A DNA stretch of 64,000 nt, taken from an uncultured virus (IMG/VR IMGVR_UViG_3300010883_027406). Taxonomy: Duplodnaviria > Heunggongvirae > Uroviricota > Caudoviricetes. Numbering within the stretch: position 1 is the first letter of the stretch; every line of letters begins with the position of its first letter. The stretch is taken from IMG/VR virus record IMGVR_UViG_3300010883_027406, positions 21,365 through 85,364 of that record. One strand, written 5' to 3'. The notes beneath the pieces were generated by a model. The model saw nothing but the letters and a program-made list of their open reading frames with translations. It made no database searches and was not told where the DNA came from. Position numbers and translations under genes: made by a program. Below are positions 1-64,000 of this stretch, one piece after another.

Positions 1-95
1 TTCTATAAACGCTTCTGAAATGACTGAAAACTTTATAATAGTTGAAGTAGAAACTGAAAAATAAGTAAAAATCTAATTGCTTTCTATAATAAGGC

Positions 96-722
96 ATGGT
101 TACTTCGACTGGAAAGGGTTTGAATGTTCTGATTAGGGCTGAATATTCTTTTTCTTCAAATTGGATGTCTTTTGGAAGTTGGTATTCTGTTCAAAAGAAT
201 TTACCTGATGCCAATGTTGCGATTGTTTGCGATGGGGTTTCTGAGTTGAATAATATCAGCGGTTGTTTTGTGTGGACTGGTAAGTTTGGCGTAAATGTTT
301 TTAAGTGTGAGAATTTTGATGATTTTTTTATTAAGTTGTTCGATAGAAAGAATTGTAACTTATTTGATCTTCCTCTTTTGATTTTAGATAAGGGGGTTAT
401 AGTTGTAGACGAACTTTCTAGTTCTGTTTTAGATTGTTTTAATGAGGAAAACATTTTGTCTGATGATTTTGTTATGTTTTTAAAAGATAAAAGTTTGAAA
501 AAAGATTTTTTAAATAGAAAATTTAAAGATTTTAGGTTTTCCGCAGATGTGGAAAGCGATGTGGATTCTTGTTTCGTTTCTTTTGGAGAAAATTTTGTTC
601 CGCACGAATGGATACATAGTAATAAAGTAGGGTTTTATGAAGATGTTTGCCCCAGCAACTTTAATGAAACGAAAGTTTGGGACATTTGGAGCCAAGCAAG
701 AGGGGCCTTCTCGGTTGTTTAG
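96..722 (+). CDS. hypothetical protein
   Basis: 208-aa ORF in a run of + genes; TATAAT 5 nt before ATG; no family recognised. Confidence 0.7.
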   Translation: MVTSTGKGLNVLIRAEYSFSSNWMSFGSWYSVQKNLPDANVAIVCDGVSELNNISGCFVWTGKFGVNVFKCENFDDFFIKLFDRKNCNLFDLPLLILDKGVIVVDELSSSVLDCFNEENILSDDFVMFLKDKSLKKDFLNRKFKDFRFSADVESDVDSCFVSFGENFVPHEWIHSNKVGFYEDVCPSNFNETKVWDIWSQARGAFSVV

Positions 723-727
723 GATAA

Positions 728-1018
728 ATGATGCGTAATTTTTTTAACGATTTTGACAATGATAATGACGAAGATGAATTGGAGTTTTTTATCCCACAAG
801 GAGAAGAAGGCATTCCTTTAGATAGGTTGGTTGTGGACTTGTTTCAAAATGGTTTAGATACTTATAATTTGAAGATGCTGGAGTTATCTGTTGAAATATC
901 CAGCAAGTCGTTTTTCTGGAGATTTAAATCTGTAGAAAAAAAGCTTAAAATGATTATCACGATTTACAAAAGTTTAAGTTTTATCATGAATGAGGATTCT
1001 ATTGAGAATGAGGAGTAA
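728..1018 (+). CDS. hypothetical protein
   Basis: 96-aa ORF, AGGA upstream, tightly packed with neighbours. Confidence 0.7.
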   Translation: MMRNFFNDFDNDNDEDELEFFIPQGEEGIPLDRLVVDLFQNGLDTYNLKMLELSVEISSKSFFWRFKSVEKKLKMIITIYKSLSFIMNEDSIENEE

Positions 1019-1020
1019 TA

Positions 1021-1350
1021 ATGCCACTTTATGAATTTAAGTGTGACAAGTGTGATGTTGTTTATGAAGAGTTGACTAGTTATGATAAAACGGAAAAGTA
1101 TGATGGAATTTCGTGCCCGGATTGTGGTTCTAAAAGTAAAATAAAATTAATTTCTGGTTGCGGAGTCGCTTTTGGCAATCCTAAGGACACCAGCAAGTGG
1201 GATAGTCGTTCTTATCGTGCTGGCCACAATCATGAGCGGGCAAAGGGCGAGCGAAGACACGCAGAGGCTAACTCTCATATGGGCACCAATCCTTATGGAA
1301 AGTCAGGAGATAATCTTAATGTTAGCGGTAGCGAACACATTGATCTTTAA
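1021..1350 (+). CDS. FmdB-family zinc-ribbon protein
   Basis: MPLYEFKCDKC...CPDCGS...KLIS signature; GAGGAG SD. Confidence 0.85.
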   Translation: MPLYEFKCDKCDVVYEELTSYDKTEKYDGISCPDCGSKSKIKLISGCGVAFGNPKDTSKWDSRSYRAGHNHERAKGERRHAEANSHMGTNPYGKSGDNLNVSGSEHIDL

Positions 1351-1437
1351 AATGATTGATTTTCAGTATTGATTATTAATTAAATTGAAAATATACTTAT
1401 TAAATTGTCGTGGATTTGTTTTTAAAAGGAACTCCTA

Positions 1438-3534
1438 ATGCCATCGAAAACGGTTAAAAATTCAAAATTGGATAAAGTTGCGAAGAGCTTTGATATAGAA
1501 GAATTTAAGGTTCTTCATGAAGAGATGACTTTTTCTGAATATCTAGAAAAGATACATGAAAATCCACTTCTCATTAGAACAGCATATCAAAGATTGTATG
1601 ATATGATCATGGAGAAGGGATTCACGGAGTTTGAGCGGTATAGAAAAAAGCTTAATCGTTATCATTTTTTTGAAAATGAAAAAATTCCTATTTTTGGGTT
1701 AGAAGAAACACTTGATAACTTTGTTAAATTTGTCAGAGGGGCCGCAGGCGGGTACGGGACTGAAAAACGTGTTTTATTGTTTCATGGGCCTGTGGGATCT
1801 GCTAAGTCTACTATTTGCCGAGCGATAAAAACAGGTTTAGAGGCATACTCCAAAACGGACGCTGGTGCGTGGTATTCATATAAGTGGATTAATTTGCCTA
1901 CTGGACAAGATGGAATTTATACGCATGACGAAGACGACTGTCCGATGCACGAAGATCCCATCAAGCTTATCCCTGATAAAATAAGGTCTAAAGTTGTTGA
2001 AGATCTCAATGTGATTTTAAGAGAAAATTGTCCTGAAGATAAGAGATCGACTTTATATTCTTTAAAATGTGATGGGAATCTTAATCCACGGTGCAAACTG
2101 TTTCTTGCCGAGATGCTGGACAGATATGATGGAGATTGGAAAAAAGTTGTTAACGAACACATTGTTGTCGTTAGAAAAGTATATTCCGAGGCGGATCGTA
2201 TGGGAATTGCAACTTTTCAGCCTAAAGACGAAAAAAATCAGGATGCAACTGAATTGACTGGTGATATTAATTATGCCAAGTTGCCTCACTTCGGATCTGA
2301 TTCTGATCCTAGAGCATTTAATTTTGATGGCGAGTTTTGTGTGGGTAATCGAGGTGTTGTTGAATTTATAGAGATGCTTAAGTTGGCGCAAGAGTTTCTT
2401 TATGATTTGTTGGGGGCATCACAAGAACGTCAGATTAAACCCAAGAAGTTTGCCCAAATATCTGTTGACACGGTTTTAATAGGTCATACTAACAACCCAG
2501 AATACGAGAAGCTTAAGAGCAATCAGTATATGGAAGCTTTGAGAGATAGAACATATAAAATTGATGTGCCTTATCTTCTTAAGTGGTCTGAAGAGGTTAA
2601 GGTTTTAGAGCAGGATTATGGTGAGGGTCAGGTGCAGCAGCATGTTGCTCCTCATACTTTGGAGATTGCGGCTCTTTGGGCAGTTTTGACCAGATTGCAT
2701 GAAGATAAAGATGGAAAATTATCTTTGGTTGATAAAGCTAAACTTTACGATGGCCGAGCTTTGCCAGGGTGGACTGATGATTCTGTTAAAGAGCTTAGAG
2801 ATAAATATCCTGGTGAGGGCATGAGTGGTGGCGTTAGTGCAAGATACGTTCAAGACAAAGTTTCTAATTGCTTGAGTGATAATCATGCCTATATAAATCC
2901 ATTTATGGTTCTTAACGAGCTTAAAGCTGGGCTAGATCATTCTTCCTTGTTTACCAACAAAGAAGATGTTGCAAGGTATTTGAGTGCTGTGGATTTGACG
3001 ATTAAGGAATATGACGAAATTGTTAAATCGGAGGTTCAAAAGGCTTTGGTTGGAGACGAAGATTCAGTTATTAGACTTTGCTCTAATTACATTGATAACG
3101 TGATGGCTTACATCAATAAGTCTAAGGTTAAAAATCCGTATACGGGACAAGACCAAGAGGCAGATGAAAGATTGATGAGAAGTATAGAAGAAAAAATTGA
3201 TGTCCCTGAACAAGCGGCAGATGATTTCAGACGTTCGTTGGCAGCTTTTATTGGCGATTTGGCTCATAAGGGGAAAGAATTCCAATGGGATTCTAATCCT
3301 CAATTAAAGAAGGCTCTTGAGGCCAAATTGTTTGAAGATACTAAAGATCACATTAAGCTTTCTGCTCTTAATGTAAAGGGGGCAACGGTGGTGGATCAAG
3401 ATCTTCAAGATAAGATAGATGCTATTAAGACGAGACTTGTTAAGCAGTGTGGATATAATGATCAATCGGCTACTGATGTGTTAGATTATGTTGGTAGCAT
3501 ATTTGCTCGTGGCGACTTGGCCGGAAACGAATAA
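1438..3534 (+). CDS. prkA: PrkA/YeaG family AAA+ serine protein kinase
   Basis: Walker A HGPVGSAKST, NRGVVEFIEMLK, EALRDR, APHTLE, GMSGGVSARY motifs; 698 aa; followed by YeaH and SpoVR. Confidence 0.95.
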   Translation: MPSKTVKNSKLDKVAKSFDIEEFKVLHEEMTFSEYLEKIHENPLLIRTAYQRLYDMIMEKGFTEFERYRKKLNRYHFFENEKIPIFGLEETLDNFVKFVRGAAGGYGTEKRVLLFHGPVGSAKSTICRAIKTGLEAYSKTDAGAWYSYKWINLPTGQDGIYTHDEDDCPMHEDPIKLIPDKIRSKVVEDLNVILRENCPEDKRSTLYSLKCDGNLNPRCKLFLAEMLDRYDGDWKKVVNEHIVVVRKVYSEADRMGIATFQPKDEKNQDATELTGDINYAKLPHFGSDSDPRAFNFDGEFCVGNRGVVEFIEMLKLAQEFLYDLLGASQERQIKPKKFAQISVDTVLIGHTNNPEYEKLKSNQYMEALRDRTYKIDVPYLLKWSEEVKVLEQDYGEGQVQQHVAPHTLEIAALWAVLTRLHEDKDGKLSLVDKAKLYDGRALPGWTDDSVKELRDKYPGEGMSGGVSARYVQDKVSNCLSDNHAYINPFMVLNELKAGLDHSSLFTNKEDVARYLSAVDLTIKEYDEIVKSEVQKALVGDEDSVIRLCSNYIDNVMAYINKSKVKNPYTGQDQEADERLMRSIEEKIDVPEQAADDFRRSLAAFIGDLAHKGKEFQWDSNPQLKKALEAKLFEDTKDHIKLSALNVKGATVVDQDLQDKIDAIKTRLVKQCGYNDQSATDVLDYVGSIFARGDLAGNE

Positions 3535-3548
3535 AAAGGAGCATTGTC

Positions 3549-4775
3549 ATGCCACGTCGAATCGAATCTGATCATAAAGACTTTAGGGACGTTGTCTCTG
3601 GCCGTATAAGAAAATCTCTTAAAAAGTATATTAATACGGGCAAGGTTTTTAGAAGAAGATCTAAAAACGGAAAAGTAACAATATCCATTCCTAGAATTGA
3701 TATTCCTAGACTTGTTTTTGGAGACAATGGGGATGGGGTAGGTCGTGGCGAAGGAAAGGAAGGGGACGTTGTAGGCAGAGACCCGCAAAAAGGCAAAGGG
3801 AATAAGGCGGGAGATCAAGAAGGAGAAGGGATATTAATTAATTTAGATCTGGAGGATGTCCTTTATTTCTTGCAGGACGAATTAAAGCTTCCTAACATTA
3901 AACCCAAGCCTAATGAAACTTTTCAAGAAGTTAAACTAAAATATAACAATATTGCTTTGACCGGACCTGAGTCTCTTCGTCATAATCGTCGAACTATGTT
4001 GCAGGCGTTAAAGCGAATGGCCGCAGGCGGCGAGTTAGACAAATTGCATTATATACCTGGGTATTCTGACCCGGTGCGATTAATCACTCCAATCAATTCT
4101 GACCGTCGTTATAAGCAATATACTGAGATTAAAGTTCCTGCTAGCAATGCTGTGATTTTCTTTGCTAGAGATGGTTCGGCTTCAATGGATCAATATAAAT
4201 GTGATATTGTTTCTGATATGTCTTGGTGGATTGATGCTTGGATTAGACATTTTTATGAAAGAGTGGAAAGATGTTATATTTGGCATGACACAGTGGCCCA
4301 AGAGGTAGACGAGGAAACATTTTATAGATATCGTTATGGTGGTGGGACAAAGTGTTCTTCTGCCATGAAACTTATTGGTAAGCAATTTGAGAATAGATTT
4401 CCTCCCAACAAATGGAACATCTATGTGATATATTTTACTGACGGAGAAAATTGGCAAGAAGACAATGCTTCGTTTATAAAGTCCATACAGGATTTAACTA
4501 ATGGTGGGGATGTTAATTTTGTGGGAATCTCACAGGTGATGGCTTATAACTATGAACAAAGTTTAAAAAATACCGTAGACGAATCTTTATCAAAAGGCGT
4601 TCTTGATAAAGATCTGGTGAGGACGACAGATATCTCTCCTGCTGATGGGTTATCGGCTCTTAGTGACGATGAGCGAGACGAGGCTATTAAAAATTCTATT
4701 ATAGATTTGCTGGGTGATGCATCGAAACCTGTTGCAAAGCCTGTTGCTGTTGATCCATCTGCTGGGGGAATTTAA
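3549..4775 (+). CDS. yeaH: YeaH/YhbH (DUF444) vWA-like protein
   Basis: DGSASM MIDAS-like motif, GGGTKCSS, FTDGENW; canonical position between prkA and spoVR. Confidence 0.92.
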   Translation: MPRRIESDHKDFRDVVSGRIRKSLKKYINTGKVFRRRSKNGKVTISIPRIDIPRLVFGDNGDGVGRGEGKEGDVVGRDPQKGKGNKAGDQEGEGILINLDLEDVLYFLQDELKLPNIKPKPNETFQEVKLKYNNIALTGPESLRHNRRTMLQALKRMAAGGELDKLHYIPGYSDPVRLITPINSDRRYKQYTEIKVPASNAVIFFARDGSASMDQYKCDIVSDMSWWIDAWIRHFYERVERCYIWHDTVAQEVDEETFYRYRYGGGTKCSSAMKLIGKQFENRFPPNKWNIYVIYFTDGENWQEDNASFIKSIQDLTNGGDVNFVGISQVMAYNYEQSLKNTVDESLSKGVLDKDLVRTTDISPADGLSALSDDERDEAIKNSIIDLLGDASKPVAKPVAVDPSAGGI

Positions 4776-6376
4776 TGAGCAAGTTTATGCATGGTTCCTC
4801 GGTTTTATTGGGGAACAATACTATTCCAGGTGTTTCAATACCTGCGGAGTTAGAAGTTCTTATCCCTACGATATTGCAGGAATGTCGAGATTTTGGATTA
4901 GACTTTTATCCTACTGTGGTTCAAATGCTCACTTATGACGAGATGAGCGAAATTGCTAGCTATGGAGGATTTCCTGTTAGGTATCCTCATTGGAAATGGG
5001 GAATGGAATACGAGGAGTTGCAGCGTGGTTATGAATATGGGATGCATCGGATATATGAACTTGTCATTAACACATCTCCATGTTACTTATATTGTTTGAA
5101 TTCCAATACTTTAGTTGACAACATCACTGTTATCGCCCATGCGACTGGGCATAATGACTTTTTTAAGAATAATATATTCTTTGCTCCCACTAGTCAAAAT
5201 ATGATGAATCGTTTGGCAAACAATGGAACACGCATTAGAAGATATATGAATCGTTGGGGGAAAGAAAAAGTTACTGAATTCATTGATCATGTGCTTAGAT
5301 TGGATACGTTGGTCGATCCTGTTAATGCTTGGTCTAAAAAAGAAATTAAAGATCCTGTAATTAGAGATTCAAGAGTATACAATCACCCTAAACGGTTAAA
5401 AGTCGAACATGGTTATATGGAGCCATGGGTTAATACCGAGAAATGGATTTCCCGCCAGCATGAGGATATTCAAAGAGGAGAGACAGCCGCAGAGTTAGGG
5501 CTGTTCACAGAGCCGCAGAGAGACATCTTGGGGTATTTAAGAGATTATGCTCCTTTAAAACCCTGGCAGGCTGATATAGTCGCTATGTTGTATGAGGAAG
5601 CTATGTATTTTGCCCCTCAAAGGGCGACAAAGGTTTTGAATGAAGGTTGGGCGAGTACGATTGATTTTGAAATTATGGCCAAGAGAGGCTTTGTGGGATT
5701 GGGCCAAGCAACTCATGATTGTGGAATTATTGATTATGCTCGGCATAAAACTGGAGTGTTGGGCGGAAAATATAGCATGAACCCTTATAAGTTAGGGTTT
5801 TATCTTTTCATGGATATTGAAGAAAGATGGAATAAGGGGAGATTCGGAGCCGATTACGAAAATTGTCAGAATATGAAGCAAAAGGAAAATTGGGATGAAG
5901 GTGTTGGATTAGGCAAAGACAAAATGTTTGAGGTAAGAAAGTATTATGATGATGTAAATGCTATTATGGAATTTTTTACGGAAGACTTTTGTAATAAATA
6001 TGAGTTTTTTGAATGGGAAAAATTTCCTAATGGGGAATACAAGATAAAGAGTCGTGATCATAAATCTATTAAATCTAAATTAGTTCGCCGCCACTTAAAC
6101 GGCGGATTGCCAGCGATACAATTAGTTGATCCTAATTATCAAAACAAACGACGGTTTTTACTCCAGCATCAGTGGGATGGTCGGGAGCTTTATCTTCCAT
6201 ATGTTAAGGCCACATTAACATCCATTTATGCTTTGTGGCAAAGTGATATATTATTAGCTACTAGGAATCGAGACAACGAGGAGATTGTTTATTTTTGTAA
6301 TGGCGTTAATGAAGAGGATGTTTTTGTGCTTACTAGAGAAGAGTGCGAGGGATTATCGTCTGAGTTGGAAGAATAG
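4775..6376 (+). CDS. spoVR: SpoVR/YcgB family protein
   Basis: GFPVRYPHWKWG, IYELVIN, AHATGHNDFFKNN, TKVLNEGWAS, NPYKLG. Confidence 0.95.
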   Translation: MSKFMHGSSVLLGNNTIPGVSIPAELEVLIPTILQECRDFGLDFYPTVVQMLTYDEMSEIASYGGFPVRYPHWKWGMEYEELQRGYEYGMHRIYELVINTSPCYLYCLNSNTLVDNITVIAHATGHNDFFKNNIFFAPTSQNMMNRLANNGTRIRRYMNRWGKEKVTEFIDHVLRLDTLVDPVNAWSKKEIKDPVIRDSRVYNHPKRLKVEHGYMEPWVNTEKWISRQHEDIQRGETAAELGLFTEPQRDILGYLRDYAPLKPWQADIVAMLYEEAMYFAPQRATKVLNEGWASTIDFEIMAKRGFVGLGQATHDCGIIDYARHKTGVLGGKYSMNPYKLGFYLFMDIEERWNKGRFGADYENCQNMKQKENWDEGVGLGKDKMFEVRKYYDDVNAIMEFFTEDFCNKYEFFEWEKFPNGEYKIKSRDHKSIKSKLVRRHLNGGLPAIQLVDPNYQNKRRFLLQHQWDGRELYLPYVKATLTSIYALWQSDILLATRNRDNEEIVYFCNGVNEEDVFVLTREECEGLSSELEE

Positions 6377-6503
6377 TGTGATTTCATAACTTCTTTCATT
6401 ACTAACGCCTTATAATTGTTTTTTTAATTATTTTTTATTCAATTTTTGATACATTATCGAAAATTAAATTTGGTTATCTAAGGTAATTGAGGATGATTAT
6501 CTG

Positions 6504-7190
6504 ATGGTCTATAAGAAAGACGACAAGACTAAAAAGCCGGACATAACGCAAACTCTTAGTGATGTTCATGCCCATTGTGTTAATTTGCATAGTAGGGAAA
6601 TATATTTACATCCTAGGTACTCTGACGATGAAGGTGGCATCGAATATAAGATGGCCACAACCTTCATAAAAAATCTTCATTTGTTGAACCATGGAAGTAG
6701 AAAAAATATTTTGGTTCACATGCAAACGGATGGTGGCTCTTGGGCAGATGGAATGGCAATGTTTAATGCCATCAAATTCTCCAAGTCGCCGGTAACAATT
6801 CTTGCCTACGCTCAGGCGTCATCAATGAGCGGAATATTATTACAGGCAGCGGACAAAAGAGTTTTAATGCCTGATTGTTATTATATGATTCATCATGGAT
6901 CAGTTTATATTGATGATAATTCCATGGCTGCAAGTTCGGCGGTCGAGGTTAATAATAGCCAGTGTAAAAGGATGTTGCAAATATTTTCTGAAAGAGCTAT
7001 AAATGGAGAGCATTTTAAGGATTCGTCTGAACCTCAAGTTACAAAATTTATAGATAAAAAAATTAAGGAAAATAGTGATTGGTATTTAGCTCCTGATGAT
7101 GCTGTTTATTATGGTTTTGCTGACGGAGTTTTGGGGGACGATGGAGTGGAAACATTAGAAAAAATAAGGATTGGTAGAAAAATAAAATAA
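6504..7190 (+). CDS. clpP: ClpP-like ATP-dependent protease proteolytic subunit
   Basis: GGS..G, ASSMSG (nucleophile Ser), MIHHG (His), DWYL....AVYYGFAD (Asp). Confidence 0.88.
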   Translation: MVYKKDDKTKKPDITQTLSDVHAHCVNLHSREIYLHPRYSDDEGGIEYKMATTFIKNLHLLNHGSRKNILVHMQTDGGSWADGMAMFNAIKFSKSPVTILAYAQASSMSGILLQAADKRVLMPDCYYMIHHGSVYIDDNSMAASSAVEVNNSQCKRMLQIFSERAINGEHFKDSSEPQVTKFIDKKIKENSDWYLAPDDAVYYGFADGVLGDDGVETLEKIRIGRKIK

Positions 7191-7751
7191 ATGTCAAAAA
7201 CAAAAATTCCTATTAACGAAAAACCTCCCCATGAACGAGTTAAAGTTGGGAAGAAGAATGAAAAGAGAGTTATAAATTGTCTCAACAAGCATCATAATTG
7301 GAATCTTGAGGAGGCAACAAGAGAAGAAGACAGAATAGAAAAAGTGGATTGTTATGAGGTTTCAAAAACGGGCAAGAGATTAGCTGCCCAAGTGAAAACT
7401 CGTGTTAGTGGAGATGATATATTAGTTGATATTTTTGAGCCTTATTACGGTATAGATGATGATAGAACCAAAAAAGGCCGTGATACATGTAGAGATTATG
7501 ATCTTTATATTTGCCTTTCTAAGGACGGCAAAACTATAAGAGTTGTTAATGGGAAGGCTCTTAAAAGAATGCTTAGAAAGTTGGCTAATAAATGGAAGAG
7601 TGAAAACTGCCGACTTCCATTTACGTTTGATAATGATTGTGAATTTAAATGGCACAGAGACAGGTGGAGTGGCGTTCCTAAATTGTTATGCTTCATTCCT
7701 CCTGAAGTTTTTAAAACCGGCACAGAGATTACTTTTTTTGACATGAAGTGA
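7191..7751 (+). CDS. hypothetical protein, possible PD-(D/E)xK-fold nuclease
   Basis: E...ED..KVD...AQVKTR pattern resembles the restriction-like nuclease core. Confidence 0.5.
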   Translation: MSKTKIPINEKPPHERVKVGKKNEKRVINCLNKHHNWNLEEATREEDRIEKVDCYEVSKTGKRLAAQVKTRVSGDDILVDIFEPYYGIDDDRTKKGRDTCRDYDLYICLSKDGKTIRVVNGKALKRMLRKLANKWKSENCRLPFTFDNDCEFKWHRDRWSGVPKLLCFIPPEVFKTGTEITFFDMK

Positions 7752-7755
7752 AATT

Positions 7756-7911
7756 ATGGATATCAATAAATTTTTGTTCTCTCCTTGGACAATGATTCGG
7801 GTTAACAAGGAAACGTTTTTTAAACAGCACCCAATGAATGATGAGACTAGTTTTGTTTTAATTGAATCTCGTAGTTATATTTACACTCAAAAAGAACAGC
7901 TTTTAAAGTAA
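7756..7911 (+). CDS. small hypothetical protein (51 aa, not in ORF track)
   Basis: ATG..TAA ORF MDINKFLFSPW...EQLLK fills the gap between neighbours. Confidence 0.5.
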   Translation: MDINKFLFSPWTMIRVNKETFFKQHPMNDETSFVLIESRSYIYTQKEQLLK

Positions 7912-7923
7912 GAAGTTTGATCT

Positions 7924-9270
7924 ATGAAACACGAAGTTTGTGGATTTGAACATTTGCATTTGCACACGGATTTCAGCCTCCTAGATGGATTTGGGAAAGT
8001 TGAAGAATATGCTGCTCGTGCCCCAGAGATAAATCAGCAATTTCTCTGCGTAACAGATCATGGGATGCTAGGGGCTGTTCCTCGCCAAATAAAATCTTGT
8101 GAAGAAAATGGCATTAAGCCCATATTTGGCTGTGAGCTTTACGTGAACCCCATGCAGCCTGAGGCAAAAGATTTGTCTGAGTTGCATGCTGTCACTTCTG
8201 AATTTGGCCCAGAGGAAAAAGAAAAGCTTAGAAAGTCTTATCATCTTTTAGCCATTGCATATAATGATGTTGGATATAGCAATTTGGTTAATCTTTGTTC
8301 ATGGGCGTGGCTCAATGGGTATTATTACCGGCCCAGAGTTAATCATGAAATGCTGATGAAACATAAAGAAGGTCTTATTTTTACTTCTTGTTGTATCAAC
8401 AGCGAAATCGGGCAGGCGTTTCTTAAGGAAGGGGAAGAATCTGCCTTTGCTATGGTTGAAAAATATATGGCCATGTTTGGTGAAAATTTTTATCTTGAAC
8501 TTATGATGTTAGATTTTGATAAGCAAAAGCCATATGATAAGTTTATTATAAAAGCTCATGATAAGTATGGGATTCCTATAGAACTTACTCAAGATTGTCA
8601 TTATTGTTATAAAGAAGATTCACACTACCAAAGATTGACCCTGATGATACAGGGGAATAAGACAGTTGAGGATGTTCGAAAAGCAGAAGAGCAAGGGACT
8701 GCGGGAGACATGTTTGAGTTGCAAGATAAGAATCTTTGGATGAAATCTGAGGATGAGCTTAATGAAAAATGGGAAAGCGATTATTCAGATGTTATTGATT
8801 ATGATTTGTTCAAACAGGCTAAAAAAACTACTGTAGACGTTTGCAATAAAGCTAAGGGAGTTGAGTTAGATAGGTCTATTAAATTGCCGCAAATACCTGA
8901 CGCAAATGAAAAGCTTATGGAAGCCATCATCGTTGGATTTAAAAGCAGGAACCTTCCTAAGACTAATAAGTATTTAAGTCGCATTAAGGAAGAGTATGAA
9001 TTAATTTCCAAAAAAGAATTTTCTAGTTATTTCCTTATACAAAAGATGATGACGGATGAGGCCCGTAGGGTGTGCCCCAAGCTTTTGGGCTGGGGGGACG
9101 GGTCAGAGGCAGTTGGTGCAGGTAGAGGGAGTGCTGTAGGGAGTTTGATTTGTTATTGTCTTTATATAACGGACGTAGACCCAGTCCACCATGATCTTTT
9201 GTTTTCTAGATTTATGAGTGAGGCTCGTGGCGGTAAATCTATGAAGCTTAGATTTTCTAAGGTCGGCTGA
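7924..9270 (+). CDS. dnaE: DNA polymerase III alpha, N-terminal fragment (PHP domain plus first palm segment)
   Basis: HLHLHTDFSLLDG, TDHG, KPIFGCELY, YYRPRV, TQDCHY, GAGRGSAVGSL, ITDVDP..HDLLFSRF; ends just before the PDxDxD motif. Confidence 0.93.
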   Translation: MKHEVCGFEHLHLHTDFSLLDGFGKVEEYAARAPEINQQFLCVTDHGMLGAVPRQIKSCEENGIKPIFGCELYVNPMQPEAKDLSELHAVTSEFGPEEKEKLRKSYHLLAIAYNDVGYSNLVNLCSWAWLNGYYYRPRVNHEMLMKHKEGLIFTSCCINSEIGQAFLKEGEESAFAMVEKYMAMFGENFYLELMMLDFDKQKPYDKFIIKAHDKYGIPIELTQDCHYCYKEDSHYQRLTLMIQGNKTVEDVRKAEEQGTAGDMFELQDKNLWMKSEDELNEKWESDYSDVIDYDLFKQAKKTTVDVCNKAKGVELDRSIKLPQIPDANEKLMEAIIVGFKSRNLPKTNKYLSRIKEEYELISKKEFSSYFLIQKMMTDEARRVCPKLLGWGDGSEAVGAGRGSAVGSLICYCLYITDVDPVHHDLLFSRFMSEARGGKSMKLRFSKVG

Positions 9271-9761
9271 TGAAAATAGTGCTAACAGGCGGTACTTTTT
9301 GCAAATCATATTGCCCTCATCAAGGCTCCATGATATTTGATCGTGACAAGGCTCTGGCTGCATTTTATGATATTGTCAAATTTGTTAGATTCATTAATAA
9401 ACCAAAAATTGCTGTATGGGATTTAGTAGATTCTCGTGAAATGCAGACTTCTGATCGAGAAGATCTTTATTGTTTTTGTGAATCATTGGATGATGATAAA
9501 ATTGTTATTGTTCACGGCACAGATATGATGCAATACACGCTGGAACATTTCTCCCAGAAGAAAGATCTGTCAAAAACATTTGTTTTTACAGGATCTTGGG
9601 TTCCTTGGGCACATGACAAATCAGATGCAGTGTTTAATTTGGGCTATGCGATGGCTTGTGCTGATTATAAGAAAAAGGGCGCATACATAGCTATGAATGG
9701 ACATTGTTTTGCTGATGATGTTAAGAAAAATTGGAAAGCACTAAAGTATTATAAGGATTGA
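9270..9761 (+). CDS. short asparaginase-family protein (N-terminal domain only)
   Basis: LTGGTF, HGTDMM, VFTGS, SDAVFNLG motifs. Confidence 0.82.
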   Translation: MKIVLTGGTFCKSYCPHQGSMIFDRDKALAAFYDIVKFVRFINKPKIAVWDLVDSREMQTSDREDLYCFCESLDDDKIVIVHGTDMMQYTLEHFSQKKDLSKTFVFTGSWVPWAHDKSDAVFNLGYAMACADYKKKGAYIAMNGHCFADDVKKNWKALKYYKD

Positions 9762-9765
9762 AGTT

Positions 9766-9957
9766 ATGAAAATAACAATAGAATCTCGTGGAGAGTTGCC
9801 CAATAACTGTAAGGGTTGGGTTGTTAAGATAGAAGATGGAGAATATGTGCAAGAGACGGCGTTTTCTTTGTTTGAAGAAGTATCTGCTTTTCTTGAAGAT
9901 GGTTTTTGCGTGGACGACCCTGATCGATGGATGGAAGGTTTGGCCGGTAAGCCTTAA
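9766..9957 (+). CDS. hypothetical protein
   Basis: 63-aa ORF directly after the asparaginase-like gene. Confidence 0.6.
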   Translation: MKITIESRGELPNNCKGWVVKIEDGEYVQETAFSLFEEVSAFLEDGFCVDDPDRWMEGLAGKP

Positions 9958-10101
9958 TTAATTATCTTCTTTTTTAAAAGAGACTGACTCAAGCCTCTGT
10001 TTCTCGGCGTTCCATTTACACTCGTAGATCTTTTGGGGCTTGCGCCCTCCTTCCTCTTCAATCTTATCTTTTTCTTTTTTAAATGATAATATTTTAGTCA
10101 T
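9958..10101 (-). CDS. small hypothetical protein (47 aa, not in ORF track)
   Basis: MTKILSFKKEKDKIEEEGGRKPQKIYECKWNAEKQRLESVSFKKEDN; ATG overlaps upstream stop (ATGACTAA). Confidence 0.6.
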   Translation of the reverse strand: MTKILSFKKEKDKIEEEGGRKPQKIYECKWNAEKQRLESVSFKKEDN

Positions 10102-11284
10102 CAGATTTTTTAGATTTCTTCCATTCTTCATGAGTTTTGTTTTTGTGAACTGAATTGCAAGATTTGAAAGGGTGATCCTTCATCATGTCAAATTTGGACT
10201 TTCCCTTATCCTTGGATTCTTCCTTATCATCCTTGGATTCTTCCTTATCATCATCCTTGGATTCTTCCTTATCAGATTTTTTAGATTTTTTCCATTCTTC
10301 ATGAGTTTTGCCAGGATGAGCTTTCTTGCATGATTTGCCAGGATGATCCTGCATCATTTTAAAAGCATCTTTTGATTCAACGTATTTTCCGAATGCGCTT
10401 TCGTCCACGCCAGCATCCCAACTGCCAGCTTTTTGTTCGTCTTCATGATCATGATCATGATCATAATCATCATCGTGTCGGTGCCATCGTGGTGAACCAG
10501 ACCCTTGATCAATGTCATGTTTTTTTAACATTTCTACTATTTTGGGGAAATGTTCATCTAAAAGCTCTTCAATATCTTCTCTTTCTACTTCAAGGTCGGA
10601 TGCAACTTGATGAAGTATTTCTTTTGATGATTTGTGTTTGTATTCTGGGCTGTGCATAATTGACATTATTTTAGCATTCACCATGTCCCCGAATTTAGGA
10701 TCGGCAGAATGACCGTGTCCTACTGATTTTTGCTCGATGGCAAACATGCCTTTAGCGTGTTTTGAGTTGACCAGAGGAGCGTCCATGTCGTCTAGACCTG
10801 CATCTTTGTACATTTGAATGATTTGATCTGCGGTTGCCTTATCAACTTCTGAACCTTTGGGATGTTTGGCGTATATTTGTTTATCTAGCTGATTGCTGTC
10901 GTGCAACCCTTTCTCATTCTGTTGGCGTTGCGTCCTGATCAACGTCCTACCACTTCCGTCCGGGGCGGGGTTTTTTCCGCCCTGCGAAAGTTGAGCAAAA
11001 TAATTATCAGTGGAACCAAGCGATTTCGCCTGCTCGTCTAAGACATCAACTATTTTTTTTTTGGAGGAAGGAACTTCAGTATCGGGTTCCCAAACCATGT
11101 TTTTATCGCCAACGTCGCCTAAACCTTGATCACCTTTAACTTTAATTCCTTTGCCCACATAGGGAGCCTTGTGGCCTTTAGGAGCCTTTGGAATGCTGTC
11201 GTGGTAGTCTGCCTTTAGTTCTTCTCTAGGTTTGACTAGTTTGCCTTTTTTATTAACGTATTCTTTGAATGATTTAAATTTCAT
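10094..11284 (-). CDS. low-complexity charged protein with capsid-targeting-like N-terminus, putative internal virion protein
   Basis: Start at MKFKSFKEYV overlaps pspC stop (ATGA); HD-rich tract, KEESKDD x3, duplicated MMxDHPxKSC..H..KTHEEWKKSKKSD. Confidence 0.7.
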   Translation of the reverse strand: MKFKSFKEYVNKKGKLVKPREELKADYHDSIPKAPKGHKAPYVGKGIKVKGDQGLGDVGDKNMVWEPDTEVPSSKKKIVDVLDEQAKSLGSTDNYFAQLSQGGKNPAPDGSGRTLIRTQRQQNEKGLHDSNQLDKQIYAKHPKGSEVDKATADQIIQMYKDAGLDDMDAPLVNSKHAKGMFAIEQKSVGHGHSADPKFGDMVNAKIMSIMHSPEYKHKSSKEILHQVASDLEVEREDIEELLDEHFPKIVEMLKKHDIDQGSGSPRWHRHDDDYDHDHDHEDEQKAGSWDAGVDESAFGKYVESKDAFKMMQDHPGKSCKKAHPGKTHEEWKKSKKSDKEESKDDDKEESKDDKEESKDKGKSKFDMMKDHPFKSCNSVHKNKTHEEWKKSKKSDD

Positions 11285-11463
11285 AGTTCTTCCTCTTTGG
11301 GCATTAGTAACCAAAGTAATAAGTAGATAATTGGCCCGACGCCAAAAGCCAAAAAACCTACAACAAATACAAGCCTCATTATTATAGGGTCAATTTCTAA
11401 GGATTTTGCTAGTCCTGAGCATATCCCTGCGATTACTTTATTGTTTGAATCTCTCTTAACCAT
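11281..11463 (-). CDS. pspC: PspC domain membrane protein
   Basis: RDSNNKVIAGICSGLA...DP..MRL...IIYLLLWLLMP. Confidence 0.9.
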   Translation of the reverse strand: MVKRDSNNKVIAGICSGLAKSLEIDPIIMRLVFVVGFLAFGVGPIIYLLLWLLMPKEEEL

Positions 11464-11511
11464 ATTGGCCCTTTCGTATATACTATTTATGTATTAATTT
11501 CTTATTTTAAA

Positions 11512-11518
11512 CTAAATA
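11512..11518 (+). promoter_or_regulatory. putative late-type promoter element (TAnATA, 5 nt before ATG)
   Basis: CTAAATA-tacac-ATG; same spacing at six other genes. Confidence 0.55.
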
Positions 11519-11523
11519 TACAC

Positions 11524-11706
11524 ATGAAAAACATAGAAGGTTTAGACCTTAAAAAGGCTGAGACATTATTAGAAAAAGAAAACAAGGTTATTCGTGTAGC
11601 TAAGTTGGATGGCGAACCGCTCATTTTGACTTGTGACTATATGCTTGGCAGAGTTAATGTTGAAGTTGAAAACGATAAGGTTGTTTCCATAATTGGAGAA
11701 TTTTAG
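11524..11706 (+). CDS. peptidase-inhibitor-like small protein (I78/potato inhibitor I fold)
   Basis: GL...AE...IRV...LTCDYMLGRVNVEVENDKV pattern (TxDY..xRxN). Confidence 0.7.
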   Translation: MKNIEGLDLKKAETLLEKENKVIRVAKLDGEPLILTCDYMLGRVNVEVENDKVVSIIGEF

Positions 11707-11734
11707 TTTACAATTTTCTTTTTTGAAGTATAAT
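11707..11734 (+). promoter_or_regulatory. sigma70-type promoter for tmRNA
   Basis: TTTACA-16nt-TATAAT just upstream of the ssrA 5' end; second TATAAT at 11735-11740. Confidence 0.6.
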
Positions 11735-11747
11735 TATAATAGACTTA

Positions 11748-12103
11748 GGGCTGGAAATGGTATCGATTGGCTGTTGAGTTCTTGAGTTGCCTGTAGGAGT
11801 TGATCGGAAGGCTCCTTAAAAATCCGATTAAAAATTTAGTTGACAAAACTAATTTCGCTATGGCTGCTTAATTATAAGCAACCCAAGTTTCAAAGGTCTG
11901 CCAGTGACGTTTGACAACTTGCCGCAATACTGGCTGCGTTCAAAACAAATCAAACTACTTTTGAACTAAGATTCGTTGTTTGATAGTTGATTTAAACCTT
12001 TGTTTGTTGTGGTTTAATGATGCGAAACTCAAACATCAAACTATACAGGTAGACGCTTTTGAATAGGTAGTGCAAGACACGGGTTCGACTCCCGTCCGGT
12101 CCA
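11748..12103 (+). ncRNA. ssrA: tmRNA
   Basis: 5' GGGCTGG pairs with 3' CCGGTCC-A with G3.U70; T-arm ACGGGTTCGACTCCCGT; tag ORF 11842-11871 GAC AAA ACT AAT TTC GCT ATG GCT GCT TAA = (A)DKTNFAMAA*; CCA not encoded. Confidence 0.95.
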
Positions 12104-12106
12104 CTG

Positions 12107-12140
12107 AAGCTCCCCTCGCATTGCGAGGGGAGCTTTTTTT
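12107..12140 (+). terminator. Rho-independent terminator after tmRNA
   Basis: AAGCTCCCCTCGC-ATT-GCGAGGGGAGCTT inverted repeat followed by a T run. Confidence 0.92.
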
Positions 12141-12186
12141 GTTATGATGTTGTTTTTTCAATTTATATGCATTAAACTTGATTTTC

Positions 12187-14688
12187 ATGGATTCTAAAGA
12201 AAAATTGATTGGTTTGTGCGCTCAATTTCTTAAAAAGAAGGGGCTTGATGATGATGCGCATAAGAACAGATTAAAAGAAGAATTAAAAGAAATTGAGATT
12301 CAAAACGAATACGATTATTTTGTAGATCTTTATGAAGAAGGAATCAAAGCTAGCAATAATGAAAATAATTTGCTTATTCCTTATCTTTTGGGCATGGTAG
12401 ATGAGTTTGATATAAATTCTAGTTATGGTTTTGTTTATGGCGATTTCCCTGATGTCGATATAGATTATCTTCCCACGGTGCGAGATTATTTAAAAAATGA
12501 ATGGGCACCGAAGTTTTTTGGAGAAGACAAGGTTTGTAATATTGGAAATTATACTACTTTTGGAATTAAGAGTGCTTTAATTGACATGGTTCGGGTGCAT
12601 TGTGGCAACAGGGAAGAGATGCTTAATATGACAACCCAGCTTGGGATTAAGGATAGTGCTGGTAATAATTTAACTTGGGAAAAAGCTTTAGAGGAAAATC
12701 CATTATTATTTAAATATTGTGAAGAGAATCCTGATATATCAATTGCCGCACAAAAAATGATTGGAAGAAATCGTGGCATGGGGATGCATGCTGGTGGTTT
12801 AATCGTGTCTAGTTCTCGGATTGACAATCTTGTCCCTCTTGTTAGGGGAAAAGATAAAACTCAAGTTTCTGCGTGGGTAGAGGGGTTGAGCGGTCAGGAC
12901 TTACAGCCTGTTGGGTTGGTGAAGTTTGATCTTTTGGTTATTACAAATAACCTTCAGGTGGCCAAGTGTTGTAAACTAATTAAAGAGCGACACGGTGTTG
13001 AACATATTAATGCCCTGCCAGGTCAGTCAGATTGGTCTGATATAGCTTATTTGAATGATCCCAAAGCGTTGGAAATGGCTAATCGTGGAGATCTTAAATG
13101 TGTTTTTCAATTTGATAGTGATGGAATTCGTCAACTTGCAAAAATGGGAGGCGTAACATCATTTGATGATTTGGTTGCTTATACTTCTCTCTATCGACCT
13201 GGCCCGTTGCAAGAGAAAATGCATGACACTTATACGAATAGGAAAAGAGGAATAGAAGAATATGAAATGAATCCTTTGATAGAGCCTGTTTTGGGTGTTA
13301 CTTATGGCGTAATGGTCTATCAGGAACAGATAATGCAGATGTTAAATGTGGTGGGAAATATTCCGCTTAGAGATTGTGAGATTGTTAGGAAGGCAATCTC
13401 TAAGAAGCAAGTAGAAAAATTTACTAAATATAAGGAAATGTTTGTTGAGAATGGGCAATTTAATTTAGATGAATCTAAAGAGAATGTAGAAGAGTTGTGG
13501 AAGCAAATAGAAGCATTTGCTGGTTATGGTTTTAATAAAAGCCATGCTTGTGCTTATACTTATTTGTCATCTCGTTTGTTGTGGTTAAAGGCTCATTACC
13601 CGATTGAGTTTTTTGCGTCTATTTTAAGCTGTGAGGGAAATTCGGATAAAATTAGAGAATATAAAATTGAATCATCGCAACATGGTGTAGAGGTTTGTCC
13701 TTTGGACATTAATAAGTCTAATGTTGAGTTTAGTATAGTTGATGATAAGATATTTTTTGGGATATCAAATATAAAAGGAATTGGAGAAGTTCCCGCTGCG
13801 AAAATTGCTTCCGGTGGGCCTTATAATTCGTTTAAGGAATTTCTTAATTCCTTTGGCACGGATGCGAATGTGATAAAGCCGTTTGTGTGTTTGAAAGTTT
13901 TTGAAGATGCCGAACCAGTTAAGCTTTATAAGTACTATGAGTTTTATAAGTCCCAAAGAAAGAAGATAGAGGACCGTAGGAAAAGATTTCAAAAGTCAAT
14001 GGAAAAGTATCAAGAAAAATTGCGGGATCTTTTGCCGGGTTTAGAAGAATTTGCTGTTTTCGATGACAGGTATTTTGATAAGTGGGAGGAAAAGTTTAAT
14101 GTTGATCGTTGGAAGGAATTGGACAAATTAAGAAAAAGACGTAATCGTTCTATTGTAAATTTCAATGAAAAGGAAAAGCTGGGATCAGATATTGTGGATG
14201 TTTCTGAGTTTGAAGATGAGGGATATGAAATATATGATGATGATCTTTTGGAATTGTTAAATAATGAACAGTTGGCTGAGTATAAGTTTTATGGATTTGG
14301 CTGGATTCATCCTTTGCAAAATAGTCCTGATTTTGATGGCAACAAAACGTTTGATCATTTTAGAGCGGAACATAATGTTTCTACTTGGGGCGTGGAAGTT
14401 GTAGTTGTTAAAGTAGAGCAAAAACTTTCAAAGAATAAAAAAACCAAGTATTGGTTGATAGAGGTAGAAGATGCAAATTGGGAAAGGAATAGGGTGATTT
14501 TTTGGTCGGATGATTGGGTTCGTTGGAAGGAGGATGTGCAGGTGGGGAATATTTTAAAAATGAGAATGTCAAAACCTGATCCTCCTTTTAAGAGCTACAA
14601 GTTTGACTCTCAGCCGAGACATAAAAGGCATTTAATTCCTAAAGAAAAATCTAATGACTTTAGAATACTAATGATGAACAAAGGATAA
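12187..14688 (+). CDS. dnaE: DNA polymerase III alpha, C-terminal catalytic fragment
   Basis: FPDVDID, GMHAGG, GLVKFDLL, VFQF, LYRPGPL, MVYQEQIM, FAGYGFNKSHA, WLKAHYP, HhH IKGIG, C-terminal OB-like region; no PHP domain, no GRGS. Confidence 0.95.
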   Translation: MDSKEKLIGLCAQFLKKKGLDDDAHKNRLKEELKEIEIQNEYDYFVDLYEEGIKASNNENNLLIPYLLGMVDEFDINSSYGFVYGDFPDVDIDYLPTVRDYLKNEWAPKFFGEDKVCNIGNYTTFGIKSALIDMVRVHCGNREEMLNMTTQLGIKDSAGNNLTWEKALEENPLLFKYCEENPDISIAAQKMIGRNRGMGMHAGGLIVSSSRIDNLVPLVRGKDKTQVSAWVEGLSGQDLQPVGLVKFDLLVITNNLQVAKCCKLIKERHGVEHINALPGQSDWSDIAYLNDPKALEMANRGDLKCVFQFDSDGIRQLAKMGGVTSFDDLVAYTSLYRPGPLQEKMHDTYTNRKRGIEEYEMNPLIEPVLGVTYGVMVYQEQIMQMLNVVGNIPLRDCEIVRKAISKKQVEKFTKYKEMFVENGQFNLDESKENVEELWKQIEAFAGYGFNKSHACAYTYLSSRLLWLKAHYPIEFFASILSCEGNSDKIREYKIESSQHGVEVCPLDINKSNVEFSIVDDKIFFGISNIKGIGEVPAAKIASGGPYNSFKEFLNSFGTDANVIKPFVCLKVFEDAEPVKLYKYYEFYKSQRKKIEDRRKRFQKSMEKYQEKLRDLLPGLEEFAVFDDRYFDKWEEKFNVDRWKELDKLRKRRNRSIVNFNEKEKLGSDIVDVSEFEDEGYEIYDDDLLELLNNEQLAEYKFYGFGWIHPLQNSPDFDGNKTFDHFRAEHNVSTWGVEVVVVKVEQKLSKNKKTKYWLIEVEDANWERNRVIFWSDDWVRWKEDVQVGNILKMRMSKPDPPFKSYKFDSQPRHKRHLIPKEKSNDFRILMMNKG

Positions 14689-14735
14689 ATGTAAACTATA
14701 TTATAAAGTGATCAATACTTATTGAGGTTTAACTT

Positions 14736-15272
14736 ATGATTGATAATGAAACAAAAGAAGAAATTGAAATAACAGAGGATAATTTTGAGGAGTATTTTTT
14801 TGATGTTCGAAAGCATGATCCTGAACGTGGTCAAATTCTAGCTAGGTATATGACCAAAGCTGAATTTATAGATGGTTTCATGAAAAGAAACGTGATTTCG
14901 CTTCTTACGACACATAAAAATGCTGGTAATACTGCGCCTCAGGTCATGAGGAAGTTAGGACTTGCTCAAGAAGAGGACTCTATTAGTATATGTCGAGAAA
15001 TAGCGGAGGATTTAATGAGTGGGATGTCTGAAGATGAGGTGGCTGAGAAGGCATACCCCTTTACGTTGGAATGTTTTTTTTATGCGGAAAAAGAGAATGT
15101 GCCCACAGATGATCCTCATTGGGACATTGTTTCTATAAATAATTTGGATGAATTTTTGGAAGAAAATGAAGTTGAATCTAGCGAAATTGTGGACGATGTG
15201 GAAATTAGAACTAAGATAGTTTTTTCAGAAGATGAGGAAAAAGATAATATCGAGGATGATTCTGATAAGTAG
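14736..15272 (+). CDS. acidic hypothetical protein
   Basis: 178-aa ORF with GAGG SD. Confidence 0.75.
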   Translation: MIDNETKEEIEITEDNFEEYFFDVRKHDPERGQILARYMTKAEFIDGFMKRNVISLLTTHKNAGNTAPQVMRKLGLAQEEDSISICREIAEDLMSGMSEDEVAEKAYPFTLECFFYAEKENVPTDDPHWDIVSINNLDEFLEENEVESSEIVDDVEIRTKIVFSEDEEKDNIEDDSDK

Positions 15273-15343
15273 TTGTAGGAATACTATAAACAAAAAATAA
15301 GGAAACTGTTGCTTGTGCCTTTGGTAAAAATGGTCTGACAACA

Positions 15344-15350
15344 ATATATA
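15344..15350 (+). promoter_or_regulatory. putative late-type promoter element
   Basis: ATATATA-attac-ATG. Confidence 0.55.
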
Positions 15351-15355
15351 ATTAC

Positions 15356-15958
15356 ATGAGTAATGAAAATGAAAACAACCATACGTTCGGCCACGCAGTT
15401 GGCAAATCCTTGTCCGATGAGAATTTTGGAAAGTGGTGTGACCAATGGGACAAAGCGTTAGACGATGGCTTGTTTGATGATGCTCCTAATCCCAACACTC
15501 CGTCATCTCCTCCTGATTTAAGTAGTTATGATGCTGAATCGCTGCCGGATAATAGCAAACCTGCTGATGGAGTGCTGAACGAGTCTGATGCCGAGTATTG
15601 GAAGTCAGTTTATAATCTTTCATCCAATCAAGGTGATGCACCTGATGTGATTAAAGAAGCTTCTCCCAATGCCAAGGACTTGGGCAAAAGAGCCATGGTT
15701 GTGGCTAATGAGCCTAATCCTGTTAGAATTAATACTGTTGGTAAGGATCAAAATGCTCGTTCTGATTCATCCACATCAGACGCATTCCATAAATTAAGTG
15801 AACTTAAAAAGGAACTGCATTCAATTGGCGATCAACTTGCTGAGATGGGAGATTCTAATTTGGATGTAATTTATTCAAAAATTGATAAGATTCAAAGCAA
15901 GATTGATGAGTTGAGTGATTCACTTGTTCCAAATTATGTTTCTGATTCTGAGTCTTAA
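15356..15958 (+). CDS. hypothetical protein with C-terminal coiled coil
   Basis: 200 aa; heptad pattern LSELKKELHSI..IDKIQSKIDEL. Confidence 0.75.
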   Translation: MSNENENNHTFGHAVGKSLSDENFGKWCDQWDKALDDGLFDDAPNPNTPSSPPDLSSYDAESLPDNSKPADGVLNESDAEYWKSVYNLSSNQGDAPDVIKEASPNAKDLGKRAMVVANEPNPVRINTVGKDQNARSDSSTSDAFHKLSELKKELHSIGDQLAEMGDSNLDVIYSKIDKIQSKIDELSDSLVPNYVSDSES

Positions 15959-15961
15959 ATT

Positions 15962-16345
15962 ATGAGCCGTAGATTTTTTTTGATAATTGCCAATTTGCTA
16001 TTGGCAATTTTTTTTATATTCGCTATTAATAATAGGTCTGAGGATCTAATTGTTAGCCCTTCTATACCTGAACATTATCCGATTTCTAGAATCAGGGTTA
16101 TACAAGGTCACGATTTTGATATAACTTTAAAAAATGGCGATAGGATCAGGGCCAATCTTCGTTATGCTACTGCTCCTGAGGCACAGCAAGAGGTGGTGGC
16201 ATTTTTCAATAGTTCGTTAAATCCTAATGTTGTTTTGTATGAAAAATTAGATCATATATGGATTGTAGATATTAAAGCTGTACATAGTGGTAAGGAAATG
16301 GAACTGTTAGAATGGCTCAGAGCAAAAAACTTAGTGTGGGACTGA
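15962..16345 (+). CDS. membrane-anchored protein, degenerate thermonuclease (SNase)-like
   Basis: N-terminal TM; RVIQGHDF..RIRANL..TAPE resembles RVIDGDT..RL.GIDAPE without the catalytic Asp residues. Confidence 0.5.
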   Translation: MSRRFFLIIANLLLAIFFIFAINNRSEDLIVSPSIPEHYPISRIRVIQGHDFDITLKNGDRIRANLRYATAPEAQQEVVAFFNSSLNPNVVLYEKLDHIWIVDIKAVHSGKEMELLEWLRAKNLVWD

Positions 16346-17496
16346 CAGATGGTAGTGATAAAAAATCTGAAAAAAACAATCCCACGGAAGCTAAAAAAAA
16401 CAATAAGCCTGCGGGCAAAAGAAGTAATGTAGATTCTAATAAAAATAGAATTAATATATCTGATTTCAAAAAGATTATCCTTGATAAAACAAAGGATAAA
16501 TCTAAAGTAGCAATTTTTACCCACGCTAGTCCCGATCCTGATGCCATAGGGTCAATGATGGGGATGGTGTGGTTTCTTAAAAAGGAATTTGGTTTAGACT
16601 CTGATTGCTTTTATGGCGGCGGGATTTCTCATCCTCAAAATATGGCAATGTGCAACTTGCTGGACCCAGGGCTTAGATTGTTTGAGGAATATAAAGAAAA
16701 TGATTATGGCATTAAAGTCCTAGTTGACACAGTTCCTTCAAATGCGGACGTAGGCGATAGCCAAGTAGAATTTGATATAGTTGTCGATCACCACAAAGAG
16801 AACCCAAGCGGAAGTTTTAAAGGTTTATATATAAACTTGGCGGCGGGCAGTGCTTGTGGAACTGTTTTTGAGATAATAAAAGAATTTCAAAATTCATTTG
16901 ATTCAAATAGTGATTATGATACTAGAGTGGCCACTGCTTTGATGGTGGGCATAATCACTGACACGGAAAACATGATGTCTGATGATACAACGGAATATGA
17001 ATTTAATGCTTATTGGAAGTTGTTTGAATTTCGTGATTCCATATCTCTTAAACAAATTGTTAAATTTAAGAGACCCAAAGCATGGATTGACGCTAAGGCC
17101 GCTGCGTCTGCGACTGCAATTGTAGATTCGGATGGGGTTGCTGTTGTTGGCATGGGGGTTATTCCGACCAAACAAAGAGATCTTATATCTGATATGGCAG
17201 ACGAAATGGTGCAATGGTCTAGTGTCGAAACAAGCATTTCATTTGCGTTAATAGATGGGGATAGAATCGAAGGATCTGTTAGGACTAATAATGCATCTAT
17301 ATCGGTTCCAGAATTATGTAAAATTTTAGGTGGGAAATATGGAACTGGTGGGGGGAAGCTGGGTAAGGGAGCTTATAAGTATGATTTGGGCGGGCTGTCT
17401 ATAGAAGAGGATGACGAGGATAATACTAAAATAAAAGCTTGGGAGTTCATTAATGAAAAAGAAACAAAAAGAATTTTTAGAAGTATAAAGAAATAG
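16312..17496 (+). CDS. DHH/DHHA1 family phosphoesterase (NrnA-like)
   Basis: HASPDPDAIGS, LVD, VVDHH, GIITDT, GSVR, GGGK..KGA. Confidence 0.9.
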   Translation: MAQSKKLSVGLTDGSDKKSEKNNPTEAKKNNKPAGKRSNVDSNKNRINISDFKKIILDKTKDKSKVAIFTHASPDPDAIGSMMGMVWFLKKEFGLDSDCFYGGGISHPQNMAMCNLLDPGLRLFEEYKENDYGIKVLVDTVPSNADVGDSQVEFDIVVDHHKENPSGSFKGLYINLAAGSACGTVFEIIKEFQNSFDSNSDYDTRVATALMVGIITDTENMMSDDTTEYEFNAYWKLFEFRDSISLKQIVKFKRPKAWIDAKAAASATAIVDSDGVAVVGMGVIPTKQRDLISDMADEMVQWSSVETSISFALIDGDRIEGSVRTNNASISVPELCKILGGKYGTGGGKLGKGAYKYDLGGLSIEEDDEDNTKIKAWEFINEKETKRIFRSIKK

Positions 17497-17511
17497 AACT
17501 CTATTTTTAAT

Positions 17512-18666
17512 ATGGTTACAAAGACTTTTATTGGTGTTGAAAATACTTCTAGAGAAATTTTAGAAGAAATAAAGTTTACTATTCATAAGCTTACTAATAG
17601 GCCACGTCCTCAAGACATCAATAGGCGGCTTATAATTTGCTGTTTTAGCGAGTTTGGATGCGAGACAGTAGGAAGCATGTATTGCGTCCCCAAACTCGCC
17701 AGGCAGCACCCTGGGGACTATAAGATCGTTATTGGTTGGTATGGTAGGAAGTATTTATATCAACATTTAGTTGATGAATTTTGGGAGTTGGATGAAGATC
17801 ATCAACACTTGCGAGAATATACTAGGGCTTTTCATCATGAGTCAAAGAATTTATCTCAATTAGAGTCTAGGTTGGCTCAGTATGGCAAAGTAGTTCCTTC
17901 TGATTATTTAGGTAAAATTGTTATAGGTAATATGTGTAGAGATTGCCGTAATTTTTGGGGAGGGTATGAGGATATTGTTTCTTGTCCTAATTGTGAAAGT
18001 CTTAATTTAGATAAATCTTTATTCTCAGACATAAAAACCGCTAGGGAGAAGTCAACCTCGATTCCTAGGCCTTCTGTTGAAAAATTGAAAATTGCTGGCG
18101 GTATTGTAGGCAAAAATGCCGTTGCGATTACAGGGAGGGGCAGGAAGACTTACGGTAGAAATCTCCAGCCAGAATTTTATGTAAAATTAATTTCTATGTT
18201 GAGGGAGAAGGGATATGATCCCATTTGGATTGGAGAAAAGCAGAGCACCCAAGAGTGTCCCGTCAAAGATGTCATAGATTTTTCACGAGATGAAAGATCT
18301 AGAGATTTAGAGCTTACTCTTGCTATTATAAGTAAATGCGAGTTTACGATTCAGTTCTGGACTGCATCTACTCGTTTGGCGGCAATGGTTGGCGTGCCAT
18401 ATGTTTTGGTTGAAAGCCCTGATCAAATAATAGGCAACGGGCAGGAGGGGTATAGGATTGCTTTGATAGGAGGGAAAAGAAAAGTTATTTTTTCTCATTA
18501 TCTTAGTGTTTTTAATAATCATAAAGATTCTATTAAATTAATAGAACAAGCTATGAGTGAAATGAATGAAGATAATTGGGATTGTTTAGTTGGTTTAGTA
18601 GAAGACAAAGAGCATATCGGCAATTTGTCTAATTCTAATTTGAGACGAATTGGGTGGATGGAATGA
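17512..18666 (+). other. GT-B fold protein, GT9 (heptosyltransferase)-like, with CxxC..CxxC insert
   Basis: RNL..EFY.KLI..L...GY..IWIG, LAIISKCEF.I...TA.TRLAAMVGVP resemble the GT9 C-terminal domain. Confidence 0.55.
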
Positions 18667-19802
18667 TTGATGTTAATTCTCTTGTAAAGAGGGCAGCGGA
18701 GAAATCTAATTTTAATAGAGTTAGGTTTCAAGAGGCCAATATGCCTACCACAGTTTCTAATATTACGGCGATGCCTTTCTTTGGAGATATTAGATCTATT
18801 TTTATATTGTCGTCTATGCTTCTTCATCGCTATAAAGAAGAAAAGAAAAGTTCTAAGTATTTTATTCTTTGTTCTTGGCCAGGGTTTGAAAGTTTATTTC
18901 CTTATGTAGATGAATATTGGTCTGTTGAAGGAGGGAATGATCTTTCTTTTTATGGGTCTTCTTTAGATTTTTCTAACACCAATAAATTAGCTGTTATGCA
19001 TCATCGTAATTTGAATATGTATTTTGAAGATGTAGTTGATCACAAAGAGTTTGACCCATTTTATTCTTCTGGATTAAAACCAGAATTTTTTGACACATTT
19101 AAAAATTTTAAAAGATTTCTACCTTTAGTTCCATCGTCTGGAATGTTGAGCGCATCTTTTAATAAAGAAATGGTTAGTCGCTCTGGATATAAGGTGTTTG
19201 TTTATCCGTCTGTTTATATCAAAAGATGGAAAGGCGGTAGGTCTGTTAGCCATAAGACTAAAAAGTTGTTTTGGGTTGGCTTTATTAAGAAACTGATTGA
19301 CGCTGGGTATGTTCCTGTCGTGTACAACAGCGTGTGGACTCATAATGTATCAGATGAATTCACAAACGAATGTATCTTTGTAAAGGATGAGGGCGTAGAC
19401 AAGATGATGTCCTGCATGAGGGCGGTTGGTTGTGTTATAGACCTTTTTAGTGACATTTCAATGATGGCGATTGCTGCTAGAACTCCTTATTTGGCTGTTG
19501 ATGAAAGAATGAGGTGTAATAATTGTAATACTAAAGAGATAGAAGGTCTGTGTGCTAATTCGCTTCCTAAGCAGCATATTTATACTTTTGCTACTATAAT
19601 AGATAGTGACGTTAAGGATATACAAGATAAATCTATTTTTGACTTAGTGATAGCCAGGTTGGATTCATTTTTGCCTAGTTTGAATAGAGACTCTTGGCCA
19701 TCTACGTCGGAAACAATTGAAGTAGTTCCTTACAAAACTGTGAGGGCAAAAAAAACAAAACGAATCGGAACAAGGTTCATAAAAATACCTAAGGATTTAT
19801 AA
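18654..19802 (+). CDS. GT9-like protein, probable divergent paralogue of upstream gene
   Basis: LFPYVDEYW, FW..FIKKL...GY.PV, ID..SDISMMAIAARTP parallel the upstream gene. Confidence 0.5.
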   Translation: MDGMIDVNSLVKRAAEKSNFNRVRFQEANMPTTVSNITAMPFFGDIRSIFILSSMLLHRYKEEKKSSKYFILCSWPGFESLFPYVDEYWSVEGGNDLSFYGSSLDFSNTNKLAVMHHRNLNMYFEDVVDHKEFDPFYSSGLKPEFFDTFKNFKRFLPLVPSSGMLSASFNKEMVSRSGYKVFVYPSVYIKRWKGGRSVSHKTKKLFWVGFIKKLIDAGYVPVVYNSVWTHNVSDEFTNECIFVKDEGVDKMMSCMRAVGCVIDLFSDISMMAIAARTPYLAVDERMRCNNCNTKEIEGLCANSLPKQHIYTFATIIDSDVKDIQDKSIFDLVIARLDSFLPSLNRDSWPSTSETIEVVPYKTVRAKKTKRIGTRFIKIPKDL

Positions 19803-20038
19803 TGGCAACGAATGTTAGGGTCACGGCAAGGAAGAATCGCAGCGGCAGGAATGAAGATAAAGATCGGACGTTTAAAACTTTACTTTCAGATTTCAAAAGA
19901 GCTTGCAATGACGCAAATATATTGCAAGAGTTAAAACGAAGACAGTATTTTGAAAGCAAGTCCGATAAAAAAAGAAGAAAAAAACGTGAGGCTATTGCCG
20001 AAGCGAGACGACAGGGAAGAAAAGAATATAGAGGTTAA
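19802..20038 (+). CDS. rpsU: 30S ribosomal protein bS21
   Basis: VRV...F..LL..FKR.C....ILQELKRRQYFESKSDKKRRKK.EA; 78 aa, basic. Confidence 0.88.
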   Translation: MATNVRVTARKNRSGRNEDKDRTFKTLLSDFKRACNDANILQELKRRQYFESKSDKKRRKKREAIAEARRQGRKEYRG

Positions 20039-20044
20039 AAACTG

Positions 20045-20299
20045 ATGGCTAAAAATGTGAGTATTGTCAGCCTTTCTCTGAATCCAGAGATGCACCAAAG
20101 GCTCAAGCGTTGCGCTAAACAAAAAGGCGATTCTGTCTCTAAAGTTGTTAGAGACTTAATTGATAAGTATTTGATAAGCGATGACGATGTTATTCCGGTT
20201 ATTTTAAAAATACCTGTGGAATTTAAAGGTGACAGTAAAGAGCTTGAGAAGTGGCTTGACATTAAGGTCAATGCTATTTTGCAGGTGTTGGGTAAATGA
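20045..20299 (+). CDS. ribbon-helix-helix (CopG-like) DNA-binding protein
   Basis: IVSLSLNPEMHQRLKRCAKQKGDSVSKVVRDLIDKYL. Confidence 0.75.
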   Translation: MAKNVSIVSLSLNPEMHQRLKRCAKQKGDSVSKVVRDLIDKYLISDDDVIPVILKIPVEFKGDSKELEKWLDIKVNAILQVLGK

Positions 20300-20790
20300 A
20301 GTTAGTTGAAATTGATGAGATCCCAACCACATGTGATGAAATTCCGCTTGATGATTTGTTAAAAGTTTATGCATCATGTTTAATGATGTTGTCAATCTGC
20401 AAAGAAAGCAACGGGGTTGGTCTTTCTGCTTTTCAAGTTGGAATTCCGTGGAAGTTGTTTGTTGTCAATTATGCTGGACTTGAAGGGTTTTATATTGATT
20501 GTGAGTATGAGGCTCTTGAAGATGAAAAAATAAGCTCTATTGAAGGGTGTCTGTCCCTTCTTAATGAAGATGGTTCTTGTAAGAGATTTAAAGTTGAGCG
20601 GGATCGGCGTGTTAGAATAATTGGTAAAAAATTGGTTTTATCTGATGGATCTGTTGGTTTGGCTGTTCATGATGTTGATATGGACTTGGATGGTGCGATA
20701 AGTATAATATTTCAACATGAGATTGACCATCATCATGGAATATTAATTAGTGATCATGGTGACGAATATTACATTCATGGGGTGAGCTAA
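20296..20790 (+). CDS. def: peptide deformylase
   Basis: GVGLSAFQVG, EGCLS, QHEIDHHHG. Confidence 0.93.
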   Translation: MKLVEIDEIPTTCDEIPLDDLLKVYASCLMMLSICKESNGVGLSAFQVGIPWKLFVVNYAGLEGFYIDCEYEALEDEKISSIEGCLSLLNEDGSCKRFKVERDRRVRIIGKKLVLSDGSVGLAVHDVDMDLDGAISIIFQHEIDHHHGILISDHGDEYYIHGVS

Positions 20791-20791
20791 T

Positions 20792-21070
20792 ATGCCTTTG
20801 TCTAAAGACCAAGTTTCAGATGTGTGCTTATTAGGTCAAGGAACTCAGCAGTGTAGGTACTTGGCGGAAGATGATGTAGTTAGAAATATGTTTTATTGTT
20901 TGAAAAAGTCAAAAGATAAGAAGGACAAGATAGATGTGGAAGTTTCATCTCTTGTTAAAGATTTGAAAAGAAAAGGCAAAGACATCGACGCCCAGAATAT
21001 TCCGGTAGGAAATAATTGTAGTGGATATATCATATTAAAGCATATAGAACAAGGGTACGATGTTAAATGA
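20792..21070 (+). CDS. hypothetical Cys-containing protein
   Basis: 92 aa, VC..G.G..QCRYL...YC.K...NC.G. Confidence 0.7.
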   Translation: MPLSKDQVSDVCLLGQGTQQCRYLAEDDVVRNMFYCLKKSKDKKDKIDVEVSSLVKDLKRKGKDIDAQNIPVGNNCSGYIILKHIEQGYDVK

Positions 21071-21330
21071 AACTTTATTTAATTTAGTCACATTTAATTT
21101 AGCCATGGCTTTTTTAAATGAAATTTTATATAGATTTTTTCATAATAAGATAAATCTTTGGTGTGTGTATTGTTCTTTGGGAACATCTATTATTTGTTTA
21201 ATTTATTTATTTATTTTAGGTTGAATGAAATGGAAAAGTTGACTGTTTTGATGTGTGACATCTATTTGCTTGGCGCCATAATCGGCCTCGCAATCCCGGT
21301 ACTTTTGAGTGTCTTCGGGGAAAAACAAGT

Positions 21331-21837
21331 TTAGTTGTCTTTCTTTTGAGCTTTAACCATCAAGTGATATACTTTGGCTTCTACATTGGTATGCCTAGCG
21401 GCCAAGAACACTTTGTCTTCAAGTGCGGGATCTTTTTTTCCGACTATTTCTTGAGCTAGAATTTCGGCAACCTTTTCTGATTTTTTAGCTTTATCTCTAT
21501 AGTGCCAAAGCAACATGCCTACAATGGAAAGGGAAAACACCATTATAAGCGCCCCATCTCCTTGTAGTATTTGAATGCCGGAATTGTTATTAGATGATAA
21601 TCTGGCATTTAAGTTAACCCATCCTTGTTGCAAGGCTTCTAATTCGCTATCAGTGATGGTGTTTTCTGCTCTTAAGTTGCCTAATTCGGTTGATATTCCG
21701 TTTTGAATGCTTCTTATTTCATCTATTTTTCCATTTTGATTATCAATATGTTCTTCCTGTCGAGGGGATAGATTGTTGCATCCGCTCACCGCCACTAGTG
21801 AAATTACAAATATTAATGATAAAATGATTTTTTGCAT
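21331..21837 (-). CDS. putative lipoprotein with coiled coil and TM segment
   Basis: signal peptide ending VSGC lipobox; AGGAG SD; later hydrophobic helix. Confidence 0.7.
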   Translation of the reverse strand: MQKIILSLIFVISLVAVSGCNNLSPRQEEHIDNQNGKIDEIRSIQNGISTELGNLRAENTITDSELEALQQGWVNLNARLSSNNNSGIQILQGDGALIMVFSLSIVGMLLWHYRDKAKKSEKVAEILAQEIVGKKDPALEDKVFLAARHTNVEAKVYHLMVKAQKKDN

Positions 21838-21929
21838 GTTTGCTCCTACATTTATGTATTGACTTGAGTCTTAATTTGCATTTTAATTGCAAAATGTTTC
21901 AACAGTGATAAAATTTAGGAGAAGTTTAA

Positions 21930-22319
21930 ATGGATTTGCAACCTGCTGTTTACGAAAGTAGTTTTTTAAAAAATAACGCTCTTGATTTTGCTGAAGACAT
22001 TAGGAATTTGTCTAAAGAGTATATTGCTAATTTCTTCAAGTATGAAGAAATACATTTGGGTGGTAAAATTCCTAATGAAATTATGCATTCTTCTAATTAT
22101 ATTGATCTTGTAATTAATGCCGATATTACTTCTGGGGTAGCTGCGATTTATAAGGCATTAGAGAAATATGAATTAGATGAGGAAGAACAAATTAAATTAG
22201 TTTTAGGCATTTTGAATAAGTGTGCCAGTCGAGGGGTGCCTAAATTTTTTGCCGCAGGGGTAACAATTATGTACATGGAGATTTGTAAGGGTGTTGAAGT
22301 TTCTGAATTAGTAGAATAA
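21930..22319 (+). CDS. hypothetical protein
   Basis: 129 aa, AGGAG SD. Confidence 0.7.
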   Translation: MDLQPAVYESSFLKNNALDFAEDIRNLSKEYIANFFKYEEIHLGGKIPNEIMHSSNYIDLVINADITSGVAAIYKALEKYELDEEEQIKLVLGILNKCASRGVPKFFAAGVTIMYMEICKGVEVSELVE

Positions 22320-22320
22320 A

Positions 22321-22629
22321 ATGAGTTCTGATCATAATTTATTATTTTTGTCTGGTAGGTTTTTAGAGATCAATTTATCAAAAGACAAAATGTATTTATT
22401 TAAATATTTTAAAGCCGATGCGCAAAAGCAGTTTGTGGTTTATTATTTAGAATTTGGAGAATTGACTCATTTTGTTGATCACACTGGTTATAAGATTACA
22501 AAGAGATGGCTGTTTAAATTACAGTCCAAACTTTTGAAGCTTTTAGAAGTTCATAATAAATTTAAACAAGAAATGGACACAGAAAACTTGGCTTTGTTAA
22601 AGATGGGCAAATATGACTTGGGAAATTAA
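22321..22629 (+). CDS. hypothetical protein
   Basis: 102 aa, contiguous with neighbours. Confidence 0.7.
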   Translation: MSSDHNLLFLSGRFLEINLSKDKMYLFKYFKADAQKQFVVYYLEFGELTHFVDHTGYKITKRWLFKLQSKLLKLLEVHNKFKQEMDTENLALLKMGKYDLGN

Positions 22630-23704
22630 AAGAGGGTTTCTTCCTGGCAATGATCCTTTAATTAGTTCCGATGATCTTAAAGATTTGGATGAATTGGGGA
22701 AGAACATCCCTGAGTGGATGAGCCAAAGGAGAGTTAGGGAAGAGTTGGTGCATGGGTTAAGAGAAGCGATTGATCTCAGCCGAGGGTCGTGGCGAAGTGG
22801 TGATGAATTAGAACATGCAATGCGACTTTATTCGTATTTTGCTAGTTCTTACGTTTTTGCAACTAATGAAGAACCGGCATCCAGAATCCCTAAGGAGATA
22901 TCAGTTCCTTTGGTCGATCTTGCAGGCGTAGTTGGACGAAAGCCAATTCTTTCTTATGCTTCCTATTGTCTTTATAATTGGAAAAAACTTGATCCCAACA
23001 AAGATATAGTTGTAGATAATTTAGATTTAATTCAATATTTTACACATGGAGATAATTCAAGTCATGAGGCGTGGTTTATATTAGTTCATGTAGATATTGA
23101 GGCTCGTGCGGCTGAAGGCATTGGTGCCATAATAGATTATTTTTCTGATCCCACCGAAGTTCTTTCTGATTGTTTATCTAAGTTGAAATTGAGTTTTCAA
23201 AAAGTAAACGCAACTATGTTGCGGATGGCAGAGGGGTGTTCTCCTGATTTTTATTATAATAAGGTTAGACCTTATATTTTCAGTTTTGAGAATGTAGTTT
23301 ATGAAGATTGCTTTGATAATAAGCCTCAAACATTTCGTGGAGAAACGGGGGCACAAAGTTCTATTGTTCCGGCTGTAATTGCTGCATTAGGAATTAAACA
23401 CAAAGAATCTATTTTGACAAAACATCTTGATGTAATGAGAGATTATATGCCTCCATTTCATCGTAATTTTATTTTAGAGCAAGAAAACGACAGGAATTTA
23501 AGAGATTTTGTAAAAACTGATGAGGAAAAACATCTTTATAATGATTGCGTACAGGAGGTATTAGATTTTAGGAAGACACATTTAGAGTATGCCATAAATT
23601 ATATTCATAAAAAAGTTGATAATCCGAAAGGGACGGGAGGAACTCCTTATATGGAGTGGCTTTCTAAGCTAGTTGATGAGACTGAAAATTTTTTAATTGA
23701 ATAA
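22613..23704 (+). CDS. indoleamine 2,3-dioxygenase family heme protein
   Basis: PILSYASYCLYNW, EAWFILVHV.IE, FRGETGAQSS, MRDYMPP.HR, FRKTH (proximal His), GTGGTPY..WL. Confidence 0.92.
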   Translation: MTWEIKRGFLPGNDPLISSDDLKDLDELGKNIPEWMSQRRVREELVHGLREAIDLSRGSWRSGDELEHAMRLYSYFASSYVFATNEEPASRIPKEISVPLVDLAGVVGRKPILSYASYCLYNWKKLDPNKDIVVDNLDLIQYFTHGDNSSHEAWFILVHVDIEARAAEGIGAIIDYFSDPTEVLSDCLSKLKLSFQKVNATMLRMAEGCSPDFYYNKVRPYIFSFENVVYEDCFDNKPQTFRGETGAQSSIVPAVIAALGIKHKESILTKHLDVMRDYMPPFHRNFILEQENDRNLRDFVKTDEEKHLYNDCVQEVLDFRKTHLEYAINYIHKKVDNPKGTGGTPYMEWLSKLVDETENFLIE

Positions 23705-23706
23705 CA

Positions 23707-23713
23707 ATATATA
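23707..23713 (+). promoter_or_regulatory. putative late-type promoter element
   Basis: ATATATA-ttttt-ATG. Confidence 0.55.
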
Positions 23714-23718
23714 TTTTT

Positions 23719-23928
23719 ATGGATATAATTAGTTTTAAAGATTGGATTTTGGCACAAGAATCCAGTCCTTTCACCAGACGAAGACGTGCAGCGGCTTTGG
23801 GATTGGCTCCGCCAATACCAGCGGCGTCGGTGCATAGTCATGGAACCGCACACCCTTTTGAGGTTGAAATGCTTGTAAAAGCAAATAAAAAGCCAAAGAA
23901 GAAGAGGAACAAAAAAAAGAATAAATAA
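23719..23928 (+). CDS. small basic protein with capsid-targeting-like N-terminus
   Basis: MDIISFKDWILAQE then Arg/Lys-rich body. Confidence 0.65.
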   Translation: MDIISFKDWILAQESSPFTRRRRAAALGLAPPIPAASVHSHGTAHPFEVEMLVKANKKPKKKRNKKKNK

Positions 23929-23949
23929 GAAGGCTTTCTCTCTTATTGG

Positions 23950-24309
23950 GTGAAAAATATAAAAGGTAAAAATAGTGTTGTGAGCCGTATAGTATTTTAC
24001 ATACAGTTAGTTTTTATTTCCTTGGTTGCATCATATGACTCATATCTTGCCGTCAAGCTTAGAGATACTCTATATAGTGCAGAACTTAACCCGTTAGGTC
24101 GGATGCTTATTAGGATGGACAATGGAGATGTTGCTCTCTTTATGGGGGCAAAGATGTTGGGAACGATTTTTGTCTTGGGTATTCTTCTTTTTTTATATTA
24201 TTATAAAGAAAGTTGGGCTGGCGCACACAAGGTGAGAAATTGGGCCTTGCCAGTCACTGCTTTTGTTACGCTAGTTCAAGTAATGGTTTTATGTTTTTTA
24301 TGTTCTTAA
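23950..24309 (+). CDS. membrane protein (DUF5658-like)
   Basis: three hydrophobic helices, D..L...ELNPL...F...K pattern. Confidence 0.6.
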   Translation: MKNIKGKNSVVSRIVFYIQLVFISLVASYDSYLAVKLRDTLYSAELNPLGRMLIRMDNGDVALFMGAKMLGTIFVLGILLFLYYYKESWAGAHKVRNWALPVTAFVTLVQVMVLCFLCS

Positions 24310-24310
24310 A

Positions 24311-24727
24311 ATGAAATTAAGCGGAAATAACAAAAACGTAAGAGATGTAAAATCTTCTATAGAAGTTTTTCTTGAGGAAGAAGAAACTCTGGTTGTTGCT
24401 GTGGCAGTTAGTGAAAATGAAGACGATAATAAAGTTTGTCGTATAAAGTGCGATGGGATAGCAATTGGGGGATATGCTTATGATTCATCTTCTGATGTGT
24501 GCTATGTGGAAGGTTGCGACCACATATTGTTGGGCTTAATACCTATTTCATTTACTATGAAAATTAAGGGTGTTTCTAGATACCAAATTTCCATTCCTCT
24601 TCCTGAGCCTGTTGTCAAAAGGCATCTTGATGCCGGTCAAAAGAGATTGCTGAAAAACTTTTCTTCTAGATTTAGTCAAGATAAATATAAAATAGATTTT
24701 TTTCAGATGACAGGGGTTAATTCGTGA
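24311..24727 (+). CDS. hypothetical protein
   Basis: 138 aa, stop overlaps next start. Confidence 0.7.
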   Translation: MKLSGNNKNVRDVKSSIEVFLEEEETLVVAVAVSENEDDNKVCRIKCDGIAIGGYAYDSSSDVCYVEGCDHILLGLIPISFTMKIKGVSRYQISIPLPEPVVKRHLDAGQKRLLKNFSSRFSQDKYKIDFFQMTGVNS

Positions 24728-25296
24728 CAAAAAAAATTGTTCATCCTAGAAATGTCCCCTCGAAGCATGACTACTATATGGGACAGGCTTTTTGGGCTTC
24801 ATCTAGATCAAAAGATCCTCGGACTCAATGTGGGGCGGTAATAGTTAGTGATGAAAATCGTCCTCTGGGTATGGGATATAATGGCCCGCCTAAAAAAATT
24901 GATGATTCTAAAATGGATTGGGGACGAAAAAACGAGACAAAACATACTGCTTTGGATCGTGCGGGAAAGTACCCATTGATTAAGCACGCAGAAGAGAATG
25001 CCATTAAATATTCGTCCGAATGCCTTTCAGGGGCGACGTTATATGTTACTGGTCCACCGTGTTCTAATTGTATGTTAAGTATTGTTGACGAGGAAATTTC
25101 AAAAGTGATTTATTTTCCTTATTTGTCCTCAGATTCGGGTTCTATGTTGGCCGATAGTGATGACTGGGAGATATGTCAAGATATTGCTCGGTTGGGGCAT
25201 GTTGGGATTGTTGCTTTTGAAGGCAATTTAAATTGGATGCGGGATCAAATGGAAATGTTCAACAACATGGGCATATTTAAGAGTCTTAAAAATTAG
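24724..25296 (+). CDS. dCMP deaminase
   Basis: SKDPRTQCGA, GYNG, HAEENA, PCSNC. Confidence 0.93.
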   Translation: MTKKIVHPRNVPSKHDYYMGQAFWASSRSKDPRTQCGAVIVSDENRPLGMGYNGPPKKIDDSKMDWGRKNETKHTALDRAGKYPLIKHAEENAIKYSSECLSGATLYVTGPPCSNCMLSIVDEEISKVIYFPYLSSDSGSMLADSDDWEICQDIARLGHVGIVAFEGNLNWMRDQMEMFNNMGIFKSLKN

Positions 25297-25311
25297 AAGT
25301 TATTCATTGCT

Positions 25312-25318
25312 ATATATA
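25312..25318 (+). promoter_or_regulatory. putative late-type promoter element
   Basis: ATATATA-atagc-ATG. Confidence 0.55.
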
Positions 25319-25323
25319 ATAGC

Positions 25324-26688
25324 ATGATTAACTATCCATCGAATACCTCTGGTAGCTGCAATAATAAAACGGGTTGTCCTACAACTTCGTATTGCCCTGA
25401 TTTTCAAATTAAAAGGTTTGATACCAAGCCTTCATTCAAGGTGTCTCTTGTAGACTGTAAAGGCCCTTTGAACATTCATGGGCTTATCGCAGAAGCCAAT
25501 ATGTGGGCTGAGGCCAAGTTAAAGAGCGCACTCACAGCAGGCACCCAAGCGACAGGCACAGTCACTATTGTTGAAGAAGCAAATTTGGTTGCAACCACTC
25601 ATTATATTACCATTACTACGACTGACGGAACTGTAATAACGGCAACAGTTACAGCAAATGGAGGAGCTACCACAACCACTAATACAAATTCTCCAACTTG
25701 GGCAATAGTGGATGCCAGCGAAGCCTCTACTGCTGTTAATTTGGCAACTTGTTTAAATGCCAATTCTAAATTGATTGCTACTGCCAGCAATGGAGTGGTG
25801 ACAATAACACAACTTGCTTCTGGTACTGCTGGAAATGCAGCTATTGCTTTGACCGATCCTGCTGCTGGTATGTCTAAAGTTGATTTTACAGGAGGAGTAG
25901 ATCCTAGTCTTTCTTTAAGTTTGGCTGATAATATTGGTTTTGAACAGGTAATGGTTGGCGATGTCATAATTATGGAACGTGCTCGACGGCCTGAGCACAT
26001 GTTGGTAAAGGCCTTTGATGAAACAAATAGTTTGATTAGCGTCCAAAGGTCTTATAACGACACAGAGGCTTTTGCATGGAAGAAGGGTTCCAAATTAAAA
26101 ATATTTAGAGTTTTAAATTCTTCTGCTGATGTTGAGTTGGTTTTTGAAGATGTTATTCAAGTAGATGGAACTTCAAAAAGCACTCTTGTTGAGGCCGATG
26201 TCCTTTATGATTGGAAAGCCAATGACACTTGCTTGTCTGGTTGCTATTTATTTGAATTTAAATTGATTAAAATGCAGGAGATATTATACTTTTTGCAAGG
26301 AGGAAGTTGGGCGGGAGAAACTCATCAAGTATCCGGTGTATATTATACGGGTACCTCCGCAACAGATAGTTCTGTTCCGTTGTCGTATGATCCTGAAACG
26401 GGAACTTTTTTGCTTCCTTCTACTCAATGGACTGGAAACAATCATGTGGTTGATCCAGATTATAAGACGGGCACATCAGAAAATGATGGATCGGTCGTAT
26501 TAAACACGACTGGAGTTGAATCTGATAATTCTGTAGTATATGGCCAAGCCTTTACTGATTCGTCATTTGCGGTGACTGATTTTGGCTGTGGTCTTTCGGA
26601 TGGGGTAGAATGGGTGCGCAGTTACCCCAAAAATAAGGAAGGTTTTTTTGTTGAAATAACAAGTTCGCCAATTTCGGAGAACTATTAA
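25324..26688 (+). CDS. putative virion structural protein (BppU-like Ig frame) with inserted ATxTVTI...FTGGVD module
   Basis: IKRFDTKP.F.V.L.D...YDW...DT..SG.Y.FEF resembles a baseplate-upper-type domain; Thr/Ala-rich insert 25549-25902. Confidence 0.55.
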   Translation: MINYPSNTSGSCNNKTGCPTTSYCPDFQIKRFDTKPSFKVSLVDCKGPLNIHGLIAEANMWAEAKLKSALTAGTQATGTVTIVEEANLVATTHYITITTTDGTVITATVTANGGATTTTNTNSPTWAIVDASEASTAVNLATCLNANSKLIATASNGVVTITQLASGTAGNAAIALTDPAAGMSKVDFTGGVDPSLSLSLADNIGFEQVMVGDVIIMERARRPEHMLVKAFDETNSLISVQRSYNDTEAFAWKKGSKLKIFRVLNSSADVELVFEDVIQVDGTSKSTLVEADVLYDWKANDTCLSGCYLFEFKLIKMQEILYFLQGGSWAGETHQVSGVYYTGTSATDSSVPLSYDPETGTFLLPSTQWTGNNHVVDPDYKTGTSENDGSVVLNTTGVESDNSVVYGQAFTDSSFAVTDFGCGLSDGVEWVRSYPKNKEGFFVEITSSPISENY

Positions 26689-26706
26689 TATTAACTTGGA
26701 GGATAG

Positions 26707-28332
26707 ATGCCTTCCGTATCTGATTTTTTAATCGAGCGGCTAGAGAACGCTAAGGTCGGGCATGTCTTTGGTCTGCCTGGGGATTATGTATTAAATTTTT
26801 ACAATAAGCTTTCCAAGTCTAAAGATATAAATCTTATAAATACAACCGATGAAAGCCATGCTGGATTTGCTGCTGACGCTTATTCTCGGATTAAAGGAAT
26901 TGGCTGTGTTTGTGTGACTTATAGCGTTGGTGGATTGAAGGTAGTTAACGCCACCGCTTGTGCCTTTGCTGAGAAATCTCCATTGATAGTTATATGTGGG
27001 TCTCCTGGGGTTAAGGAGCGTGAGAGCGGAGTTCTTTTGCATCATATGGTTAGAAGTTTTGAGAGTCAAAAAGAAGTATTTGACAACATAACATGTGCAA
27101 GTGTAGTTCTAGACAATCCTGCGACTGCTGGTTACGAAATTGATAGGGTTTTCGAGGCTCTTCATTATTACAAGCAACCAATATACATTGAGCTTCCACG
27201 AGATATAGCCGACAAGCCAATTGGGTATGATGTCAAGCTTGGAACTCCTAAATCCCCTGAAAGTGATGTTCAGAATTTAAATGAATCTCTTGAGGAGGTT
27301 GTTGATTGGATTGAGGGTGCTGAAAATCCTGTTATTTTAGCCGGTGTTGAACTTGCTCGTTTTGGCCTTGGAAAGGAATTGGTTCGATTCGCAGAGAAGA
27401 CCAATATACCCATCGCAAGCACATTATTGAGCAAGTCAGTAATAAGTGAAACTCACCCTTTGTTTTTAGGAGTTTATGCAGGCAACACTAGTGAACAATT
27501 GGTTAAAGAGTCCGTTGAAAATTCTGATTGTCTTTTAATGTTTGGAGCAATGTTGACTGATATGACGCTTGGTTTTATGCCATCCAAGTTCAAAAAAAGG
27601 AGAACGGTTTCTTGCTCTATTGATTCTTTGAAAGTTAAAAATCATGTTTATACAGATGTTGTTTTTGAGGATTTTGTTTGTGGTTTGTTTAAATCTGAAA
27701 TAACTAAAAAGCCCAACCCTGACGTTCCTAAGATTAAAGTTAAAAAATATAAATCTGTGAAAAACAATGCTTTGACTTCAACTAGAATTTTTGAAAAAAT
27801 AGGTTCTATTCTTGACGAAAACATGGCAATAGTTTGCGATATAGGCAATTCTTTGTTTGGTGCAATTGATTTAAGAGTCCACCACAGCAATCAATTTCTT
27901 TCACCTGCTTTTTATACTTCTATGGGATTTGCCATACCTGGCATTCTTGGACTGGGGATGGCTGCTCCTAATTATAGGGCAATTGCGATATTGGGGGACG
28001 GTGCATTTCAAATGTCATGCACAGAGTTGAGTACTTGTATTGACAATGATCTTAATCCTATTATTATCGTTCTTAATAATGGGGGGTATACAACAGAAAG
28101 ATTTTTGTTGGACGGTCCTTTTAATGACATTAGAAATTGGGAATATCATAAAATAACTGAAATGTTAAATGGTGGCGATGGAGTAAAGATAGAGACGGAA
28201 GGTGACTTGGACAAAGCGTTTGAGCAAGCTTTGGCAAGCAAAGAGCTTTTTATAATTAATGCTATTGTTGACCCTAAAGATATTTCCCCTGCCTTAGAAA
28301 GAATGGCAAAAGGTTTATCTAAGAGGGTGTGA
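26707..28332 (+). CDS. ThDP-dependent 2-oxo-acid decarboxylase (indolepyruvate/pyruvate decarboxylase family)
   Basis: FGLPGDY.L, E..AGFAADAYSR, TYSVGGL, LLHH, GDGAFQM...NNGGYTTER. Confidence 0.92.
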   Translation: MPSVSDFLIERLENAKVGHVFGLPGDYVLNFYNKLSKSKDINLINTTDESHAGFAADAYSRIKGIGCVCVTYSVGGLKVVNATACAFAEKSPLIVICGSPGVKERESGVLLHHMVRSFESQKEVFDNITCASVVLDNPATAGYEIDRVFEALHYYKQPIYIELPRDIADKPIGYDVKLGTPKSPESDVQNLNESLEEVVDWIEGAENPVILAGVELARFGLGKELVRFAEKTNIPIASTLLSKSVISETHPLFLGVYAGNTSEQLVKESVENSDCLLMFGAMLTDMTLGFMPSKFKKRRTVSCSIDSLKVKNHVYTDVVFEDFVCGLFKSEITKKPNPDVPKIKVKKYKSVKNNALTSTRIFEKIGSILDENMAIVCDIGNSLFGAIDLRVHHSNQFLSPAFYTSMGFAIPGILGLGMAAPNYRAIAILGDGAFQMSCTELSTCIDNDLNPIIIVLNNGGYTTERFLLDGPFNDIRNWEYHKITEMLNGGDGVKIETEGDLDKAFEQALASKELFIINAIVDPKDISPALERMAKGLSKRV

Positions 28333-28349
28333 ATTAATGGAGATTTACG

Positions 28350-29615
28350 ATGCAGTTTATTAAGCTGTATAATAAAATAACCTCATCAACTAAAAAGTCT
28401 AAGAAAATCAAAAAAAATGTTTTTTTAAATATTTTAGATGATTTTAATTATTCTTTTTATGAGAAGATTTTAAGTAAAGAAGAATTTCTTAGATTTTATA
28501 ATTTTTTTTCTGAAATTGATGTAGATCATCCCCATTTAGAGGAATTGTTCTCACCAGTTTTGGATGATTTAAATCGAATGCACGATCTTTATGTTGCATT
28601 AAACGAACTGAATAAATGTCGCCCAACTGACTTAGATTTGTTTTTTGAATTTTGTCGGTATATTAAAACCAAAAATCGTTGGTTTGAAGTTTTAAAAAAA
28701 ATAGATTCTCCATCTGTTAATCTTCTCAATATGCGATTTGTTTCGTGTAATAAAAAAAGAAATAATCTGAGACAAAATAAAAAGGTTCAAAGCATATCTT
28801 TATCAACATTGCTTTCAAGAGATTTTAGCGAATGGCAGAGTGTCTCCTCTAATTTTGATTTTTTTCATATTAATGGAAAACATTATGAGATGTATTTGTC
28901 TAAAGCCAAATCAAAAGCAAGTGTCTACGACAGGTTGGGATGTCAGTTTCTAGGGGATGAGGTAAGGAAAAATGCTAAAACTTTTGAAAACTTATATGGA
29001 GTTACAAATCATGGTTTTAGAAGAATAACTATGACTTCGGCAGCGGCTATATTGGCAAAAACTCATTCTTATGAATACGCTCCTTTTAAATCGTCAAACA
29101 CAGAGTTGACGAACGCCTTGTCGTCCAGCGAAATGATTGCTTCGATTAATGTATTTAAGTCTAAGCGATTTTTAGAAATCTTAAACAATATAGTTAATTT
29201 ATATTGTTCTCAAGTTGCTGCCAATGACGGAGTGATCGACCATAGCCTATTAAAACCTTTATCTTACTTAGAATCTGAACTCTATACGACAACCTTAGAA
29301 TCTGAACTCTATCCGACAACCGAAAGCTGCGAGTATAGCCCCAGATCGTATCCTTTGCATGATTTTTGGCCGTTGGCTAGCAAGAAAGTTAAAAATATCA
29401 TAAATCTTTTAGAATCTCATCCCGCTACGGGGGGTAGGGCTATTTTTGATAGTTATCGTGTTATAACTCCTAGTTTTTTTTTGAAATTTCCTGGATCGCA
29501 CGCTCAGTTAAGTAAGAAGTTAACGGATTTCGTTTTAACCATAAGTGAAATTATAAATCCTATAATTCTTGGTGAAAAAAATGGGAAATGTTACTTTGTA
29601 AGTTATTGGCATTGA
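28350..29615 (+). CDS. hypothetical protein
   Basis: 421 aa; internal LESELYxTT duplication. Confidence 0.7.
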   Translation: MQFIKLYNKITSSTKKSKKIKKNVFLNILDDFNYSFYEKILSKEEFLRFYNFFSEIDVDHPHLEELFSPVLDDLNRMHDLYVALNELNKCRPTDLDLFFEFCRYIKTKNRWFEVLKKIDSPSVNLLNMRFVSCNKKRNNLRQNKKVQSISLSTLLSRDFSEWQSVSSNFDFFHINGKHYEMYLSKAKSKASVYDRLGCQFLGDEVRKNAKTFENLYGVTNHGFRRITMTSAAAILAKTHSYEYAPFKSSNTELTNALSSSEMIASINVFKSKRFLEILNNIVNLYCSQVAANDGVIDHSLLKPLSYLESELYTTTLESELYPTTESCEYSPRSYPLHDFWPLASKKVKNIINLLESHPATGGRAIFDSYRVITPSFFLKFPGSHAQLSKKLTDFVLTISEIINPIILGEKNGKCYFVSYWH

Positions 29616-29634
29616 TAAAAATTAGGGGTTAAAT

Positions 29635-30051
29635 ATGTTTCCTGTAGAAATATCCGAGAAGGCTGCATCTGAAATAAAAAAAGTAATGGAAGAGCAATCT
29701 TTAGAAAATTCTGCCCTTCGTATCGGACTTCAAGGTGGCGGCTGCTCTGGATTTCAGTATCTTCTTAATTTTATAAAAGAAGAAGAGGCGTCTGAGGATG
29801 AAGATTATGTTGATCAACAAGGAGATATTAAAGTTGTTGTCGATAAAAAGAGTGCAACCTATTTGCAAGGGACAGTCATAGACTTTTATAGCGGAATTGA
29901 TAAGCGTGGGTTTGTTTTTAACAATCCAGGCGCTGCCAAGTCTTGCGGATGTGGGTCAAGTTTTTCTCCTAAGGAGTCTGGTGATGGTAGTGATGGTGCT
30001 GAGTCTGGCGGTTGTGGAACCGGCGGTTGTAGCACAGGTGGTTGCGGATGA
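29635..30051 (+). CDS. IscA/HesB A-type Fe-S carrier with Gly/Cys tail
   Basis: GGGCSGFQY, F.FNNP.A..SCGCGSSF; extra GGCGTGGCSTGGCG. Confidence 0.93.
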   Translation: MFPVEISEKAASEIKKVMEEQSLENSALRIGLQGGGCSGFQYLLNFIKEEEASEDEDYVDQQGDIKVVVDKKSATYLQGTVIDFYSGIDKRGFVFNNPGAAKSCGCGSSFSPKESGDGSDGAESGGCGTGGCSTGGCG

Positions 30052-30088
30052 TGGTAAAACGAATCGTTTGAATGTTGAGGATTAAAAA

Positions 30089-31612
30089 ATGTATATCGGT
30101 ATGAATTATGTTAATGGCGAATTTTTGCCAAATCGTTCTGACTTTTCTGTCAGTAGCCCAGCCAATGGAAGTCATTTAGGTGAATTTCCTTTAACTAGGA
30201 AAGGTGAAGTTTCTGATGCCGTAGCTGTTGCGAAACAGTCTTTTAAAAGTTGGAAACATGTCAGTAGAGTTAATCGGGCTGATCTTTTTGATAGATTATC
30301 TCAATTGATTAAGAGAGATACTTCTGCGTTGGCGGATGTTATTTCCTATGAAACAGGTAAAAACAGAAATGAATCATATGCCGAAGTGATAGAGTCCTTG
30401 CATATGTGTCAGTATGTTGCGGGATCAGGGAGACTTCCATATGGAAAGTTGGTTGGTTCCGAGTTGGCAAGTAAATCAGCAAGGGTTTTTCGCAAGCCCA
30501 AAGGTGTTGTGGCAGTAATTTCTCCATGGAATTTTCCATTGGCCATTGGTTCTTTTTGGTCTGCGGCACCTGCAATTGCAGAGGGCAATTGTGTGGTACA
30601 CAAGCCTAGCGAATTAACGCCAATGACATCGCAAATGGCGGCCAAATTGTATGGTGAAGCTGGGTTCCCTGATGGGGTTTATAATTTGATACACGGTGCG
30701 GAAGAAACAGGTAAAAATTTAGTTTCTAATCATGATGTCTCTTGCATATTATTCACAGGCAGTGCGGAAGTAGGACAGGAGATAAGAAAACATTGTGCGA
30801 CAACATGGCATAAGACCTGTTCTTGTGAGATGGGCAGCAAATCAGCCACGATGGTTTTTGAAGATGGGAATTTTGATCTTGCCACAGAAGTTTCTGTAGC
30901 CAGTGCATTTAAATTGTCGGGACAAAGATGTGTTTCTTCAAGCAGAATATTAATTCAAAGAAGTATTTATGATAAGTTTTGTTCTGCCTTTGCTAAGGCA
31001 GCATCTCAACTCCGCACAGGAGATGTGTTTTTAGATGATGATGTATATTATGGGCCTTTAATTTCTCATGATGCTTTGGAGAAAGTTGAAAGTTATAATT
31101 CTCAAGTTAGATCTGCAAGTGAATCTAGTGAAGATGTTAATGTTCTTTTGGACAGCCGAGACGGTCACTTTCAAACATCCGATGGTAATTTCTTGTCGCC
31201 ATTCGTTTATCAAGCAGAATGGTGGAATGATGTTGATGAATTAGGATGCAAGGCGTGCACAAGATCTTATTTGAAAGAAGAGGTGTTTGGGCCTCATGTG
31301 GCGTTGGTTCCTTTTGATGATTTGAATGATGCCATTAAAATTTATAATGACACCCCATATGGATTGGCTTTGGGGGCTGTCACCGACGATTTTAGAAAAC
31401 ATCGCATTCTTGAGGAAGAATGTAATACTGGCATGTTGTACATCAATGGTGGTAGCATTGCCGCAGAGAGTCATTTGCCGTTTGGAGGTATTGGAAAAAG
31501 CGGCAATGGCTGGAAGTCTGCCGCAGGTACATATCAGGCGGTCACAGAAGAAATATCTGTTACTACTAACTATGAAAAAGAAGTTGAGTGGGCACAGGGG
31601 ATGAAAAGCTAA
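30089..31612 (+). CDS. NAD(P)-dependent aldehyde dehydrogenase
   Basis: PWNFP, KPSE, FTGS, EMG.K, GQRC (catalytic Cys), EEVFGP, PFGG...SG. Confidence 0.95.
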   Translation: MYIGMNYVNGEFLPNRSDFSVSSPANGSHLGEFPLTRKGEVSDAVAVAKQSFKSWKHVSRVNRADLFDRLSQLIKRDTSALADVISYETGKNRNESYAEVIESLHMCQYVAGSGRLPYGKLVGSELASKSARVFRKPKGVVAVISPWNFPLAIGSFWSAAPAIAEGNCVVHKPSELTPMTSQMAAKLYGEAGFPDGVYNLIHGAEETGKNLVSNHDVSCILFTGSAEVGQEIRKHCATTWHKTCSCEMGSKSATMVFEDGNFDLATEVSVASAFKLSGQRCVSSSRILIQRSIYDKFCSAFAKAASQLRTGDVFLDDDVYYGPLISHDALEKVESYNSQVRSASESSEDVNVLLDSRDGHFQTSDGNFLSPFVYQAEWWNDVDELGCKACTRSYLKEEVFGPHVALVPFDDLNDAIKIYNDTPYGLALGAVTDDFRKHRILEEECNTGMLYINGGSIAAESHLPFGGIGKSGNGWKSAAGTYQAVTEEISVTTNYEKEVEWAQGMKS

Positions 31613-32544
31613 TGAAAAATATTGGTATAATTGGGCAAGGATTTGTTGGCACGGCGATTCGTGATGGATTGGTGCATGCTTTTGATGTAGTGACTTATGA
31701 TAAAAAATATCCTGATCCTACTGTAAGGGTTTGGCCAAAAAAACAGACTGTTGTTCATTATGAAGAAGATGTTGAATCTTATTCGTGTCCAACTAAAGAT
31801 AAAAACCCTATAAAGAAAATCGTTGAAGATGTTGATGGGCCAATTTTCGTTGCGGTACCAACTCCTATGAAGAAGGATGCTACTTGTGACTTAAGCATTG
31901 TTGAATCTGTTGTTTCTGAGTTAGATAGCCTTGGCGAGTCTGTTGGCAAGAAAATTGTTGTTGTAATTAAATCTACGGTCATTCCAGGCACGACCGAGGC
32001 GTTTAATAAAAAATATAAAAATGTTTATGTTTGTTACAACCCAGAGTTCCTAGTTGAAAAAACAGCGTTAGAAGATTTTAAATCACAGGATAGAATCATT
32101 GTCGGTGGGCCTAGGAAGGCAACAAAAGTCATAAAGCAATTGTATGCAACTGCTTATCCCAATGTTCCGGTGACCAAGACTAGTTCCACAATAGCAGAGC
32201 TAGTCAAATATACTACAAATTGTTTTTTAGCAACTAAGGTTTCTTTTGCTAATGAAATTAAGCAAGTTTGTGATTCTTTGGATGTAGATTATGACAAGGT
32301 AGTAGAATATGCAGTCAAAGATAAAAGATTGGGTAGCTCTCATTGGTCTGTGCCTGGTCCTGATGGAAAAATGGGTTTTGGGGGGTCTTGTTTTCCGAAA
32401 GATTTAAATGCCTTATTGTCTAAGGCATATGAACTTGATGTAAAATGCAACACACTTTATGGCGCATGGTTAACTAATTTAGAAGTACGTCCTGAAAAGG
32501 ATTGGGAAAACTTGATTGGCCGTGCAGTTTCAGAAAGAGATTAG
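31612..32544 (+). CDS. UDP-glucose/GDP-mannose dehydrogenase family (short form lacking C-terminal domain)
   Basis: GQGFVG, VPTP, KSTVIPGT, NPEFL, AELVKY..N.FLA.KVSFANE, GFGGSCFPKD. Confidence 0.92.
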   Translation: MKNIGIIGQGFVGTAIRDGLVHAFDVVTYDKKYPDPTVRVWPKKQTVVHYEEDVESYSCPTKDKNPIKKIVEDVDGPIFVAVPTPMKKDATCDLSIVESVVSELDSLGESVGKKIVVVIKSTVIPGTTEAFNKKYKNVYVCYNPEFLVEKTALEDFKSQDRIIVGGPRKATKVIKQLYATAYPNVPVTKTSSTIAELVKYTTNCFLATKVSFANEIKQVCDSLDVDYDKVVEYAVKDKRLGSSHWSVPGPDGKMGFGGSCFPKDLNALLSKAYELDVKCNTLYGAWLTNLEVRPEKDWENLIGRAVSERD

Positions 32545-32546
32545 TT

Positions 32547-32993
32547 ATGCCTAATAAATTTTATTATTTTGAAGAGAAGGATTTAGTGGATATTCTTGAC
32601 AAGGTTTATGAAGAGGGGTGGAGTGGCTCGTTGGAACTTAAAGAATCTTTTATTTCCGACATATTAAAAGAGCATTGCAAAGAACCAGAGGTTTCTATAA
32701 AATCAAATGTCATCGAGGACGGTGAAACTAGAATTTACGAGACGACTTCGATAACAACTGAATATTTTAATAATCCACAAATGTTACTTAATTTTGAAGA
32801 TGTGGATTATAGAAGTAATGACATTCGAATGGATGCGAAAGACATTAATCAGTTTACCGCCATAGCAGGTTCTTGGCCTACGGATACGTTCTGGACTGAT
32901 ACTAAGACTGATACTATGAAACCGCAGTCTTCTTGGGAAGAGTTTCATTCTGACGGAATTAACAACTTAAACAATCAATGGAGAATAAAATGA
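32547..32993 (+). CDS. hypothetical protein
   Basis: ATG right after the dehydrogenase stop; stop overlaps GroES start. Confidence 0.65.
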   Translation: MPNKFYYFEEKDLVDILDKVYEEGWSGSLELKESFISDILKEHCKEPEVSIKSNVIEDGETRIYETTSITTEYFNNPQMLLNFEDVDYRSNDIRMDAKDINQFTAIAGSWPTDTFWTDTKTDTMKPQSSWEEFHSDGINNLNNQWRIK

Positions 32994-33325
32994 GTAATCT
33001 GACGGATGCTGAAGGCAATGTGTTGAGTAACGTTCCTTCAATTAAGAATATTGTACCAACGGGGAGAGGCGTTTTAGTGGAGATGCTTACGGCGCAAGAG
33101 GCGTTAGGAACATCTTTGGTTGTTCAAGACGATGTGCAACTGGGCGCTCCTCAGGCGTACATTTTGCATATGGGGCCACATGTTGAAGGTAAAGACTTTG
33201 GCATGAAGGTTGGTGATCGTGTCCTCTTGCAGGGAACTTTTGTGCCTCTTCCTGAGTATGATGATAGTCATCGTCCTAAAGGCATTGTGCAGCCTGAGAA
33301 CATTAAGGCTATTATTGAAGAATAA
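32990..33325 (+). CDS. GroES-like co-chaperonin
   Basis: I.PTG..VLVE, mobile-loop-like segment, GP...MKVGDRVL, ENIKAII; adjacent to dnaJ. Confidence 0.75.
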   Translation: MSNLTDAEGNVLSNVPSIKNIVPTGRGVLVEMLTAQEALGTSLVVQDDVQLGAPQAYILHMGPHVEGKDFGMKVGDRVLLQGTFVPLPEYDDSHRPKGIVQPENIKAIIEE

Positions 33326-34272
33326 TGGATCATTATGAAGTTCTTGGGGTTTCAAAAGAAGCAACTTTTGATGAAATCAAGTCTGCGTATCGCACGTTAG
33401 CAAGAAAGTATCATCCTGATACAAATAAAGATTTTGATGCTGTTGATCAATTCAAGCAAGTAAATGAAGCGCATCATGTTTTGGGCGACCCGGACAGGCG
33501 GTTGAAATATGATAAAAGGGGTTCCCATGTTGGGAATCCCTTTTATTCTTCGTGGAGTGATATTAGTGTTCGTGGTAGAGATGTTTCTTCTGAAATCACC
33601 ATTTCTTTAAATGATGTTTTTTTTGGATGTAAAAAAGAAGTAACTTATAAGAGAGCAAATTTTTGTGATAAGTGTAACGGACATGGTGCGGAGGAATGTT
33701 TGGCGTGTTTTTCTTGCAAAGGAAAAGGGCTGGTACAGGTATCGAATCCGCCATTTTTAATGCAGGTTACTTGCCCTGATTGTGTGGGCGTAGGGGTTAT
33801 GAGAAAAGGGGTTTGTTCTAAATGCGACTCTAAAGGTGAATTTTTATTAGATGATCGCTCAATTAGTGTCAGTATCCCTAAAGGAATTCTGGAAGGGTCT
33901 AAACTTAAGGTTAAGGGTCAAGGAAATATTGGGAAAGAAACAAATGGCGATCTCTATTTAACTGTTAATGTAGAAAATCATCCTATTTTTTTTAGAGATA
34001 ATAAGAATTTGATTTTGGATGTACCTGTTTCTTACACTCAATTGGTATTAGGAGACAAATTAGAAATCCCCACATTGAATAGCGGAAAGGTGTCCATCAA
34101 TGTTCCTGCCGGGACTGCGAATAGAACTAAATTTAGACTCAAGGGTCTTGGTTTTCCTGATGCTCGTCATGGGGGAGTGGGAGATCTTATAGTAGACGTT
34201 GTTTTGGAGGTTCCTAAAAAAATAAATGAAAAGTATGAGAAGATTTTGATTGAACTTTCTAAATTAGAATAA
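33325..34272 (+). CDS. dnaJ: DnaJ chaperone
   Basis: J domain with HPD, four CxxCxGxG-type repeats, GDLY, C-terminal domain; G/F region short. Confidence 0.95.
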   Translation: MDHYEVLGVSKEATFDEIKSAYRTLARKYHPDTNKDFDAVDQFKQVNEAHHVLGDPDRRLKYDKRGSHVGNPFYSSWSDISVRGRDVSSEITISLNDVFFGCKKEVTYKRANFCDKCNGHGAEECLACFSCKGKGLVQVSNPPFLMQVTCPDCVGVGVMRKGVCSKCDSKGEFLLDDRSISVSIPKGILEGSKLKVKGQGNIGKETNGDLYLTVNVENHPIFFRDNKNLILDVPVSYTQLVLGDKLEIPTLNSGKVSINVPAGTANRTKFRLKGLGFPDARHGGVGDLIVDVVLEVPKKINEKYEKILIELSKLE

Positions 34273-34283
34273 AAGGTAAAAAA

Positions 34284-34496
34284 ATGAAGATTTTAAAATT
34301 GAGCGTTGTTTTTCTGTACTTGGTGCTGATATCAGGAGTATTACTTTATCCAAGACTTGTAGATAAAATCCAATCAGATGCTGTTAGAGGGACGATTGAA
34401 GAGATCAAACGAAGTTATTCTCCATCTCCTTATGGCCCAGGACTTGATCCTGATAAAGTTGATGTAATTAGAATCAAAGAAGGGACTGATGATTAA
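34284..34496 (+). CDS. small membrane-anchored hypothetical protein
   Basis: N-terminal TM helix. Confidence 0.6.
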   Translation: MKILKLSVVFLYLVLISGVLLYPRLVDKIQSDAVRGTIEEIKRSYSPSPYGPGLDPDKVDVIRIKEGTDD

Positions 34497-35098
34497 TGGT
34501 AGGTTTTTTTAAATATGGCGTTGCCAACAACTCCGTAGTCTCCAACGCCATATTGAACTAGAACGTCATTGATTTTACCTTGCAATAAGTTATTTGACCA
34601 AGAAACTTTAACTTGGAATGGCTCATTCATTATTTTTGCAAAAACAGGAATGTTTTTCTTCGCAGCGATTCCTGTTTTTAAAACATCGTAAGTTTGTTTA
34701 AATCTATCGGCAGGAATTGGCCATTGTTCGCCTTCCGTACCTGTCATGATGGCGTCTCCAACTTTTGAATTAACAGGCCCTTCTTTTGTCTGAATTGTTG
34801 CGTCCGCTTCTGCTGTTCTAAAATTTAATGGAATTGGTTTCTTTGATGTTTTAAAACCATTTGGGTCTTTTGATAGGTCAGGATTTTCATCTAGTCCAAT
34901 TGTTTTGGCTGGCACTGCTGGCTTCGCTCCTGGCACTGCTGGCTTCGCTCCTGGCACTGCTGGCTTCGCTCCTGGCACTGCTGGCTTCACCACTGGCTTC
35001 GCTGCTGTGACTGCTGGCCTTGTCGTTGCTCGACGAATGTCGGCTTGCTCCGACACTTTGCTTTGCTCAATGATTTGATTTAGATTATAAAAGTTCAT
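34493..35098 (-). CDS. PGDYG-like domain protein with KPAVPGA repeats
   Basis: TKEG....GDAIMTG.EGEQWP....F..TY and a second degenerate copy ending GDYGVV...F.KTY. Confidence 0.7.
   Translation of the reverse strand: MNFYNLNQIIEQSKVSEQADIRRATTRPAVTAAKPVVKPAVPGAKPAVPGAKPAVPGAKPAVPAKTIGLDENPDLSKDPNGFKTSKKPIPLNFRTAEADATIQTKEGPVNSKVGDAIMTGTEGEQWPIPADRFKQTYDVLKTGIAAKKNIPVFAKIMNEPFQVKVSWSNNLLQGKINDVLVQYGVGDYGVVGNAIFKKTYH
34911..34988. repeat. 21-bp GC-rich tandem repeat (about 3.7 copies), coding KPAVPGA
   Basis: GGCACTGCTGGCTTCGCTCCT repeated. Confidence 0.95.
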
Positions 35099-35108
35099 AA
35101 ACTTATCC

Positions 35109-35495
35109 TTAAAGGACAGTGATATCAATTATTTTAGATAATGAATCTGTTAGATCATCAGGTCTTCTTTGGAATATTACGTTCATAATTCTTCCCGTTT
35201 GCGGTGTTCTTCCTTTAATTTTTTTGAATTCATCCCAAGATAAATAAAGTTGTGTGCCGTCTTTTAGTTTTATAGATATTGGGGTCTTTTTTTCTTGGAT
35301 GATTATTATTTCACTTGTTTTTACGACAGATGGCAATACTAAGTCTGTACTGGGGAGGTGCAGAGGTCTCCCTGTCATGGAAAAAGTACTGCTTTGTTCA
35401 CTTCCTGACATATCGCTAGAAACGAATGCCCCTCCTGACAAAGATGCGCCAGGGACATTTGTTTCATTAATGAATTCTTTGAAATTTAGTTTCAT
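35109..35495 (-). CDS. hypothetical protein with capsid-targeting-like N-terminus
   Basis: MKLNFKEFINE; ATAAATA upstream on - strand (35527-35533). Confidence 0.7.
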   Translation of the reverse strand: MKLNFKEFINETNVPGASLSGGAFVSSDMSGSEQSSTFSMTGRPLHLPSTDLVLPSVVKTSEIIIIQEKKTPISIKLKDGTQLYLSWDEFKKIKGRTPQTGRIMNVIFQRRPDDLTDSLSKIIDITVL

Positions 35496-35539
35496 TACTC
35501 TACTAACTTATAATTAAACACTAACATATTTATGGTTTC

Positions 35540-36052
35540 ATGGACAATAAAGAAAAAAAAGTTGATAGTAAGGAAGATGTTGATAGTAAGGAAGATGTTG
35601 ATAGTAAGGAAGATGTTGATAGTAAGGAAGATGTTGATAGTAAGGAAGATGTTTGGAAAAATGCTTTTAGATATTCCAGCGAGGTGCATTTGGGCGAGTC
35701 TAGTAAGCCCATAGTTCGTCCTGGAGATTTAAAAATTAAAAAGGTGGATAATGTAATACCTTTATTTATTGAGTGTGAAAAGGATGGTGTGGATTTTACA
35801 GTATTTGCTTATATGGATTATTCTACTAGTACACTAAAAGTTACTGATGAGTCTTTTTTTTCTTCTGAAGAAGAGATTAAGCTTTTTAAAGAAGCTGTGA
35901 TTAGTTATTTAATGAATAGGCAACATGGGTTTGAGTCCCCGCAAGTTCCGCAAGAAATAATTGATGAAGTGAAACAAAGACAAAATGATGTAGAGTCTAG
36001 CATTAATTACACTGATTTTTTTGGGAGTGAAAAAGATGGCGGAAGCAAATAG
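35540..36052 (+). CDS. hypothetical protein with VDSKED repeats
   Basis: 170 aa; repeat preserves frame. Confidence 0.75.
   Translation: MDNKEKKVDSKEDVDSKEDVDSKEDVDSKEDVDSKEDVWKNAFRYSSEVHLGESSKPIVRPGDLKIKKVDNVIPLFIECEKDGVDFTVFAYMDYSTSTLKVTDESFFSSEEEIKLFKEAVISYLMNRQHGFESPQVPQEIIDEVKQRQNDVESSINYTDFFGSEKDGGSK
35561..35650. repeat. 18-bp perfect tandem repeat x5
   Basis: GTTGATAGTAAGGAAGAT x5. Confidence 0.97.
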
Positions 36053-36287
36053 AATGAATTTCGGTATGGGGGTTATTGGAGAAGAGGGAAAGTCCCCTTT
36101 TTTTGATAAGCCATTGACACTGGAACGAGTGCATAATTGGATTAGAAAAAATGGAGATATAGAAGAGCCTGTTAAGGAGGAGTTGGTTTTATTGGTCAAT
36201 AAATATCCTAATTCTGCTTTAAGTTCGTTTGTTAAAAACTTTGATACTCATTTAGTCAAAGCACGAGAAAATGCCACAAAGAGATAA
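36036..36287 (+). CDS. hypothetical protein
   Basis: GGAG SD, overlaps neighbours. Confidence 0.65.
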   Translation: MAEANRMNFGMGVIGEEGKSPFFDKPLTLERVHNWIRKNGDIEEPVKEELVLLVNKYPNSALSSFVKNFDTHLVKARENATKR

Positions 36288-36753
36288 AGAAGATTCTTTT
36301 GTAACGGCGATTCCCAAAATGCCTAAGTCCCCTATAGCTGACTTCGACATCAATTTTAATTCATTTGTAGATACTGTTTTAAAAGTTGAAAACAAGGAGT
36401 TTGTTCCGTCTTATCAAAATCAAAATTCCGCCGCAGCGGATTTGTTTGCGGATTTGGAAGATGATGTTACCATTGAAGTTGGGAAGGTTTCTTCTATTAA
36501 ATGTGGTTTTTCAATGGACATCCCATTTGGTTATAAAGTAATAATCAATCCAAATGCAGAGTTAGCAAATAAAGGGTTCGTAACTTTGAATGGACCGATA
36601 GGGTCTTCTGAAAATGGAGAGTTAAATGTTATTGTTGGCAATTTAGGAGATGAATCCATTGCGATTTGTCGTGGGGACAAGTTTGCGCAAATGATGATTG
36701 AACCTACTATTTTTTTTAAATTTGTACAAAAAGACGATTATTTGCTTCACTAA
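36271..36753 (+). CDS. trimeric dUTPase-like protein, catalytic motifs degenerate
   Basis: motif I SAAADL and IV GDKFAQM retained; II RSG replaced by NAE, III GxIDxDY replaced by GPIGSSE, V absent. Confidence 0.75.
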   Translation: MPQRDKEDSFVTAIPKMPKSPIADFDINFNSFVDTVLKVENKEFVPSYQNQNSAAADLFADLEDDVTIEVGKVSSIKCGFSMDIPFGYKVIINPNAELANKGFVTLNGPIGSSENGELNVIVGNLGDESIAICRGDKFAQMMIEPTIFFKFVQKDDYLLH

Positions 36754-36769
36754 AATAAGGTGTAATAAA

Positions 36770-36967
36770 ATGAAGATATTTGCTATAATAACAGTAGCCA
36801 GACAGGTTGATGGAGACTATGTTTTTATTAAACCTGAAAAAGCTTTTAAAGAATCAACCGAGGCAGAGTCTTTCGTTAAAACAATTGCCGCACAACGGGC
36901 TGAGACAATATCTGGTGTTGAATGCCTTTGTGAAAGAGGCGTTTTTGAAATAGAAGTTGAAGAATAA
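36770..36967 (+). CDS. hypothetical protein
   Basis: MKIFAIITVARQ...; TAAGGTG SD. Confidence 0.7.
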   Translation: MKIFAIITVARQVDGDYVFIKPEKAFKESTEAESFVKTIAAQRAETISGVECLCERGVFEIEVEE

Positions 36968-36995
36968 AGAATAAAGAATAAAGAATAAAGAATAA
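36961..36995. repeat. 7-bp tandem repeat x5 across a stop codon
   Basis: AGAATAA x5. Confidence 0.9.
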
Positions 36996-37009
36996 AGGAA
37001 AAAGTTATA

Positions 37010-37744
37010 ATGTCAGAAATTACTCCACATAATCCCTTGGAAGGGGAGCGTCCCGAACTAACATTAGATTTAAATGATGGTAGTGAGGAACACATCTCTA
37101 TTGTTATAGTGCATAAAGATCGACCTGAATATTTAAATATTTGTTTGCAATCTATAGCTGTTACTAGTTTCAATAATAATTATGAAATTATTGTTGTAGA
37201 CAATAATTCTGGAAAAGAAAGCCAAGAATTTCTAGATGATATTGAGGACGAGGTAACAGTTGTAAGAAACAAGGAGAATCTGTACTGGGGTCCGGCAGCG
37301 AATAAAGGTTTTAAAGAAATATCTGAGTCTTCTAAGTATGTTGTTTTTATGCACTGTGATGTTGTCATAACTAATCCAGCATGGTTGGATCTTCTTGTCA
37401 ACGTCTCAGAATCTCAGAACGCTGGATTGGTTGGAACAGAACTTCAGTCTTACTATATGCAGAATCAAAAAGTAGATTTTATTCAAGAGTGGTTGGTTTT
37501 GGTAACAAAGGAGTGTTTTGAGGCTTGTGGGCCTTTTGAGGCATCAGTTCCTCAAGTAGGTTGTCCGTTCATACTTACCATGCAGTGCCAACGCAAAGGG
37601 TTTAATCCTCAAGTTATGAGAAATCCCATTGCTCATCATTATCGTATTTTTAGTTTAGATATTAATGATTATGAAAGATTGACTGAACAAGCCACTGTAA
37701 CTTTGCCTAAGTTAATTCAGGACATTCAGAGTGAATCCGTTTAA
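37010..37744 (+). CDS. glycosyltransferase family 2
   Basis: ISIVIV, YEIIVVDNNS, N..WGPAANKG, FMHCD. Confidence 0.88.
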   Translation: MSEITPHNPLEGERPELTLDLNDGSEEHISIVIVHKDRPEYLNICLQSIAVTSFNNNYEIIVVDNNSGKESQEFLDDIEDEVTVVRNKENLYWGPAANKGFKEISESSKYVVFMHCDVVITNPAWLDLLVNVSESQNAGLVGTELQSYYMQNQKVDFIQEWLVLVTKECFEACGPFEASVPQVGCPFILTMQCQRKGFNPQVMRNPIAHHYRIFSLDINDYERLTEQATVTLPKLIQDIQSESV

Positions 37745-37759
37745 ATCGAAGGGTGGCGA

Positions 37760-38002
37760 TTGATCATGAGCTTTGCTGAACAAGAAAATATTGTGGTTTG
37801 GAAAGCATATTACAATAAAGAAGAAGATTTATGTTATCTTCTAAATACTGATTCGGAAGATTGGTTTGAGTGGCAGGACGAGTATGATGAATGGAGTACT
37901 GTTTTTGTTGATTCGATGGACAGGCTTACTTTTGATCACGAATTTTCTGATGACACGGAAGCTGATGGCTGGATTATTCCAGATTCGGGTTGGACTTGTT
38001 GA
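37760..38002 (+). CDS. small acidic hypothetical protein
   Basis: 80 aa, Trp/Asp/Glu rich. Confidence 0.6.
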   Translation: MIMSFAEQENIVVWKAYYNKEEDLCYLLNTDSEDWFEWQDEYDEWSTVFVDSMDRLTFDHEFSDDTEADGWIIPDSGWTC

Positions 38003-38726
38003 GTTCAAATTCTCTCACTTTGATACATGTATCAAGATAGGTGTCAATGCTTTCTCCCGCATCTTGCCACCAACCTTTAACCATATTGGCTTTTAGCTTT
38101 CCTTCTGAAAGATATTGATTGTTAACATCCGTGATTTCAAATTCGCCTCGCCAAGAAGGGGTTAGGGAATCAATATGCTCCCAAATGTATTTGTCATATA
38201 AATAAAGTCCAACCACTGCTAAGTTTGATTTGGGGGATTTTGGTTTTTCCACTATAGAAACAACCTCGTTATTTTCGTTTACCTCTGCTACTCCATAGAA
38301 TTTTGGATTTTTTGTTTTATATGTGAAAACTCGTGCGCCTGTGGGGTCTTTTGCGAAAGATTGGATTCCCTCAGGAACGGGGCATTCGAATATGTTGTCT
38401 CCTAATATCACACAAACGGGGGAATCCCCAGCCCATTCTTTAGCCAAGCTGAGAGCGTCGGCTACCCCATTTGGTTCTTTTTGGTAGGCATAGTTTAGAG
38501 TTCTTAAACCAAGTGCCTTGCCGTCTTCGAGAACGTTTAGGAAACTACCTGCATTATTCCCTCCTGACACTAGCAGGACATCTTTTATGCCGCTTTCTAC
38601 TAGAGTTTTTATAGGCCAATATATCATTGGCTTATTGTAGATGGGCAAGAGGTTTTTATTGGTTACTTTGGTGAGCGGGTGTAGTCGTGTCCCCATTCCT
38701 CCCGCTAATATTATTCCTTTTATCAT
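37974..38726 (-). CDS. rmlA: glucose-1-phosphate thymidylyltransferase (RmlA/SpsI-like)
   Basis: GIILAGG.GTRLHPLT...NK.LLPIYNKPMI, LGDNIF, EKP..PKS, RGE.EITD, W.DAG. Confidence 0.9.
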   Translation of the reverse strand: MIKGIILAGGMGTRLHPLTKVTNKNLLPIYNKPMIYWPIKTLVESGIKDVLLVSGGNNAGSFLNVLEDGKALGLRTLNYAYQKEPNGVADALSLAKEWAGDSPVCVILGDNIFECPVPEGIQSFAKDPTGARVFTYKTKNPKFYGVAEVNENNEVVSIVEKPKSPKSNLAVVGLYLYDKYIWEHIDSLTPSWRGEFEITDVNNQYLSEGKLKANMVKGWWQDAGESIDTYLDTCIKVREFELNKSNPNLE

Positions 38727-38766
38727 ATTGTAATTTTAGCGACATGATGGATTAAATCAATGTGTG

Positions 38767-39198
38767 TTAAACACCATGTTCTTCCACTCGCTCTAGTGCT
38801 TCATCGTGTAAATGGGCATCAAAATATTTAAGAAGAACTTCTTTCAAGTTGTCTAGAGTGATATGAAAGGTTTTTAATATTGGATGGTTTTTATCAAGTT
38901 TTTCATGATTAACTTCTATCGGATCATTGTGGGTTATTTCATATTCGTTTGGATCATCGGGAGTCATTTGAACTCCAAAGTCTGCCTTTGATGTATGTCC
39001 TTTCATTCCTGGTGTCATTTCATAACTAAGATCATACACTACTTGATATACTTCCTTGTCCTCTCCTTGAGAGGGCAGACCTATGATTGCTGGTCTATTA
39101 TCGGCATATCCAATTTCTTCAACTTCAAACTTATAAGAACCGCCAGGTATATCATCCCGTGGATCATAATCTTCTAACCAAGTTTTGAATGATTTCAT
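38767..39198 (-). CDS. acidic hypothetical protein with capsid-targeting-like N-terminus
   Basis: MKSFKTWLE; ATGA overlap with upstream gene. Confidence 0.7.
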   Translation of the reverse strand: MKSFKTWLEDYDPRDDIPGGSYKFEVEEIGYADNRPAIIGLPSQGEDKEVYQVVYDLSYEMTPGMKGHTSKADFGVQMTPDDPNEYEITHNDPIEVNHEKLDKNHPILKTFHITLDNLKEVLLKYFDAHLHDEALERVEEHGV

Positions 39199-39620
39199 AG
39201 TTCTTCCTTTATAAATTTATTCCATTCTTCGTGGTCATGAATGGTAATTTTATTTTTTGAATAATAATTTGCGTAGGCCATGCAGAATAGTTCTTCGGAA
39301 TTTTGATTTTGCTTGTTTTTAGTTTTTTTAACTATTTTTTTCCATTTGGCTTTTAGATCTTTATTTAATAATTCGCCCCATATCAAATGACCTATTTCAT
39401 GCAGTATTGTAAATTCTCTTCCATAGTTCCAAGGCGCTGCTATTATTATTTCTTTGTCGTCTATGGAACCAATGTGTTTTGGGTCGTTTTTTAGTGTGCT
39501 CTTAGGAGTGAACTTTATTTTATAGTTTTTCACAAGCTCTTTGTGTGCTTTAGGTAGTTTCCCTAAAGTCTTTTCTACTTGATCTTGTTCTTTTGATTCT
39601 ATAAATGTTTTAAAGTTCAT
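39195..39620 (-). CDS. zincin-like metallopeptidase with capsid-targeting-like N-terminus
   Basis: MNFKTFIE; TILHEIGH (HExxH) and downstream EELFC.AYA third-ligand helix. Confidence 0.7.
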   Translation of the reverse strand: MNFKTFIESKEQDQVEKTLGKLPKAHKELVKNYKIKFTPKSTLKNDPKHIGSIDDKEIIIAAPWNYGREFTILHEIGHLIWGELLNKDLKAKWKKIVKKTKNKQNQNSEELFCMAYANYYSKNKITIHDHEEWNKFIKEEL

Positions 39621-39625
39621 AGAGT

Positions 39626-39632
39626 TATATAT
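39626..39632 (-). promoter_or_regulatory. putative late-type promoter element
   Basis: - strand ATATATA-actct-ATG. Confidence 0.55.
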
Positions 39633-39737
39633 TGAAAAAGGTTATCGTTTTTAATAACACAAGCTCTATTTAGAGCCAAAATTTGTGATGTATGGTTTAG
39701 CCTTAATTTATTTGGGGCTAAACTTTTTTATTATATC

Positions 39738-39744
39738 ATATATA
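39738..39744 (+). promoter_or_regulatory. putative late-type promoter element
   Basis: ATATATA-acttg-ATG (ATG at 39750). Confidence 0.5.
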
Positions 39745-39749
39745 ACTTG

Positions 39750-40403
39750 ATGGCAAGAAAACCAACTACCAAAAAAAGTCCTCGTAAAACTTTTCATATA
39801 GACTTCCTTAATCCTGCACAAAAGGAAGCTTATGATTGTTTTTGCGAGAATGATGTTACATTTTTATTAGGACCCGCAGGAGTGGGTAAGTCATATTTGG
39901 CAACAGCTTTTGCTATAAACGAAGTTCTTTCTAAGAGAAAAAAAAGAATTATATTGACTCGCCCTATAGTTGAGGCTGGTGAAAGCTTAGGATTTTTGCC
40001 TGGCACTTTTGATGAAAAAGTCAATCCATATATGCTTCCTTTATTTGACGCAATAACCAAATTGACTGGTTCTGAATCCCAAAAAGAGGCTATAGAGAAA
40101 GCTATTGAAGTAGCTCCTTTAGCATATATGAGGGGAAGGTCTTTTGATGATTCTGTTTGTATATTTGATGAAGCTCAGAACGCTACTAAACAACAATTGA
40201 AGCTTTTTTTAAGTCGTTTTAATGATAATAGTAAAGTAATTGTTACTGGCGATCCACGACAAAGTGATTTGTTGGGCGATGTAGCATTAACATATGTTGT
40301 TTCTAGACTAGAGAGTATCGACGGCATTGGCGTTATTGAATTTGGCTCAGATTCTATTGTTCGGCATCCTTTAGTCTCTGCAATTCTTGAAAGACTAGAG
40401 TAA
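39750..40403 (+). CDS. phoH: PhoH-family ATPase
   Basis: GPAGVGKS, LTRP.VEAGESLGFLPG, PLAYMRGRSF, DEAQN, TGDP.QSDL, VRHPLV. Confidence 0.95.
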   Translation: MARKPTTKKSPRKTFHIDFLNPAQKEAYDCFCENDVTFLLGPAGVGKSYLATAFAINEVLSKRKKRIILTRPIVEAGESLGFLPGTFDEKVNPYMLPLFDAITKLTGSESQKEAIEKAIEVAPLAYMRGRSFDDSVCIFDEAQNATKQQLKLFLSRFNDNSKVIVTGDPRQSDLLGDVALTYVVSRLESIDGIGVIEFGSDSIVRHPLVSAILERLE

Positions 40404-40439
40404 ATAATACATACTATTAGTCTTTTTTTATGGAGTTGT

Positions 40440-41003
40440 TTGATGGCAGTGGTTAGCGAACTTTCCTTGAAGTGGAATGTAGGTAAACTTCCCCTTAAGA
40501 ATTATCGTGTTGAGGGGTGTTGTATTGTGCCCGGCCAGAATACTACTGGATTTGACACTGGTCAAACCACTCCTGACACAGGAGCGCCCAATCCTAATGC
40601 TGGCCTTAAGTGCGAGTCTAGATTTGTTGTTAATATATTAGCAAGAGATCTGGGTGATTTGTGCCTTCAGTTAAGAAAGAGGGAATTTTATTGGCCTATC
40701 TGCAAAATACAGGTTTTTAACCAACCGGCACAGGGGGCAAACCTTAAAGGATTTGGTAATCCATTGGGACCACCCAACACCGATTGCTGTTCTGACATAT
40801 ATGGAGACCCCACAGAAGCAGCGCCATCTGGTCCTAATGTGCCTAATGCAAATGAAGTGGAATTTCAAACTTTAACTGACATTCCACATGTCGTATGGGC
40901 TAATGTTCCTGAATGTATAGACTATAATGTTACCCATATATACAAAAAGTTAAATTTTTCAATTGCAGTTGAAAGGGTGTTTGTTTTTGGGGGCGGTGAA
41001 TAA
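40440..41003 (+). CDS. hypothetical protein, probably structural (coupled to large downstream gene)
   Basis: 187 aa; TAATG overlap with 1217-aa gene; GGAG SD. Confidence 0.7.
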   Translation: MMAVVSELSLKWNVGKLPLKNYRVEGCCIVPGQNTTGFDTGQTTPDTGAPNPNAGLKCESRFVVNILARDLGDLCLQLRKREFYWPICKIQVFNQPAQGANLKGFGNPLGPPNTDCCSDIYGDPTEAAPSGPNVPNANEVEFQTLTDIPHVVWANVPECIDYNVTHIYKKLNFSIAVERVFVFGGGE

Positions 41004-44000
41004 TGGCGCATATGAATTTAGGAGGCAGCGCCGTTGCTGTAATTGCCCGTCCTCATGGTAACTATGTTGGGATTGATGGAGTTGTTGTAGAAGGACAGGC
41101 GACAATAGTTTCGTCGGCACAATCGTACCAGGGCACTGCGTCTCCGGTTATTTCTGGGGAATCCATCGTAGTATCCAGTTTTACTCCAAGATATTATTCT
41201 CCACGCCCAGCAACCACCACAGTTACTATAATTGATAAGATTGAACTTGGCACTGGAGATAAGGTCACTTTACGATCAGCAAGTGCCCCAAGTATAGATA
41301 TTGATTTTGCTGTAGATCTCGATACCTCAGCCACATCCACAGTCACTATAACTGACTATGCCGAACTGAATGATGGAGATAAGGTCGCTTTACGATCAAC
41401 AAGTGCTCCGAGCACAGACATTGATTTTGCTGTAGATTCTGATGTTGCTGCAACCGCCACAGTCACAATAACCGATTATGCTGAACTTAATGCTGGAGAC
41501 AAGGTGACTTTGCGAGCGACAAACGCTCCAAGCGTAGATATTGATTTTGATATTGCCTGGGGCACACATGCTGAGAGCTACATCGCTTCTGCGTTGGCAA
41601 ATCTTATTAATGCAAATTCTAATTTCTCAGCTTCAGCAAATAATACGGTTGTAACAATCACGCAATCTATTGAAGGAGCAGCGGGGAACACTACGGTTGT
41701 TTTAACAGATAGTGGTAACTCTGGTATGTCTAAAACGGACTTTACTGGTGGTGTTGACGGGGACTGGGATGTTGGTAGTTCAAACGCTGATGCCGCTGCT
41801 GCTTTAGCGATCTTTATTAATGCAAATTCTAATTTCTCAGCTTCAGCAAATAATGCGGTCGTAACAATCACACAATCTATTGGCAGCGTAGCGGGGAACA
41901 CTACTGTTTCTTTGACAGACAGTGGTGACGCTGGTATGTCTAAAACAGATTTTACTGGTGGTTCTGATGGAAGTTGGGATTTAGGTGCTTCAAATAATGA
42001 AGCTGCTTCTGCTTTGGCAATTTTTATTAATGCAAACGCCAATTTTTCAGCGGCAGCAAATAATGCCGTTGTAACAATCACACAATCTACTAAAGGAACA
42101 GTGGGCAACACTACTGTTTCTTTGACAGATAGTGGTGACGTTGGTATGTCGAAAACAGATTTTAGTGGTGGTGTAGACAACCCAATTGAAGGAGGTATGG
42201 CACTAGGAGGGGTGTATGATGTGGTATCTACTGCATATTCTTTTTCTGGTTCGGGCGGCATTCAGTCTTCTGGGTCGCTTGATGAACATTGGACTGCCAA
42301 TCCTCGCATTTTGCTTCGTATCATACCAAGTGGAGGAATTAGTCTTGGCGGCTTGGCCGGTGCTTTTATATCAAATTATGTTGGCCTTGTGCCACTAGAG
42401 TTGGGAGGCACTTCTCTTCCATTTAATTCAACTGTTTATTTATATGCGGGAGTTGGCGGACCCGTTATGTCGGGAGAAGTATACGTAGCCTCGCCATCAT
42501 GGACATATTCCGCCACTGGCGGGATTTCTTTAGGGGGAGAGTATTATCCAAGGTTTAATGTTATAGGAAATGATGTTACTACATCTGTTGAATCTGCTTC
42601 TACATTTGTTAGTGACGCAACTGTGGGAACCGTTGATTGGACTTCTCCTTCCTCAGCCTCATCAAATGATGGACAGGATGCTTCTGTTGTTTTGTCGGCA
42701 GGAGTTATTTCTAAATACTTAAAATCTACTAATTTTGGTTTTAGTATTCCATCTGTTGATACGATTATGGGCGTGAGAGTTCTTGTTGATAAACACCAGA
42801 CAGGTGGCGATAGTATTAAAGATGAATCAATTAAGTTGGTTAAAGATGGTACTGTTCAAGGAGATGATAAAATTCTCCCTGCTGCTAATAACTGGCTGTA
42901 TTCTCCGCCACCGTGGGGAGTGATTACATCTATTGATGAAAGTGTTTCCAATTATCAAAATGATGGATCGGTAAAATTACTTGCTAATGGCTCGTATGCG
43001 TTCAACAGTACGAACACAACGCATTCGGTGTCGCACACTGCTGCCTACGATAGCCAAAGCTTCATGAGATTTGTGGATGTCAATATTCCTAGTGATGCTA
43101 AAATTACTTCTGCTAAGATAACACTTCTAGTTGATGGGAATACCAATGCAAATGGGCAAACTGCGAAAATTTGTGCCAACGCTTCTGATGACGCCGGTCT
43201 GCCCCTGACTGCACATGCAGTTACGGGGGCCGTTCCCACTACATCTAATGTGACTTGGACATTTGATAATACTCAAAGTGGAAATTTCATAGAGACTCCC
43301 GATATTTCTAGTGTAATTCAAGAGATAGTGGATCGTGATGGGTGGACGCATCCTGACTCCGCAATGGTGGTTTATTTTAGAGACCCATCAAGTGCTGGAA
43401 GTGATTGGGAAATTCAATTTCGTGCTTTTGGACAAAATCAGTCTGGAACTGGGTCAGCTTTTCTAGAAATAACTTATTATGATCCTGCTTTTGTAGAATA
43501 TGGTTTTGATGATAACGACACGCCGGTACCCGGTATCGATTGGCCTCCGTTTGACACTTGGGGTCTTGATTTAACTTATGACGATATAAATGATTCTACT
43601 TTTGGAGTAGTTCTTTCTGCAAAGAATGACTTGCCTTCTTCTGCTGCCGGGTCGGTTTCTGCTCTTATAGATTATGTTGAAATGTCTATTTATCATTTGA
43701 AGATAGGTGCGACAATAGGCGGCTCTGCAATTGCCGGTGTTCCTTTTAGGAACTATGTTAGTTCGGGAGGGATTACTATTTCTGGGGAGGCCATACTCGG
43801 AGAATCTTCTTCTTATAGTTATGTTGGTTCTGGTGGTGCGACATTGTCAGGAACCTCCCACATTGATACTACTGGCGGAGTGTCTGGGTATTTTGAGGAT
43901 TTGACCACGTCAGTTAAATATGATGTTACTTATTCTGGTTTTGATGTATTTTTTGGTACAGGCGAGGCCCCGGAACATGTTGTCGATCTTCCTGATGTGG

Positions 44001-44656
44001 TTAATTTGTGTGGATGCGACCCTGTTAATGCTATGGTTAATTTAAAACATAATTTATTGCATGCCTCTAAACTTGGGAAGTTTATACAAAGGAATGCTTT
44101 TACCCTTCCAGTCGATATTAAATTGATTTATAATTCTATTACGGGTTCTTGGAGAAATAATTTTCACTATGAAAGTATTTCTGGTGAAGAAATTTTTGAT
44201 GTTCTTTTTGAATGGTCTTGCATTCCTGAGATAGGATCTAATGATCTTGGCTATGATGCGTGGAAGTTTTCTCTTCTAGTTCACTATCACCATGAGCCGG
44301 AAGTAGATAAAGATACTAGAGTCGTTTTGGTGTTTCCAAAAGGTCATTTTTGTAGTAGAGGACAAAGACTTGATGCATCATTTGAAATTGATACACAAAG
44401 TAAAATAACCACGGTGACAGCCTCGTCAGCGGCTTCTAGTAGTTTTGTTGTTGATACTATAATAAATGATGATATTCGGTTATTTGTCGGAAATTATTGG
44501 AAGGAACATCCTTTAGAGTTAAAAATAGAAGAGAAAGTTACGACTTCAACTGCGTTTATTGAAGTGGATCTGGGACATATACTTCCTCCAGAAGATTCCC
44601 AAACCGGGGAGGTAGCAACGGCGGAGTCATCTGCCTTGCTTGATACATATTTGTAA
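41003..44656 (+). CDS. large mosaic putative virion fibre/decoration protein with nested domain insertions
   Basis: Gly-rich Y.G.GGI.xxG backbone repeats; 3x40-aa plus 3x70-aa repeats; jelly-roll-like and DNRLRE/CBM-like segments. Confidence 0.7.
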   Translation: MAHMNLGGSAVAVIARPHGNYVGIDGVVVEGQATIVSSAQSYQGTASPVISGESIVVSSFTPRYYSPRPATTTVTIIDKIELGTGDKVTLRSASAPSIDIDFAVDLDTSATSTVTITDYAELNDGDKVALRSTSAPSTDIDFAVDSDVAATATVTITDYAELNAGDKVTLRATNAPSVDIDFDIAWGTHAESYIASALANLINANSNFSASANNTVVTITQSIEGAAGNTTVVLTDSGNSGMSKTDFTGGVDGDWDVGSSNADAAAALAIFINANSNFSASANNAVVTITQSIGSVAGNTTVSLTDSGDAGMSKTDFTGGSDGSWDLGASNNEAASALAIFINANANFSAAANNAVVTITQSTKGTVGNTTVSLTDSGDVGMSKTDFSGGVDNPIEGGMALGGVYDVVSTAYSFSGSGGIQSSGSLDEHWTANPRILLRIIPSGGISLGGLAGAFISNYVGLVPLELGGTSLPFNSTVYLYAGVGGPVMSGEVYVASPSWTYSATGGISLGGEYYPRFNVIGNDVTTSVESASTFVSDATVGTVDWTSPSSASSNDGQDASVVLSAGVISKYLKSTNFGFSIPSVDTIMGVRVLVDKHQTGGDSIKDESIKLVKDGTVQGDDKILPAANNWLYSPPPWGVITSIDESVSNYQNDGSVKLLANGSYAFNSTNTTHSVSHTAAYDSQSFMRFVDVNIPSDAKITSAKITLLVDGNTNANGQTAKICANASDDAGLPLTAHAVTGAVPTTSNVTWTFDNTQSGNFIETPDISSVIQEIVDRDGWTHPDSAMVVYFRDPSSAGSDWEIQFRAFGQNQSGTGSAFLEITYYDPAFVEYGFDDNDTPVPGIDWPPFDTWGLDLTYDDINDSTFGVVLSAKNDLPSSAAGSVSALIDYVEMSIYHLKIGATIGGSAIAGVPFRNYVSSGGITISGEAILGESSSYSYVGSGGATLSGTSHIDTTGGVSGYFEDLTTSVKYDVTYSGFDVFFGTGEAPEHVVDLPDVVNLCGCDPVNAMVNLKHNLLHASKLGKFIQRNAFTLPVDIKLIYNSITGSWRNNFHYESISGEEIFDVLFEWSCIPEIGSNDLGYDAWKFSLLVHYHHEPEVDKDTRVVLVFPKGHFCSRGQRLDASFEIDTQSKITTVTASSAASSSFVVDTIINDDIRLFVGNYWKEHPLELKIEEKVTTSTAFIEVDLGHILPPEDSQTGEVATAESSALLDTYL
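41210..42178 (+). repeat. coding repeats: three ~120-bp A units then three 210-bp B units
   Basis: A = ATxTVTITDYAEL..GDKV.LR...APS.DIDF; B = A.ALA..INANSNFSASANN.VVTITQS..GNTTV.LTDSG..GMSKTDFTGG.D. Confidence 0.95.
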
Positions 44657-44667
44657 GGATATAATTT

Positions 44668-44916
44668 ATGGTTGTTTTGATTTGTATTTTATTGGTGTTG
44701 GTTTTAATTAATTTGATTTTTTCTATATTCATTGGCATTATTCTTGTTAGAGTTCTTGAATCCGTCATGCGTTTTGGGCGAGTTAAACCTGCACCGAAGC
44801 CGGACCCTAGAACCAGCAGCGGCCTGCCACCTGGCTTAGTTGATGTTCCGCCATTATATGATGTTCATGGCAATGTTGGTGATACACATGGTATGCAAGA
44901 TCAAACTGTTAAGTAG
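44668..44916 (+). CDS. small membrane protein
   Basis: very hydrophobic N-terminal 30 aa, Pro-rich tail. Confidence 0.7.
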   Translation: MVVLICILLVLVLINLIFSIFIGIILVRVLESVMRFGRVKPAPKPDPRTSSGLPPGLVDVPPLYDVHGNVGDTHGMQDQTVK

Positions 44917-45937
44917 ATCGATAGACTCCCATTGCGGCTTCTGAATTGCATTTGGCTCTGTGGAGCAAGGCAGCCTGTGCTTTTTTAACAGTTCTTAACT
45001 CCATGTCTCCGCCCCACGCTTGTAACGCAGGTTGTTGCAGGGCACGTCCATAAGAAAATGATAATCGCCAAGGCCATTTCCCTATGCCTGGAATGATTAA
45101 CTTGTTTAAGAGATTAAGATGTTTTGTGGCGTCTTCGAAGCTTTGTCCGCCTGATAAAAAGGCTATGCCTGGTACGGCTGGGGGGACGGTTCTAGATATA
45201 CATTTTAAAGTTTTTTCTGCAACTTCTCTTCCTGTAATGTCAGCATTGAGACTGTTGTATCCTTCTAGAACCATGTTGCATTTTAAAATCATTCCTTCTA
45301 AAAACACATTTAAAAAGTGTAGTTCTGAAAACGTGTTTTTTAATACTTTTTCTGTTATTTCAAGAGATTGGTCAACATTTTGATTGCCGTCCATGAGAAC
45401 TTCTGGTTCGACAATTGGCACTAATCCACATTCTTGGGACATTGCTGCAAAACGAGCTAAATTTATGGCGTTTTCACGAATACAGGTGTAAGACGGGATT
45501 TCTTTTCCTACGGAGATAACTGCTCTCCATTTGGTGAATGAGGCGCCAAGTCTTTTGTATTCTTTTAACCTTTCTCTTAATCCGTCTAAGCCTTCTGTTA
45601 ATGTTTCTCTTTCGTGTTGGGCCATTTCTTTTGCGCCTTTGTCTACTTTTATTCCGGTCAAGATTCCTTTATTTGATAGATATTTAGGAAATGGAGTTCC
45701 GTCAAATGTTTTCTGATTTATAGTTTCATCATACATGATGACGCCACTGATGTACTGCTCTAGCCCTTCTGTTGTAAAAAGAATATTTCTATAGGCCCTT
45801 CTTAATTCATGCGTTGATCCGGTATTAATGGACTTAAATCTTTTGGTTATGGTCGGGGTGCTTTCGTCTGCCGCAAGGATTCCTTTTCCTAGAGACACCA
45901 ATTGCTGCGCAGTTTTAGATAATTTGGTTTTTTCCAT
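44909..45937 (-). CDS. class I fructose-bisphosphate aldolase
   Basis: GKGILAADES, GIKVDKG, FTKWRAV, GLVPIVEPEV, ILKCNMV (Schiff-base Lys), FLSGGQ, SFSYGRALQ. Confidence 0.96.
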   Translation of the reverse strand: MEKTKLSKTAQQLVSLGKGILAADESTPTITKRFKSINTGSTHELRRAYRNILFTTEGLEQYISGVIMYDETINQKTFDGTPFPKYLSNKGILTGIKVDKGAKEMAQHERETLTEGLDGLRERLKEYKRLGASFTKWRAVISVGKEIPSYTCIRENAINLARFAAMSQECGLVPIVEPEVLMDGNQNVDQSLEITEKVLKNTFSELHFLNVFLEGMILKCNMVLEGYNSLNADITGREVAEKTLKCISRTVPPAVPGIAFLSGGQSFEDATKHLNLLNKLIIPGIGKWPWRLSFSYGRALQQPALQAWGGDMELRTVKKAQAALLHRAKCNSEAAMGVYRST

Positions 45938-46042
45938 TTTTAGTTTCCTTTTGAATAGTAAAGCACATTGACCTTGTGACGTTTTTTAATTACTTTATCA
46001 TAAGATTTCAGGCAGCCCATCCGTAGAGAGAAGCGGCAGATT

Positions 46043-46984
46043 ATGACTAAGGAAGTTGAATTTGTTAGATTTAATTCCTATAGGAATTTTGGAGTTGAGA
46101 TCGAGGTCGGGAGTGAAGTTTGCCCAGATTCGATAGCTCACTCTATTATAAAAAGTTCTCATTGTAAAGATGTGAAAATTTTTGATTGGAATCAGTCAAT
46201 TAACAATAGTGATTGGCATGTTAAGAGTGATGCGAGTTGCGGAATAGGAGAGGATGCTGGTTGGGAGATAGCATCATATGTTGGTTCTGGATATTTGGAT
46301 GCATTAGATATTTCTAAAACAGCATCTGCCCTGAAAGTGACAACTGGGGCAAAAATTAATAGAAATTGTGGTTTGCATGTTCATGTCAATGTAGAAGATT
46401 TTAGCGTGAGAGATATGGCTATTTTATTGGCATATTGGATTAAAATAGAAAATACACTTTCCTTCGCAGTACCTTCGTGGCGTGTTGATGGGGTATTTTG
46501 CCAATTAATTAACAAATTGCAAGCACATTATAAAAGAAACGAATATTCTCCTGATTATTTCTGGACTATCAATAAACCAAGAAACTTATCTGCTCATGAT
46601 AATTTCTATAAGATGTTTACTCTTAATTTAGTGAACTACGAATCGTCTTTGCAAGGTCTAATTGACAGGAAGACTGTTGAATTCCGCATGCCGGAAGGCA
46701 CATTGAATGAAAGCGATATTATTAATTGGATAAGACTTTTTGTTACTTTTGTTGATAATTGTAAAAAAAAGTTGCATATGCCATCGAATACGGTTTCTGT
46801 TTCTTTGTCGGAAACTCTTAATATCCTTGGACTGAGTCATAAAGAAAAGTTTTATATTTTAAGTAAGGGTATGTTTAAAACTAAAAGTTGGCTTCTTAAA
46901 AGGATAATGCAACAGGCTGTAAAAAGAAAAAGTGATCGACTCTACAGGTCTTCTTTTAAATTTCTTAATTTTATGGAACATTAA
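46043..46984 (+). CDS. putative amidoligase (COOH-NH2 ligase type 2)
   Basis: FGVEIE, DAS, WEIAS, CGLHVHV, TVEFR..GT. Confidence 0.85.
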   Translation: MTKEVEFVRFNSYRNFGVEIEVGSEVCPDSIAHSIIKSSHCKDVKIFDWNQSINNSDWHVKSDASCGIGEDAGWEIASYVGSGYLDALDISKTASALKVTTGAKINRNCGLHVHVNVEDFSVRDMAILLAYWIKIENTLSFAVPSWRVDGVFCQLINKLQAHYKRNEYSPDYFWTINKPRNLSAHDNFYKMFTLNLVNYESSLQGLIDRKTVEFRMPEGTLNESDIINWIRLFVTFVDNCKKKLHMPSNTVSVSLSETLNILGLSHKEKFYILSKGMFKTKSWLLKRIMQQAVKRKSDRLYRSSFKFLNFMEH

Positions 46985-46986
46985 TT

Positions 46987-47838
46987 ATGAAAAACTTTAT
47001 ATTTGTTTTTGCTTTTCTCTTTGCCATCGCTGGCGTTTGCGATTCCTCTTTTGCTCAATCTCCTGATTCCGATTTAAAGTGGAATCGTTGGACGACTAAT
47101 AACTTTGTCATATTAAGTATTGACAAAGATCAGGGAGATTATTTGTTTAACAATATTGAGAACATCAAAGAAGCGGCAGTTTCTAAGTGGGGTATAAAAA
47201 ACTCAGCATTCGAGAATAGGTGCAAAATTATGGTGGTTAAAGACAAGGGCCTGTTTGAAAGGATGTTTAGAATTGATGAAACACGAGTAGAGATTAGAAA
47301 AAATGGTGATGGAAGCACACAGGCGATAATTTGGTGTTTGATAGACGGCAGTTCTATTGATGTTCCTATTTCTGTGGCAGTTTCCGAGGCTCATTTTTAT
47401 TCCAAAAAAGATTATGGATGTTTTTGGGCCAGCAAGGGGATGTCGCTGCTTGCTCAGTCATTGCCTGATATCAGAGCAGGAGCAAAGAGAGTCAATGGTT
47501 TCATAGTAGAAGATAAACCAATGTATTTTGGAAAATCTATTTTCAACATTAATAGGTCGCAATATAAGAAATTGAGTGTGGAACACAAGCAATTGTTTGA
47601 TGATGAAAGTGTTTTGCTTTGTTTGATGTTAAGAAAAGAATTTGGACAAGTTAAATTTCTTTCTTTTATTGAAGAAGCAGGTCGTGGCGATATTGAAAAA
47701 TCTCTTAAAGTGTTTGGATTTGATGGTTTTAGTGATTTTGATGTTTCTTTTAAAACTTATATGAATGATGTCTCTAGAGACGTTTTTGATGATAAGACTC
47801 CTGATTCTTATCTCGGCATAAAAGCTGTTTCCCAATAA
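46987..47838 (+). CDS. exported protein, possibly degenerate peptidase MA-like fold
   Basis: signal peptide ending SFA; T.NFVI, W..KGMS, SV.LC..L..EFG..KF..F; no HExxH. Confidence 0.5.
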   Translation: MKNFIFVFAFLFAIAGVCDSSFAQSPDSDLKWNRWTTNNFVILSIDKDQGDYLFNNIENIKEAAVSKWGIKNSAFENRCKIMVVKDKGLFERMFRIDETRVEIRKNGDGSTQAIIWCLIDGSSIDVPISVAVSEAHFYSKKDYGCFWASKGMSLLAQSLPDIRAGAKRVNGFIVEDKPMYFGKSIFNINRSQYKKLSVEHKQLFDDESVLLCLMLRKEFGQVKFLSFIEEAGRGDIEKSLKVFGFDGFSDFDVSFKTYMNDVSRDVFDDKTPDSYLGIKAVSQ

Positions 47839-47899
47839 TGTATTTGTATGGATGTGTGATATATAAATTATAGAATTTAATATTTACTGGAGGTTCAAA

Positions 47900-48151
47900 A
47901 TGCTTTCTATATTGGGATGGGTCATATACGGCCTTATTGTTGGTCTTGTTGCTAAGTCGTTGCATCCAGGGGAAGATCCGGTTGGGTTTTTGCCTACCGT
48001 AGGGATTGGCATCGCTGGAAGTTATGTCGGTGGTCTTGTTAATTGGTCCATTGGACACGGAGATCCTTTTCAGCCTTCTGGCATTATAATGGGTGTAGTT
48101 GGCGGCGTTCTATTTTGTTGGTTATATAGAAAATGGAAAATGAATCAGTAA
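47900..48151 (+). CDS. GlsB/YeaQ/YmgE transglycosylase-associated membrane protein
   Basis: WVIYGLIVGLVAK..HPG...G...T..IGIAGS.VGG. Confidence 0.9.
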   Translation: MLSILGWVIYGLIVGLVAKSLHPGEDPVGFLPTVGIGIAGSYVGGLVNWSIGHGDPFQPSGIIMGVVGGVLFCWLYRKWKMNQ

Positions 48152-48387
48152 TGATTTTAAAAGATGATGATAGTGATCTTTTAAATGGTTTTAAAAAAAG
48201 ATATGATGGTGTTCATCCATTAATGTTTTTAAGATCCTTGGAGAGGTCTAAATCTCCGGGCGATTTATTTGATATTTTAGAAACGGTGCCCAATGATTTT
48301 CCAATTGCTTGGCATGAGGACAAGTGTAGGTGGGTGCATGTGTCTGATTTTATGCAATCTATTTTTCCCAAGGGCTGGCTGGAGTGA
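48133..48387 (+). CDS. hypothetical protein
   Basis: 84 aa in tight gene run. Confidence 0.65.
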   Translation: MENESVMILKDDDSDLLNGFKKRYDGVHPLMFLRSLERSKSPGDLFDILETVPNDFPIAWHEDKCRWVHVSDFMQSIFPKGWLE

Positions 48388-48572
48388 AAGTTCTAATTTT
48401 TTTTATAGTTTCAATCATTTTAAGTCCTCCATCTTTTTCTTCTGATAAAAAAATGGAGGGCTACCATAAGATGCAGAGGCCTTCGCAAATAGAATCCGAC
48501 AATGGTTTGACTCGTCCTTCTCATATTTTTTCTAGGGGAATCTATAAACCTAGAATTTTCCCTACCTATTAA
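48384..48572 (+). CDS. small exported hypothetical protein
   Basis: GTGA overlap; signal-like N-terminus. Confidence 0.5.
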   Translation: MKVLIFFIVSIILSPPSFSSDKKMEGYHKMQRPSQIESDNGLTRPSHIFSRGIYKPRIFPTY

Positions 48573-48577
48573 ATAAA

Positions 48578-49162
48578 ATGTGGCTTCAAGAAGAATATTT
48601 TAATAGACACGGCATTGATGCGTTGCTTCCTTTACACGCTAAGAAAGGATGCATATTTTTGGGGCCAACGGATAATTTTTCTCCGAATAAAGTTTTCTTT
48701 ATTTCTTTTGAATGGATAGAAGGGAAGTTTCATCCGGGCAGGTATGTTTTTAATTACTTTAGACCTATTCACAACGGCTGCCGAGCGCATAGATTTTTCG
48801 AGTCAATAAAAATATTTAATTTGCATAGTGACGAATATGAAGATTATTGGGTCAAATTAAATAAAGGCAATAGATTTTTTCCTATAACTTCTAGTCAGCA
48901 GGTTCAACTTATGGCATGGAGTATTTTTCTTTTTTGTTATGATGAGTGGGCATCTAAAAATGGTTTGCATGATTTGTTTTTTGAGACAATAAATCCATTG
49001 GTTAGCGAAGAAAAAAGGATGAGGCTTTATAAAAAGTCGCTTCTTTATTTGAGGAATCATTACCCCTCAGTTCATTCTAATTATGATAATCAGGTGTTGA
49101 GTAAAGTGAGGCACTATTCTTATTGGGCGGCTAAGTTAATCGGTACCACCACAGGAGCGTGA
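48578..49162 (+). CDS. hypothetical protein
   Basis: 194 aa. Confidence 0.7.
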   Translation: MWLQEEYFNRHGIDALLPLHAKKGCIFLGPTDNFSPNKVFFISFEWIEGKFHPGRYVFNYFRPIHNGCRAHRFFESIKIFNLHSDEYEDYWVKLNKGNRFFPITSSQQVQLMAWSIFLFCYDEWASKNGLHDLFFETINPLVSEEKRMRLYKKSLLYLRNHYPSVHSNYDNQVLSKVRHYSYWAAKLIGTTTGA

Positions 49163-49163
49163 G

Positions 49164-49376
49164 ATGATAGACGACAATTTTATTGAATATAAGGAGCTTA
49201 AATATGGTTTTAAGTATGGGGCCGCAAAAGTAACACGGCTGTTTTCTGATGAAAAGAAGGGTTGGGTGACTTTGGGTGTTGAAACTCCTAAATCTGTGAT
49301 TCAAGTATATGTAACTAAAACGGGCAAAATAAGAATACATTCCAGTGACGGCGGCGAGTGGCTTGAGTCAAAATGA
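49164..49376 (+). CDS. hypothetical protein
   Basis: 70 aa, AGGAG SD. Confidence 0.7.
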   Translation: MIDDNFIEYKELKYGFKYGAAKVTRLFSDEKKGWVTLGVETPKSVIQVYVTKTGKIRIHSSDGGEWLESK

Positions 49377-49426
49377 TGAATTATATTCGCATTGATTTGT
49401 TTTTGTTTTTTTTATAATCTTATATT

Positions 49427-50083
49427 ATGTTGATTAACTTTGGTAGAAAAAAAGAATTCGATCCCTCTCATTCGCCATATGCGTCCCTAACGGCGGGGGC
49501 ATATGCGGTTGACGGAGAAAAGATCTCTTGGGTTAAGTGCCGTGAACAGTTTGCTGTTAAATTTTCTCATAGTGTAGATGGGATATATTTTGTGCATAAA
49601 AAAGGGCAAGGCGAATCTGTTGCTGCATTCATACTTCAGGCTGAGAAGGTGTTGGGGATTCATTATAAGGAAAGATCAATTTTTAGCAAAACTAACAAGG
49701 ATAGTGTAATTTGGGTAAGCGTTTCTTGTTTTTGGAAAGAATGTGAATTGAGAAGATCTTTATTTACAATTTTACTTCGGGCTGGGATGGATTATTCTAT
49801 AGAAAAAAATAATTTTTCTAAAACTCTTTTTTCCAACTTATATGTTAGGCAAACAGAAGTAGCTATTAAAAGGTTTTTTTTTGGTTTTGTTGATTTTAGA
49901 ATACAAATGGTTACAACTCATTATGCTGGCGACCACCGTATGGCTCCGTCGCAAATTTCTCGCAAGGGATGGGTGAATACATTTAAAGATGCTGGGTTTA
50001 AGGATGTTAAAAAGATATTAGTTAAACCGGCCAAAAAGAATCCTGAAGATAATTTTTTGGCTGTGGGAACATTGTGGGCTTAA
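49427..50083 (+). CDS. hypothetical protein
   Basis: 218 aa; TATAAT 8 nt upstream. Confidence 0.7.
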   Translation: MLINFGRKKEFDPSHSPYASLTAGAYAVDGEKISWVKCREQFAVKFSHSVDGIYFVHKKGQGESVAAFILQAEKVLGIHYKERSIFSKTNKDSVIWVSVSCFWKECELRRSLFTILLRAGMDYSIEKNNFSKTLFSNLYVRQTEVAIKRFFFGFVDFRIQMVTTHYAGDHRMAPSQISRKGWVNTFKDAGFKDVKKILVKPAKKNPEDNFLAVGTLWA

Positions 50084-50085
50084 AA

Positions 50086-50586
50086 ATGAACAAATTAGGT
50101 GCAACAAAAGAAAAGGATTCATGGAACGGTCGTGATGATCGGATAAGATGGTGCGTCAAAACTGATCTAGATTCCATAGCACGTCTGGAGCTTCATGACG
50201 GCCAGTCGATGTGGAATAGGGGAGATATATTGGATTCATTGCGACAACGTCATGTAATTGGAAATGTTTTTGAGAAAGAAGGCAAGGTTGTAGCTTTTAT
50301 TGCTTATAAGCTATCTGAAAATTGCTATGATATTTTAACGCTAGTCACAGATCCTTTGTATAGAAAAATGGGGATTGCCACTAAGTTGGTTGAGAGGATG
50401 GAAGAAAAAATTGCACATCTCGGCAAAAGAAAGTTTATAGAAATTAGATTAAGGGATATCAATCTTCACGCACAAAATTTTCTTAAAAAGTTAGGTTTTT
50501 CGGCTGTGGAAGTTTTTCCAAAGTATTACGAAGATTATTCACAGGATTGTTATTTGTTTAGAAAAGAAATAATTAAGGATGCATGA
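50086..50586 (+). CDS. RimI-like GNAT acetyltransferase
   Basis: DP.YRKMGIAT (motif A), N..AQ.F..KLGF......YY...D.Y. Confidence 0.88.
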   Translation: MNKLGATKEKDSWNGRDDRIRWCVKTDLDSIARLELHDGQSMWNRGDILDSLRQRHVIGNVFEKEGKVVAFIAYKLSENCYDILTLVTDPLYRKMGIATKLVERMEEKIAHLGKRKFIEIRLRDINLHAQNFLKKLGFSAVEVFPKYYEDYSQDCYLFRKEIIKDA

Positions 50587-51248
50587 TGGCTTATGTTTTG
50601 CATGAACGTTTTGATTCTTGGGCGGATACTTACGATCAGTCCCTAATTGTTAAGTGGAATAGATACATTCAGAGGAAGGTTTTGTCGGAGGTTTTGTTGG
50701 ATGATGAATTTAATCGAGTAAACGTTGCGGGCGGCAGCATTTTAGATCTTGCTTGTGGCACTGGGCATTTTATTCAATTAATGTCACGTTCGATTCCCTT
50801 CAATAAAATTCGTAAGGTTTTTGGAGATGATGAGAGGGATATTGAATTATATGGTATAGATGCTTCTAAAGAGATGGTTAAGCAGGCCAAGGCTAAGTTC
50901 GGAGACAGATTTGACATTCGCCATGCCTATGCTGATGATACAACATTTGAAGATGATAAATTTGACTATATTGTTTGCACAACTGCTTTTCACCATTTCC
51001 CTGATCCGTTGGCCGCAGTTAGGGAGATGAAAAGGGTATTAAAGGTTGGAGGTAAAATTATAATTTCTGATCTTAATATTTTACCTTTATTTGTTTTTAA
51101 TAGAATTATGAAAAAGATAGAAGAAGATTTTGTTTCAATGTATAGTCGGTCTGAGTTTAGGGGATTTGCTTATGACTCTGGGTTAAAGGTTATGAAGCAA
51201 AAGATAGTTGGGGCTTTTGGGTTGATGAGTGTTTTTGAGAAGATATAA
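50583..51248 (+). CDS. class I SAM-dependent methyltransferase
   Basis: ILDLACGTG, GIDAS..M, FD.I...AFHHF.DP...REMKRVLK.GG. Confidence 0.92.
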   Translation: MMAYVLHERFDSWADTYDQSLIVKWNRYIQRKVLSEVLLDDEFNRVNVAGGSILDLACGTGHFIQLMSRSIPFNKIRKVFGDDERDIELYGIDASKEMVKQAKAKFGDRFDIRHAYADDTTFEDDKFDYIVCTTAFHHFPDPLAAVREMKRVLKVGGKIIISDLNILPLFVFNRIMKKIEEDFVSMYSRSEFRGFAYDSGLKVMKQKIVGAFGLMSVFEKI

Positions 51249-51771
51249 CTTTTTTGCTTCTTAGAAGTAGCTTGATTTTGTTTATTGCTTCTTTTATAGA
51301 TTTCAAATTATCTGCTTTAACTTTTTTGTTAGTTGCAAATCTACTGTTTACATAAGTTTCAAGATATACAGATATTTTAGATCCATTTTTGTTTGGAGAT
51401 ATAGTTATCTTTGTTAATTGTTTTTCTATAGGACATTGAGTATCCGATAATTCAAGAGAATATATTACTGTTCCATTTTTTTTAATCTCTGTATGTTCTT
51501 TAAGAGTGAAGTTCCATTTAAGACTAAAGGTGAAAATTTTCTTTATTTTTTGAACATGGATTTTATCTTTTTTATGCCATAAAATCTTTACACCGTTGCT
51601 TTGAATGATATGCAGTCGGTTTTTTTCGAGGATCTTATGTATTTTTGCCACGCTGTCAGGGACCTCAATATGATCTTCTACTATTGCTTCGCCTGCGATT
51701 GATTCCGTAATGAATAGTAGGAAATAGATTATAACAGATAGGTATAAATGTTTTATTTTATATTGTTGCAT
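51190..51771 (-). CDS. exported hypothetical protein
   Basis: 193 aa, signal-like N-terminus; ATAAATA 7 nt upstream. Confidence 0.6.
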   Translation of the reverse strand: MQQYKIKHLYLSVIIYFLLFITESIAGEAIVEDHIEVPDSVAKIHKILEKNRLHIIQSNGVKILWHKKDKIHVQKIKKIFTFSLKWNFTLKEHTEIKKNGTVIYSLELSDTQCPIEKQLTKITISPNKNGSKISVYLETYVNSRFATNKKVKADNLKSIKEAINKIKLLLRSKKVISSQKHSSTQKPQLSFAS

Positions 51772-51806
51772 GGTAGATTATTTATGTGTTATTAGGATAA
51801 AAATGC

Positions 51807-51879
51807 GGCCCCATCGTCTAGCGGCCTAGGACACCGGCCTTTCACGCCGGTAACACGGGTTCGAGTCCCGTTGGGGTCA
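51807..51879 (+). tRNA. tRNA-Glu(UUC)
   Basis: acceptor GGCCCCA/TGGGGTC-A, anticodon arm CCGGC-CTTTCAC-GCCGG, T arm ACGGGTTCGAGTCCCGT; CCA not encoded. Confidence 0.97.
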
Positions 51880-51880
51880 T

Positions 51881-51913
51881 AATCCCCCGTCAGTTGGCGG
51901 GGGATTTTTTTTT
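51881..51913 (+). terminator. Rho-independent terminator after tRNA
   Basis: AATCCCCCGTCA-GT-TGGCGGGGGATT inverted repeat then T run. Confidence 0.9.
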
Positions 51914-52098
51914 ATTTACAACACGATATTATTAAGTATCATTTAATTGTCTGAAAAACTTTGTTTTCAAGATGCCAGCGGAGGACTGCTGGATTCGTTT
52001 TGAAGAGATCGATGAGCATGGTGGCGGATTTGTCTCGATGAAGGCGTGATTTCCTTAAAAGGATTTCGAAAGAAGCACAGGACGGCACTTTCGCCGCC

Positions 52099-52686
52099 TT
52101 GTACTTTTGCGCAGAGAGCGATTGCATGATATTACCCGCCGAAAACAACATTGGTGTTGAGTCTAATTTGAAATTAGCTCTCAAGGTGGCCTATGGGTAT
52201 GTAAAGAACGGCCAGCCAGTTAAAGATAGTGATGAATTTTCCGATGCTTGTATAGGACTTATACAGGCCAACGAAAATTACAATCCTGATTTAGGAGCTA
52301 AGTTTTCCACATATGCTTATCGTTGCATGAACAATGCTATCATTAATGGCATCAGGAAAAGAAATAGAATCAATCAACATTTTTTAGTTATAGATGAAAT
52401 TAATGATTTAGAAGGAAAAGTTATTAAAGAGGACAATGTTGATATTAAGAAATTGCTTTCTGGTTTAGAAGGAAGAAACAAAGATGTGATTGTTAGTCAT
52501 TATCTTGAGGGGGAGACGTTTGCGTCGATTGGTCGTCGGTTGGGAGTAACCAGAGCCGCAATTAGTCAAACGTGTGGTAAAGCTTTAAGTAAATTAAGGA
52601 AAAGTTTCAAAAGTGCGCCTGATGATTTTTCCATTAAGCATGTTGGGCGACAAAGACTGAATGGCGACAAGCGTTTCCATTTTTAG
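52099..52686 (+). CDS. sigma70-family sigma factor (regions 2 and 4 only)
   Basis: NLKLA.K.A..Y, GLI.A...YNP..GAKFSTYA, HTH TFASIGRRLGVTRAAISQ...AL.KLR; start uncertain. Confidence 0.88.
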   Translation: MYFCAESDCMILPAENNIGVESNLKLALKVAYGYVKNGQPVKDSDEFSDACIGLIQANENYNPDLGAKFSTYAYRCMNNAIINGIRKRNRINQHFLVIDEINDLEGKVIKEDNVDIKKLLSGLEGRNKDVIVSHYLEGETFASIGRRLGVTRAAISQTCGKALSKLRKSFKSAPDDFSIKHVGRQRLNGDKRFHF

Positions 52687-52739
52687 CTGAAGGAGATGAA
52701 TAAGATGTCGAGAACATCATTGGAATAAAGGAAATTGAT

Positions 52740-53270
52740 ATGCGAAGATTGCTAATTGTTTGGGTCATTCTTTTTTTTGCTTCTGTGTCGCAAGCGCAGG
52801 ATGTTAGCAATGCGACAATATCTCAGATCAACAGTTATCGCAACAGATCTAATCTTTCTGCCTTTGTTCCCAATAGCAAGTTGTCGCACGCCGCCCAGCA
52901 TCATGCGAATTGGATGGCAAATAATTATCGGATGGTTCATCTTGAGGGACAAAAGCCAAAAATTAATACACGGGAAGTGTGGAGTAAGTCTACTTGGCAT
53001 CCAATTAATCGGGCTGTTAAGTATGGTTATTTACAAGTAGATGTTTTAGCGAATCCCAAGGCCAACGATTATGTTGGCGAGATAATAGCTCATGGCGCAC
53101 CACGTTCTGGTCCGGGTCGTTTTAATTCTGTTATTATTGTTAGGGGGTGGATGAACAGCACCGGACATAGGAAGACTATTTTAGGAAACTACAAAGAAAT
53201 TGGTGTGGGATTTGCCAAGACCAGACAGGGAGACGCCTTTTGGTGTGTCGTGGTTGGTAAAACTAAATGA
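52740..53270 (+). CDS. secreted CAP/SCP domain protein
   Basis: signal peptide, IN.YR...L.HAAQ.HA.WMA, GEIIA, GWMNS.GHR..IL..YKEIGVG. Confidence 0.9.
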   Translation: MRRLLIVWVILFFASVSQAQDVSNATISQINSYRNRSNLSAFVPNSKLSHAAQHHANWMANNYRMVHLEGQKPKINTREVWSKSTWHPINRAVKYGYLQVDVLANPKANDYVGEIIAHGAPRSGPGRFNSVIIVRGWMNSTGHRKTILGNYKEIGVGFAKTRQGDAFWCVVVGKTK

Positions 53271-53449
53271 TTGATTCCGAATAAAGCATTATTTGTGATC
53301 ATTGCAAAAGTCGAGAAATGCGGTGTCAAACCCAATAATACGTTATTAAGTTGGATAATACATTATTAAGTCCACATTGAACTTTGATAAGCGGATATAT
53401 TGTGTTGAGTTTATTGAAACGACTGGCTTAAAATCAAGGAAGAATTTTA

Positions 53450-53992
53450 ATGAATATTTTAGATAAAGATGAAGCGTGGACAATGTACAATGAGTTCTTC
53501 TTACGATCAGCATTTCTTGGTACCTTGTCGAAGCCGTGTGTCTCGTCGGCATATGATGAGGAAGCTCAGAACACTGTTTGGAACGAATTCGGCAAAGCGC
53601 TGGGCAGCCTGAACGACAAAGGATTTTGCAGATGGGAAGCTGCCTCCGCTATTGATGCCTCTTATGAAGCGTCTAAATATCTTAATGAGTTTAATAACTT
53701 ATACAGATTATTGATGGATATTGCACTTGAGTGTGAGCCGTGGATATCGTCGGACGACGAGATCGAGTGTAAGGCAAGCTACTTTTCACAAATGGCCGGT
53801 ATGTATGATGATATTAGTCCAGAAGAATTGAGATTGAGTTACGCCGAAGGAAAATGCTATGAGGAGTCGTCGAACCGCTTTGTAGAACTAACAGTTGAAC
53901 AAACAAAATTCATAGTTTTGATGGGGTCAACAATCATCGAAAATTGTTGGTTGGAACTCCGCTCACACAATGAAGGCAAGGAGGAATTATAA
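53450..53992 (+). CDS. hypothetical protein
   Basis: 180 aa. Confidence 0.65.
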   Translation: MNILDKDEAWTMYNEFFLRSAFLGTLSKPCVSSAYDEEAQNTVWNEFGKALGSLNDKGFCRWEAASAIDASYEASKYLNEFNNLYRLLMDIALECEPWISSDDEIECKASYFSQMAGMYDDISPEELRLSYAEGKCYEESSNRFVELTVEQTKFIVLMGSTIIENCWLELRSHNEGKEEL

Positions 53993-53993
53993 A

Positions 53994-56168
53994 ATGAGCG
54001 ATCAATATTCAGGCAATACTATTGGCGGCACTTACAGGTCTAAACGTTCCAATGTTTTAATCGACATACGTCAAGCACTCAGAGAATTGGACACACTGGG
54101 AACAACTATCGACCAACTTGAGGAGTCCAAAGAAGTTTTTTCAAAAATAATTTCCTTAAATCGTCGGCATGACTCAACAATTCCCAGCCCAGCGAATCTT
54201 GATGTTGTCAGAAAACAGTTTGATGTTGTCAGAAAAAAAATGATAGCTTCAGAAAAAACTTGTAGTGAATTGGGCGAGCATTTCACAGTCCACAACGGTT
54301 CGGCTAATGATGGCTTAATCACGATGAAAAAAAACATCGATAAGCAGGATGTTATTGAGGAAGCTATTGAGGCGATTGAGTTTTCTGAAGATCCAATAGA
54401 GATTTTGACTCAGGATTATAGTTCCGAAGAAAAGAAGGAGTCTAGGAGTTATGCTTATCACAGGCTTGACGCCAATGGCAAACCGATAACTAAAGCCATT
54501 AACGCTGGCTTGTTCATAGTTCACGACAAGTTAATGGACATAGTTCAGGCTTGGAATGAGGGTTTAATTGATAAACACACTCAGTTGGTTCTTGTGTCAG
54601 TCGGTAGTGTTGAAGAAAATGGCGAAAAAATAAAGGTAGTGGACATCCTGTCCTCTAACTTTGACTTAATTCTTGAGAACACGACTAAGGAAATGGGCTA
54701 CGACAGTGTCCCTAGTTTCGACAAGTCACCGAGGTTTTGGCACAAGTCTATCCACACACTGAAAGAAAACAGCAAATGTGATTACAACGAAAATGGTTTT
54801 GTATGGTCTGACCTAAAGGGGAAAATTCAATACGCTTTTTTAGACTATTGCGGCAACAATAATTTTAAGTATATGAATTGGTACGAACAAGTATTGTACC
54901 CAATGATGAGCAACACGGCTCATGTTGCTATCAATCATTTTTCCTATGTTCGAGGCAATAGTTCATGGAGGGATATATGCAAAAAGTTTTTAGATGCCTG
55001 CTATGAAACTACCAATGCCATTGGTTGCTACAGATGGTTACAAAAGAATGGCAAAATGGATGATTTTAAGTCTAGGTACGAAGATGGTCTATATGCAATT
55101 AACGAAGCGTATGGCCATGATGATATAGAACACAGCGTGATTCAATTGCTAGGTTTTCATTCTATTGAATTAGGAACTCGTTGCACGCATGAGATTATCG
55201 ACAGAGTGTGTAAAAAAAATCCAAACTTGATGATGGATGGATCAGGGCCTGCAATCGACCGACTTGACGATGATGCGTGGTCTACATACCTCTCAACAAC
55301 TAGTGACAACGAAGTTGCCCAGCTTCACGCATTGAATTCCGCCTATGGGAGTTTGTCGTTGGAAGCGAGCCATAAGACTGAGCACGCAATAGAACATTTT
55401 GATTCCGCATTGATAGCCTCTGCCTTCTGGAAAGCTACATATCTTGACCACAAAAATCCACAAGCATTTGTTACAACGCCCCAAGCCGCCGAAGCGGTTC
55501 GGGAGATTACTAAAAACATAAAAAACAATAAACCAAGATTCTCCAATAGTTGGAAAGATGTACAAGACACACACGATAATATGCACCCATATGATATGGA
55601 TAGGTATGAATATCAGGGTTCGCAGGGTTCGAGTAAAATGGTAATCCACAAGTTCATTGTTTTCAAACAAGCGCCAAAGTTCAAACATAAACCCAATTTA
55701 TCGCTGGATCACCCCCGACAGACATCAACATTAAAGGGCATGCTTGAATACTCAACGATTTATGAACGATTTAGTCCACATTCAATGATGCTTCTGAATA
55801 TTGAAGAAACAGCAGCCGATGAAGCAGGAACGGCAACGAATTTTATTTTTGACGAAGATGGCTCAATAATGTTTGAGGGATTGAACCTGCATCAATCAAA
55901 TAGATTTAGTGATGAATATTGTGTAAAGGACGCCGCAAGGAGGATGAGCCACGCAAGTTCTTTGTCAGGATGCGTTAGAGGAATAGTTCAATGTTTTGAT
56001 ATCGACTTATTTAGCGAAGAAATGGATGAACACATGAACAACTGGAAACACATCCCTGCACTGCAAGGACTTACGTCGTCTGGGCTTGCCACGCCGACAA
56101 TGGAGTGCTTTGCCGATGTGTTAGCATTGCCAACATGCACAGAAGTGTTGCATGACGGGGAATCGTAG
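53994..56168 (+). CDS. large hypothetical protein
   Basis: AGGAGG SD before ATG 53994; YAFLDYCG could be a methyltransferase-like motif (weak). Confidence 0.7.
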   Translation: MSDQYSGNTIGGTYRSKRSNVLIDIRQALRELDTLGTTIDQLEESKEVFSKIISLNRRHDSTIPSPANLDVVRKQFDVVRKKMIASEKTCSELGEHFTVHNGSANDGLITMKKNIDKQDVIEEAIEAIEFSEDPIEILTQDYSSEEKKESRSYAYHRLDANGKPITKAINAGLFIVHDKLMDIVQAWNEGLIDKHTQLVLVSVGSVEENGEKIKVVDILSSNFDLILENTTKEMGYDSVPSFDKSPRFWHKSIHTLKENSKCDYNENGFVWSDLKGKIQYAFLDYCGNNNFKYMNWYEQVLYPMMSNTAHVAINHFSYVRGNSSWRDICKKFLDACYETTNAIGCYRWLQKNGKMDDFKSRYEDGLYAINEAYGHDDIEHSVIQLLGFHSIELGTRCTHEIIDRVCKKNPNLMMDGSGPAIDRLDDDAWSTYLSTTSDNEVAQLHALNSAYGSLSLEASHKTEHAIEHFDSALIASAFWKATYLDHKNPQAFVTTPQAAEAVREITKNIKNNKPRFSNSWKDVQDTHDNMHPYDMDRYEYQGSQGSSKMVIHKFIVFKQAPKFKHKPNLSLDHPRQTSTLKGMLEYSTIYERFSPHSMMLLNIEETAADEAGTATNFIFDEDGSIMFEGLNLHQSNRFSDEYCVKDAARRMSHASSLSGCVRGIVQCFDIDLFSEEMDEHMNNWKHIPALQGLTSSGLATPTMECFADVLALPTCTEVLHDGES

Positions 56169-56170
56169 TT

Positions 56171-56608
56171 ATGAAAATCATTTTCCTTGATATCGATGGT
56201 GTATTAAACACCATACGAACTGCCAAAATTTTAGGAGATCATTTCATTGACGAGTCCTGTGTTGCTCTTGTGGCTCATATCGTTAAAGAAGCAAATGCAA
56301 AAATAGTCCTTTCTTCTAATTGGAGAATTGACGAGGACGATAAAAAAATAGTAGAAAAGGCACTATCCCCTCATGATCTTGAAATTTTTGACTGTACCCC
56401 TGTAATTGAGCATCCGCCTAATGAGTCTTTTGTATTCCGAAGTAAGGAAATACAATCATGGCTCGATAACAACGCAGTTCAAAAGTTTGTTGTTCTTGAT
56501 GATGATCCAAGAGCAGACTTACAAGAAGGGTCTTTTTTCCAAGTCGATGAAACAATTGGTTTAACTATGGAAATAACCGAAAGGGCGATTGCTCATCTGA
56601 ACGCATAG
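56171..56608 (+). CDS. HAD-superfamily protein (Swiss-Army-knife RNA-repair type)
   Basis: IIFLDIDGVLN, IVLSSNWR, R..EI..WL, FVVLDDD, GLT. Confidence 0.88.
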   Translation: MKIIFLDIDGVLNTIRTAKILGDHFIDESCVALVAHIVKEANAKIVLSSNWRIDEDDKKIVEKALSPHDLEIFDCTPVIEHPPNESFVFRSKEIQSWLDNNAVQKFVVLDDDPRADLQEGSFFQVDETIGLTMEITERAIAHLNA

Positions 56609-56611
56609 ATA
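56605..56611 (+). promoter_or_regulatory. putative late-type promoter element
   Basis: ATAGATA-atacc-ATG. Confidence 0.55.
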
Positions 56612-56616
56612 ATACC

Positions 56617-57180
56617 ATGAAAACTTTCTTTGAATGGTTATTATCTGAAAATGAGGAACTCCAAGGACTTGTGCCTCAAGAAGAAATTGGAAGTGGTCAT
56701 TTTGCTACGGTGTATGCTACACAAAATCCCGACATCGTTATGCGTATGGAAAAAAGGAATGATCCAAATTCCTGCGAAAAATTCATGTCTGACCCGGCAG
56801 TTCAAGCTACCGGCGGGGTTGCAAAAATTTTTGGCACAAAAAATCAGATTACATACAAAGAAAGAGTTGATATAAATTGGTCCCAATATTTGGCTGCCAA
56901 ATACAAAGAAGTTTTAGAAAGCAAGTATGATATTGCAAAACTTCTTCGAATCATGCCTTATGGATTGGAAACTGCAAAAAAACATGGAGAAACTGCTGCC
57001 TTTTTGCAACTAGCCCTAGAAGCTTTTCGGCAGAAAGATGTTATAATTGATTTTTTACAAATCTTTAATGAAGCCGCAGGGCTTATCGAAGCCATTAACA
57101 TGGGGTTGCCATTTGATGATTTGCATTCAGATAACTTGGGGATCAATAGAAGTGGCAAACTCGTTGTAATCGATTGTTAA
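56617..57180 (+). CDS. minimal protein-kinase-like enzyme with capsid-targeting-like N-terminus
   Basis: MKTFFEWLLSE; Gly loop IGSGHFATVY; catalytic loop DLHSDNLG; LVVID. Confidence 0.75.
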   Translation: MKTFFEWLLSENEELQGLVPQEEIGSGHFATVYATQNPDIVMRMEKRNDPNSCEKFMSDPAVQATGGVAKIFGTKNQITYKERVDINWSQYLAAKYKEVLESKYDIAKLLRIMPYGLETAKKHGETAAFLQLALEAFRQKDVIIDFLQIFNEAAGLIEAINMGLPFDDLHSDNLGINRSGKLVVIDC

Positions 57181-57418
57181 GCGTGCCGACGAAATAGGGC
57201 TATTTTTTATCATTCCCTATATTGTTTGGCAGCCAAAGACCCTTTGATGCTTTGCTTTTTTTCTTATAAACCGAATGCCAAAGGATGTTGCCTAGTTGTG
57301 TTCTTTTTTTTTCGTTATCTTCTGATTCTTCTTTTTCTTTTTCTTTTAACTTGTTTAGCCAGTAGTTCTTCATATTATCCTTAATAGCTATAGGTTGTTC
57401 TGTATGTATTTATCTTTA

Positions 57419-57964
57419 TTAATTCAAGGAAGGATCTAAAGGTATGTTTTTTATTGATGCTTTTAATATCTCTAGGTATTCTGTGTTTAATATTTCGTTC
57501 CATAAACTGTCTTTTAAGTTAAAAACATATTCTAATTTTGATTCAAATATAAACCAAGAACCTGATTCAATTTCTTGTTCTATTTGACCAGTTTTCCATC
57601 GGCAATAACCTGCGAAAACTTTTAGTGTTTTTTCTTTTTTTATTATTTTATTTATTGTTTTCTTTGTTACTGTAAAATATACTTTATTTGTAATATATTC
57701 TTCTCCTAATTTTTTGTTTGTATGAATGGATATGATCGGTCCATCTATTGGCCCTCCTATATTGATTAATTGATTTGATTTTTGTTTGTAGCCAGTTGAT
57801 TCTTCCCATATTTTTTCTATTGTTGCGCTTTTTAAATACTTATCTATTATTATTCCGTATGCGCCTTTGTGGCTATGTTCTAATATTAATATTGTGCTTT
57901 TTTCGAAAATGGAATCTTTAATTTCAGGCGAAGCAACCAGTAAATACCCTCTAAGTGATTTCAT
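57419..57964 (-). CDS. YqgE/AlgH family protein
   Basis: G.LLVASP..D.IF.KS.IL..EH...GA.G.II, GGP, FAGY..W..GQ.E.EI..GSW, DPSLN. Confidence 0.92.
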   Translation of the reverse strand: MKSLRGYLLVASPEIKDSIFEKSTILILEHSHKGAYGIIIDKYLKSATIEKIWEESTGYKQKSNQLINIGGPIDGPIISIHTNKKLGEEYITNKVYFTVTKKTINKIIKKEKTLKVFAGYCRWKTGQIEQEIESGSWFIFESKLEYVFNLKDSLWNEILNTEYLEILKASIKNIPLDPSLN

Positions 57965-58036
57965 TTTTTATACTATTCTAAATTGTGAATACTATTTATT
58001 TTATCGATTTAAAGATTTCATTGGAAGAGGTATTAT

Positions 58037-58843
58037 ATGACTGGCGACGTAACTGTGGTTATAAGTTGTTGCGGCAGACCTCATAATTTAAAGGGTATTT
58101 GCCAATCCATAAGGTCACAAACGATAAAGCCAAAAGAAATATGGCTTCATTACAATGGTGATCCGGGGTCTTTATATCCGGCAAGGGGAAATCTTTTTGA
58201 TGAAGTTGTTTGTTCGACTGGGGACTTCAAATCAAGATTTGCGACTTCTCTTTGTGCCGACACTTACTATTCTCTAGTTTGTGATGATGATTGTTTTTTA
58301 GGAAATAAGTGGATTGAAAATTGTCTAAAAACAATAGAGAGATCCCCAGGAATTATTGGGCCTGTTGGAAGCGTGCTGTCGGAAAGCACCCGTATTGAAG
58401 AAGGAGTTGAAATTGTTTGTGGCAAGGATGACGTTAAGAAGATAACAGAAGTTGATTTTGTCAGTGGATCTTATTTTTTAAAGACTGAGTGGGCACGTCA
58501 TTTGTTTAGAGCAAAGACGATAGGTCGCAGTTGGGGATGTGATGGTTTCCAATTGGCGGCACGAGCGTGGTGTGCGGAGGGGGTTAGATGTTTTATGCCG
58601 CCACAACCCGCAGACAAGGAAGGCCATGGTTGTTGTTACTTCGGAATGTCGCAGCAAGATCGGCACAATCGTAAAAAATACAAAATGAAAGAATCTAAAC
58701 AAAAAAAACTTGACGCTGCTGGCTGGAAAGTTGGTTCGGCGGAAGAGTTTTTAGGAGGCCAATTGTTTGTTGATCATGAAATGGAATTAGGCTGGATGCC
58801 ACTGTGTCTTAGGAGTAGGATGTCAGATAATAATTCTATATAA
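58037..58843 (+). CDS. GT-A/GT2-like glycosyltransferase with foreign C-terminal peptide
   Basis: VTVVI...RP.NL...SI.SQT..P.EI, CDDDC, EVDFV. Confidence 0.75.
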   Translation: MTGDVTVVISCCGRPHNLKGICQSIRSQTIKPKEIWLHYNGDPGSLYPARGNLFDEVVCSTGDFKSRFATSLCADTYYSLVCDDDCFLGNKWIENCLKTIERSPGIIGPVGSVLSESTRIEEGVEIVCGKDDVKKITEVDFVSGSYFLKTEWARHLFRAKTIGRSWGCDGFQLAARAWCAEGVRCFMPPQPADKEGHGCCYFGMSQQDRHNRKKYKMKESKQKKLDAAGWKVGSAEEFLGGQLFVDHEMELGWMPLCLRSRMSDNNSI

Positions 58844-58857
58844 TATAGGAGGATTAT

Positions 58858-59463
58858 ATGTCAGCGACACTTCAGAAGAAGGTTTTGGTTCTTAATAAGT
58901 CATGGGTTGCGGTTGGTTCAGTTTCTCTCAAACGAGCCATAACACTTGTGTTTTCTGCTTATAAAGATGGTGAATCAAAGGCGAAAATAGTAGACCCTGT
59001 TAATGACTTTCAATTGTTTACTTGGAAAGATTGGTCCCAGTTTGTTCCAAGTGATGGGGAAGATTCAATAAGTAGTTCTAATTTAGTTTTTAGAGTGCCA
59101 GAAATTATTGTGTTAGGAAGGTATAATAAACTTCCTAATAGGAAGGTTTATTTTAATAGGAGGAATCTTTATCGTAGAGATAATTTTACTTGCCAGTATT
59201 GTGAGCGTAAGCTTGATTCCTCAGAGCTAACTATAGATCATATTGTTCCTAGGTCTCGTGGCGGAAAGTCTAATTGGGCCAATTGCGTTCTTGCTTGCAA
59301 TAAATGCAATGCAAAAAAAGGAAGTAGCTTTCTTTCGGAAATTGGTTTAAGTCTTATGAGAAAACCATTTAAGCCCAAATTTAACATGTTAGACATTGAC
59401 GTGAAAATTAAATCTTGGGAACATTTTCTTGGAGAAGCATATTGGAATGTTGAGCTAAAGTGA
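58858..59463 (+). CDS. HNH endonuclease (McrA-like)
   Basis: VLVLN, RRNLY.RD.FTCQYC, LTIDHIVPRSRGG...W.NCV.AC..CN..KG. Confidence 0.93.
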   Translation: MSATLQKKVLVLNKSWVAVGSVSLKRAITLVFSAYKDGESKAKIVDPVNDFQLFTWKDWSQFVPSDGEDSISSSNLVFRVPEIIVLGRYNKLPNRKVYFNRRNLYRRDNFTCQYCERKLDSSELTIDHIVPRSRGGKSNWANCVLACNKCNAKKGSSFLSEIGLSLMRKPFKPKFNMLDIDVKIKSWEHFLGEAYWNVELK

Positions 59464-59476
59464 CTCTCATAGTTCC

Positions 59477-60301
59477 ATGAGAGCTTGCGTATATTTTTCT
59501 AATCCTCATCCATTTTATATGTTCATGGTTATGAACAGTATAAAGATGCTTCGTAATTACAATCAGTCTATTCCCATCTACCTTTACCTCATTGACACTC
59601 CTGTTACCATTTTTAATAGTGAAGGCATCAATACTGGCAAATCCTTCAATGGGGTTCATTATAATTTTGATAAGTATGACAAAGGCAAAGAGTTCTTTAC
59701 AGATTTCTGCAATTTGTTTAATGTTAAGGTTGTTTACAAACCTTGGAAAAAAGATTATTTGGAATATTTTCTAATTAATAAGATTTATTTGTGTGAGTGC
59801 GAGGCTGAGTCGGTTGCTTTTTTAGATGCGGATACTTTTATTTTTAGAGATATAGAAGAATTATTTGATGCAAATCAAAAAAATGATTTTATTGCTTGTG
59901 AGAGCCATATGCCTTCTGATTGGAGTGGTGACTTTTTAGGAAGTACTGTACCATTTAACAGTGGGGTCATGTTGTTTAATAATAGTTCGCATAAAAGAAT
60001 CGGCCCTTTGTGGGCTAATCAATGTGAGGAAATTTTGCGTGGCGACACGGAGTTGTCTAGTTGGATAAAAAACGGGAACAAATGGAGGACAGAAGAGGTA
60101 TCCATTTCTAAAGTTGTTTTAGATAATGACATTGATTTTTCTTATTTTCCTAGGAGTCAAGTTTTTTTTCCCAAAATGCAAGGTGATGTAAAACTTTATT
60201 CTACAATTGTGTATCATTCTTTTACGCAAAACTGGAGGAAGATGTACAATTTATGTCAGGGAAGTTCACGTAAACTCAAAAATAGGTTTATTAAAAAATG
60301 A
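59477..60301 (+). CDS. GT8-like glycosyltransferase
   Basis: SI..LR, K..L, FLDADT...DI.ELF, FNSGVMLF, EE. Confidence 0.75.
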   Translation: MRACVYFSNPHPFYMFMVMNSIKMLRNYNQSIPIYLYLIDTPVTIFNSEGINTGKSFNGVHYNFDKYDKGKEFFTDFCNLFNVKVVYKPWKKDYLEYFLINKIYLCECEAESVAFLDADTFIFRDIEELFDANQKNDFIACESHMPSDWSGDFLGSTVPFNSGVMLFNNSSHKRIGPLWANQCEEILRGDTELSSWIKNGNKWRTEEVSISKVVLDNDIDFSYFPRSQVFFPKMQGDVKLYSTIVYHSFTQNWRKMYNLCQGSSRKLKNRFIKK

Positions 60302-61884
60302 AATACGATGTAATCATAATTGGTGGTGGTCACAATGGTTTGGTTGCTGCGGCGTTTTTAGCAAAGAAGAAACTCAAAGTATGTGTCATTGAAAAAAGCG
60401 ACGTGTTGGGAGGGTGCTGTTCTACTGAAGAACTTTGGCCTGGATTCAAGGTGTCGCCCGCTGCCTATGTCATTAGTTTATTTTCTTCGAAAATAATTAA
60501 GAGTTTGGATTTAAAGAAATATGGCTTTAAAATTCTTCCTCGCAATCCTTCTTCTTTTACGCCTTTGTCGAATGGGAAGTCTTTGGTCTTAGGGCATGAT
60601 GAAAAAGGGAATATAGAAGAGATAGGGTCATTTAGTGTCAAAGATGCAATAAGATATAAAGAATATGAAAAATATCTTACGGATGTGGCAAAGGTTCTTG
60701 AGCCTCTTATGGAGAAATCCCCTCCGGTGCTTCCTTCTCCGTGGAGAAAGCTTAGTGTAAAAAATAAAATTAGAAATATAGTTAGGTTATCTAGATCTGC
60801 TCGTGCGGTCAAAAAACTTGCTTCACTAGATGCTATTAGACTGATGAACGGTAGCGCAATGGATCTTTTGGACGAATGGTTTGAAAGCGATGTTCTTAAA
60901 GCTACGCTGGCCACAGACGCCGTCATAGGCGCCCACATGTCCCCCTCAGACGCAGGAAGTGCATATGTTCTTCTACACCATGTTATGGGCAATGCAGGCG
61001 GTCAGAGAGGCGTCTGGGGCTATGTAGAGGGAGGAATGGGAGGATTAGCGGATTCTTTGGAAAGGTGTTGTATTAATTACGGAGTAGAATTCGTAAAAGA
61101 GACCGAAGTTAGACAAATAGTAGTTAAAAATTCAAAAGTAGAGGCGGTTTTGACAGACAATGGTTATTTTGAGACCAATGTAGTTGCTTCTTCTGTCGAT
61201 GCAAATTTAACTTTTAACAAATTAATAGATGCTCCCTTGCCGGATGGGTTTTTTAATGCTGTCAATAGAATTGATTATTCGTCAGCGTCAGCTAAAGTGA
61301 ATTTGGCTTTAAGTGGGGTGCCGGAGTTCACAGCCGGAAAAAGTAGAGATATTAGTTGTTTAAATGGAACAATTCATATATCCCCATCTGTTTCTTATAT
61401 TGAAGATGCTTTTTCGGATTCAAAACAAGGAAAATTCAGTCGAAAACCTGTGTTGGAAATAACCATTCCTTCTATGGTAGATAAAACTATTGCCCCTGAG
61501 GGCAAGCATATTATGTCGATTTTTATTCAATATGCTCCTTATAAATTGTCGGGAGGATGGAATAATAAGAACAAAGATGCTTTGTTTAATACTTGTATTG
61601 AAACTGTTGGAGATTATGCTCCTAACATTAAGGACTTGATTCTTCATAAACAAGTTTTAACCCCTGTAGATTTAGAAAAAAAATATGGTCTGACGGGGGG
61701 GAATATTTTTCAGGGTGCTATGTCGGCCAATCAAATTTATTGTTTTAGACCTGTGTCTGGTTATTGTGATTATAGAACTCCTATTGAGGGCTTGTATATG
61801 TGCGGAGCGGCTACTCACCCTGGCGGAGGAGTCACAGGTCTAAGTGGAAGAAATGGTGCTTATTCTATTTTAGAGGATTATTAA
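60298..61884 (+). CDS. phytoene-dehydrogenase-like FAD oxidoreductase
   Basis: IIGGGHNGLVAAA.LA, GGMGGL, LTP.DLE...GL.GGNIFQG, RTPIEGLYMCGA.THPGGGVTG. Confidence 0.92.
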   Translation: MKYDVIIIGGGHNGLVAAAFLAKKKLKVCVIEKSDVLGGCCSTEELWPGFKVSPAAYVISLFSSKIIKSLDLKKYGFKILPRNPSSFTPLSNGKSLVLGHDEKGNIEEIGSFSVKDAIRYKEYEKYLTDVAKVLEPLMEKSPPVLPSPWRKLSVKNKIRNIVRLSRSARAVKKLASLDAIRLMNGSAMDLLDEWFESDVLKATLATDAVIGAHMSPSDAGSAYVLLHHVMGNAGGQRGVWGYVEGGMGGLADSLERCCINYGVEFVKETEVRQIVVKNSKVEAVLTDNGYFETNVVASSVDANLTFNKLIDAPLPDGFFNAVNRIDYSSASAKVNLALSGVPEFTAGKSRDISCLNGTIHISPSVSYIEDAFSDSKQGKFSRKPVLEITIPSMVDKTIAPEGKHIMSIFIQYAPYKLSGGWNNKNKDALFNTCIETVGDYAPNIKDLILHKQVLTPVDLEKKYGLTGGNIFQGAMSANQIYCFRPVSGYCDYRTPIEGLYMCGAATHPGGGVTGLSGRNGAYSILEDY

Positions 61885-62292
61885 ATGCACCCGTATAAAG
61901 GCGTTCCTGTAAAGTTTGTTTCCAAGACATGGGGCTGGGAATCTTGGATAGTCAATAAAGATGAGTATTGCGGAAAGTTACTCTTTTTTAAGAAGGGGAA
62001 GAAGTGTAGTTTCCATTACCATCAAAAGGATGAAACTTTTTATATTCAAGAGGGGAAACTAAAAGTTTGGTACTCCTTTGATGATGATTTTCCCGAAGAA
62101 AGTGGTTGTGCAATTTGGGATAATCGTGACCCCACGCAGAGAGGAATTATTGTTTTGGATGAAGGGGACACTTTTTATGTCAAGCCCCCAATGCGACATA
62201 GAATGATGGGTCTAAAAGATACGCTTGTTCTTGAATTCTCTACTAAACACTCAGATTCAGATACGGTAAGGATAATAAAAAGTGAAAATTAA
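61885..62292 (+). CDS. cupin domain protein (sugar isomerase-like)
   Basis: K.WG.E.WI.N...YCGK.L, SFHYH.KDETFY, HRM, EFST.H. Confidence 0.85.
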   Translation: MHPYKGVPVKFVSKTWGWESWIVNKDEYCGKLLFFKKGKKCSFHYHQKDETFYIQEGKLKVWYSFDDDFPEESGCAIWDNRDPTQRGIIVLDEGDTFYVKPPMRHRMMGLKDTLVLEFSTKHSDSDTVRIIKSEN

Positions 62293-63346
62293 ACCTGTAA
62301 TTGGAATTGCACTGGATTTAAATTTAGAATCTGTCAGTGGGATCAGAATTGACGATTTAATTAAGAGGTCGCTTAGGAAGCTTTATAGGGAATTGAAACA
62401 GGATTTTATATTTCATTTACATAATCCTAAATCTGATTTGTATGATGTTGAATCGAATGAAATCAATGAAAATTATTTTTCTGCCGAATTAAATGATTTT
62501 ACTCTTCCTTGCCCATTTAAATTTCAGACAGTATTGACTGGTTTGTTGGATCGTGTGGCAAATGATTGCGATAGTCCAGTTTTGGTCATTATAACAAACA
62601 GATACTTTGAAGAACAAAAATCTTGTTATGAATTAATGTTGCGTAATAATTTAAAAAAGGATTTGAATTGCAATTTTGTATTGGTGGGTGTTGGCGATAA
62701 TTATGATAAAGATTCATTTTCTAGTTTAAGTAGTTTATCGTCGCTCTGTGATTTTGTTCATTTAGAGTTAGATGAATTGGAAGAATTAAATGATACATTA
62801 TTATCATCCTTTATTCTCCATCTCACACATTGCGACCAGTTTAAACCGAGCAATGCTACATTGGTGGCACTACTTGACTCAAATAAAAAAAATATGGACA
62901 AGAACGTGCCGACACTGGATACCGCACACTATTGTGCCACGTTTGATTCTTCAGGGGGTTTTAATATTAGCGGCGATGTTGAAGTTAATGCGGATGATGA
63001 TTTGTGCGAACAAGACAAAGTTCATTGTGAAGTTGGCGGAGTTTCTTTAAAGGCTAAAGGTTGTGCGGAAGTGGATGTTGAAGTTAATGCGGATGATGAT
63101 TTGTGCGGCAAAGAAGGCATCGTCCACTCCAAAGGCGAAATGACCTTGAAAACCCACGATGCTACTGACAAAGTTCATTGTGAAGTTGGCGAAGTTTCTT
63201 TAAAGGCTAAAGGTTGTGCGGAAGTGGATGTGGTTGCTAAAAAATCAGTCAAGTCAATGAAGCGAACAACAAAGAAGCCAACAAAGAAGCCAACAAAGAA
63301 AAAAGTAAATAAAAAATCAAATAATACAAGTGAAGAGGATAAGTGA
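62282..63346 (+). CDS. hypothetical protein, degenerate vWA-like N-terminus and repetitive C-terminus
   Basis: IALD, LVIITN, VLVGVG strands; duplicated Cys-containing segments and KKPT repeats. Confidence 0.6.
   Translation: MKIKPVIGIALDLNLESVSGIRIDDLIKRSLRKLYRELKQDFIFHLHNPKSDLYDVESNEINENYFSAELNDFTLPCPFKFQTVLTGLLDRVANDCDSPVLVIITNRYFEEQKSCYELMLRNNLKKDLNCNFVLVGVGDNYDKDSFSSLSSLSSLCDFVHLELDELEELNDTLLSSFILHLTHCDQFKPSNATLVALLDSNKKNMDKNVPTLDTAHYCATFDSSGGFNISGDVEVNADDDLCEQDKVHCEVGGVSLKAKGCAEVDVEVNADDDLCGKEGIVHSKGEMTLKTHDATDKVHCEVGEVSLKAKGCAEVDVVAKKSVKSMKRTTKKPTKKPTKKKVNKKSNNTSEEDK
62975..63300. repeat. interleaved coding duplications plus 12-bp repeats
   Basis: DVEVNADDDLC x2, DKVHCEVG.VSLKAKGCAEVDV x2, ACAAAGAAGCCA repeats. 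Confidence 0.9.
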
Positions 63347-64000
63347 AAACTTCAAAGCCAAACCCTGTAAAGCACTATGCGTTTTTCAATTCTAATGTAG
63401 ATATAATAATACCTTTCCATAATCAACAAAGCAAAGTTGCTCGTTTAGTCGATAGTATAATTGTAAATGTTAAAAGCAACCGAATTAGGTTCATATTGGT
63501 AGATGACGCATCTGCTGATAAGAATTTTGTTTCAGATTTTAATCCCGTTCCGTACATCACAGCGGTCAGGACGGATGAGCGAGTTGGATTTGGTGGCGCA
63601 TTAAAAATTGGTTTTGAAAATAGTAAATCTCCGTGGCTGTGTTTTGTCCATTCAGATTGTGTTGTTGAAAATTCACAATGGTTAATTGCTTTAATGCAGA
63701 CAATGTCTAATCTTAAAGACGAAGGAGTCAAATTGGTTTCTTCTAGGTCTAACAATCCTCAAATTGGCGACAAAAGGCTTGAGGGGAAAATAGATGATCA
63801 TGTTGAAGATGTTATTTTAGATGATACTTTTGTTCCTTTATATTCTGCCTTGTGTCATAGAGAATTGTTTTCTAATGTTAATGGGTTTATAAAATCATAT
63901 CCTTATGCCGGATACGAGGATGAGGAGTTTTATTATAGGATGAAAAGATATGGATTTAAGCAAGCCATATGTGCAAAGAGTTGGATTTGGCATGAGGGAA
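63343..64000 (+). CDS. glycosyltransferase family 2 (partial, runs off window; not in ORF track)
   Basis: GTG overlaps upstream TGA; VDIIIPFHN, ILVDDAS, GFGGA..G, FVHSD, GYED.EF..R...GF. Confidence 0.85.
   Translation, partial: MKTSKPNPVKHYAFFNSNVDIIIPFHNQQSKVARLVDSIIVNVKSNRIRFILVDDASADKNFVSDFNPVPYITAVRTDERVGFGGALKIGFENSKSPWLCFVHSDCVVENSQWLIALMQTMSNLKDEGVKLVSSRSNNPQIGDKRLEGKIDDHVEDVILDDTFVPLYSALCHRELFSNVNGFIKSYPYAGYEDEEFYYRMKRYGFKQAICAKSWIWHEG

Follow-up and report, generated by a model that had tools for sequence, protein, structure and literature searches.

The main DNA-copying enzyme (DnaE) of a marine huge phage is encoded by two separate genes. Neither gene carries a protein-splicing element, so two proteins probably come together to form the catalytic site. 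Both genes lie in the window, the 64,000-nucleotide stretch of DNA that was analysed here (Table 1). Our preferred reading, to which we give a probability of roughly 0.7, is that the products of gene 1 and gene 2 are never-covalently-joined subunits of one C-family (DnaE-type) replicative polymerase whose active site forms in trans. Gene 1 would contribute the PHP domain and that half of the Pol-beta-like palm which binds the nucleotide and bears the RGS motif, and gene 2 would contribute the Asp triad together with the thumb, fingers, HhH and OB domains.

Table 1. Features of the split dnaE locus, in window coordinates
Feature	Position	Strand	Evidence
Gene 1, DnaE N-half: PHP exonuclease-type domain and nucleotide-binding palm part, 448 aa	7924..9270	+	PF02811, PF07733
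PHP domain; the Pfam range is residues 10-194, and the nine metal ligands reach H226	7951..8505	+	Pfam
Functional copy of duplicated palm segment, residues ~325-432 (RIKEEYELI..YFLI..GRGS..ITDVDP..LLFSRF)	8896..9219	+	hhalign, PF07733
G400-R401-G402-S403, nucleotide-binding motif	9121..9132	+	invariant in 28/28 rows
Gene 1 tail, residues 433-448 (EARGGKSMKLRFSKVG), at the Asp-strand place, no Asp there	9220..9267	+	alignment
163-aa protein, asparaginase N-terminal-like domain; ATG overlaps gene 1 TGA	9270..9761	+	PF00710, E 2e-17
406-aa low-complexity His/Asp/Lys-rich protein, no Pfam family	10094..11314	-	ORF list, Pfam
PspC-domain protein, 60 aa	11281..11463	-	PF04024, E 2.4e-21
tmRNA gene, tag peptide DKTNFAMAA	11748..12106	+	ARAGORN; Rfam RF00023, 121.9 bits
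Terminator-like hairpin, 14 pairs (9 G-C) then T-run, between tmRNA and gene 2	12106..12136	+	stem search
Gene 2, DnaE C-half	12178..14688	+	PF07733, PF17657, PF14579
Gene 2 N-extension, residues 1-90: shortened, conserved second palm copy without GS loop	12178..12447	+	hhalign
N61-E62-N63-N64, aligned about at the gene 1 GS-loop place	12358..12369	+	alignment
P91-D92-V93-D94-I95-D96, catalytic-Asp strand	12448..12465	+	aligns to Taq 460 onward
K249-F250-D251, presumed third palm Asp	12922..12930	+	K249, D251 invariant; alignment to DnaE
Fingers domain, residues 262-426	12961..13455	+	PF17657, E 6e-40
Helix-hairpin-helix domain, residues 503-560	13684..13857	+	PF14579, E 4.9e-11
C-terminal OB fold, residues 718-836	14329..14685	+	structural matches of model

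Domain content and position of the break

Alignment to intact DnaE proteins shows that the content of the two halves is complementary, with no gap between them. Gene 1 corresponds to residues 6-396 of E. coli Pol III alpha, 9-416 of M. tuberculosis DnaE1, and 6-240 plus 406-458 of the Taq enzyme, and gene 2 to E. coli 398-852 and Taq 460-924. The Pfam boundaries agree: gene 1 residues 344-435 match positions 17-98 of the 260 in the PF07733 profile, gene 2 residues 89-253 match positions 100-259, and the gene 2 core begins at PDVDID. The break therefore falls exactly before PDxDxD, as a preliminary description of this DNA had proposed from the reading frames. AF2 models of the two proteins have mean pLDDT values of 85.6 and 82.2, respectively.

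The PHP domain of gene 1 (E 1.5e-42) keeps all nine metal ligands (H12, H14, D21, H46, E71, H107, C157, D224 and H226), each invariant or at least 90% conserved across 28 family members. This extends to the family the intact ligand set reported in the preliminary description, and suggests that gene 1 is probably a proofreading 3'-5' exonuclease. In gene 2, which starts at TTG 12178 (836 aa) or, more likely, at ATG 12187 (833 aa), the start of homologue P0001, residues P91, D92, D94, D96, K249 and D251 do not vary across 17 gene-2-type rows. From the alignment to DnaE we take D251 to be the third catalytic Asp, the presumed equivalent of E. coli D555. The C-terminal OB model matches the OB domains of SSB, PriB, RPA and Teb1 with Z scores of 8.4-9.1 (rmsd 1.9-3.9 A, 72-102 residues aligned).

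A palm segment present at both ends of the break

The two genes overlap in content at the break, each ending in a version of what the other provides. A profile-profile comparison of 27 gene 2 N-extensions with 116 gene 1 C-termini paired residues 4-49 of gene 2 with residues ~325-371 of gene 1 (hhalign, probability 89%, E 2.3e-6), and the next piece, LLIPYLLGMVDEFDI against SLICYCLYITDVDPV, gave a weak but correctly ordered alignment (E 8e-4, 15 columns). About 20 residues, including the entire GS loop, are absent from the N-extension, and in place of the RGS motif stands NENN, with conservation over 27 rows of 100% at N61, 96% at E62, 92% at N63 and 100% at N64. In tblastn searches, gene 2 from residue 7-18 continues directly into intact phage DnaEs.

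The claim that gene 2 begins with a second palm copy lacking GRGS thus stands, and what needs amending is its description as decayed. R31, L32, E35, Y47, N61, N64 and L71 of the N-extension are invariant in 17 rows, and positions that are invariant or at least 90% conserved make up 15 of its 90 residues and 136 of the 836 in the whole gene 2 protein. The overlap is conserved about as well as the rest of the protein and does not look like a product of passive decay. The gene 1 tail is likewise conserved (over 116 rows, R435 and G437 100%, K441 74%, L442 77%, R443 67% and F444 89%), and in the related phage G001 the PF07733 match of gene 1 extends to profile position 108. Together with the place of the tail at the Asp strand, which the preliminary description did not mention, this match indicates that the overlap is degenerate on both sides, in keeping with the reciprocal degeneration proposed earlier.

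Predicted complex of the two halves

Complex prediction, one of the checks suggested for the heterodimer idea, gave ipSAE values of 0.83, 0.83 and 0.84 for gene 1 with gene 2, and 0.00 for the best of three controls. Of 80 solved complexes, 58 attained the ipSAE mark, as did 2 of 110 mismatched pairs; these counts apply approximately here, as the ESMFold2 runs used user-built alignments. Contacts agreed between runs by at least 87%, and partner pLDDT was at least 89. Two parts of any protein whose intact form has been solved are expected to pass such a comparison. The pass thus shows DnaE likeness rather than binding of these two proteins, and it may come from the predictor having learned solved structures of intact DnaE.

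On the gene 1 side the predicted interface includes residues 390-406 and 415-448, and on the gene 2 side residues 83-98, 100-114 and 453-463. Among the lowest-error pairs are residues 96-98 of gene 2 with 396-398 of gene 1, and 455-459 of gene 2 with 405-406 of gene 1. In this model the GRGS loop of gene 1 adjoins the Asp strand of gene 2 (residues 83-98), an arrangement that agrees with the non-covalent heterodimer put forward in the preliminary description. Docking would set the loop against both this strand and the FNKSH finger motif, completing the active site in trans.

The degenerate end copies lie at the same surface. Gene 1 residues 433-448 have pLDDT below 50 when folded alone, and residues 428-448 are all within the predicted interface; gene 2 residues 85-94 fold poorly alone and also belong to it. 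The N-extension folds alone with pLDDT 71-93, and its residues 34-73 touch gene 1 in the contact list of the complex model. Given their conservation and their location in the predicted interface, the retained copies probably now serve to keep the two halves attached to each other; these are a tail without Asp at the Asp-strand place in gene 1 and a helical extension of ~90 residues in gene 2, with NENN at about the former place of the GS loop. That this assembly serves as a control point is speculation.

Conservation of the split and its possible origin

The same gene 1 end and gene 2 start occur in three other phage records (G001, G002 and G003), where about 9-11 kb separates the halves, which in G001 are on opposite strands. 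G001 is a complete genome of 511 kb whose only PF07733 matches are the two halves, so that the intact dnaE elsewhere that would have marked these genes as decaying is absent from it. No family-B polymerase was found in G001, in LR756511.1 or in the window's own record. The complete relative G001 therefore carries no other C- or B-family polymerase; it has a single 409-aa PolA-like frame. Gene 1 matched 881 proteins of 246-784 aa at E <= 1e-20, and among the best 120 of these, 117 are 426-481 aa long with PHP and PF07733 only. The N-extension is carried by 24 proteins, none of which has a PHP domain.

Close relatives with an intact DnaE of 1176-1194 aa also exist. By synteny, the two halves belong to the locus that holds the intact gene in LR756511.1: SpoVR lies upstream, and genes for 200-aa, 384-aa and 379-aa proteins lie downstream. 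We infer that the starting state was an intact dnaE at this locus, and that a partial duplication of ~100 codons was likely followed by division of the gene into two reading frames, by reciprocal motif loss and, later, by expansion of the spacer. In the best trees the intact relatives fall among the split lineages (AU p 0.078 on their ancestral versus re-fused status); these relatives may be ancestral, may be re-fused, or may owe their place to a rooting artefact.

Alternative explanations

An unlikely alternative is that gene 2 is self-sufficient, its N-extension completing the palm in cis with NENN in the role of the GS loop, and gene 1 a detached, epsilon-like PHP proofreading subunit whose palm remnant is only a docking handle. 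When the whole model of gene 2, folded alone, is aligned to E. coli alpha, the match begins with model residue 2 at residue 284 of the chain (550 residues aligned, Z 21.6, rmsd 8.2 A), so the N-extension could occupy the canonical palm place, in competition with the trans arrangement; the conservation of the extension, with its near-invariant NENN, and the intact PHP ligands of gene 1 fit as well. The missing GS loop counts against this reading, however, and the complex model sets the gene 1 GRGS loop, not the N-extension, beside D94-D96 and FNKSH. A mere handle is also hard to square with the conservation of [GA]RGS in 120 of 121 gene-1-type proteins, the remaining one having an intein at that site, or with the clustering of inteins there (47 of 84 insertion sites, mapped in 86 long gene 1 homologues, at about residues 400-405). 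For these reasons the detached proofreading subunit, offered earlier as the second possibility, is disfavoured.

That the two subunits are instead joined covalently or read as one, through a split intein, RNA trans-splicing, an intron or translational bypass, is very improbable. Inteins are very common in this family: a search at longer lengths found inserts in 86 gene-1-type proteins, the gene 2 homologue of G003 has an intein at FNK|S, and cyanobacterial DnaE is rejoined by a split intein. Yet no intein family was detected in either window protein at E <= 0.01 in a family profile search, both ends are homologous to palm sequence, and the 86 long gene-1-type homologues all end within ~30 residues of the last aligned block. 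Opposite-strand genes, a tmRNA and a terminator separate the halves here, besides the opposite orientation in G001; no joint between the halves occurs in the DNA or RNA contigs, and Rfam over 7000-15500 finds the tmRNA only. Least credible is that the split is a misassembly, or that the halves are pseudogene fragments with an intact dnaE elsewhere. The window's own record is an 85-kb fragment estimated to be 17% complete, which leaves some room for this. Against it, DNA contigs from two other runs span the gene 1 stop (7924-9851) and the gene 2 start (10917-14413) with 0 differences, the three other records share the breakpoints, hundreds of homologues are open and conserved, and G001 holds no further PF07733 match. 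The split is thus real and intein-free, as had been proposed.

Comparison with other split polymerases

In cyanobacteria, dnaE is likewise present as two separate genes, but the halves carry intein halves at their ends and are ligated into one chain, and the split falls within the fingers, close to FAEY/CFNKSH. The window halves have no intein domain, and their break lies in the palm before PDxDxD. The family-B polymerase gp43 of some T4-related phages is another phage replicative polymerase in two cistrons, which must associate; it is of a different polymerase family and fold, and its split is associated with insertion of a mobile element. In Bacillus phage vB_BauM_KLEB27-3 (OM634661.1) dnaE is annotated as two CDS flanking an HNH endonuclease gene, with a break that falls within the fingers, around residues 313-329 of gene 2, unlike the palm break of the window. 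The spacer contains, in addition to the HNH gene, a group I intron match that scores below threshold (22.2 bits, E 0.005; the gathering score is 50), and a single protein is therefore probably restored by splicing of the RNA.

The nearest published precedent is the split "minimal" DNA polymerase III alpha described for group 2.2 jumbo phages, in which separate genes encode an N-terminal part that binds NTP and a C-terminal part that binds Mg2+ and template (Iyer, Anantharaman, Krishnan, Burroughs and Aravind 2021, Viruses 13:63, PMC7824862). There too the Pol III catalytic module is present as two stand-alone proteins, by that description with the same boundary, and reconstitution without splicing is likewise proposed. 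As described, however, the minimal enzyme consists of the core nucleotidyltransferase and template-binding parts only and occurs beside a family-B polymerase, whereas the window halves make up a full-size DnaE (PHP, thumb, fingers, HhH and OB). The window halves are further set apart, judging from that description, by close relatives that are intact, by reciprocally degenerated end copies and by the lack of a family-B polymerase in the three records searched.

Another essential phage enzyme in two genes is NrdA of Aeromonas phage Aeh1, which was split by insertion of the mobE homing endonuclease and is active as a non-covalent enzyme whose split-created terminal tails are essential to assembly (Crona et al. 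2010, NAR 39:1381, PMC3045599). By that account the Aeh1 tails are new sequence, whereas the DnaE end pieces are degenerate copies of the enzyme's own palm. Between the window halves, where small ORFs lie at 9766-9957 and 9958-10131, the four other ORFs that were scanned show no endonuclease family.

The region between the halves

The genes on both strands, the tmRNA and the terminator noted between the halves in the preliminary description were recovered by the ORF list, ARAGORN, Rfam and the stem search. Terminator-like sites in the region are in total no more numerous than in shuffles, and the stem at 12106-12136 is by far the longest. A homologue of the PspC-domain protein also lies upstream of the gene 2 homologue in G003. 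RNA-library contigs cover parts of both dnaE genes, with possible DNA carry-over in the libraries, and contigs of 1187 and 1669 nt cover the 406-aa ORF. The highest depths among the RNA contigs are those over the tmRNA, at 11761-12094.

Organization of the two DnaE halves

The DnaE-type replicase of this phage is encoded by two separate genes, and the arrangement is a conserved intein-free split found in marine huge phages, largely supporting our earlier interpretation. The window derives from an 85-kb viral record estimated to be 17% complete, has a G+C content of about 36%, and carries nearly all of its genes on the + strand. Gene 1 encodes the N-terminal half, consisting of a PHP domain in which all nine ligand positions are conserved and a region (residues 344-435) whose match to PF07733, the catalytic family of Pol III alpha, is limited to an initial portion of the profile (positions 17-98 of 260). 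Gene 2 contains the rest of this profile (residues 89-253, profile positions 100-259), the fingers (residues 262-426, PF17657), an HhH domain (residues 503-560, PF14579), and, within its final 120 residues, an OB fold recognized through structure matches (Z 8.4-9.1). The model of gene 2 has the overall fold of the E. coli and Taq alpha subunits (Z 21.6-22.2, rmsd 6.4-10 Å, 550-687 aligned). Its start is more likely the ATG at 12187 than the TTG at 12178, to judge from a 95%-identical homologue (P0001) that begins there.

Features of the split dnaE locus (window coordinates)
Feature	Position	Strand	Description
Gene 1 (DnaE N-terminal half)	7924-9270	+	448 aa; PHP at residues 10-194, E 1.5e-42 (PF02811)
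Asparaginase-like gene	9270-9761		163 aa; N-terminal asparaginase domain alone, PF00710, E 2e-17
Opposite-strand ORF	10094-11314	-	406 aa; His/Asp runs, repeated KTHEEWKKSKKSD units; no Pfam family
PspC gene	11281-11463	-	Pfam assignment
ORF	11524-11706		weak Pfam match
tmRNA	11748-12106		Rfam, 121.9 bits; tag peptide DKTNFAMAA
Terminator			14-bp stem, between tmRNA and gene 2
Gene 2 (DnaE C-terminal half)	12178-14688	+	836 aa if the TTG start at 12178 is used

The preliminary description had read the two genes as complementary pieces of DnaE, and alignment to solved structures agrees: gene 1 corresponds to residues 6-396 of E. coli Pol III alpha, 9-416 of M. tuberculosis DnaE1, and 6-240 plus 406-458 of the Taq enzyme, and gene 2 to E. 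coli 398-852 and Taq 460-924. These alignments, together with the interruption of PF07733 between profile positions 98 (gene 1) and 100 (gene 2), place the break exactly between the G400-R401-G402-S403 loop of gene 1 and the P91-D92-V93-D94-I95-D96 strand of gene 2. The GRGS motif is confined to gene 1, and PDxDxD and KFD to gene 2; the G-S motif and three acidic residues of a single-chain Pol-beta-like palm are found together in neither protein, and in the pair alone. Bacteria rely mainly on C-family polymerases as replicases, and in these enzymes the palm is normally a single chain. The split DnaE of cyanobacteria uses a split intein, at another site than the break here. No intein family was detected in gene 1 or gene 2 with Pfam at E <= 0.01, and the ends of a split intein (an N-half closing the first protein and a C-half opening the second) are absent, both ends being palm homologues instead.

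Conservation of the split

The split is real, as had been proposed, and its ends are the same in relatives. A scan of viral contigs recovered gene-2-type proteins with the same N-terminal extension (gene 2 residues 1-90) in three further phage records (G001, G002, and G003), and in each of them a gene-1-type protein of 444-467 aa is present as well and ends at the same point. The suggested search of large-phage genomes thus returned the same breakpoint three more times. One of these records, G001, spans 511 kb with direct terminal repeats and is estimated to be 100% complete. The distance between the halves varies, at about 9 kb on one strand in G003 and about 10.7 kb on opposite strands in G001. 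In a large protein collection, the extension occurs in 24 proteins, none of which (0/24) has a PHP domain. Gene 1 matches 881 proteins of 246-784 aa at E <= 1e-20, and among the best 120 of these, 117 are 426-481 aa long, have PHP and PF07733 as their sole domains, and come from contigs as long as 634 kb.

Other public runs, none of them flagged as a source of the window, yielded contigs identical to it over 7924-9851 and 10917-14413. These bridge both the stop of gene 1 and the start of gene 2, and the DNA and RNA contigs showed no joints. Because relatives conserve the split, it results from neither decay nor misassembly. The preliminary description had raised the prospect of an intact dnaE elsewhere in the genome, and none was found in G001, where PF07733 has no match beyond the two halves. 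Family-B polymerase (PF00136) is found in none of three records, namely that of the window, G001, and LR756511.1, the closest relative with an intact DnaE. In the complete 511-kb genome, the split enzyme is apparently alone in representing the C and B families of polymerases, and some of the largest phage genomes known are therefore probably copied by it. Short PolA-like frames matching part of PF00476 only occur in both G001 (G001:C1:37994-38653, 409 aa) and LR756511.1 (393932-394588, 430 aa), that is, in a split-DnaE and an intact-DnaE genome alike.

A reciprocally degenerated palm segment

The two halves had been described as overlapping by a palm segment that has degenerated reciprocally, and this is borne out by profile-profile alignment and by the sequence that stands in place of the PDxDxD strand in gene 1. 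Direct BLASTP of the first 100 residues of gene 2 against gene 1 gives weak colinear matches (E 0.025 to 1e-4), so that a profile comparison was needed to establish homology. A profile of the first ~90 residues of gene 2 and 26 homologues was therefore compared with the C-termini of 116 proteins of the gene 1 type. Residues 4-49 of gene 2 align with residues ~325-371 of gene 1 (RLKEELKEI..YF and RIKEEYELI..YF, respectively) with a probability of 89% and E 2.3e-6, and the next piece, LLIPYLLGMVDEFDI, aligns with SLICYCLYITDVDPV of gene 1 in conserved order (E 8e-4, 15 columns). Between these two pieces, about 20 residues including the entire GS loop are missing from gene 2. In tblastn searches, gene 2 runs from residue 7-18 as one piece into intact phage DnaEs. 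Gene 1, in turn, continues past its functional segment with a tail, EARGGKSMKLRFSKVG (residues 433-448), and in its G001 homologue the Pfam match extends to profile position 108. With homology on both sides, gene 1 has kept RGS and lost the Asp residues, and gene 2 has kept the Asp residues and lost RGS.

Neither remnant looks like freely decaying sequence, judging from the alignments. Across 27 rows, the extension of gene 2 conserves N61 (100%), E62 (96%), N63 (92%), and N64 (100%), a motif referred to here as NENN, and invariant or >=90% conserved positions make up 15 of 90 in the extension versus 136 of 836 in the whole protein. In the tail of gene 1, R435 and G437 are conserved in 100% of 116 rows, with K441 at 74%, L442 at 77%, R443 at 67%, and F444 at 89%; these rows are the sequences with GRGS among 121, the other five comprising four with ARGS and one with an intein inserted after GRG. 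The conserved reciprocal overlap is a clear example of how a gene fission can run via partial duplication, and of how the resulting pieces may be reused as an interface.

Where the active site is completed

Each half folds well alone when predicted from family alignments (pLDDT 85.6 for gene 1 and 82.2 for gene 2), the exceptions with pLDDT < 50 being the two segments at the break, gene 1 residues 433-448 and gene 2 residues 85-94. The complex of gene 1 with gene 2 residues 1-545 was predicted with ESMFold2 from our own alignments, giving ipSAE values of 0.83, 0.83, and 0.84, compared with 0.00 for the best of three controls; this mark is reached by 58 of 80 solved complexes and by 2 of 110 mismatched pairs, and since structures of intact DnaE have been solved, it may reflect memory of the fold rather than be evidence that these chains bind. 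The runs agree on at least 87% of contacts, with a partner pLDDT of at least 89. According to the contact list, the predicted interface involves residues 390-406 (the GRGS loop) and 415-448 (the remaining palm segment and tail) of gene 1, and residues 83-98 (the Asp strand), 100-114, and 453-463 (the FNKSH finger motif) of gene 2. The pairs with the lowest predicted error include gene 2 residues 96-98 with gene 1 residues 396-398, and part of the gene 2 extension (34-73, including the residues around NENN) is also modeled in contact with gene 1. The GRGS loop of gene 1 is thus predicted to lie at the Asp strand of gene 2, in line with the heterodimer envisaged in the preliminary description, and these contacts are the arrangement expected if the gene 1 segment fills the canonical place in the palm. 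From this we infer an active site that would be completed in trans, with the overlap serving in docking.

Alternatively, the palm could be completed in cis within gene 2, leaving gene 1 as a detached proofreader. When gene 2 is folded alone, its extension is indeed modeled in alignment with E. coli alpha from residue 284, as this alternative would predict. We consider it a live alternative but the less likely one, because RGS is retained in 120 of 121 gene-1-type proteins and because, of the 84 sites of intein insertion mapped in 86 long homologues, 47 cluster around residues 400-405, at GRG|S. Both observations would be odd if the segment were just a handle, and they provide an argument for completion in trans that is independent of the structure prediction. 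Further intein sites in the same 86 homologues lie near residue 70 (13), at 200-250 (23), and, once each, near 95 and 420; the C-terminal break has none. If the active site is completed in trans, a palm whose nucleotide-binding motif and metal-binding Asp residues lie on different chains would represent a natural, widespread, and intein-free case of an active site assembled from two proteins. The split DnaE is also a ready-made system for studying how the PHP domain and the nucleotide-binding module communicate with the catalytic core.

Origin of the split and of the intact forms

LR756511.1 encodes a 1179-aa DnaE that is 56% and 45-46% identical to the two halves, and shares synteny with the window in having SpoVR upstream and genes for 200-aa, 384-aa, and 379-aa proteins downstream. 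In a conserved linkage, the gene-1-type gene has a ClpP-like protease gene upstream in the window (6504-7190), in G003, and in G001 (loci L020 and L022), where the two are direct neighbors in G001, and a PspC gene is found upstream of the gene 2 homologue in G003 as well. This synteny is consistent with fission at the original locus. Duplication of part of the gene, some 100 codons, could have produced two frames, each with a copy of the segment, and reciprocal loss of motifs would then have been followed by growth of the spacer and, in G001, by rearrangement.

Intact DnaEs account for about 20 of the best 120 longer relatives, most of the others being gene-1-type proteins enlarged by inteins, and 13 intein-free intact forms of 1176-1194 aa, on contigs of up to 623 kb, were included in phylogenetic trees. 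In the tree of the C-terminal half (32 rows), the intact forms are a single clade (SH-aLRT 99) within an unresolved base of split lineages. In the tree of the N-terminal half (45 rows), they form a clade with support 99 that also includes one genuine split-type protein, P0122 (tail ARGGRSIRFRF). Rooting on the outgroup puts this clade in a nested position, above split lineages that include G001, through nodes with a support of only 80-88 and with long outgroup branches flagged. Constraining all split forms to one clade costs 20.7 log-likelihood units with p-AU 0.078, in a test on 23 of the 45 N-half rows under the simpler LG+G4 model and of a group named after the tree had been seen, so that one fission event, with the intact forms as the sister clade, is not rejected. 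An origin of the intact DnaE by re-fusion is a real possibility on the basis of these trees. An "SM" of gene 1 at the junction was dropped as a clue to re-fusion, its match to the canonical "SM" preceding PD hanging on an uncertain two-residue gap.

The fullest reading of these data would be that the duplicate ends were exapted as a required docking module, composed of the NENN-bearing helical extension and the KSMKLRF tail, and that fission was reversed at least once, making the intact 1176-1194-aa DnaE of ~600-kb phages (LR756511.1 and relatives) a product of re-fusion. We assign this combined reading a probability of roughly 0.25. If true, an essential replicative polymerase would have gone through a natural cycle of fission and fusion. 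The direction of such events can be put to the test, since close relatives include both split and intact forms.

Comparison with known split polymerases

Split phage polymerases are a known kind of system; the one here is an intein-free, full-size DnaE with a palm segment that is reciprocally degenerated and yet conserved. The published system nearest to it, by its description in the accessible text, is the "minimal" Pol III alpha found in group 2.2 jumbo phages, composed of an NTP-binding protein and a Mg2+/template-binding protein encoded by distant genes (PMC7824862). Both systems are divided into separate genes between the NTP-binding and Mg2+-binding subdomains. As described there, the minimal enzyme is without other Pol III domains and accompanies a family-B polymerase (PMC7824862), unlike the PHP, fingers, HhH, and OB domains found here and the absence of PF00136 from the three records searched. 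The best functional analogy to the proposed docking role of the overlap is provided by the NrdA fragments of phage Aeh1, which are reported to assemble via tails that the split created (PMC3045599). In Bacillus phage vB_BauM_KLEB27-3 (locus L004, OM634661.1, 3425-4432), dnaE is annotated as two CDS around an HNH endonuclease gene with a break in the fingers; the HNH gene and a sub-threshold match to a group I intron (4193-4408, 22.2 bits, E 0.005) suggest that this gene is probably RNA-spliced, not split at the protein level. The accessible part of Al-Shayeb et al. 2020 (PMC7162821) uses dnaE as a marker for tree placement. A literature search on intein-free, full-size phage DnaE splits surfaced split-intein papers, PMC7824862, and PMC3045599, none describing this arrangement within the reach of the search, which lay outside subscription journals and supplements.

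Inteins and neighboring genes

Inteins are very frequent in the gene-1-type proteins of relatives (P0145-P0264). The gene 2 homologue of G003 (L007:7983-11852) also carries one, at GFNK|S...N|SHSYAY, as does homologue P0017. The in-frame middle of the G003 intein is low in complexity, and a 287-aa, Cys-rich-looking ORF lies in another frame (L007 9670-10533), which may be a free-standing gene nested inside the intein.

Between the halves, the ATG of the asparaginase-like gene overlaps the gene 1 stop (TGATG), suggesting translational coupling. Genes in pieces of the Aeh1 nrdA type are caused by insertion of a homing endonuclease gene. Pfam scans for such a gene covered the four intervening ORFs listed in the table and gave the asparaginase-like, PspC, and weak matches shown there; two further small ORFs lie at 9766-9957 and 9958-10131. 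A promoter scan returned 25 sites against 23.4 expected from shuffles, a count that has no bearing either way on a promoter for gene 2. In two metatranscriptome libraries (X15 and X16), contigs match the tmRNA, the opposite-strand ORF, and portions of both DnaE genes, though contigs cannot prove transcription. Several bins of gene 2 within 12218-12895 are without cover from either library, and because contigs show neither absence nor level, these bins are uninformative on expression. RNA-library contigs of 1187 and 1669 nt span the 406-aa opposite-strand ORF end to end. The deepest RNA-library contigs of the stretch are those of the tmRNA (depths 28.6 and 47.7), and the X16 contig has adapter sequence at both ends (11761 and 12094).

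Elsewhere in the window, positions 1438-6376 encode a PrkA (AAA and kinase-like), DUF444, and SpoVR set resembling the bacterial yeaG-yeaH-ycgB stress module, and positions 26707-28332 a phage-encoded thiamine-pyrophosphate enzyme with all three TPP domains.

What the first reader, a model, noticed from the sequence alone, without database searches (positions are those of the whole stretch)
41210..42178. Russian-doll protein: one domain inserted into itself twice (A-A-A-B-B-B)
Seen: three 40-aa A units are followed by three 70-aa B units rather than AB-AB-AB. The 454-aa protein at 25324 holds a single A+B module (ATGTVTI...LA..LNANS.L.A.A.N.VVTITQ..G.AGN..I.LTD..GMSK.DFTGGVD), indicating A and B are halves of one domain. 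Inference: topology is A1[A2[A3-B1]B2]B3, each copy inserted into a loop of the previous one, forming a telescoping stalk from an out-and-back chain whose length could be tuned by paired repeat expansion. Nested domains are known in T4 sheath gp18, and the TVTI...GN...FTGG.D pattern recalls sheath insertion domains, but homotypic self-nesting is unusual.
Basis: partly seen in the sequence, partly recalled or inferred. Interest (0 to 1): 0.8.

Follow-up and report, generated by a model that had tools for sequence, protein, structure and literature searches.

The report
Domain nested inside itself three times
A large marine-phage protein appears to carry three copies of one small surface domain, each inserted into a loop of the previous copy like Russian dolls, and related phage proteins repeat the same trick up to six deep.

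Summary
The gene at 41003..44656 (+, 1217 aa) has three 40-aa A units followed by three 70-aa B units. A+B is one module of about 105-113 aa. It occurs as a contiguous unit in 88 of 128 homologues and once in the 454-aa protein at 25324.

- A 53%-identical relative (P0164) lacks exactly residues ~68-394, so the block enters and leaves the host protein at one point.
- Homologues carry N-parts and C-parts in equal numbers (n = 2, 3, 5, 6), with breakpoints in four different loops.
- Where one protein has different breakpoints at different levels, they close last-in-first-out in all three independent architectures.
- A split-chain ESMFold2 test gave weak support (0.47 against 0.00 for controls).

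AlphaFold2 resolved only the innermost module and neither supports nor contradicts the nesting. That module has the fold of the outer insertion domain of phage tail sheaths, T7-like nozzles and flagellin/FliD (Z about 10).

There are exceptions: one unbalanced relative and some lone B units. Same-fold recursive nesting has a published precedent, the SI3 region of cyanobacterial RNA polymerase. I therefore rate this a new variant of a known kind, in a family with no Pfam model. The protein's function is inferred only.

The parts
41003..44656 (+). Gene for the 1217-aa host protein that carries the nest (P0001)
   Evidence: ORF list and translation. Relatives P0003, P0134 and P0136 are full length and P0135 is partial.
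41003..41203 (+). Host N-terminal segment, aa 1-67, ending ...FTPRYYSP
   Evidence: BLASTP aligns P0001 aa 1-67 to P0164 aa 1-75 (59% identity, E 2e-17).
41207..41326 (+). A1, aa 69-108: N-part (strands b1-b3) of the outermost module
   Evidence: HMM hit aa 70-101 = positions 3-34; unit boundaries.
41327..41446 (+). A2, aa 109-148: N-part of the middle module
   Evidence: HMM hit aa 108-142 = positions 1-35.
41447..41776 (+). A3+B1, aa 149-258: the innermost, contiguous module
   Evidence: HMM hit aa 149-252 = positions 2-112. AlphaFold2 block pLDDT is 84-97 for model residues 91-190. VIA-align Z is 10.4 and 10.1 to a nozzle and a sheath domain.
41777..41986 (+). B2, aa 259-328: C-part (helix, b4-b7) of the middle module. 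The Trp-containing linker before it (aa ~253-258) belongs with it.
   Evidence: HMM hit aa 252-322 = positions 42-112.
41987..42196 (+). B3, aa 329-398: C-part of the outermost module
   Evidence: HMM hit aa 322-393 = positions 42-113.
42197..44653 (+). Host body, aa 399-1217: Gly-rich beta segments, a possible CBM96-like region and a Cys-containing C-terminal domain
   Evidence: 52% identical to P0164 aa ~75-866. No Pfam or PDB sequence match. The CBM96 lead comes only from the protein atlas, score 0.81.
25324..26688 (+). Second module-bearing gene (P0002, 454 aa); single contiguous module at aa 74-193 (nt 25543-25902)
40440..41003 (+). 187-aa Cys-rich ORF whose stop overlaps the start of the nest gene; conserved next to the orthologue in L082
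   Evidence: No Pfam or PHROG hit.

Best explanation
Residues ~68-394 of the 1217-aa protein hold three copies of one beta/alpha module of about 105-113 aa. Its element order is b1-b2-b3-helix-b4-b5-b6-b7. The fold is that of the outer insertion domain of phage tail sheaths, T7-like nozzle proteins and flagellin/FliD.

Each copy is inserted into the b3/helix loop of the previous one, giving A1[A2[A3-B1]B2]B3. The whole nest is itself an insertion into a loop of a conserved host protein.

The module's two ends lie together, as they must in a domain that is itself always found as an insertion. It can therefore be dropped into any tolerant surface loop, including its own. The chain runs outward through three N-parts, folds the tip module, and returns through three C-parts that complete the middle and then the outer module. 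The result should be a rigid out-and-back projection about three modules long.

Shown here: the repeat anatomy, the single-domain nature of A+B, the clean insertion into the host, and the bracket-like rule across homologues. Inferred: the physical pairing A2-B2 and A1-B3, the end-on stacking, and the role as an exposed projection or spacer on a virion protein of a large marine phage.
For: 1. A+B is one domain. Ninety full-length contiguous modules occur in 88 of 128 proteins. There were 108 single full-module clusters among 163 proteins. In the AlphaFold2 model, blocks covering residues 91-190 (A3+B1) have pLDDT 84-97. VIA-align gives Z 10.4 (rmsd 1.8 A over 86 residues) to the P-SCSP1u nozzle 8i4m_A 148-240 and Z 10.1 to the A-1(L) sheath 8kee_A 92-184. 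It also gives Z 8-9.5 to PhiTE, Milano and Mu sheaths, 8.4 to FliC 4nx9 and about 7 to FliD D2-D3. All of these targets are contiguous stretches.

2. The block is a clean insertion. P0164 (885 aa) aligns to P0001 aa 1-67 and then, by reading, from about aa 394 to 1201 at 52-59% identity. The long BLASTP alignment begins nominally at aa 332. P0164 has no module HMM hit. The nest therefore starts and ends at one point of the host.

3. Counts are equal. All 5 proteins with this host body that retain the block (4 relatives plus P0133, the window's own sequence) are 3+3. The automated parse gave 19 balanced and 22 unbalanced internal multi-unit clusters. By reading, 18 of the 22 unbalanced ones are balanced, because the HMM missed short or divergent parts. 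Examples are P0076 at 6+6, P0156 at 5+5, P0051, P0056 and P0161 at 3+3, and P0120 at 3+3 plus 2+2. The tail-sheath protein P0158 also reads as 3+3.

4. There are four recurrent breakpoints, at HMM positions ~15-19, ~33-50, ~72-77 and ~94-98. All lie between secondary-structure elements: b1/b2, b3/helix, b4/b5 and b6/b7.

5. Unlike breakpoints close last-in-first-out.
- The 648-aa family (P0132, L022, L024-L028) opens to positions 35/45, 94 and 77. It closes from position 73, then with a short last-strand motif (about position 95), then from position 32.
- The related 528-aa (P0067, L050) and 673-aa (P0034, L068) forms follow the same rule.
- P0100 opens to 46 and 16 and closes from 19 and then 42.
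- P0159, by reading, opens to about 72 and 37 and closes from about 38 and then 73.
That is 3 of 3 independent architectures last-in-first-out and none first-in-first-out.

6. Outer and inner modules can be of different subtypes with matching halves, as in P0012 and P0061. This points to insertion of whole modules.

7. Split-chain ESMFold2, with aa 66-148 against aa 149-400, scored 0.47 (runs 0.47, 0.36, 0.50) against a best control of 0.00. The tool's verdict was 'weak support'. That mark was reached by 58 of 80 solved complexes and 2 of 110 mismatched pairs, but a score of 0.60 or under was seen in only 7 of those 80 and in both mismatches that passed. The runs agree in at least 96% of contacts. 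Partner pLDDT was 86-87, and 44 when chain 2 was replaced by an unrelated protein. My own 5-row alignment was used, so the calibration holds only roughly.
Against: No confident 3D model of the outer two levels exists. AlphaFold2 with 44 rows gave mean pLDDT 69.9 and pTM 0.46, with blocks covering the outer units mostly at 38-77 (three blocks in B3 reach 86-92) and the first strands of A1/A2 and the last strands of B2/B3 not formed. AlphaFold2 with 5 orthologue rows gave mean pLDDT 37.9. I had no coordinates or contact maps, so pairing was never observed directly.

The complex result is only 'weak support'. A units are 60-70% identical to each other, so it cannot say which A pairs with which B.

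The equal-count rule has exceptions:
- The L046 gene, which is frameshifted, reads as 2 N-parts against 3 C-parts.
- Four clusters stayed unresolved (P0047, P0083, P0114, P0115).
- The parse listed 22 single C, 10 single O and 8 single internal clusters that I did not all examine. Examples of lone B-like units are P0068/L032 aa 306-399, P0021 and P0041.

Most balanced verdicts beyond the 19 automatic ones rest on my reading of printed sequences. Unit-by-unit divergence among orthologues does not show a general A1/B3 correlation. The three last-in-first-out architectures are few, and the first comprises related proteins. The function is unsupported by any direct datum. The gene sits among metabolic genes, not next to recognisable virion genes.
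Confidence: 0.75

Rival explanations
1. There are two independent tandem arrays. A is an autonomous small beta unit repeated three times and B is an autonomous helix-plus-sheet unit repeated three times. They form a linear rod, with no A-B pairing beyond the A3-B1 junction.
For: B-like units occur without a detected A partner: 22 single C clusters, for example P0068/L032 aa 306-399. L046 has more C-parts than N-parts. AlphaFold2 built helix plus two strands for B2 and B3 without pairing them to A1 and A2.
Against: A+B is a single contiguous domain in 88 of 128 homologues and in solved structures. The block is cleanly absent from P0164, so its ends meet. Counts are equal at n = 2, 3, 5 and 6, at four different cut points that fall inside the domain. 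Unlike breakpoints close last-in-first-out. Matching subtypes of outer halves are seen in P0012 and P0061. In the ESMFold2 run, the A1A2 chain had pLDDT 86-87 with chain 2 present and 44 without it.
Confidence: 0.07
2. Complementation happens between chains. In an oligomer, as many phage fibre and baseplate proteins are, the N-parts of one chain complete the C-parts of a neighbouring chain. This would resemble donor-strand exchange and give an intertwined or polymeric assembly rather than three self-contained nested domains.
For: The arrays of single-strand N-parts (six 17-aa units in P0076) resemble donor strands. The split-chain test shows that N-parts can dock in trans. Nothing I ran distinguishes pairing within a chain from pairing between chains.
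Against: There are no linkers between levels, and the innermost module is contiguous. The same module is a monomeric insertion domain in solved sheath, nozzle and flagellin structures. The bracket rule and the clean insertion are what nesting within one chain predicts, and a swap does not require them. There is no evidence of oligomerisation.
Confidence: 0.12
3. The layout is an artefact, either a mis-assembly of repeats or a chance run of similar low-complexity sequence.
For: Metagenomic contigs often collapse or shuffle repeats. Run contigs break inside the B array.
Against: The same 3+3 order appears in four related database proteins and in a separate metagenome contig with conserved neighbours. 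Contigs of two runs span all three A units without indels. Units are only 69-78% identical in DNA, which is too divergent to be collapsed. The frame is open throughout.
Confidence: 0.01

Closest known systems
SI3 insertion of cyanobacterial RNA polymerase beta' (rpoC2): recursive nesting of sandwich-barrel hybrid motifs
   Same: One small insertion-competent fold is inserted into copies of itself many times. [quoted passage not shown] It has the same out-and-back chain and the same A1-B1-C-B2-A2 logic.
   Different: The fold and the protein family are unrelated, and SI3 is a cellular enzyme, not a virion protein. Here the nesting recurs in many different host proteins, uses four alternative loops, and can branch (P0072) or carry a foreign domain at the tip (P0161). 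I did not compare folds with the hybrid motif directly.
Outer (insertion) domains of contractile-tail sheath proteins (A-1(L), PhiTE, Milano, Mu; nested domains of T4 gp18)
   Same: The module has this fold: Z 8-10, rmsd 1.7-2.8 A over 85-105 residues, 13-23% identity. Relatives of the module sit in sheath proteins. P0158 matches Gp18_domIII_N above its cut-off and Phage_sheath_1C below it. P0144 matches Phage_sheath_1 and Phage_sheath_1C just below their cut-offs here, though both are listed in the precomputed Pfam column. P0158 reads as a 3+3 nest placed directly after the gp18 domain III N-terminal region.
   Different: P0001 itself has no sheath domain. That the nested domains of T4 gp18 have different folds is recalled (Aksyuk et al. 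2009), not read here. In this protein the nested domains are copies of one module.
Flagellin and FliD outer domains (D2/D3)
   Same: Out-and-back topology with D3 as a loop insertion of D2 in FliD (PMC8533109, passages read). Fold similarity is Z 8.4 to FliC 4nx9 and about 6-7 to FliD D2-D3. The helix carries an 'IN'-like motif.
   Different: No Pfam Flagellin_IN match at E up to 1. There are no D0/D1 helices. Giant flagellins are described as tandem, not nested, duplications (PMC6248924, passages read).
Insertion domain of T7-like tail nozzle proteins (P-SCSP1u, Kp9, Kp7, T7 gp12)
   Same: This gave the best structural match: 8i4m_A residues 148-240, Z 10.4. It is a contiguous insertion in a virion protein.
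   Different: It is a single copy there. P0001 shows no other similarity to nozzle proteins.

Membership tests
Sheath / nozzle / flagellin outer-domain fold | Same three-dimensional fold over most of the domain | tested here: met
   VIA-align Z 10.4 (8i4m_A) and 10.1 (8kee_A), with 18 chains at Z of 8 or more. The aligned model range is 85-199, which is A3+B1. Foldseek E was 1.9e-3 at best. This applies only to the innermost module, which is the only confident part of the model.
Sheath / nozzle / flagellin outer-domain fold | Occurs as a contiguous insertion with both ends at one point of a host protein | tested here: met
   The matched chain ranges are contiguous stretches inside longer chains. 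The whole block is absent between ...YYSP and EGGM... in P0164.
Sheath / nozzle / flagellin outer-domain fold | Detectable sequence family (Pfam, PHROG or PDB sequence) | tested here: not met
   No Pfam family at E up to 1 covers the module. Only a weak phrog_28344 hit, E 0.0017. No PDB sequence hit at E up to 10.
Tail sheath protein (Phage_sheath_1 / gp18-like) | Sheath core domains present in the protein | tested here: not met
   Pfam found no sheath domain in P0001, and tblastn against phage records found nothing. Some relatives of the module are sheath proteins (P0144, P0158), but P0001 is not.
Recursive same-fold domain insertion (as in RNA polymerase SI3) | Copies of one domain family split into N- and C-parts that surround a further copy | tested here: met
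   The HMM parse of P0001 gives N-part, N-part, full module, C-part, C-part with complementary coordinates: positions 3-34, 1-35, 2-112, 42-112 and 42-113.
Recursive same-fold domain insertion (as in RNA polymerase SI3) | Segments pair last-in-first-out | tested here: met
   This cannot be tested in P0001 itself because all its breakpoints are the same. In relatives with unlike breakpoints, 3 of 3 independent architectures close last-in-first-out.
Recursive same-fold domain insertion (as in RNA polymerase SI3) | Each split copy forms an intact domain in three dimensions | tested here: inconclusive
   AlphaFold2 did not resolve the outer levels. The split-chain ESMFold2 test gave weak support, 0.47 against 0.00 for controls. 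No coordinates were available to me.
Flagellin_IN motif (Pfam PF07196; accession recalled) | Match to the Pfam model | tested here: not met
   It is not among the Pfam hits at E up to 1. The resemblance of the helix motif is my recollection only.
CBM96-like carbohydrate-binding domain (host body) | Match to PF24517 | tested here: inconclusive
   The atlas feature score is 0.81, below the tool's 0.9 line. There is no Pfam hit at E up to 1.

The most novel reading that the evidence does not exclude
Marine phages possess an unannotated, highly mobile module of about 113 aa that builds projections on virion proteins by recursive self-insertion. The architecture follows a bracket grammar. Depth ranges from 1 to at least 6, and any of four loops can act as the host site. 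One host can carry two inserts (P0072). A foreign domain of about 200 aa can sit at the tip (P0161). If the nested copies really stack end to end, this is a natural, modular, length-programmable stalk that folds from an out-and-back chain. It would be the second and far more versatile example of same-fold recursion after RNA polymerase SI3.
Probability: 0.6. Interest if true: 0.8.

Novelty: new variant of a known kind. Interest (0 to 1): 0.7.

Why it matters
Domain insertion is common, but a domain inserted repeatedly into copies of itself is rare. The only precedent I found in print is the SI3 region of cyanobacterial RNA polymerase.

This family shows the phenomenon in many unrelated host proteins, including sheath, baseplate gpI-like, tail and unknown proteins. 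It occurs at several loops and depths, which gives a natural series for three questions:
- How does such a chain fold, given that the outer copies cannot be completed until the inner ones are made?
- How are such genes generated? Matching subtypes point to insertion of whole modules.
- Does depth set the reach of a virion projection?

It also defines a conserved module with no Pfam model. It was found in 79 viral contigs at 45-88% identity. Ordinary tandem-repeat logic mis-segments it, which matters for annotation and for structure prediction, since AlphaFold2 failed on the outer levels. As a design principle it offers rigid spacers whose two ends stay together.

Tried and rejected
- AlphaFold2 on aa 60-405 with a 44-row alignment resolved only the inner module. 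With a clean 5-row orthologue alignment it failed outright, with mean pLDDT 37.9 and pTM 0.21. Neither run bears on the nesting either way.
- The tools return no coordinates or contact maps, so pairing could not be read from any model (one search confirmed that no model file is available).
- tblastn of P0001 against 50,697 phage records found no match.
- The search for related loci with P0001 found no relative in viral contigs and one in metagenome contigs (L082).
I built the tighter alignment A2 and repeated the scan.
- Sequence search of PDB with the block and with the host body found nothing useful.
- Pfam and PHROGs on P0001, P0002 and neighbours gave no family for the module or the host body.
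- The protein atlas gave only a sub-threshold CBM96 lead.
- Repeat-number variation in nature: contigs of 4 runs (of 20 listed) laid on 41003-42400 showed no indels or joints, but no contig spans the whole B array. This says little either way.
- Unit-by-unit divergence among orthologues showed no general A1/B3 correlation. One local pair of changes co-occurs: a motif in the A1 hairpin and one at the end of the B3 helix, both in P0134, P0135 and P0136 but not in P0001 or P0003. It reflects a single phylogenetic split, so I give it little weight.
- The idea that all insertion sites lie on one face (every second loop) fits the four recurrent sites. It rests on a parity argument, not on coordinates, and P0072 seems to use the helix/b4 loop.
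- Literature searches for self-nesting, Russian-doll or matryoshka proteins, sheath or flagellin nesting and domain-insertion surveys found only the SI3 precedent. They cover open-access text only.
Full report
**Observation**

The window is part of an 85-kb IMG/VR virus record that CheckV rates 17% complete. The finding lies in one ORF, 41003..44656 (+), 1217 aa (P0001).

Tandem Repeats Finder reports a 120-nt period at 41254-41549 (score 373) and a 210-nt period at 41584-42173 (score 793). A protein self dot plot has strong diagonals only at offsets 40/80 (aa 71-146) and 70/140 (aa 193-326).

The units are A1-A3 (aa 69-188, 40 aa each) and B1-B3 (aa 189-398, 70 aa each). Identity is 60-70% between A units and 66-73% between B units in protein, and 69-78% in DNA.

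**A and B are halves of one module**

A HMMER search of 1.84 billion representative proteins with aa 66-400 gave 126 hits at E up to 1e-3. A local phmmer with A3+B1 found 90 full-length contiguous modules in 88 of the 128 proteins then in hand.

I built a module HMM from these and iterated it to 113 positions.

AlphaFold2 on aa 60-405 with a 44-row alignment folded A3+B1 with pLDDT of about 84-97. Its elements are b1, b2, b3, helix, b4, b5, b6, b7. That part superposes on contiguous insertion domains of solved structures:
- the nozzle of cyanophage P-SCSP1u (8i4m_A 148-240; Z 10.4, rmsd 1.8 A, 86 residues)
- the sheath of cyanophage A-1(L) (8kee_A 92-184; Z 10.1)
- the sheaths of PhiTE, Milano and Mu (Z 8.4-9.5)
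- FliC of P. aeruginosa (Z 8.4), FliD D2-D3 (about 7) and T4 gp11 (6.5)

Foldseek E-values were 2e-3 at best. No Pfam, PHROG or PDB sequence match covers the module.

The module also occurs in proteins with sheath, P2 gpI-like and Phage-tail_3 domains. It is therefore a surface or insertion domain of tailed-phage virion proteins.

**The whole block is a clean insertion**

I searched with the host body alone (aa 420-1217). This found the 3+3 relatives and one relative of 885 aa, P0164, 53% identical over 98% of that region. BLASTP aligns P0001 aa 1-67 to P0164 aa 1-75. By reading, the homology resumes at about P0001 aa 394, which matches P0164 aa 75, and runs on to P0001 aa 1201. The long BLASTP alignment begins nominally at aa 332. 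P0164 has no module HMM hit.

In P0164 the two host residues that flank the nest in P0001 are adjacent. The block's first and last residues must therefore meet in space. An out-and-back nest predicts this. A linear A-A-A-B-B-B rod does not.

**The rule in homologues**

I parsed 163 proteins and the ORFs of 79 viral loci with the HMM.

All five proteins that share this host body and retain the block read N-part, N-part, full module, C-part, C-part. These are P0003, P0134, P0135, P0136 and P0133, which is the window's own sequence. L082, a metagenome contig with the same neighbours (PhoH, a 189-aa Cys-rich ORF, the nest gene, then a class I aldolase on the other strand), is also 3+3.

Other families cut the module at other places:
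- After b1, P0076 has six 17-aa first strands followed by six 85-aa remainders. P0156 has 5+5, P0051 and P0161 have 3+3, and P0120 has 3+3 and 2+2. P0022, P0080, P0031, P0119 and P0126 have 1+1 around a full module.
- After b3, as in P0001, the examples are P0056 (3+3), P0089 (2+2), P0061 with L067, L069 and L070, and the tail-sheath protein P0158 (3+3, just after its Gp18_domIII_N region).
- At the b4/b5 turn, the examples are P0007, P0012, P0130 and P0131.
- Before b7, the examples are P0013 and the outer levels of P0132, P0067 and P0034.

Mapped onto the model, these four sites are the loops b1/b2, b3/helix, b4/b5 and b6/b7.

The automated census gave the following clusters:

| Cluster type | Count |
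|---|---|
| Single full module | 108 |
| Balanced, internal | 19 |
| Balanced, touching a protein end | 2 |
| Unbalanced, internal | 22 |
| Unbalanced, touching a protein end (fragments) | 9 |
| Purely tandem | 3 |

Reading the sequences, 18 of the 22 unbalanced internal clusters are balanced. The HMM had missed 16-aa first strands, a short last-strand motif or divergent halves. Four remain unresolved (P0047, P0083, P0114, P0115).

True tandem full modules also exist (P0148, P0129/L038, P0159, L044).

**Order of closing**

P0001 cannot show which A pairs with which B, because all its cuts are the same. Relatives with unlike cuts can.

| Architecture | N-parts end at HMM position | C-parts start at |
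|---|---|---|
| 648-aa family (P0132, L022, L024-L028) | 35/45, 94, 77 | 73, short last-strand motif (~95), 32 |
| P0100 | 46, 16 | 19, 42 |
| P0159 (by reading) | ~72, ~37 | ~38, ~73 |

In each case a full module lies between the N-parts and the C-parts. The 528-aa form (P0067, L050) and the 673-aa form (P0034, L068) follow the same rule as the 648-aa family. The 528-aa and 648-aa forms differ by exactly one extra level, about 120 aa.

All three independent architectures are last-in-first-out and none is first-in-first-out.

In P0012 and P0061 the outer and inner modules belong to different subtypes, and the two outer halves match each other in subtype. Whole modules were therefore inserted into modules. 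Two separate partial duplications would not give this pattern.

P0072 hosts two inserts in one module. P0161 carries a foreign stretch of about 200 aa inside its innermost module.

**Structure tests of the nest**

The first AlphaFold2 job left the outer levels mostly at pLDDT 38-77, although three blocks in B3 reached 86-92. It did not form their edge strands (mean 69.9, pTM 0.46). A second job with only five orthologue rows failed, with mean pLDDT 37.9. I had no access to coordinates.

A split-chain ESMFold2 test used A1A2 (aa 66-148) against A3B1B2B3 (aa 149-400). It scored 0.47 (0.47, 0.36, 0.50), against a best control of 0.00. The tool calls this 'weak support':
- The mark was reached by 58 of 80 solved complexes and 2 of 110 mismatches.
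- Scores of 0.60 or under were seen in only 7 of the 80 and in both mismatches that passed.
- My own alignment was used, so the calibration holds only roughly.
- The runs agree in at least 96% of contacts.
- Partner pLDDT was 86-87, and 44 when chain 2 was replaced. Chain 2 fell from 86-89 to 54-60 when the partner was replaced.

This fits mutual completion, but it cannot assign pairs.

**Against the reading**

- L046 is a podovirus-like contig with the gene between portal and capsid genes. Its gene is frameshifted and reads as 2 N-parts against 3 C-parts.
- Lone B-like units occur (P0068/L032, P0021, P0041). I did not examine all 22 single C, 10 single O and 8 single internal clusters.
- Divergence per unit among orthologues shows no general A1/B3 coupling.
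- Contigs of four runs show no repeat-number variants, but none spans the B array.
- The gene's neighbours are metabolic genes: PhoH, class I aldolase, an IDO-like gene, a TPP enzyme, aldehyde dehydrogenase, and PrkA/DUF444/SpoVR. Unknown neighbours have no PHROG match. A virion role is therefore inferred only from where the module's relatives sit.

**How it most likely works**

The module's ends meet, so it can be inserted into a loop. Three copies are nested at the b3/helix loop inside a loop of the host protein. The chain goes out through A1, A2 and A3, folds the tip module, and returns through B1, B2 and B3, completing the middle and then the outer copy.

If the elements run up and down the long axis, the four recurrent sites all lie opposite the termini, and nested copies would stack end on end. 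That is a parity inference, with one apparent exception in P0072.

A projection about three modules long on an exposed protein of a large marine phage is the most likely result.

**Comparison and novelty**

Out-and-back nesting is textbook for flagellin and FliD; D3 is a loop insertion of D2 (PMC8533109, passages). It is also textbook for T4 gp18, which I recall but did not read here.

Same-fold recursion has a precedent. PMC13114784 (passages) describes eight domains in a 6-level recursive insertion in cyanobacterial rpoC2 SI3, mostly single hybrid motifs. That paper cites Iyer 2003, Shen 2023 and Alvarez-Carreno 2024, which I did not read. Giant flagellins are described as tandem duplications (PMC6248924, passages). 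My other searches found nothing on self-nesting in phage proteins. Supplements and non-open papers were not searched.

I rate this a new variant of a known kind. The fold is different, the module has no Pfam model, the nesting appears in many host proteins, and it uses several loops, with branching and tip payloads.

Noticed in passing
window 7924-9270 and 12178-14688 (+), with 10094-11314 (-) between: A DnaE-type DNA polymerase III alpha is split into two ORFs. The first has PHP plus the start of the pol3-alpha domain. The second has the rest of that domain plus the finger and HhH domains. They are about 2.9 kb apart, and the gap holds a 406-aa reverse-strand ORF with no Pfam or PHROG hit.
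   Followed up: no
window 1438-6376 (+): A PrkA kinase, DUF444 and SpoVR-like trio (the bacterial yeaG-yeaH-ycgB type of cluster) is encoded on a viral contig.
   Followed up: no
window 22613-32544 and 44909-46984: There is a dense set of metabolic genes on a virus record. They are an indoleamine 2,3-dioxygenase-like gene, dCMP deaminase-like ORF (my reading of the sequence, not tested), a TPP-dependent enzyme, aldehyde dehydrogenase, a UDP-glucose dehydrogenase-like gene, class I fructose-bisphosphate aldolase and an amidoligase.
   Followed up: partly
window 40440-41003 (+): A 187-aa Cys-rich ORF has a stop that overlaps the start of the nest gene. The same pair is conserved in metagenome contig L082 (1833-2402 and 2402-6100). 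It has no family match. It could be a partner or chaperone of the nest protein.
   Followed up: partly
window 41578-42261 (-) and 25602-26000 (-): Long antisense ORFs of 227 and 132 aa lie over the B-unit regions of both module genes. The same is seen in L082 (3217-3681, -). They are most likely by-products of the repeat composition.
   Followed up: no
L046 4406-6290: In a podovirus-like contig the nested-module gene sits between the portal and the scaffold and capsid genes. It is split by a frameshift at about 4836-4849. This is the one clear case of unequal N-part and C-part counts.
   Followed up: partly
P0161 aa 221-438; P0072 aa 161-554: P0161 carries an unrelated stretch of about 200 aa inside its innermost module, before the last strand, like a payload at the tip. 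P0072 has one host module with two separate inserted modules, a branched nest.
   Followed up: partly
loci L003-L081: One subtype of the module is conserved at 45-88% identity across 79 viral contigs, in host proteins from about 240 to 3352 aa. This suggests either a constrained binding surface or recent spread as a mobile cassette.
   Followed up: partly
P0155 aa 84-230: A module-bearing Phage-tail_3 protein also shows weak Hint/intein-like matches near its N-terminus.
   Followed up: no
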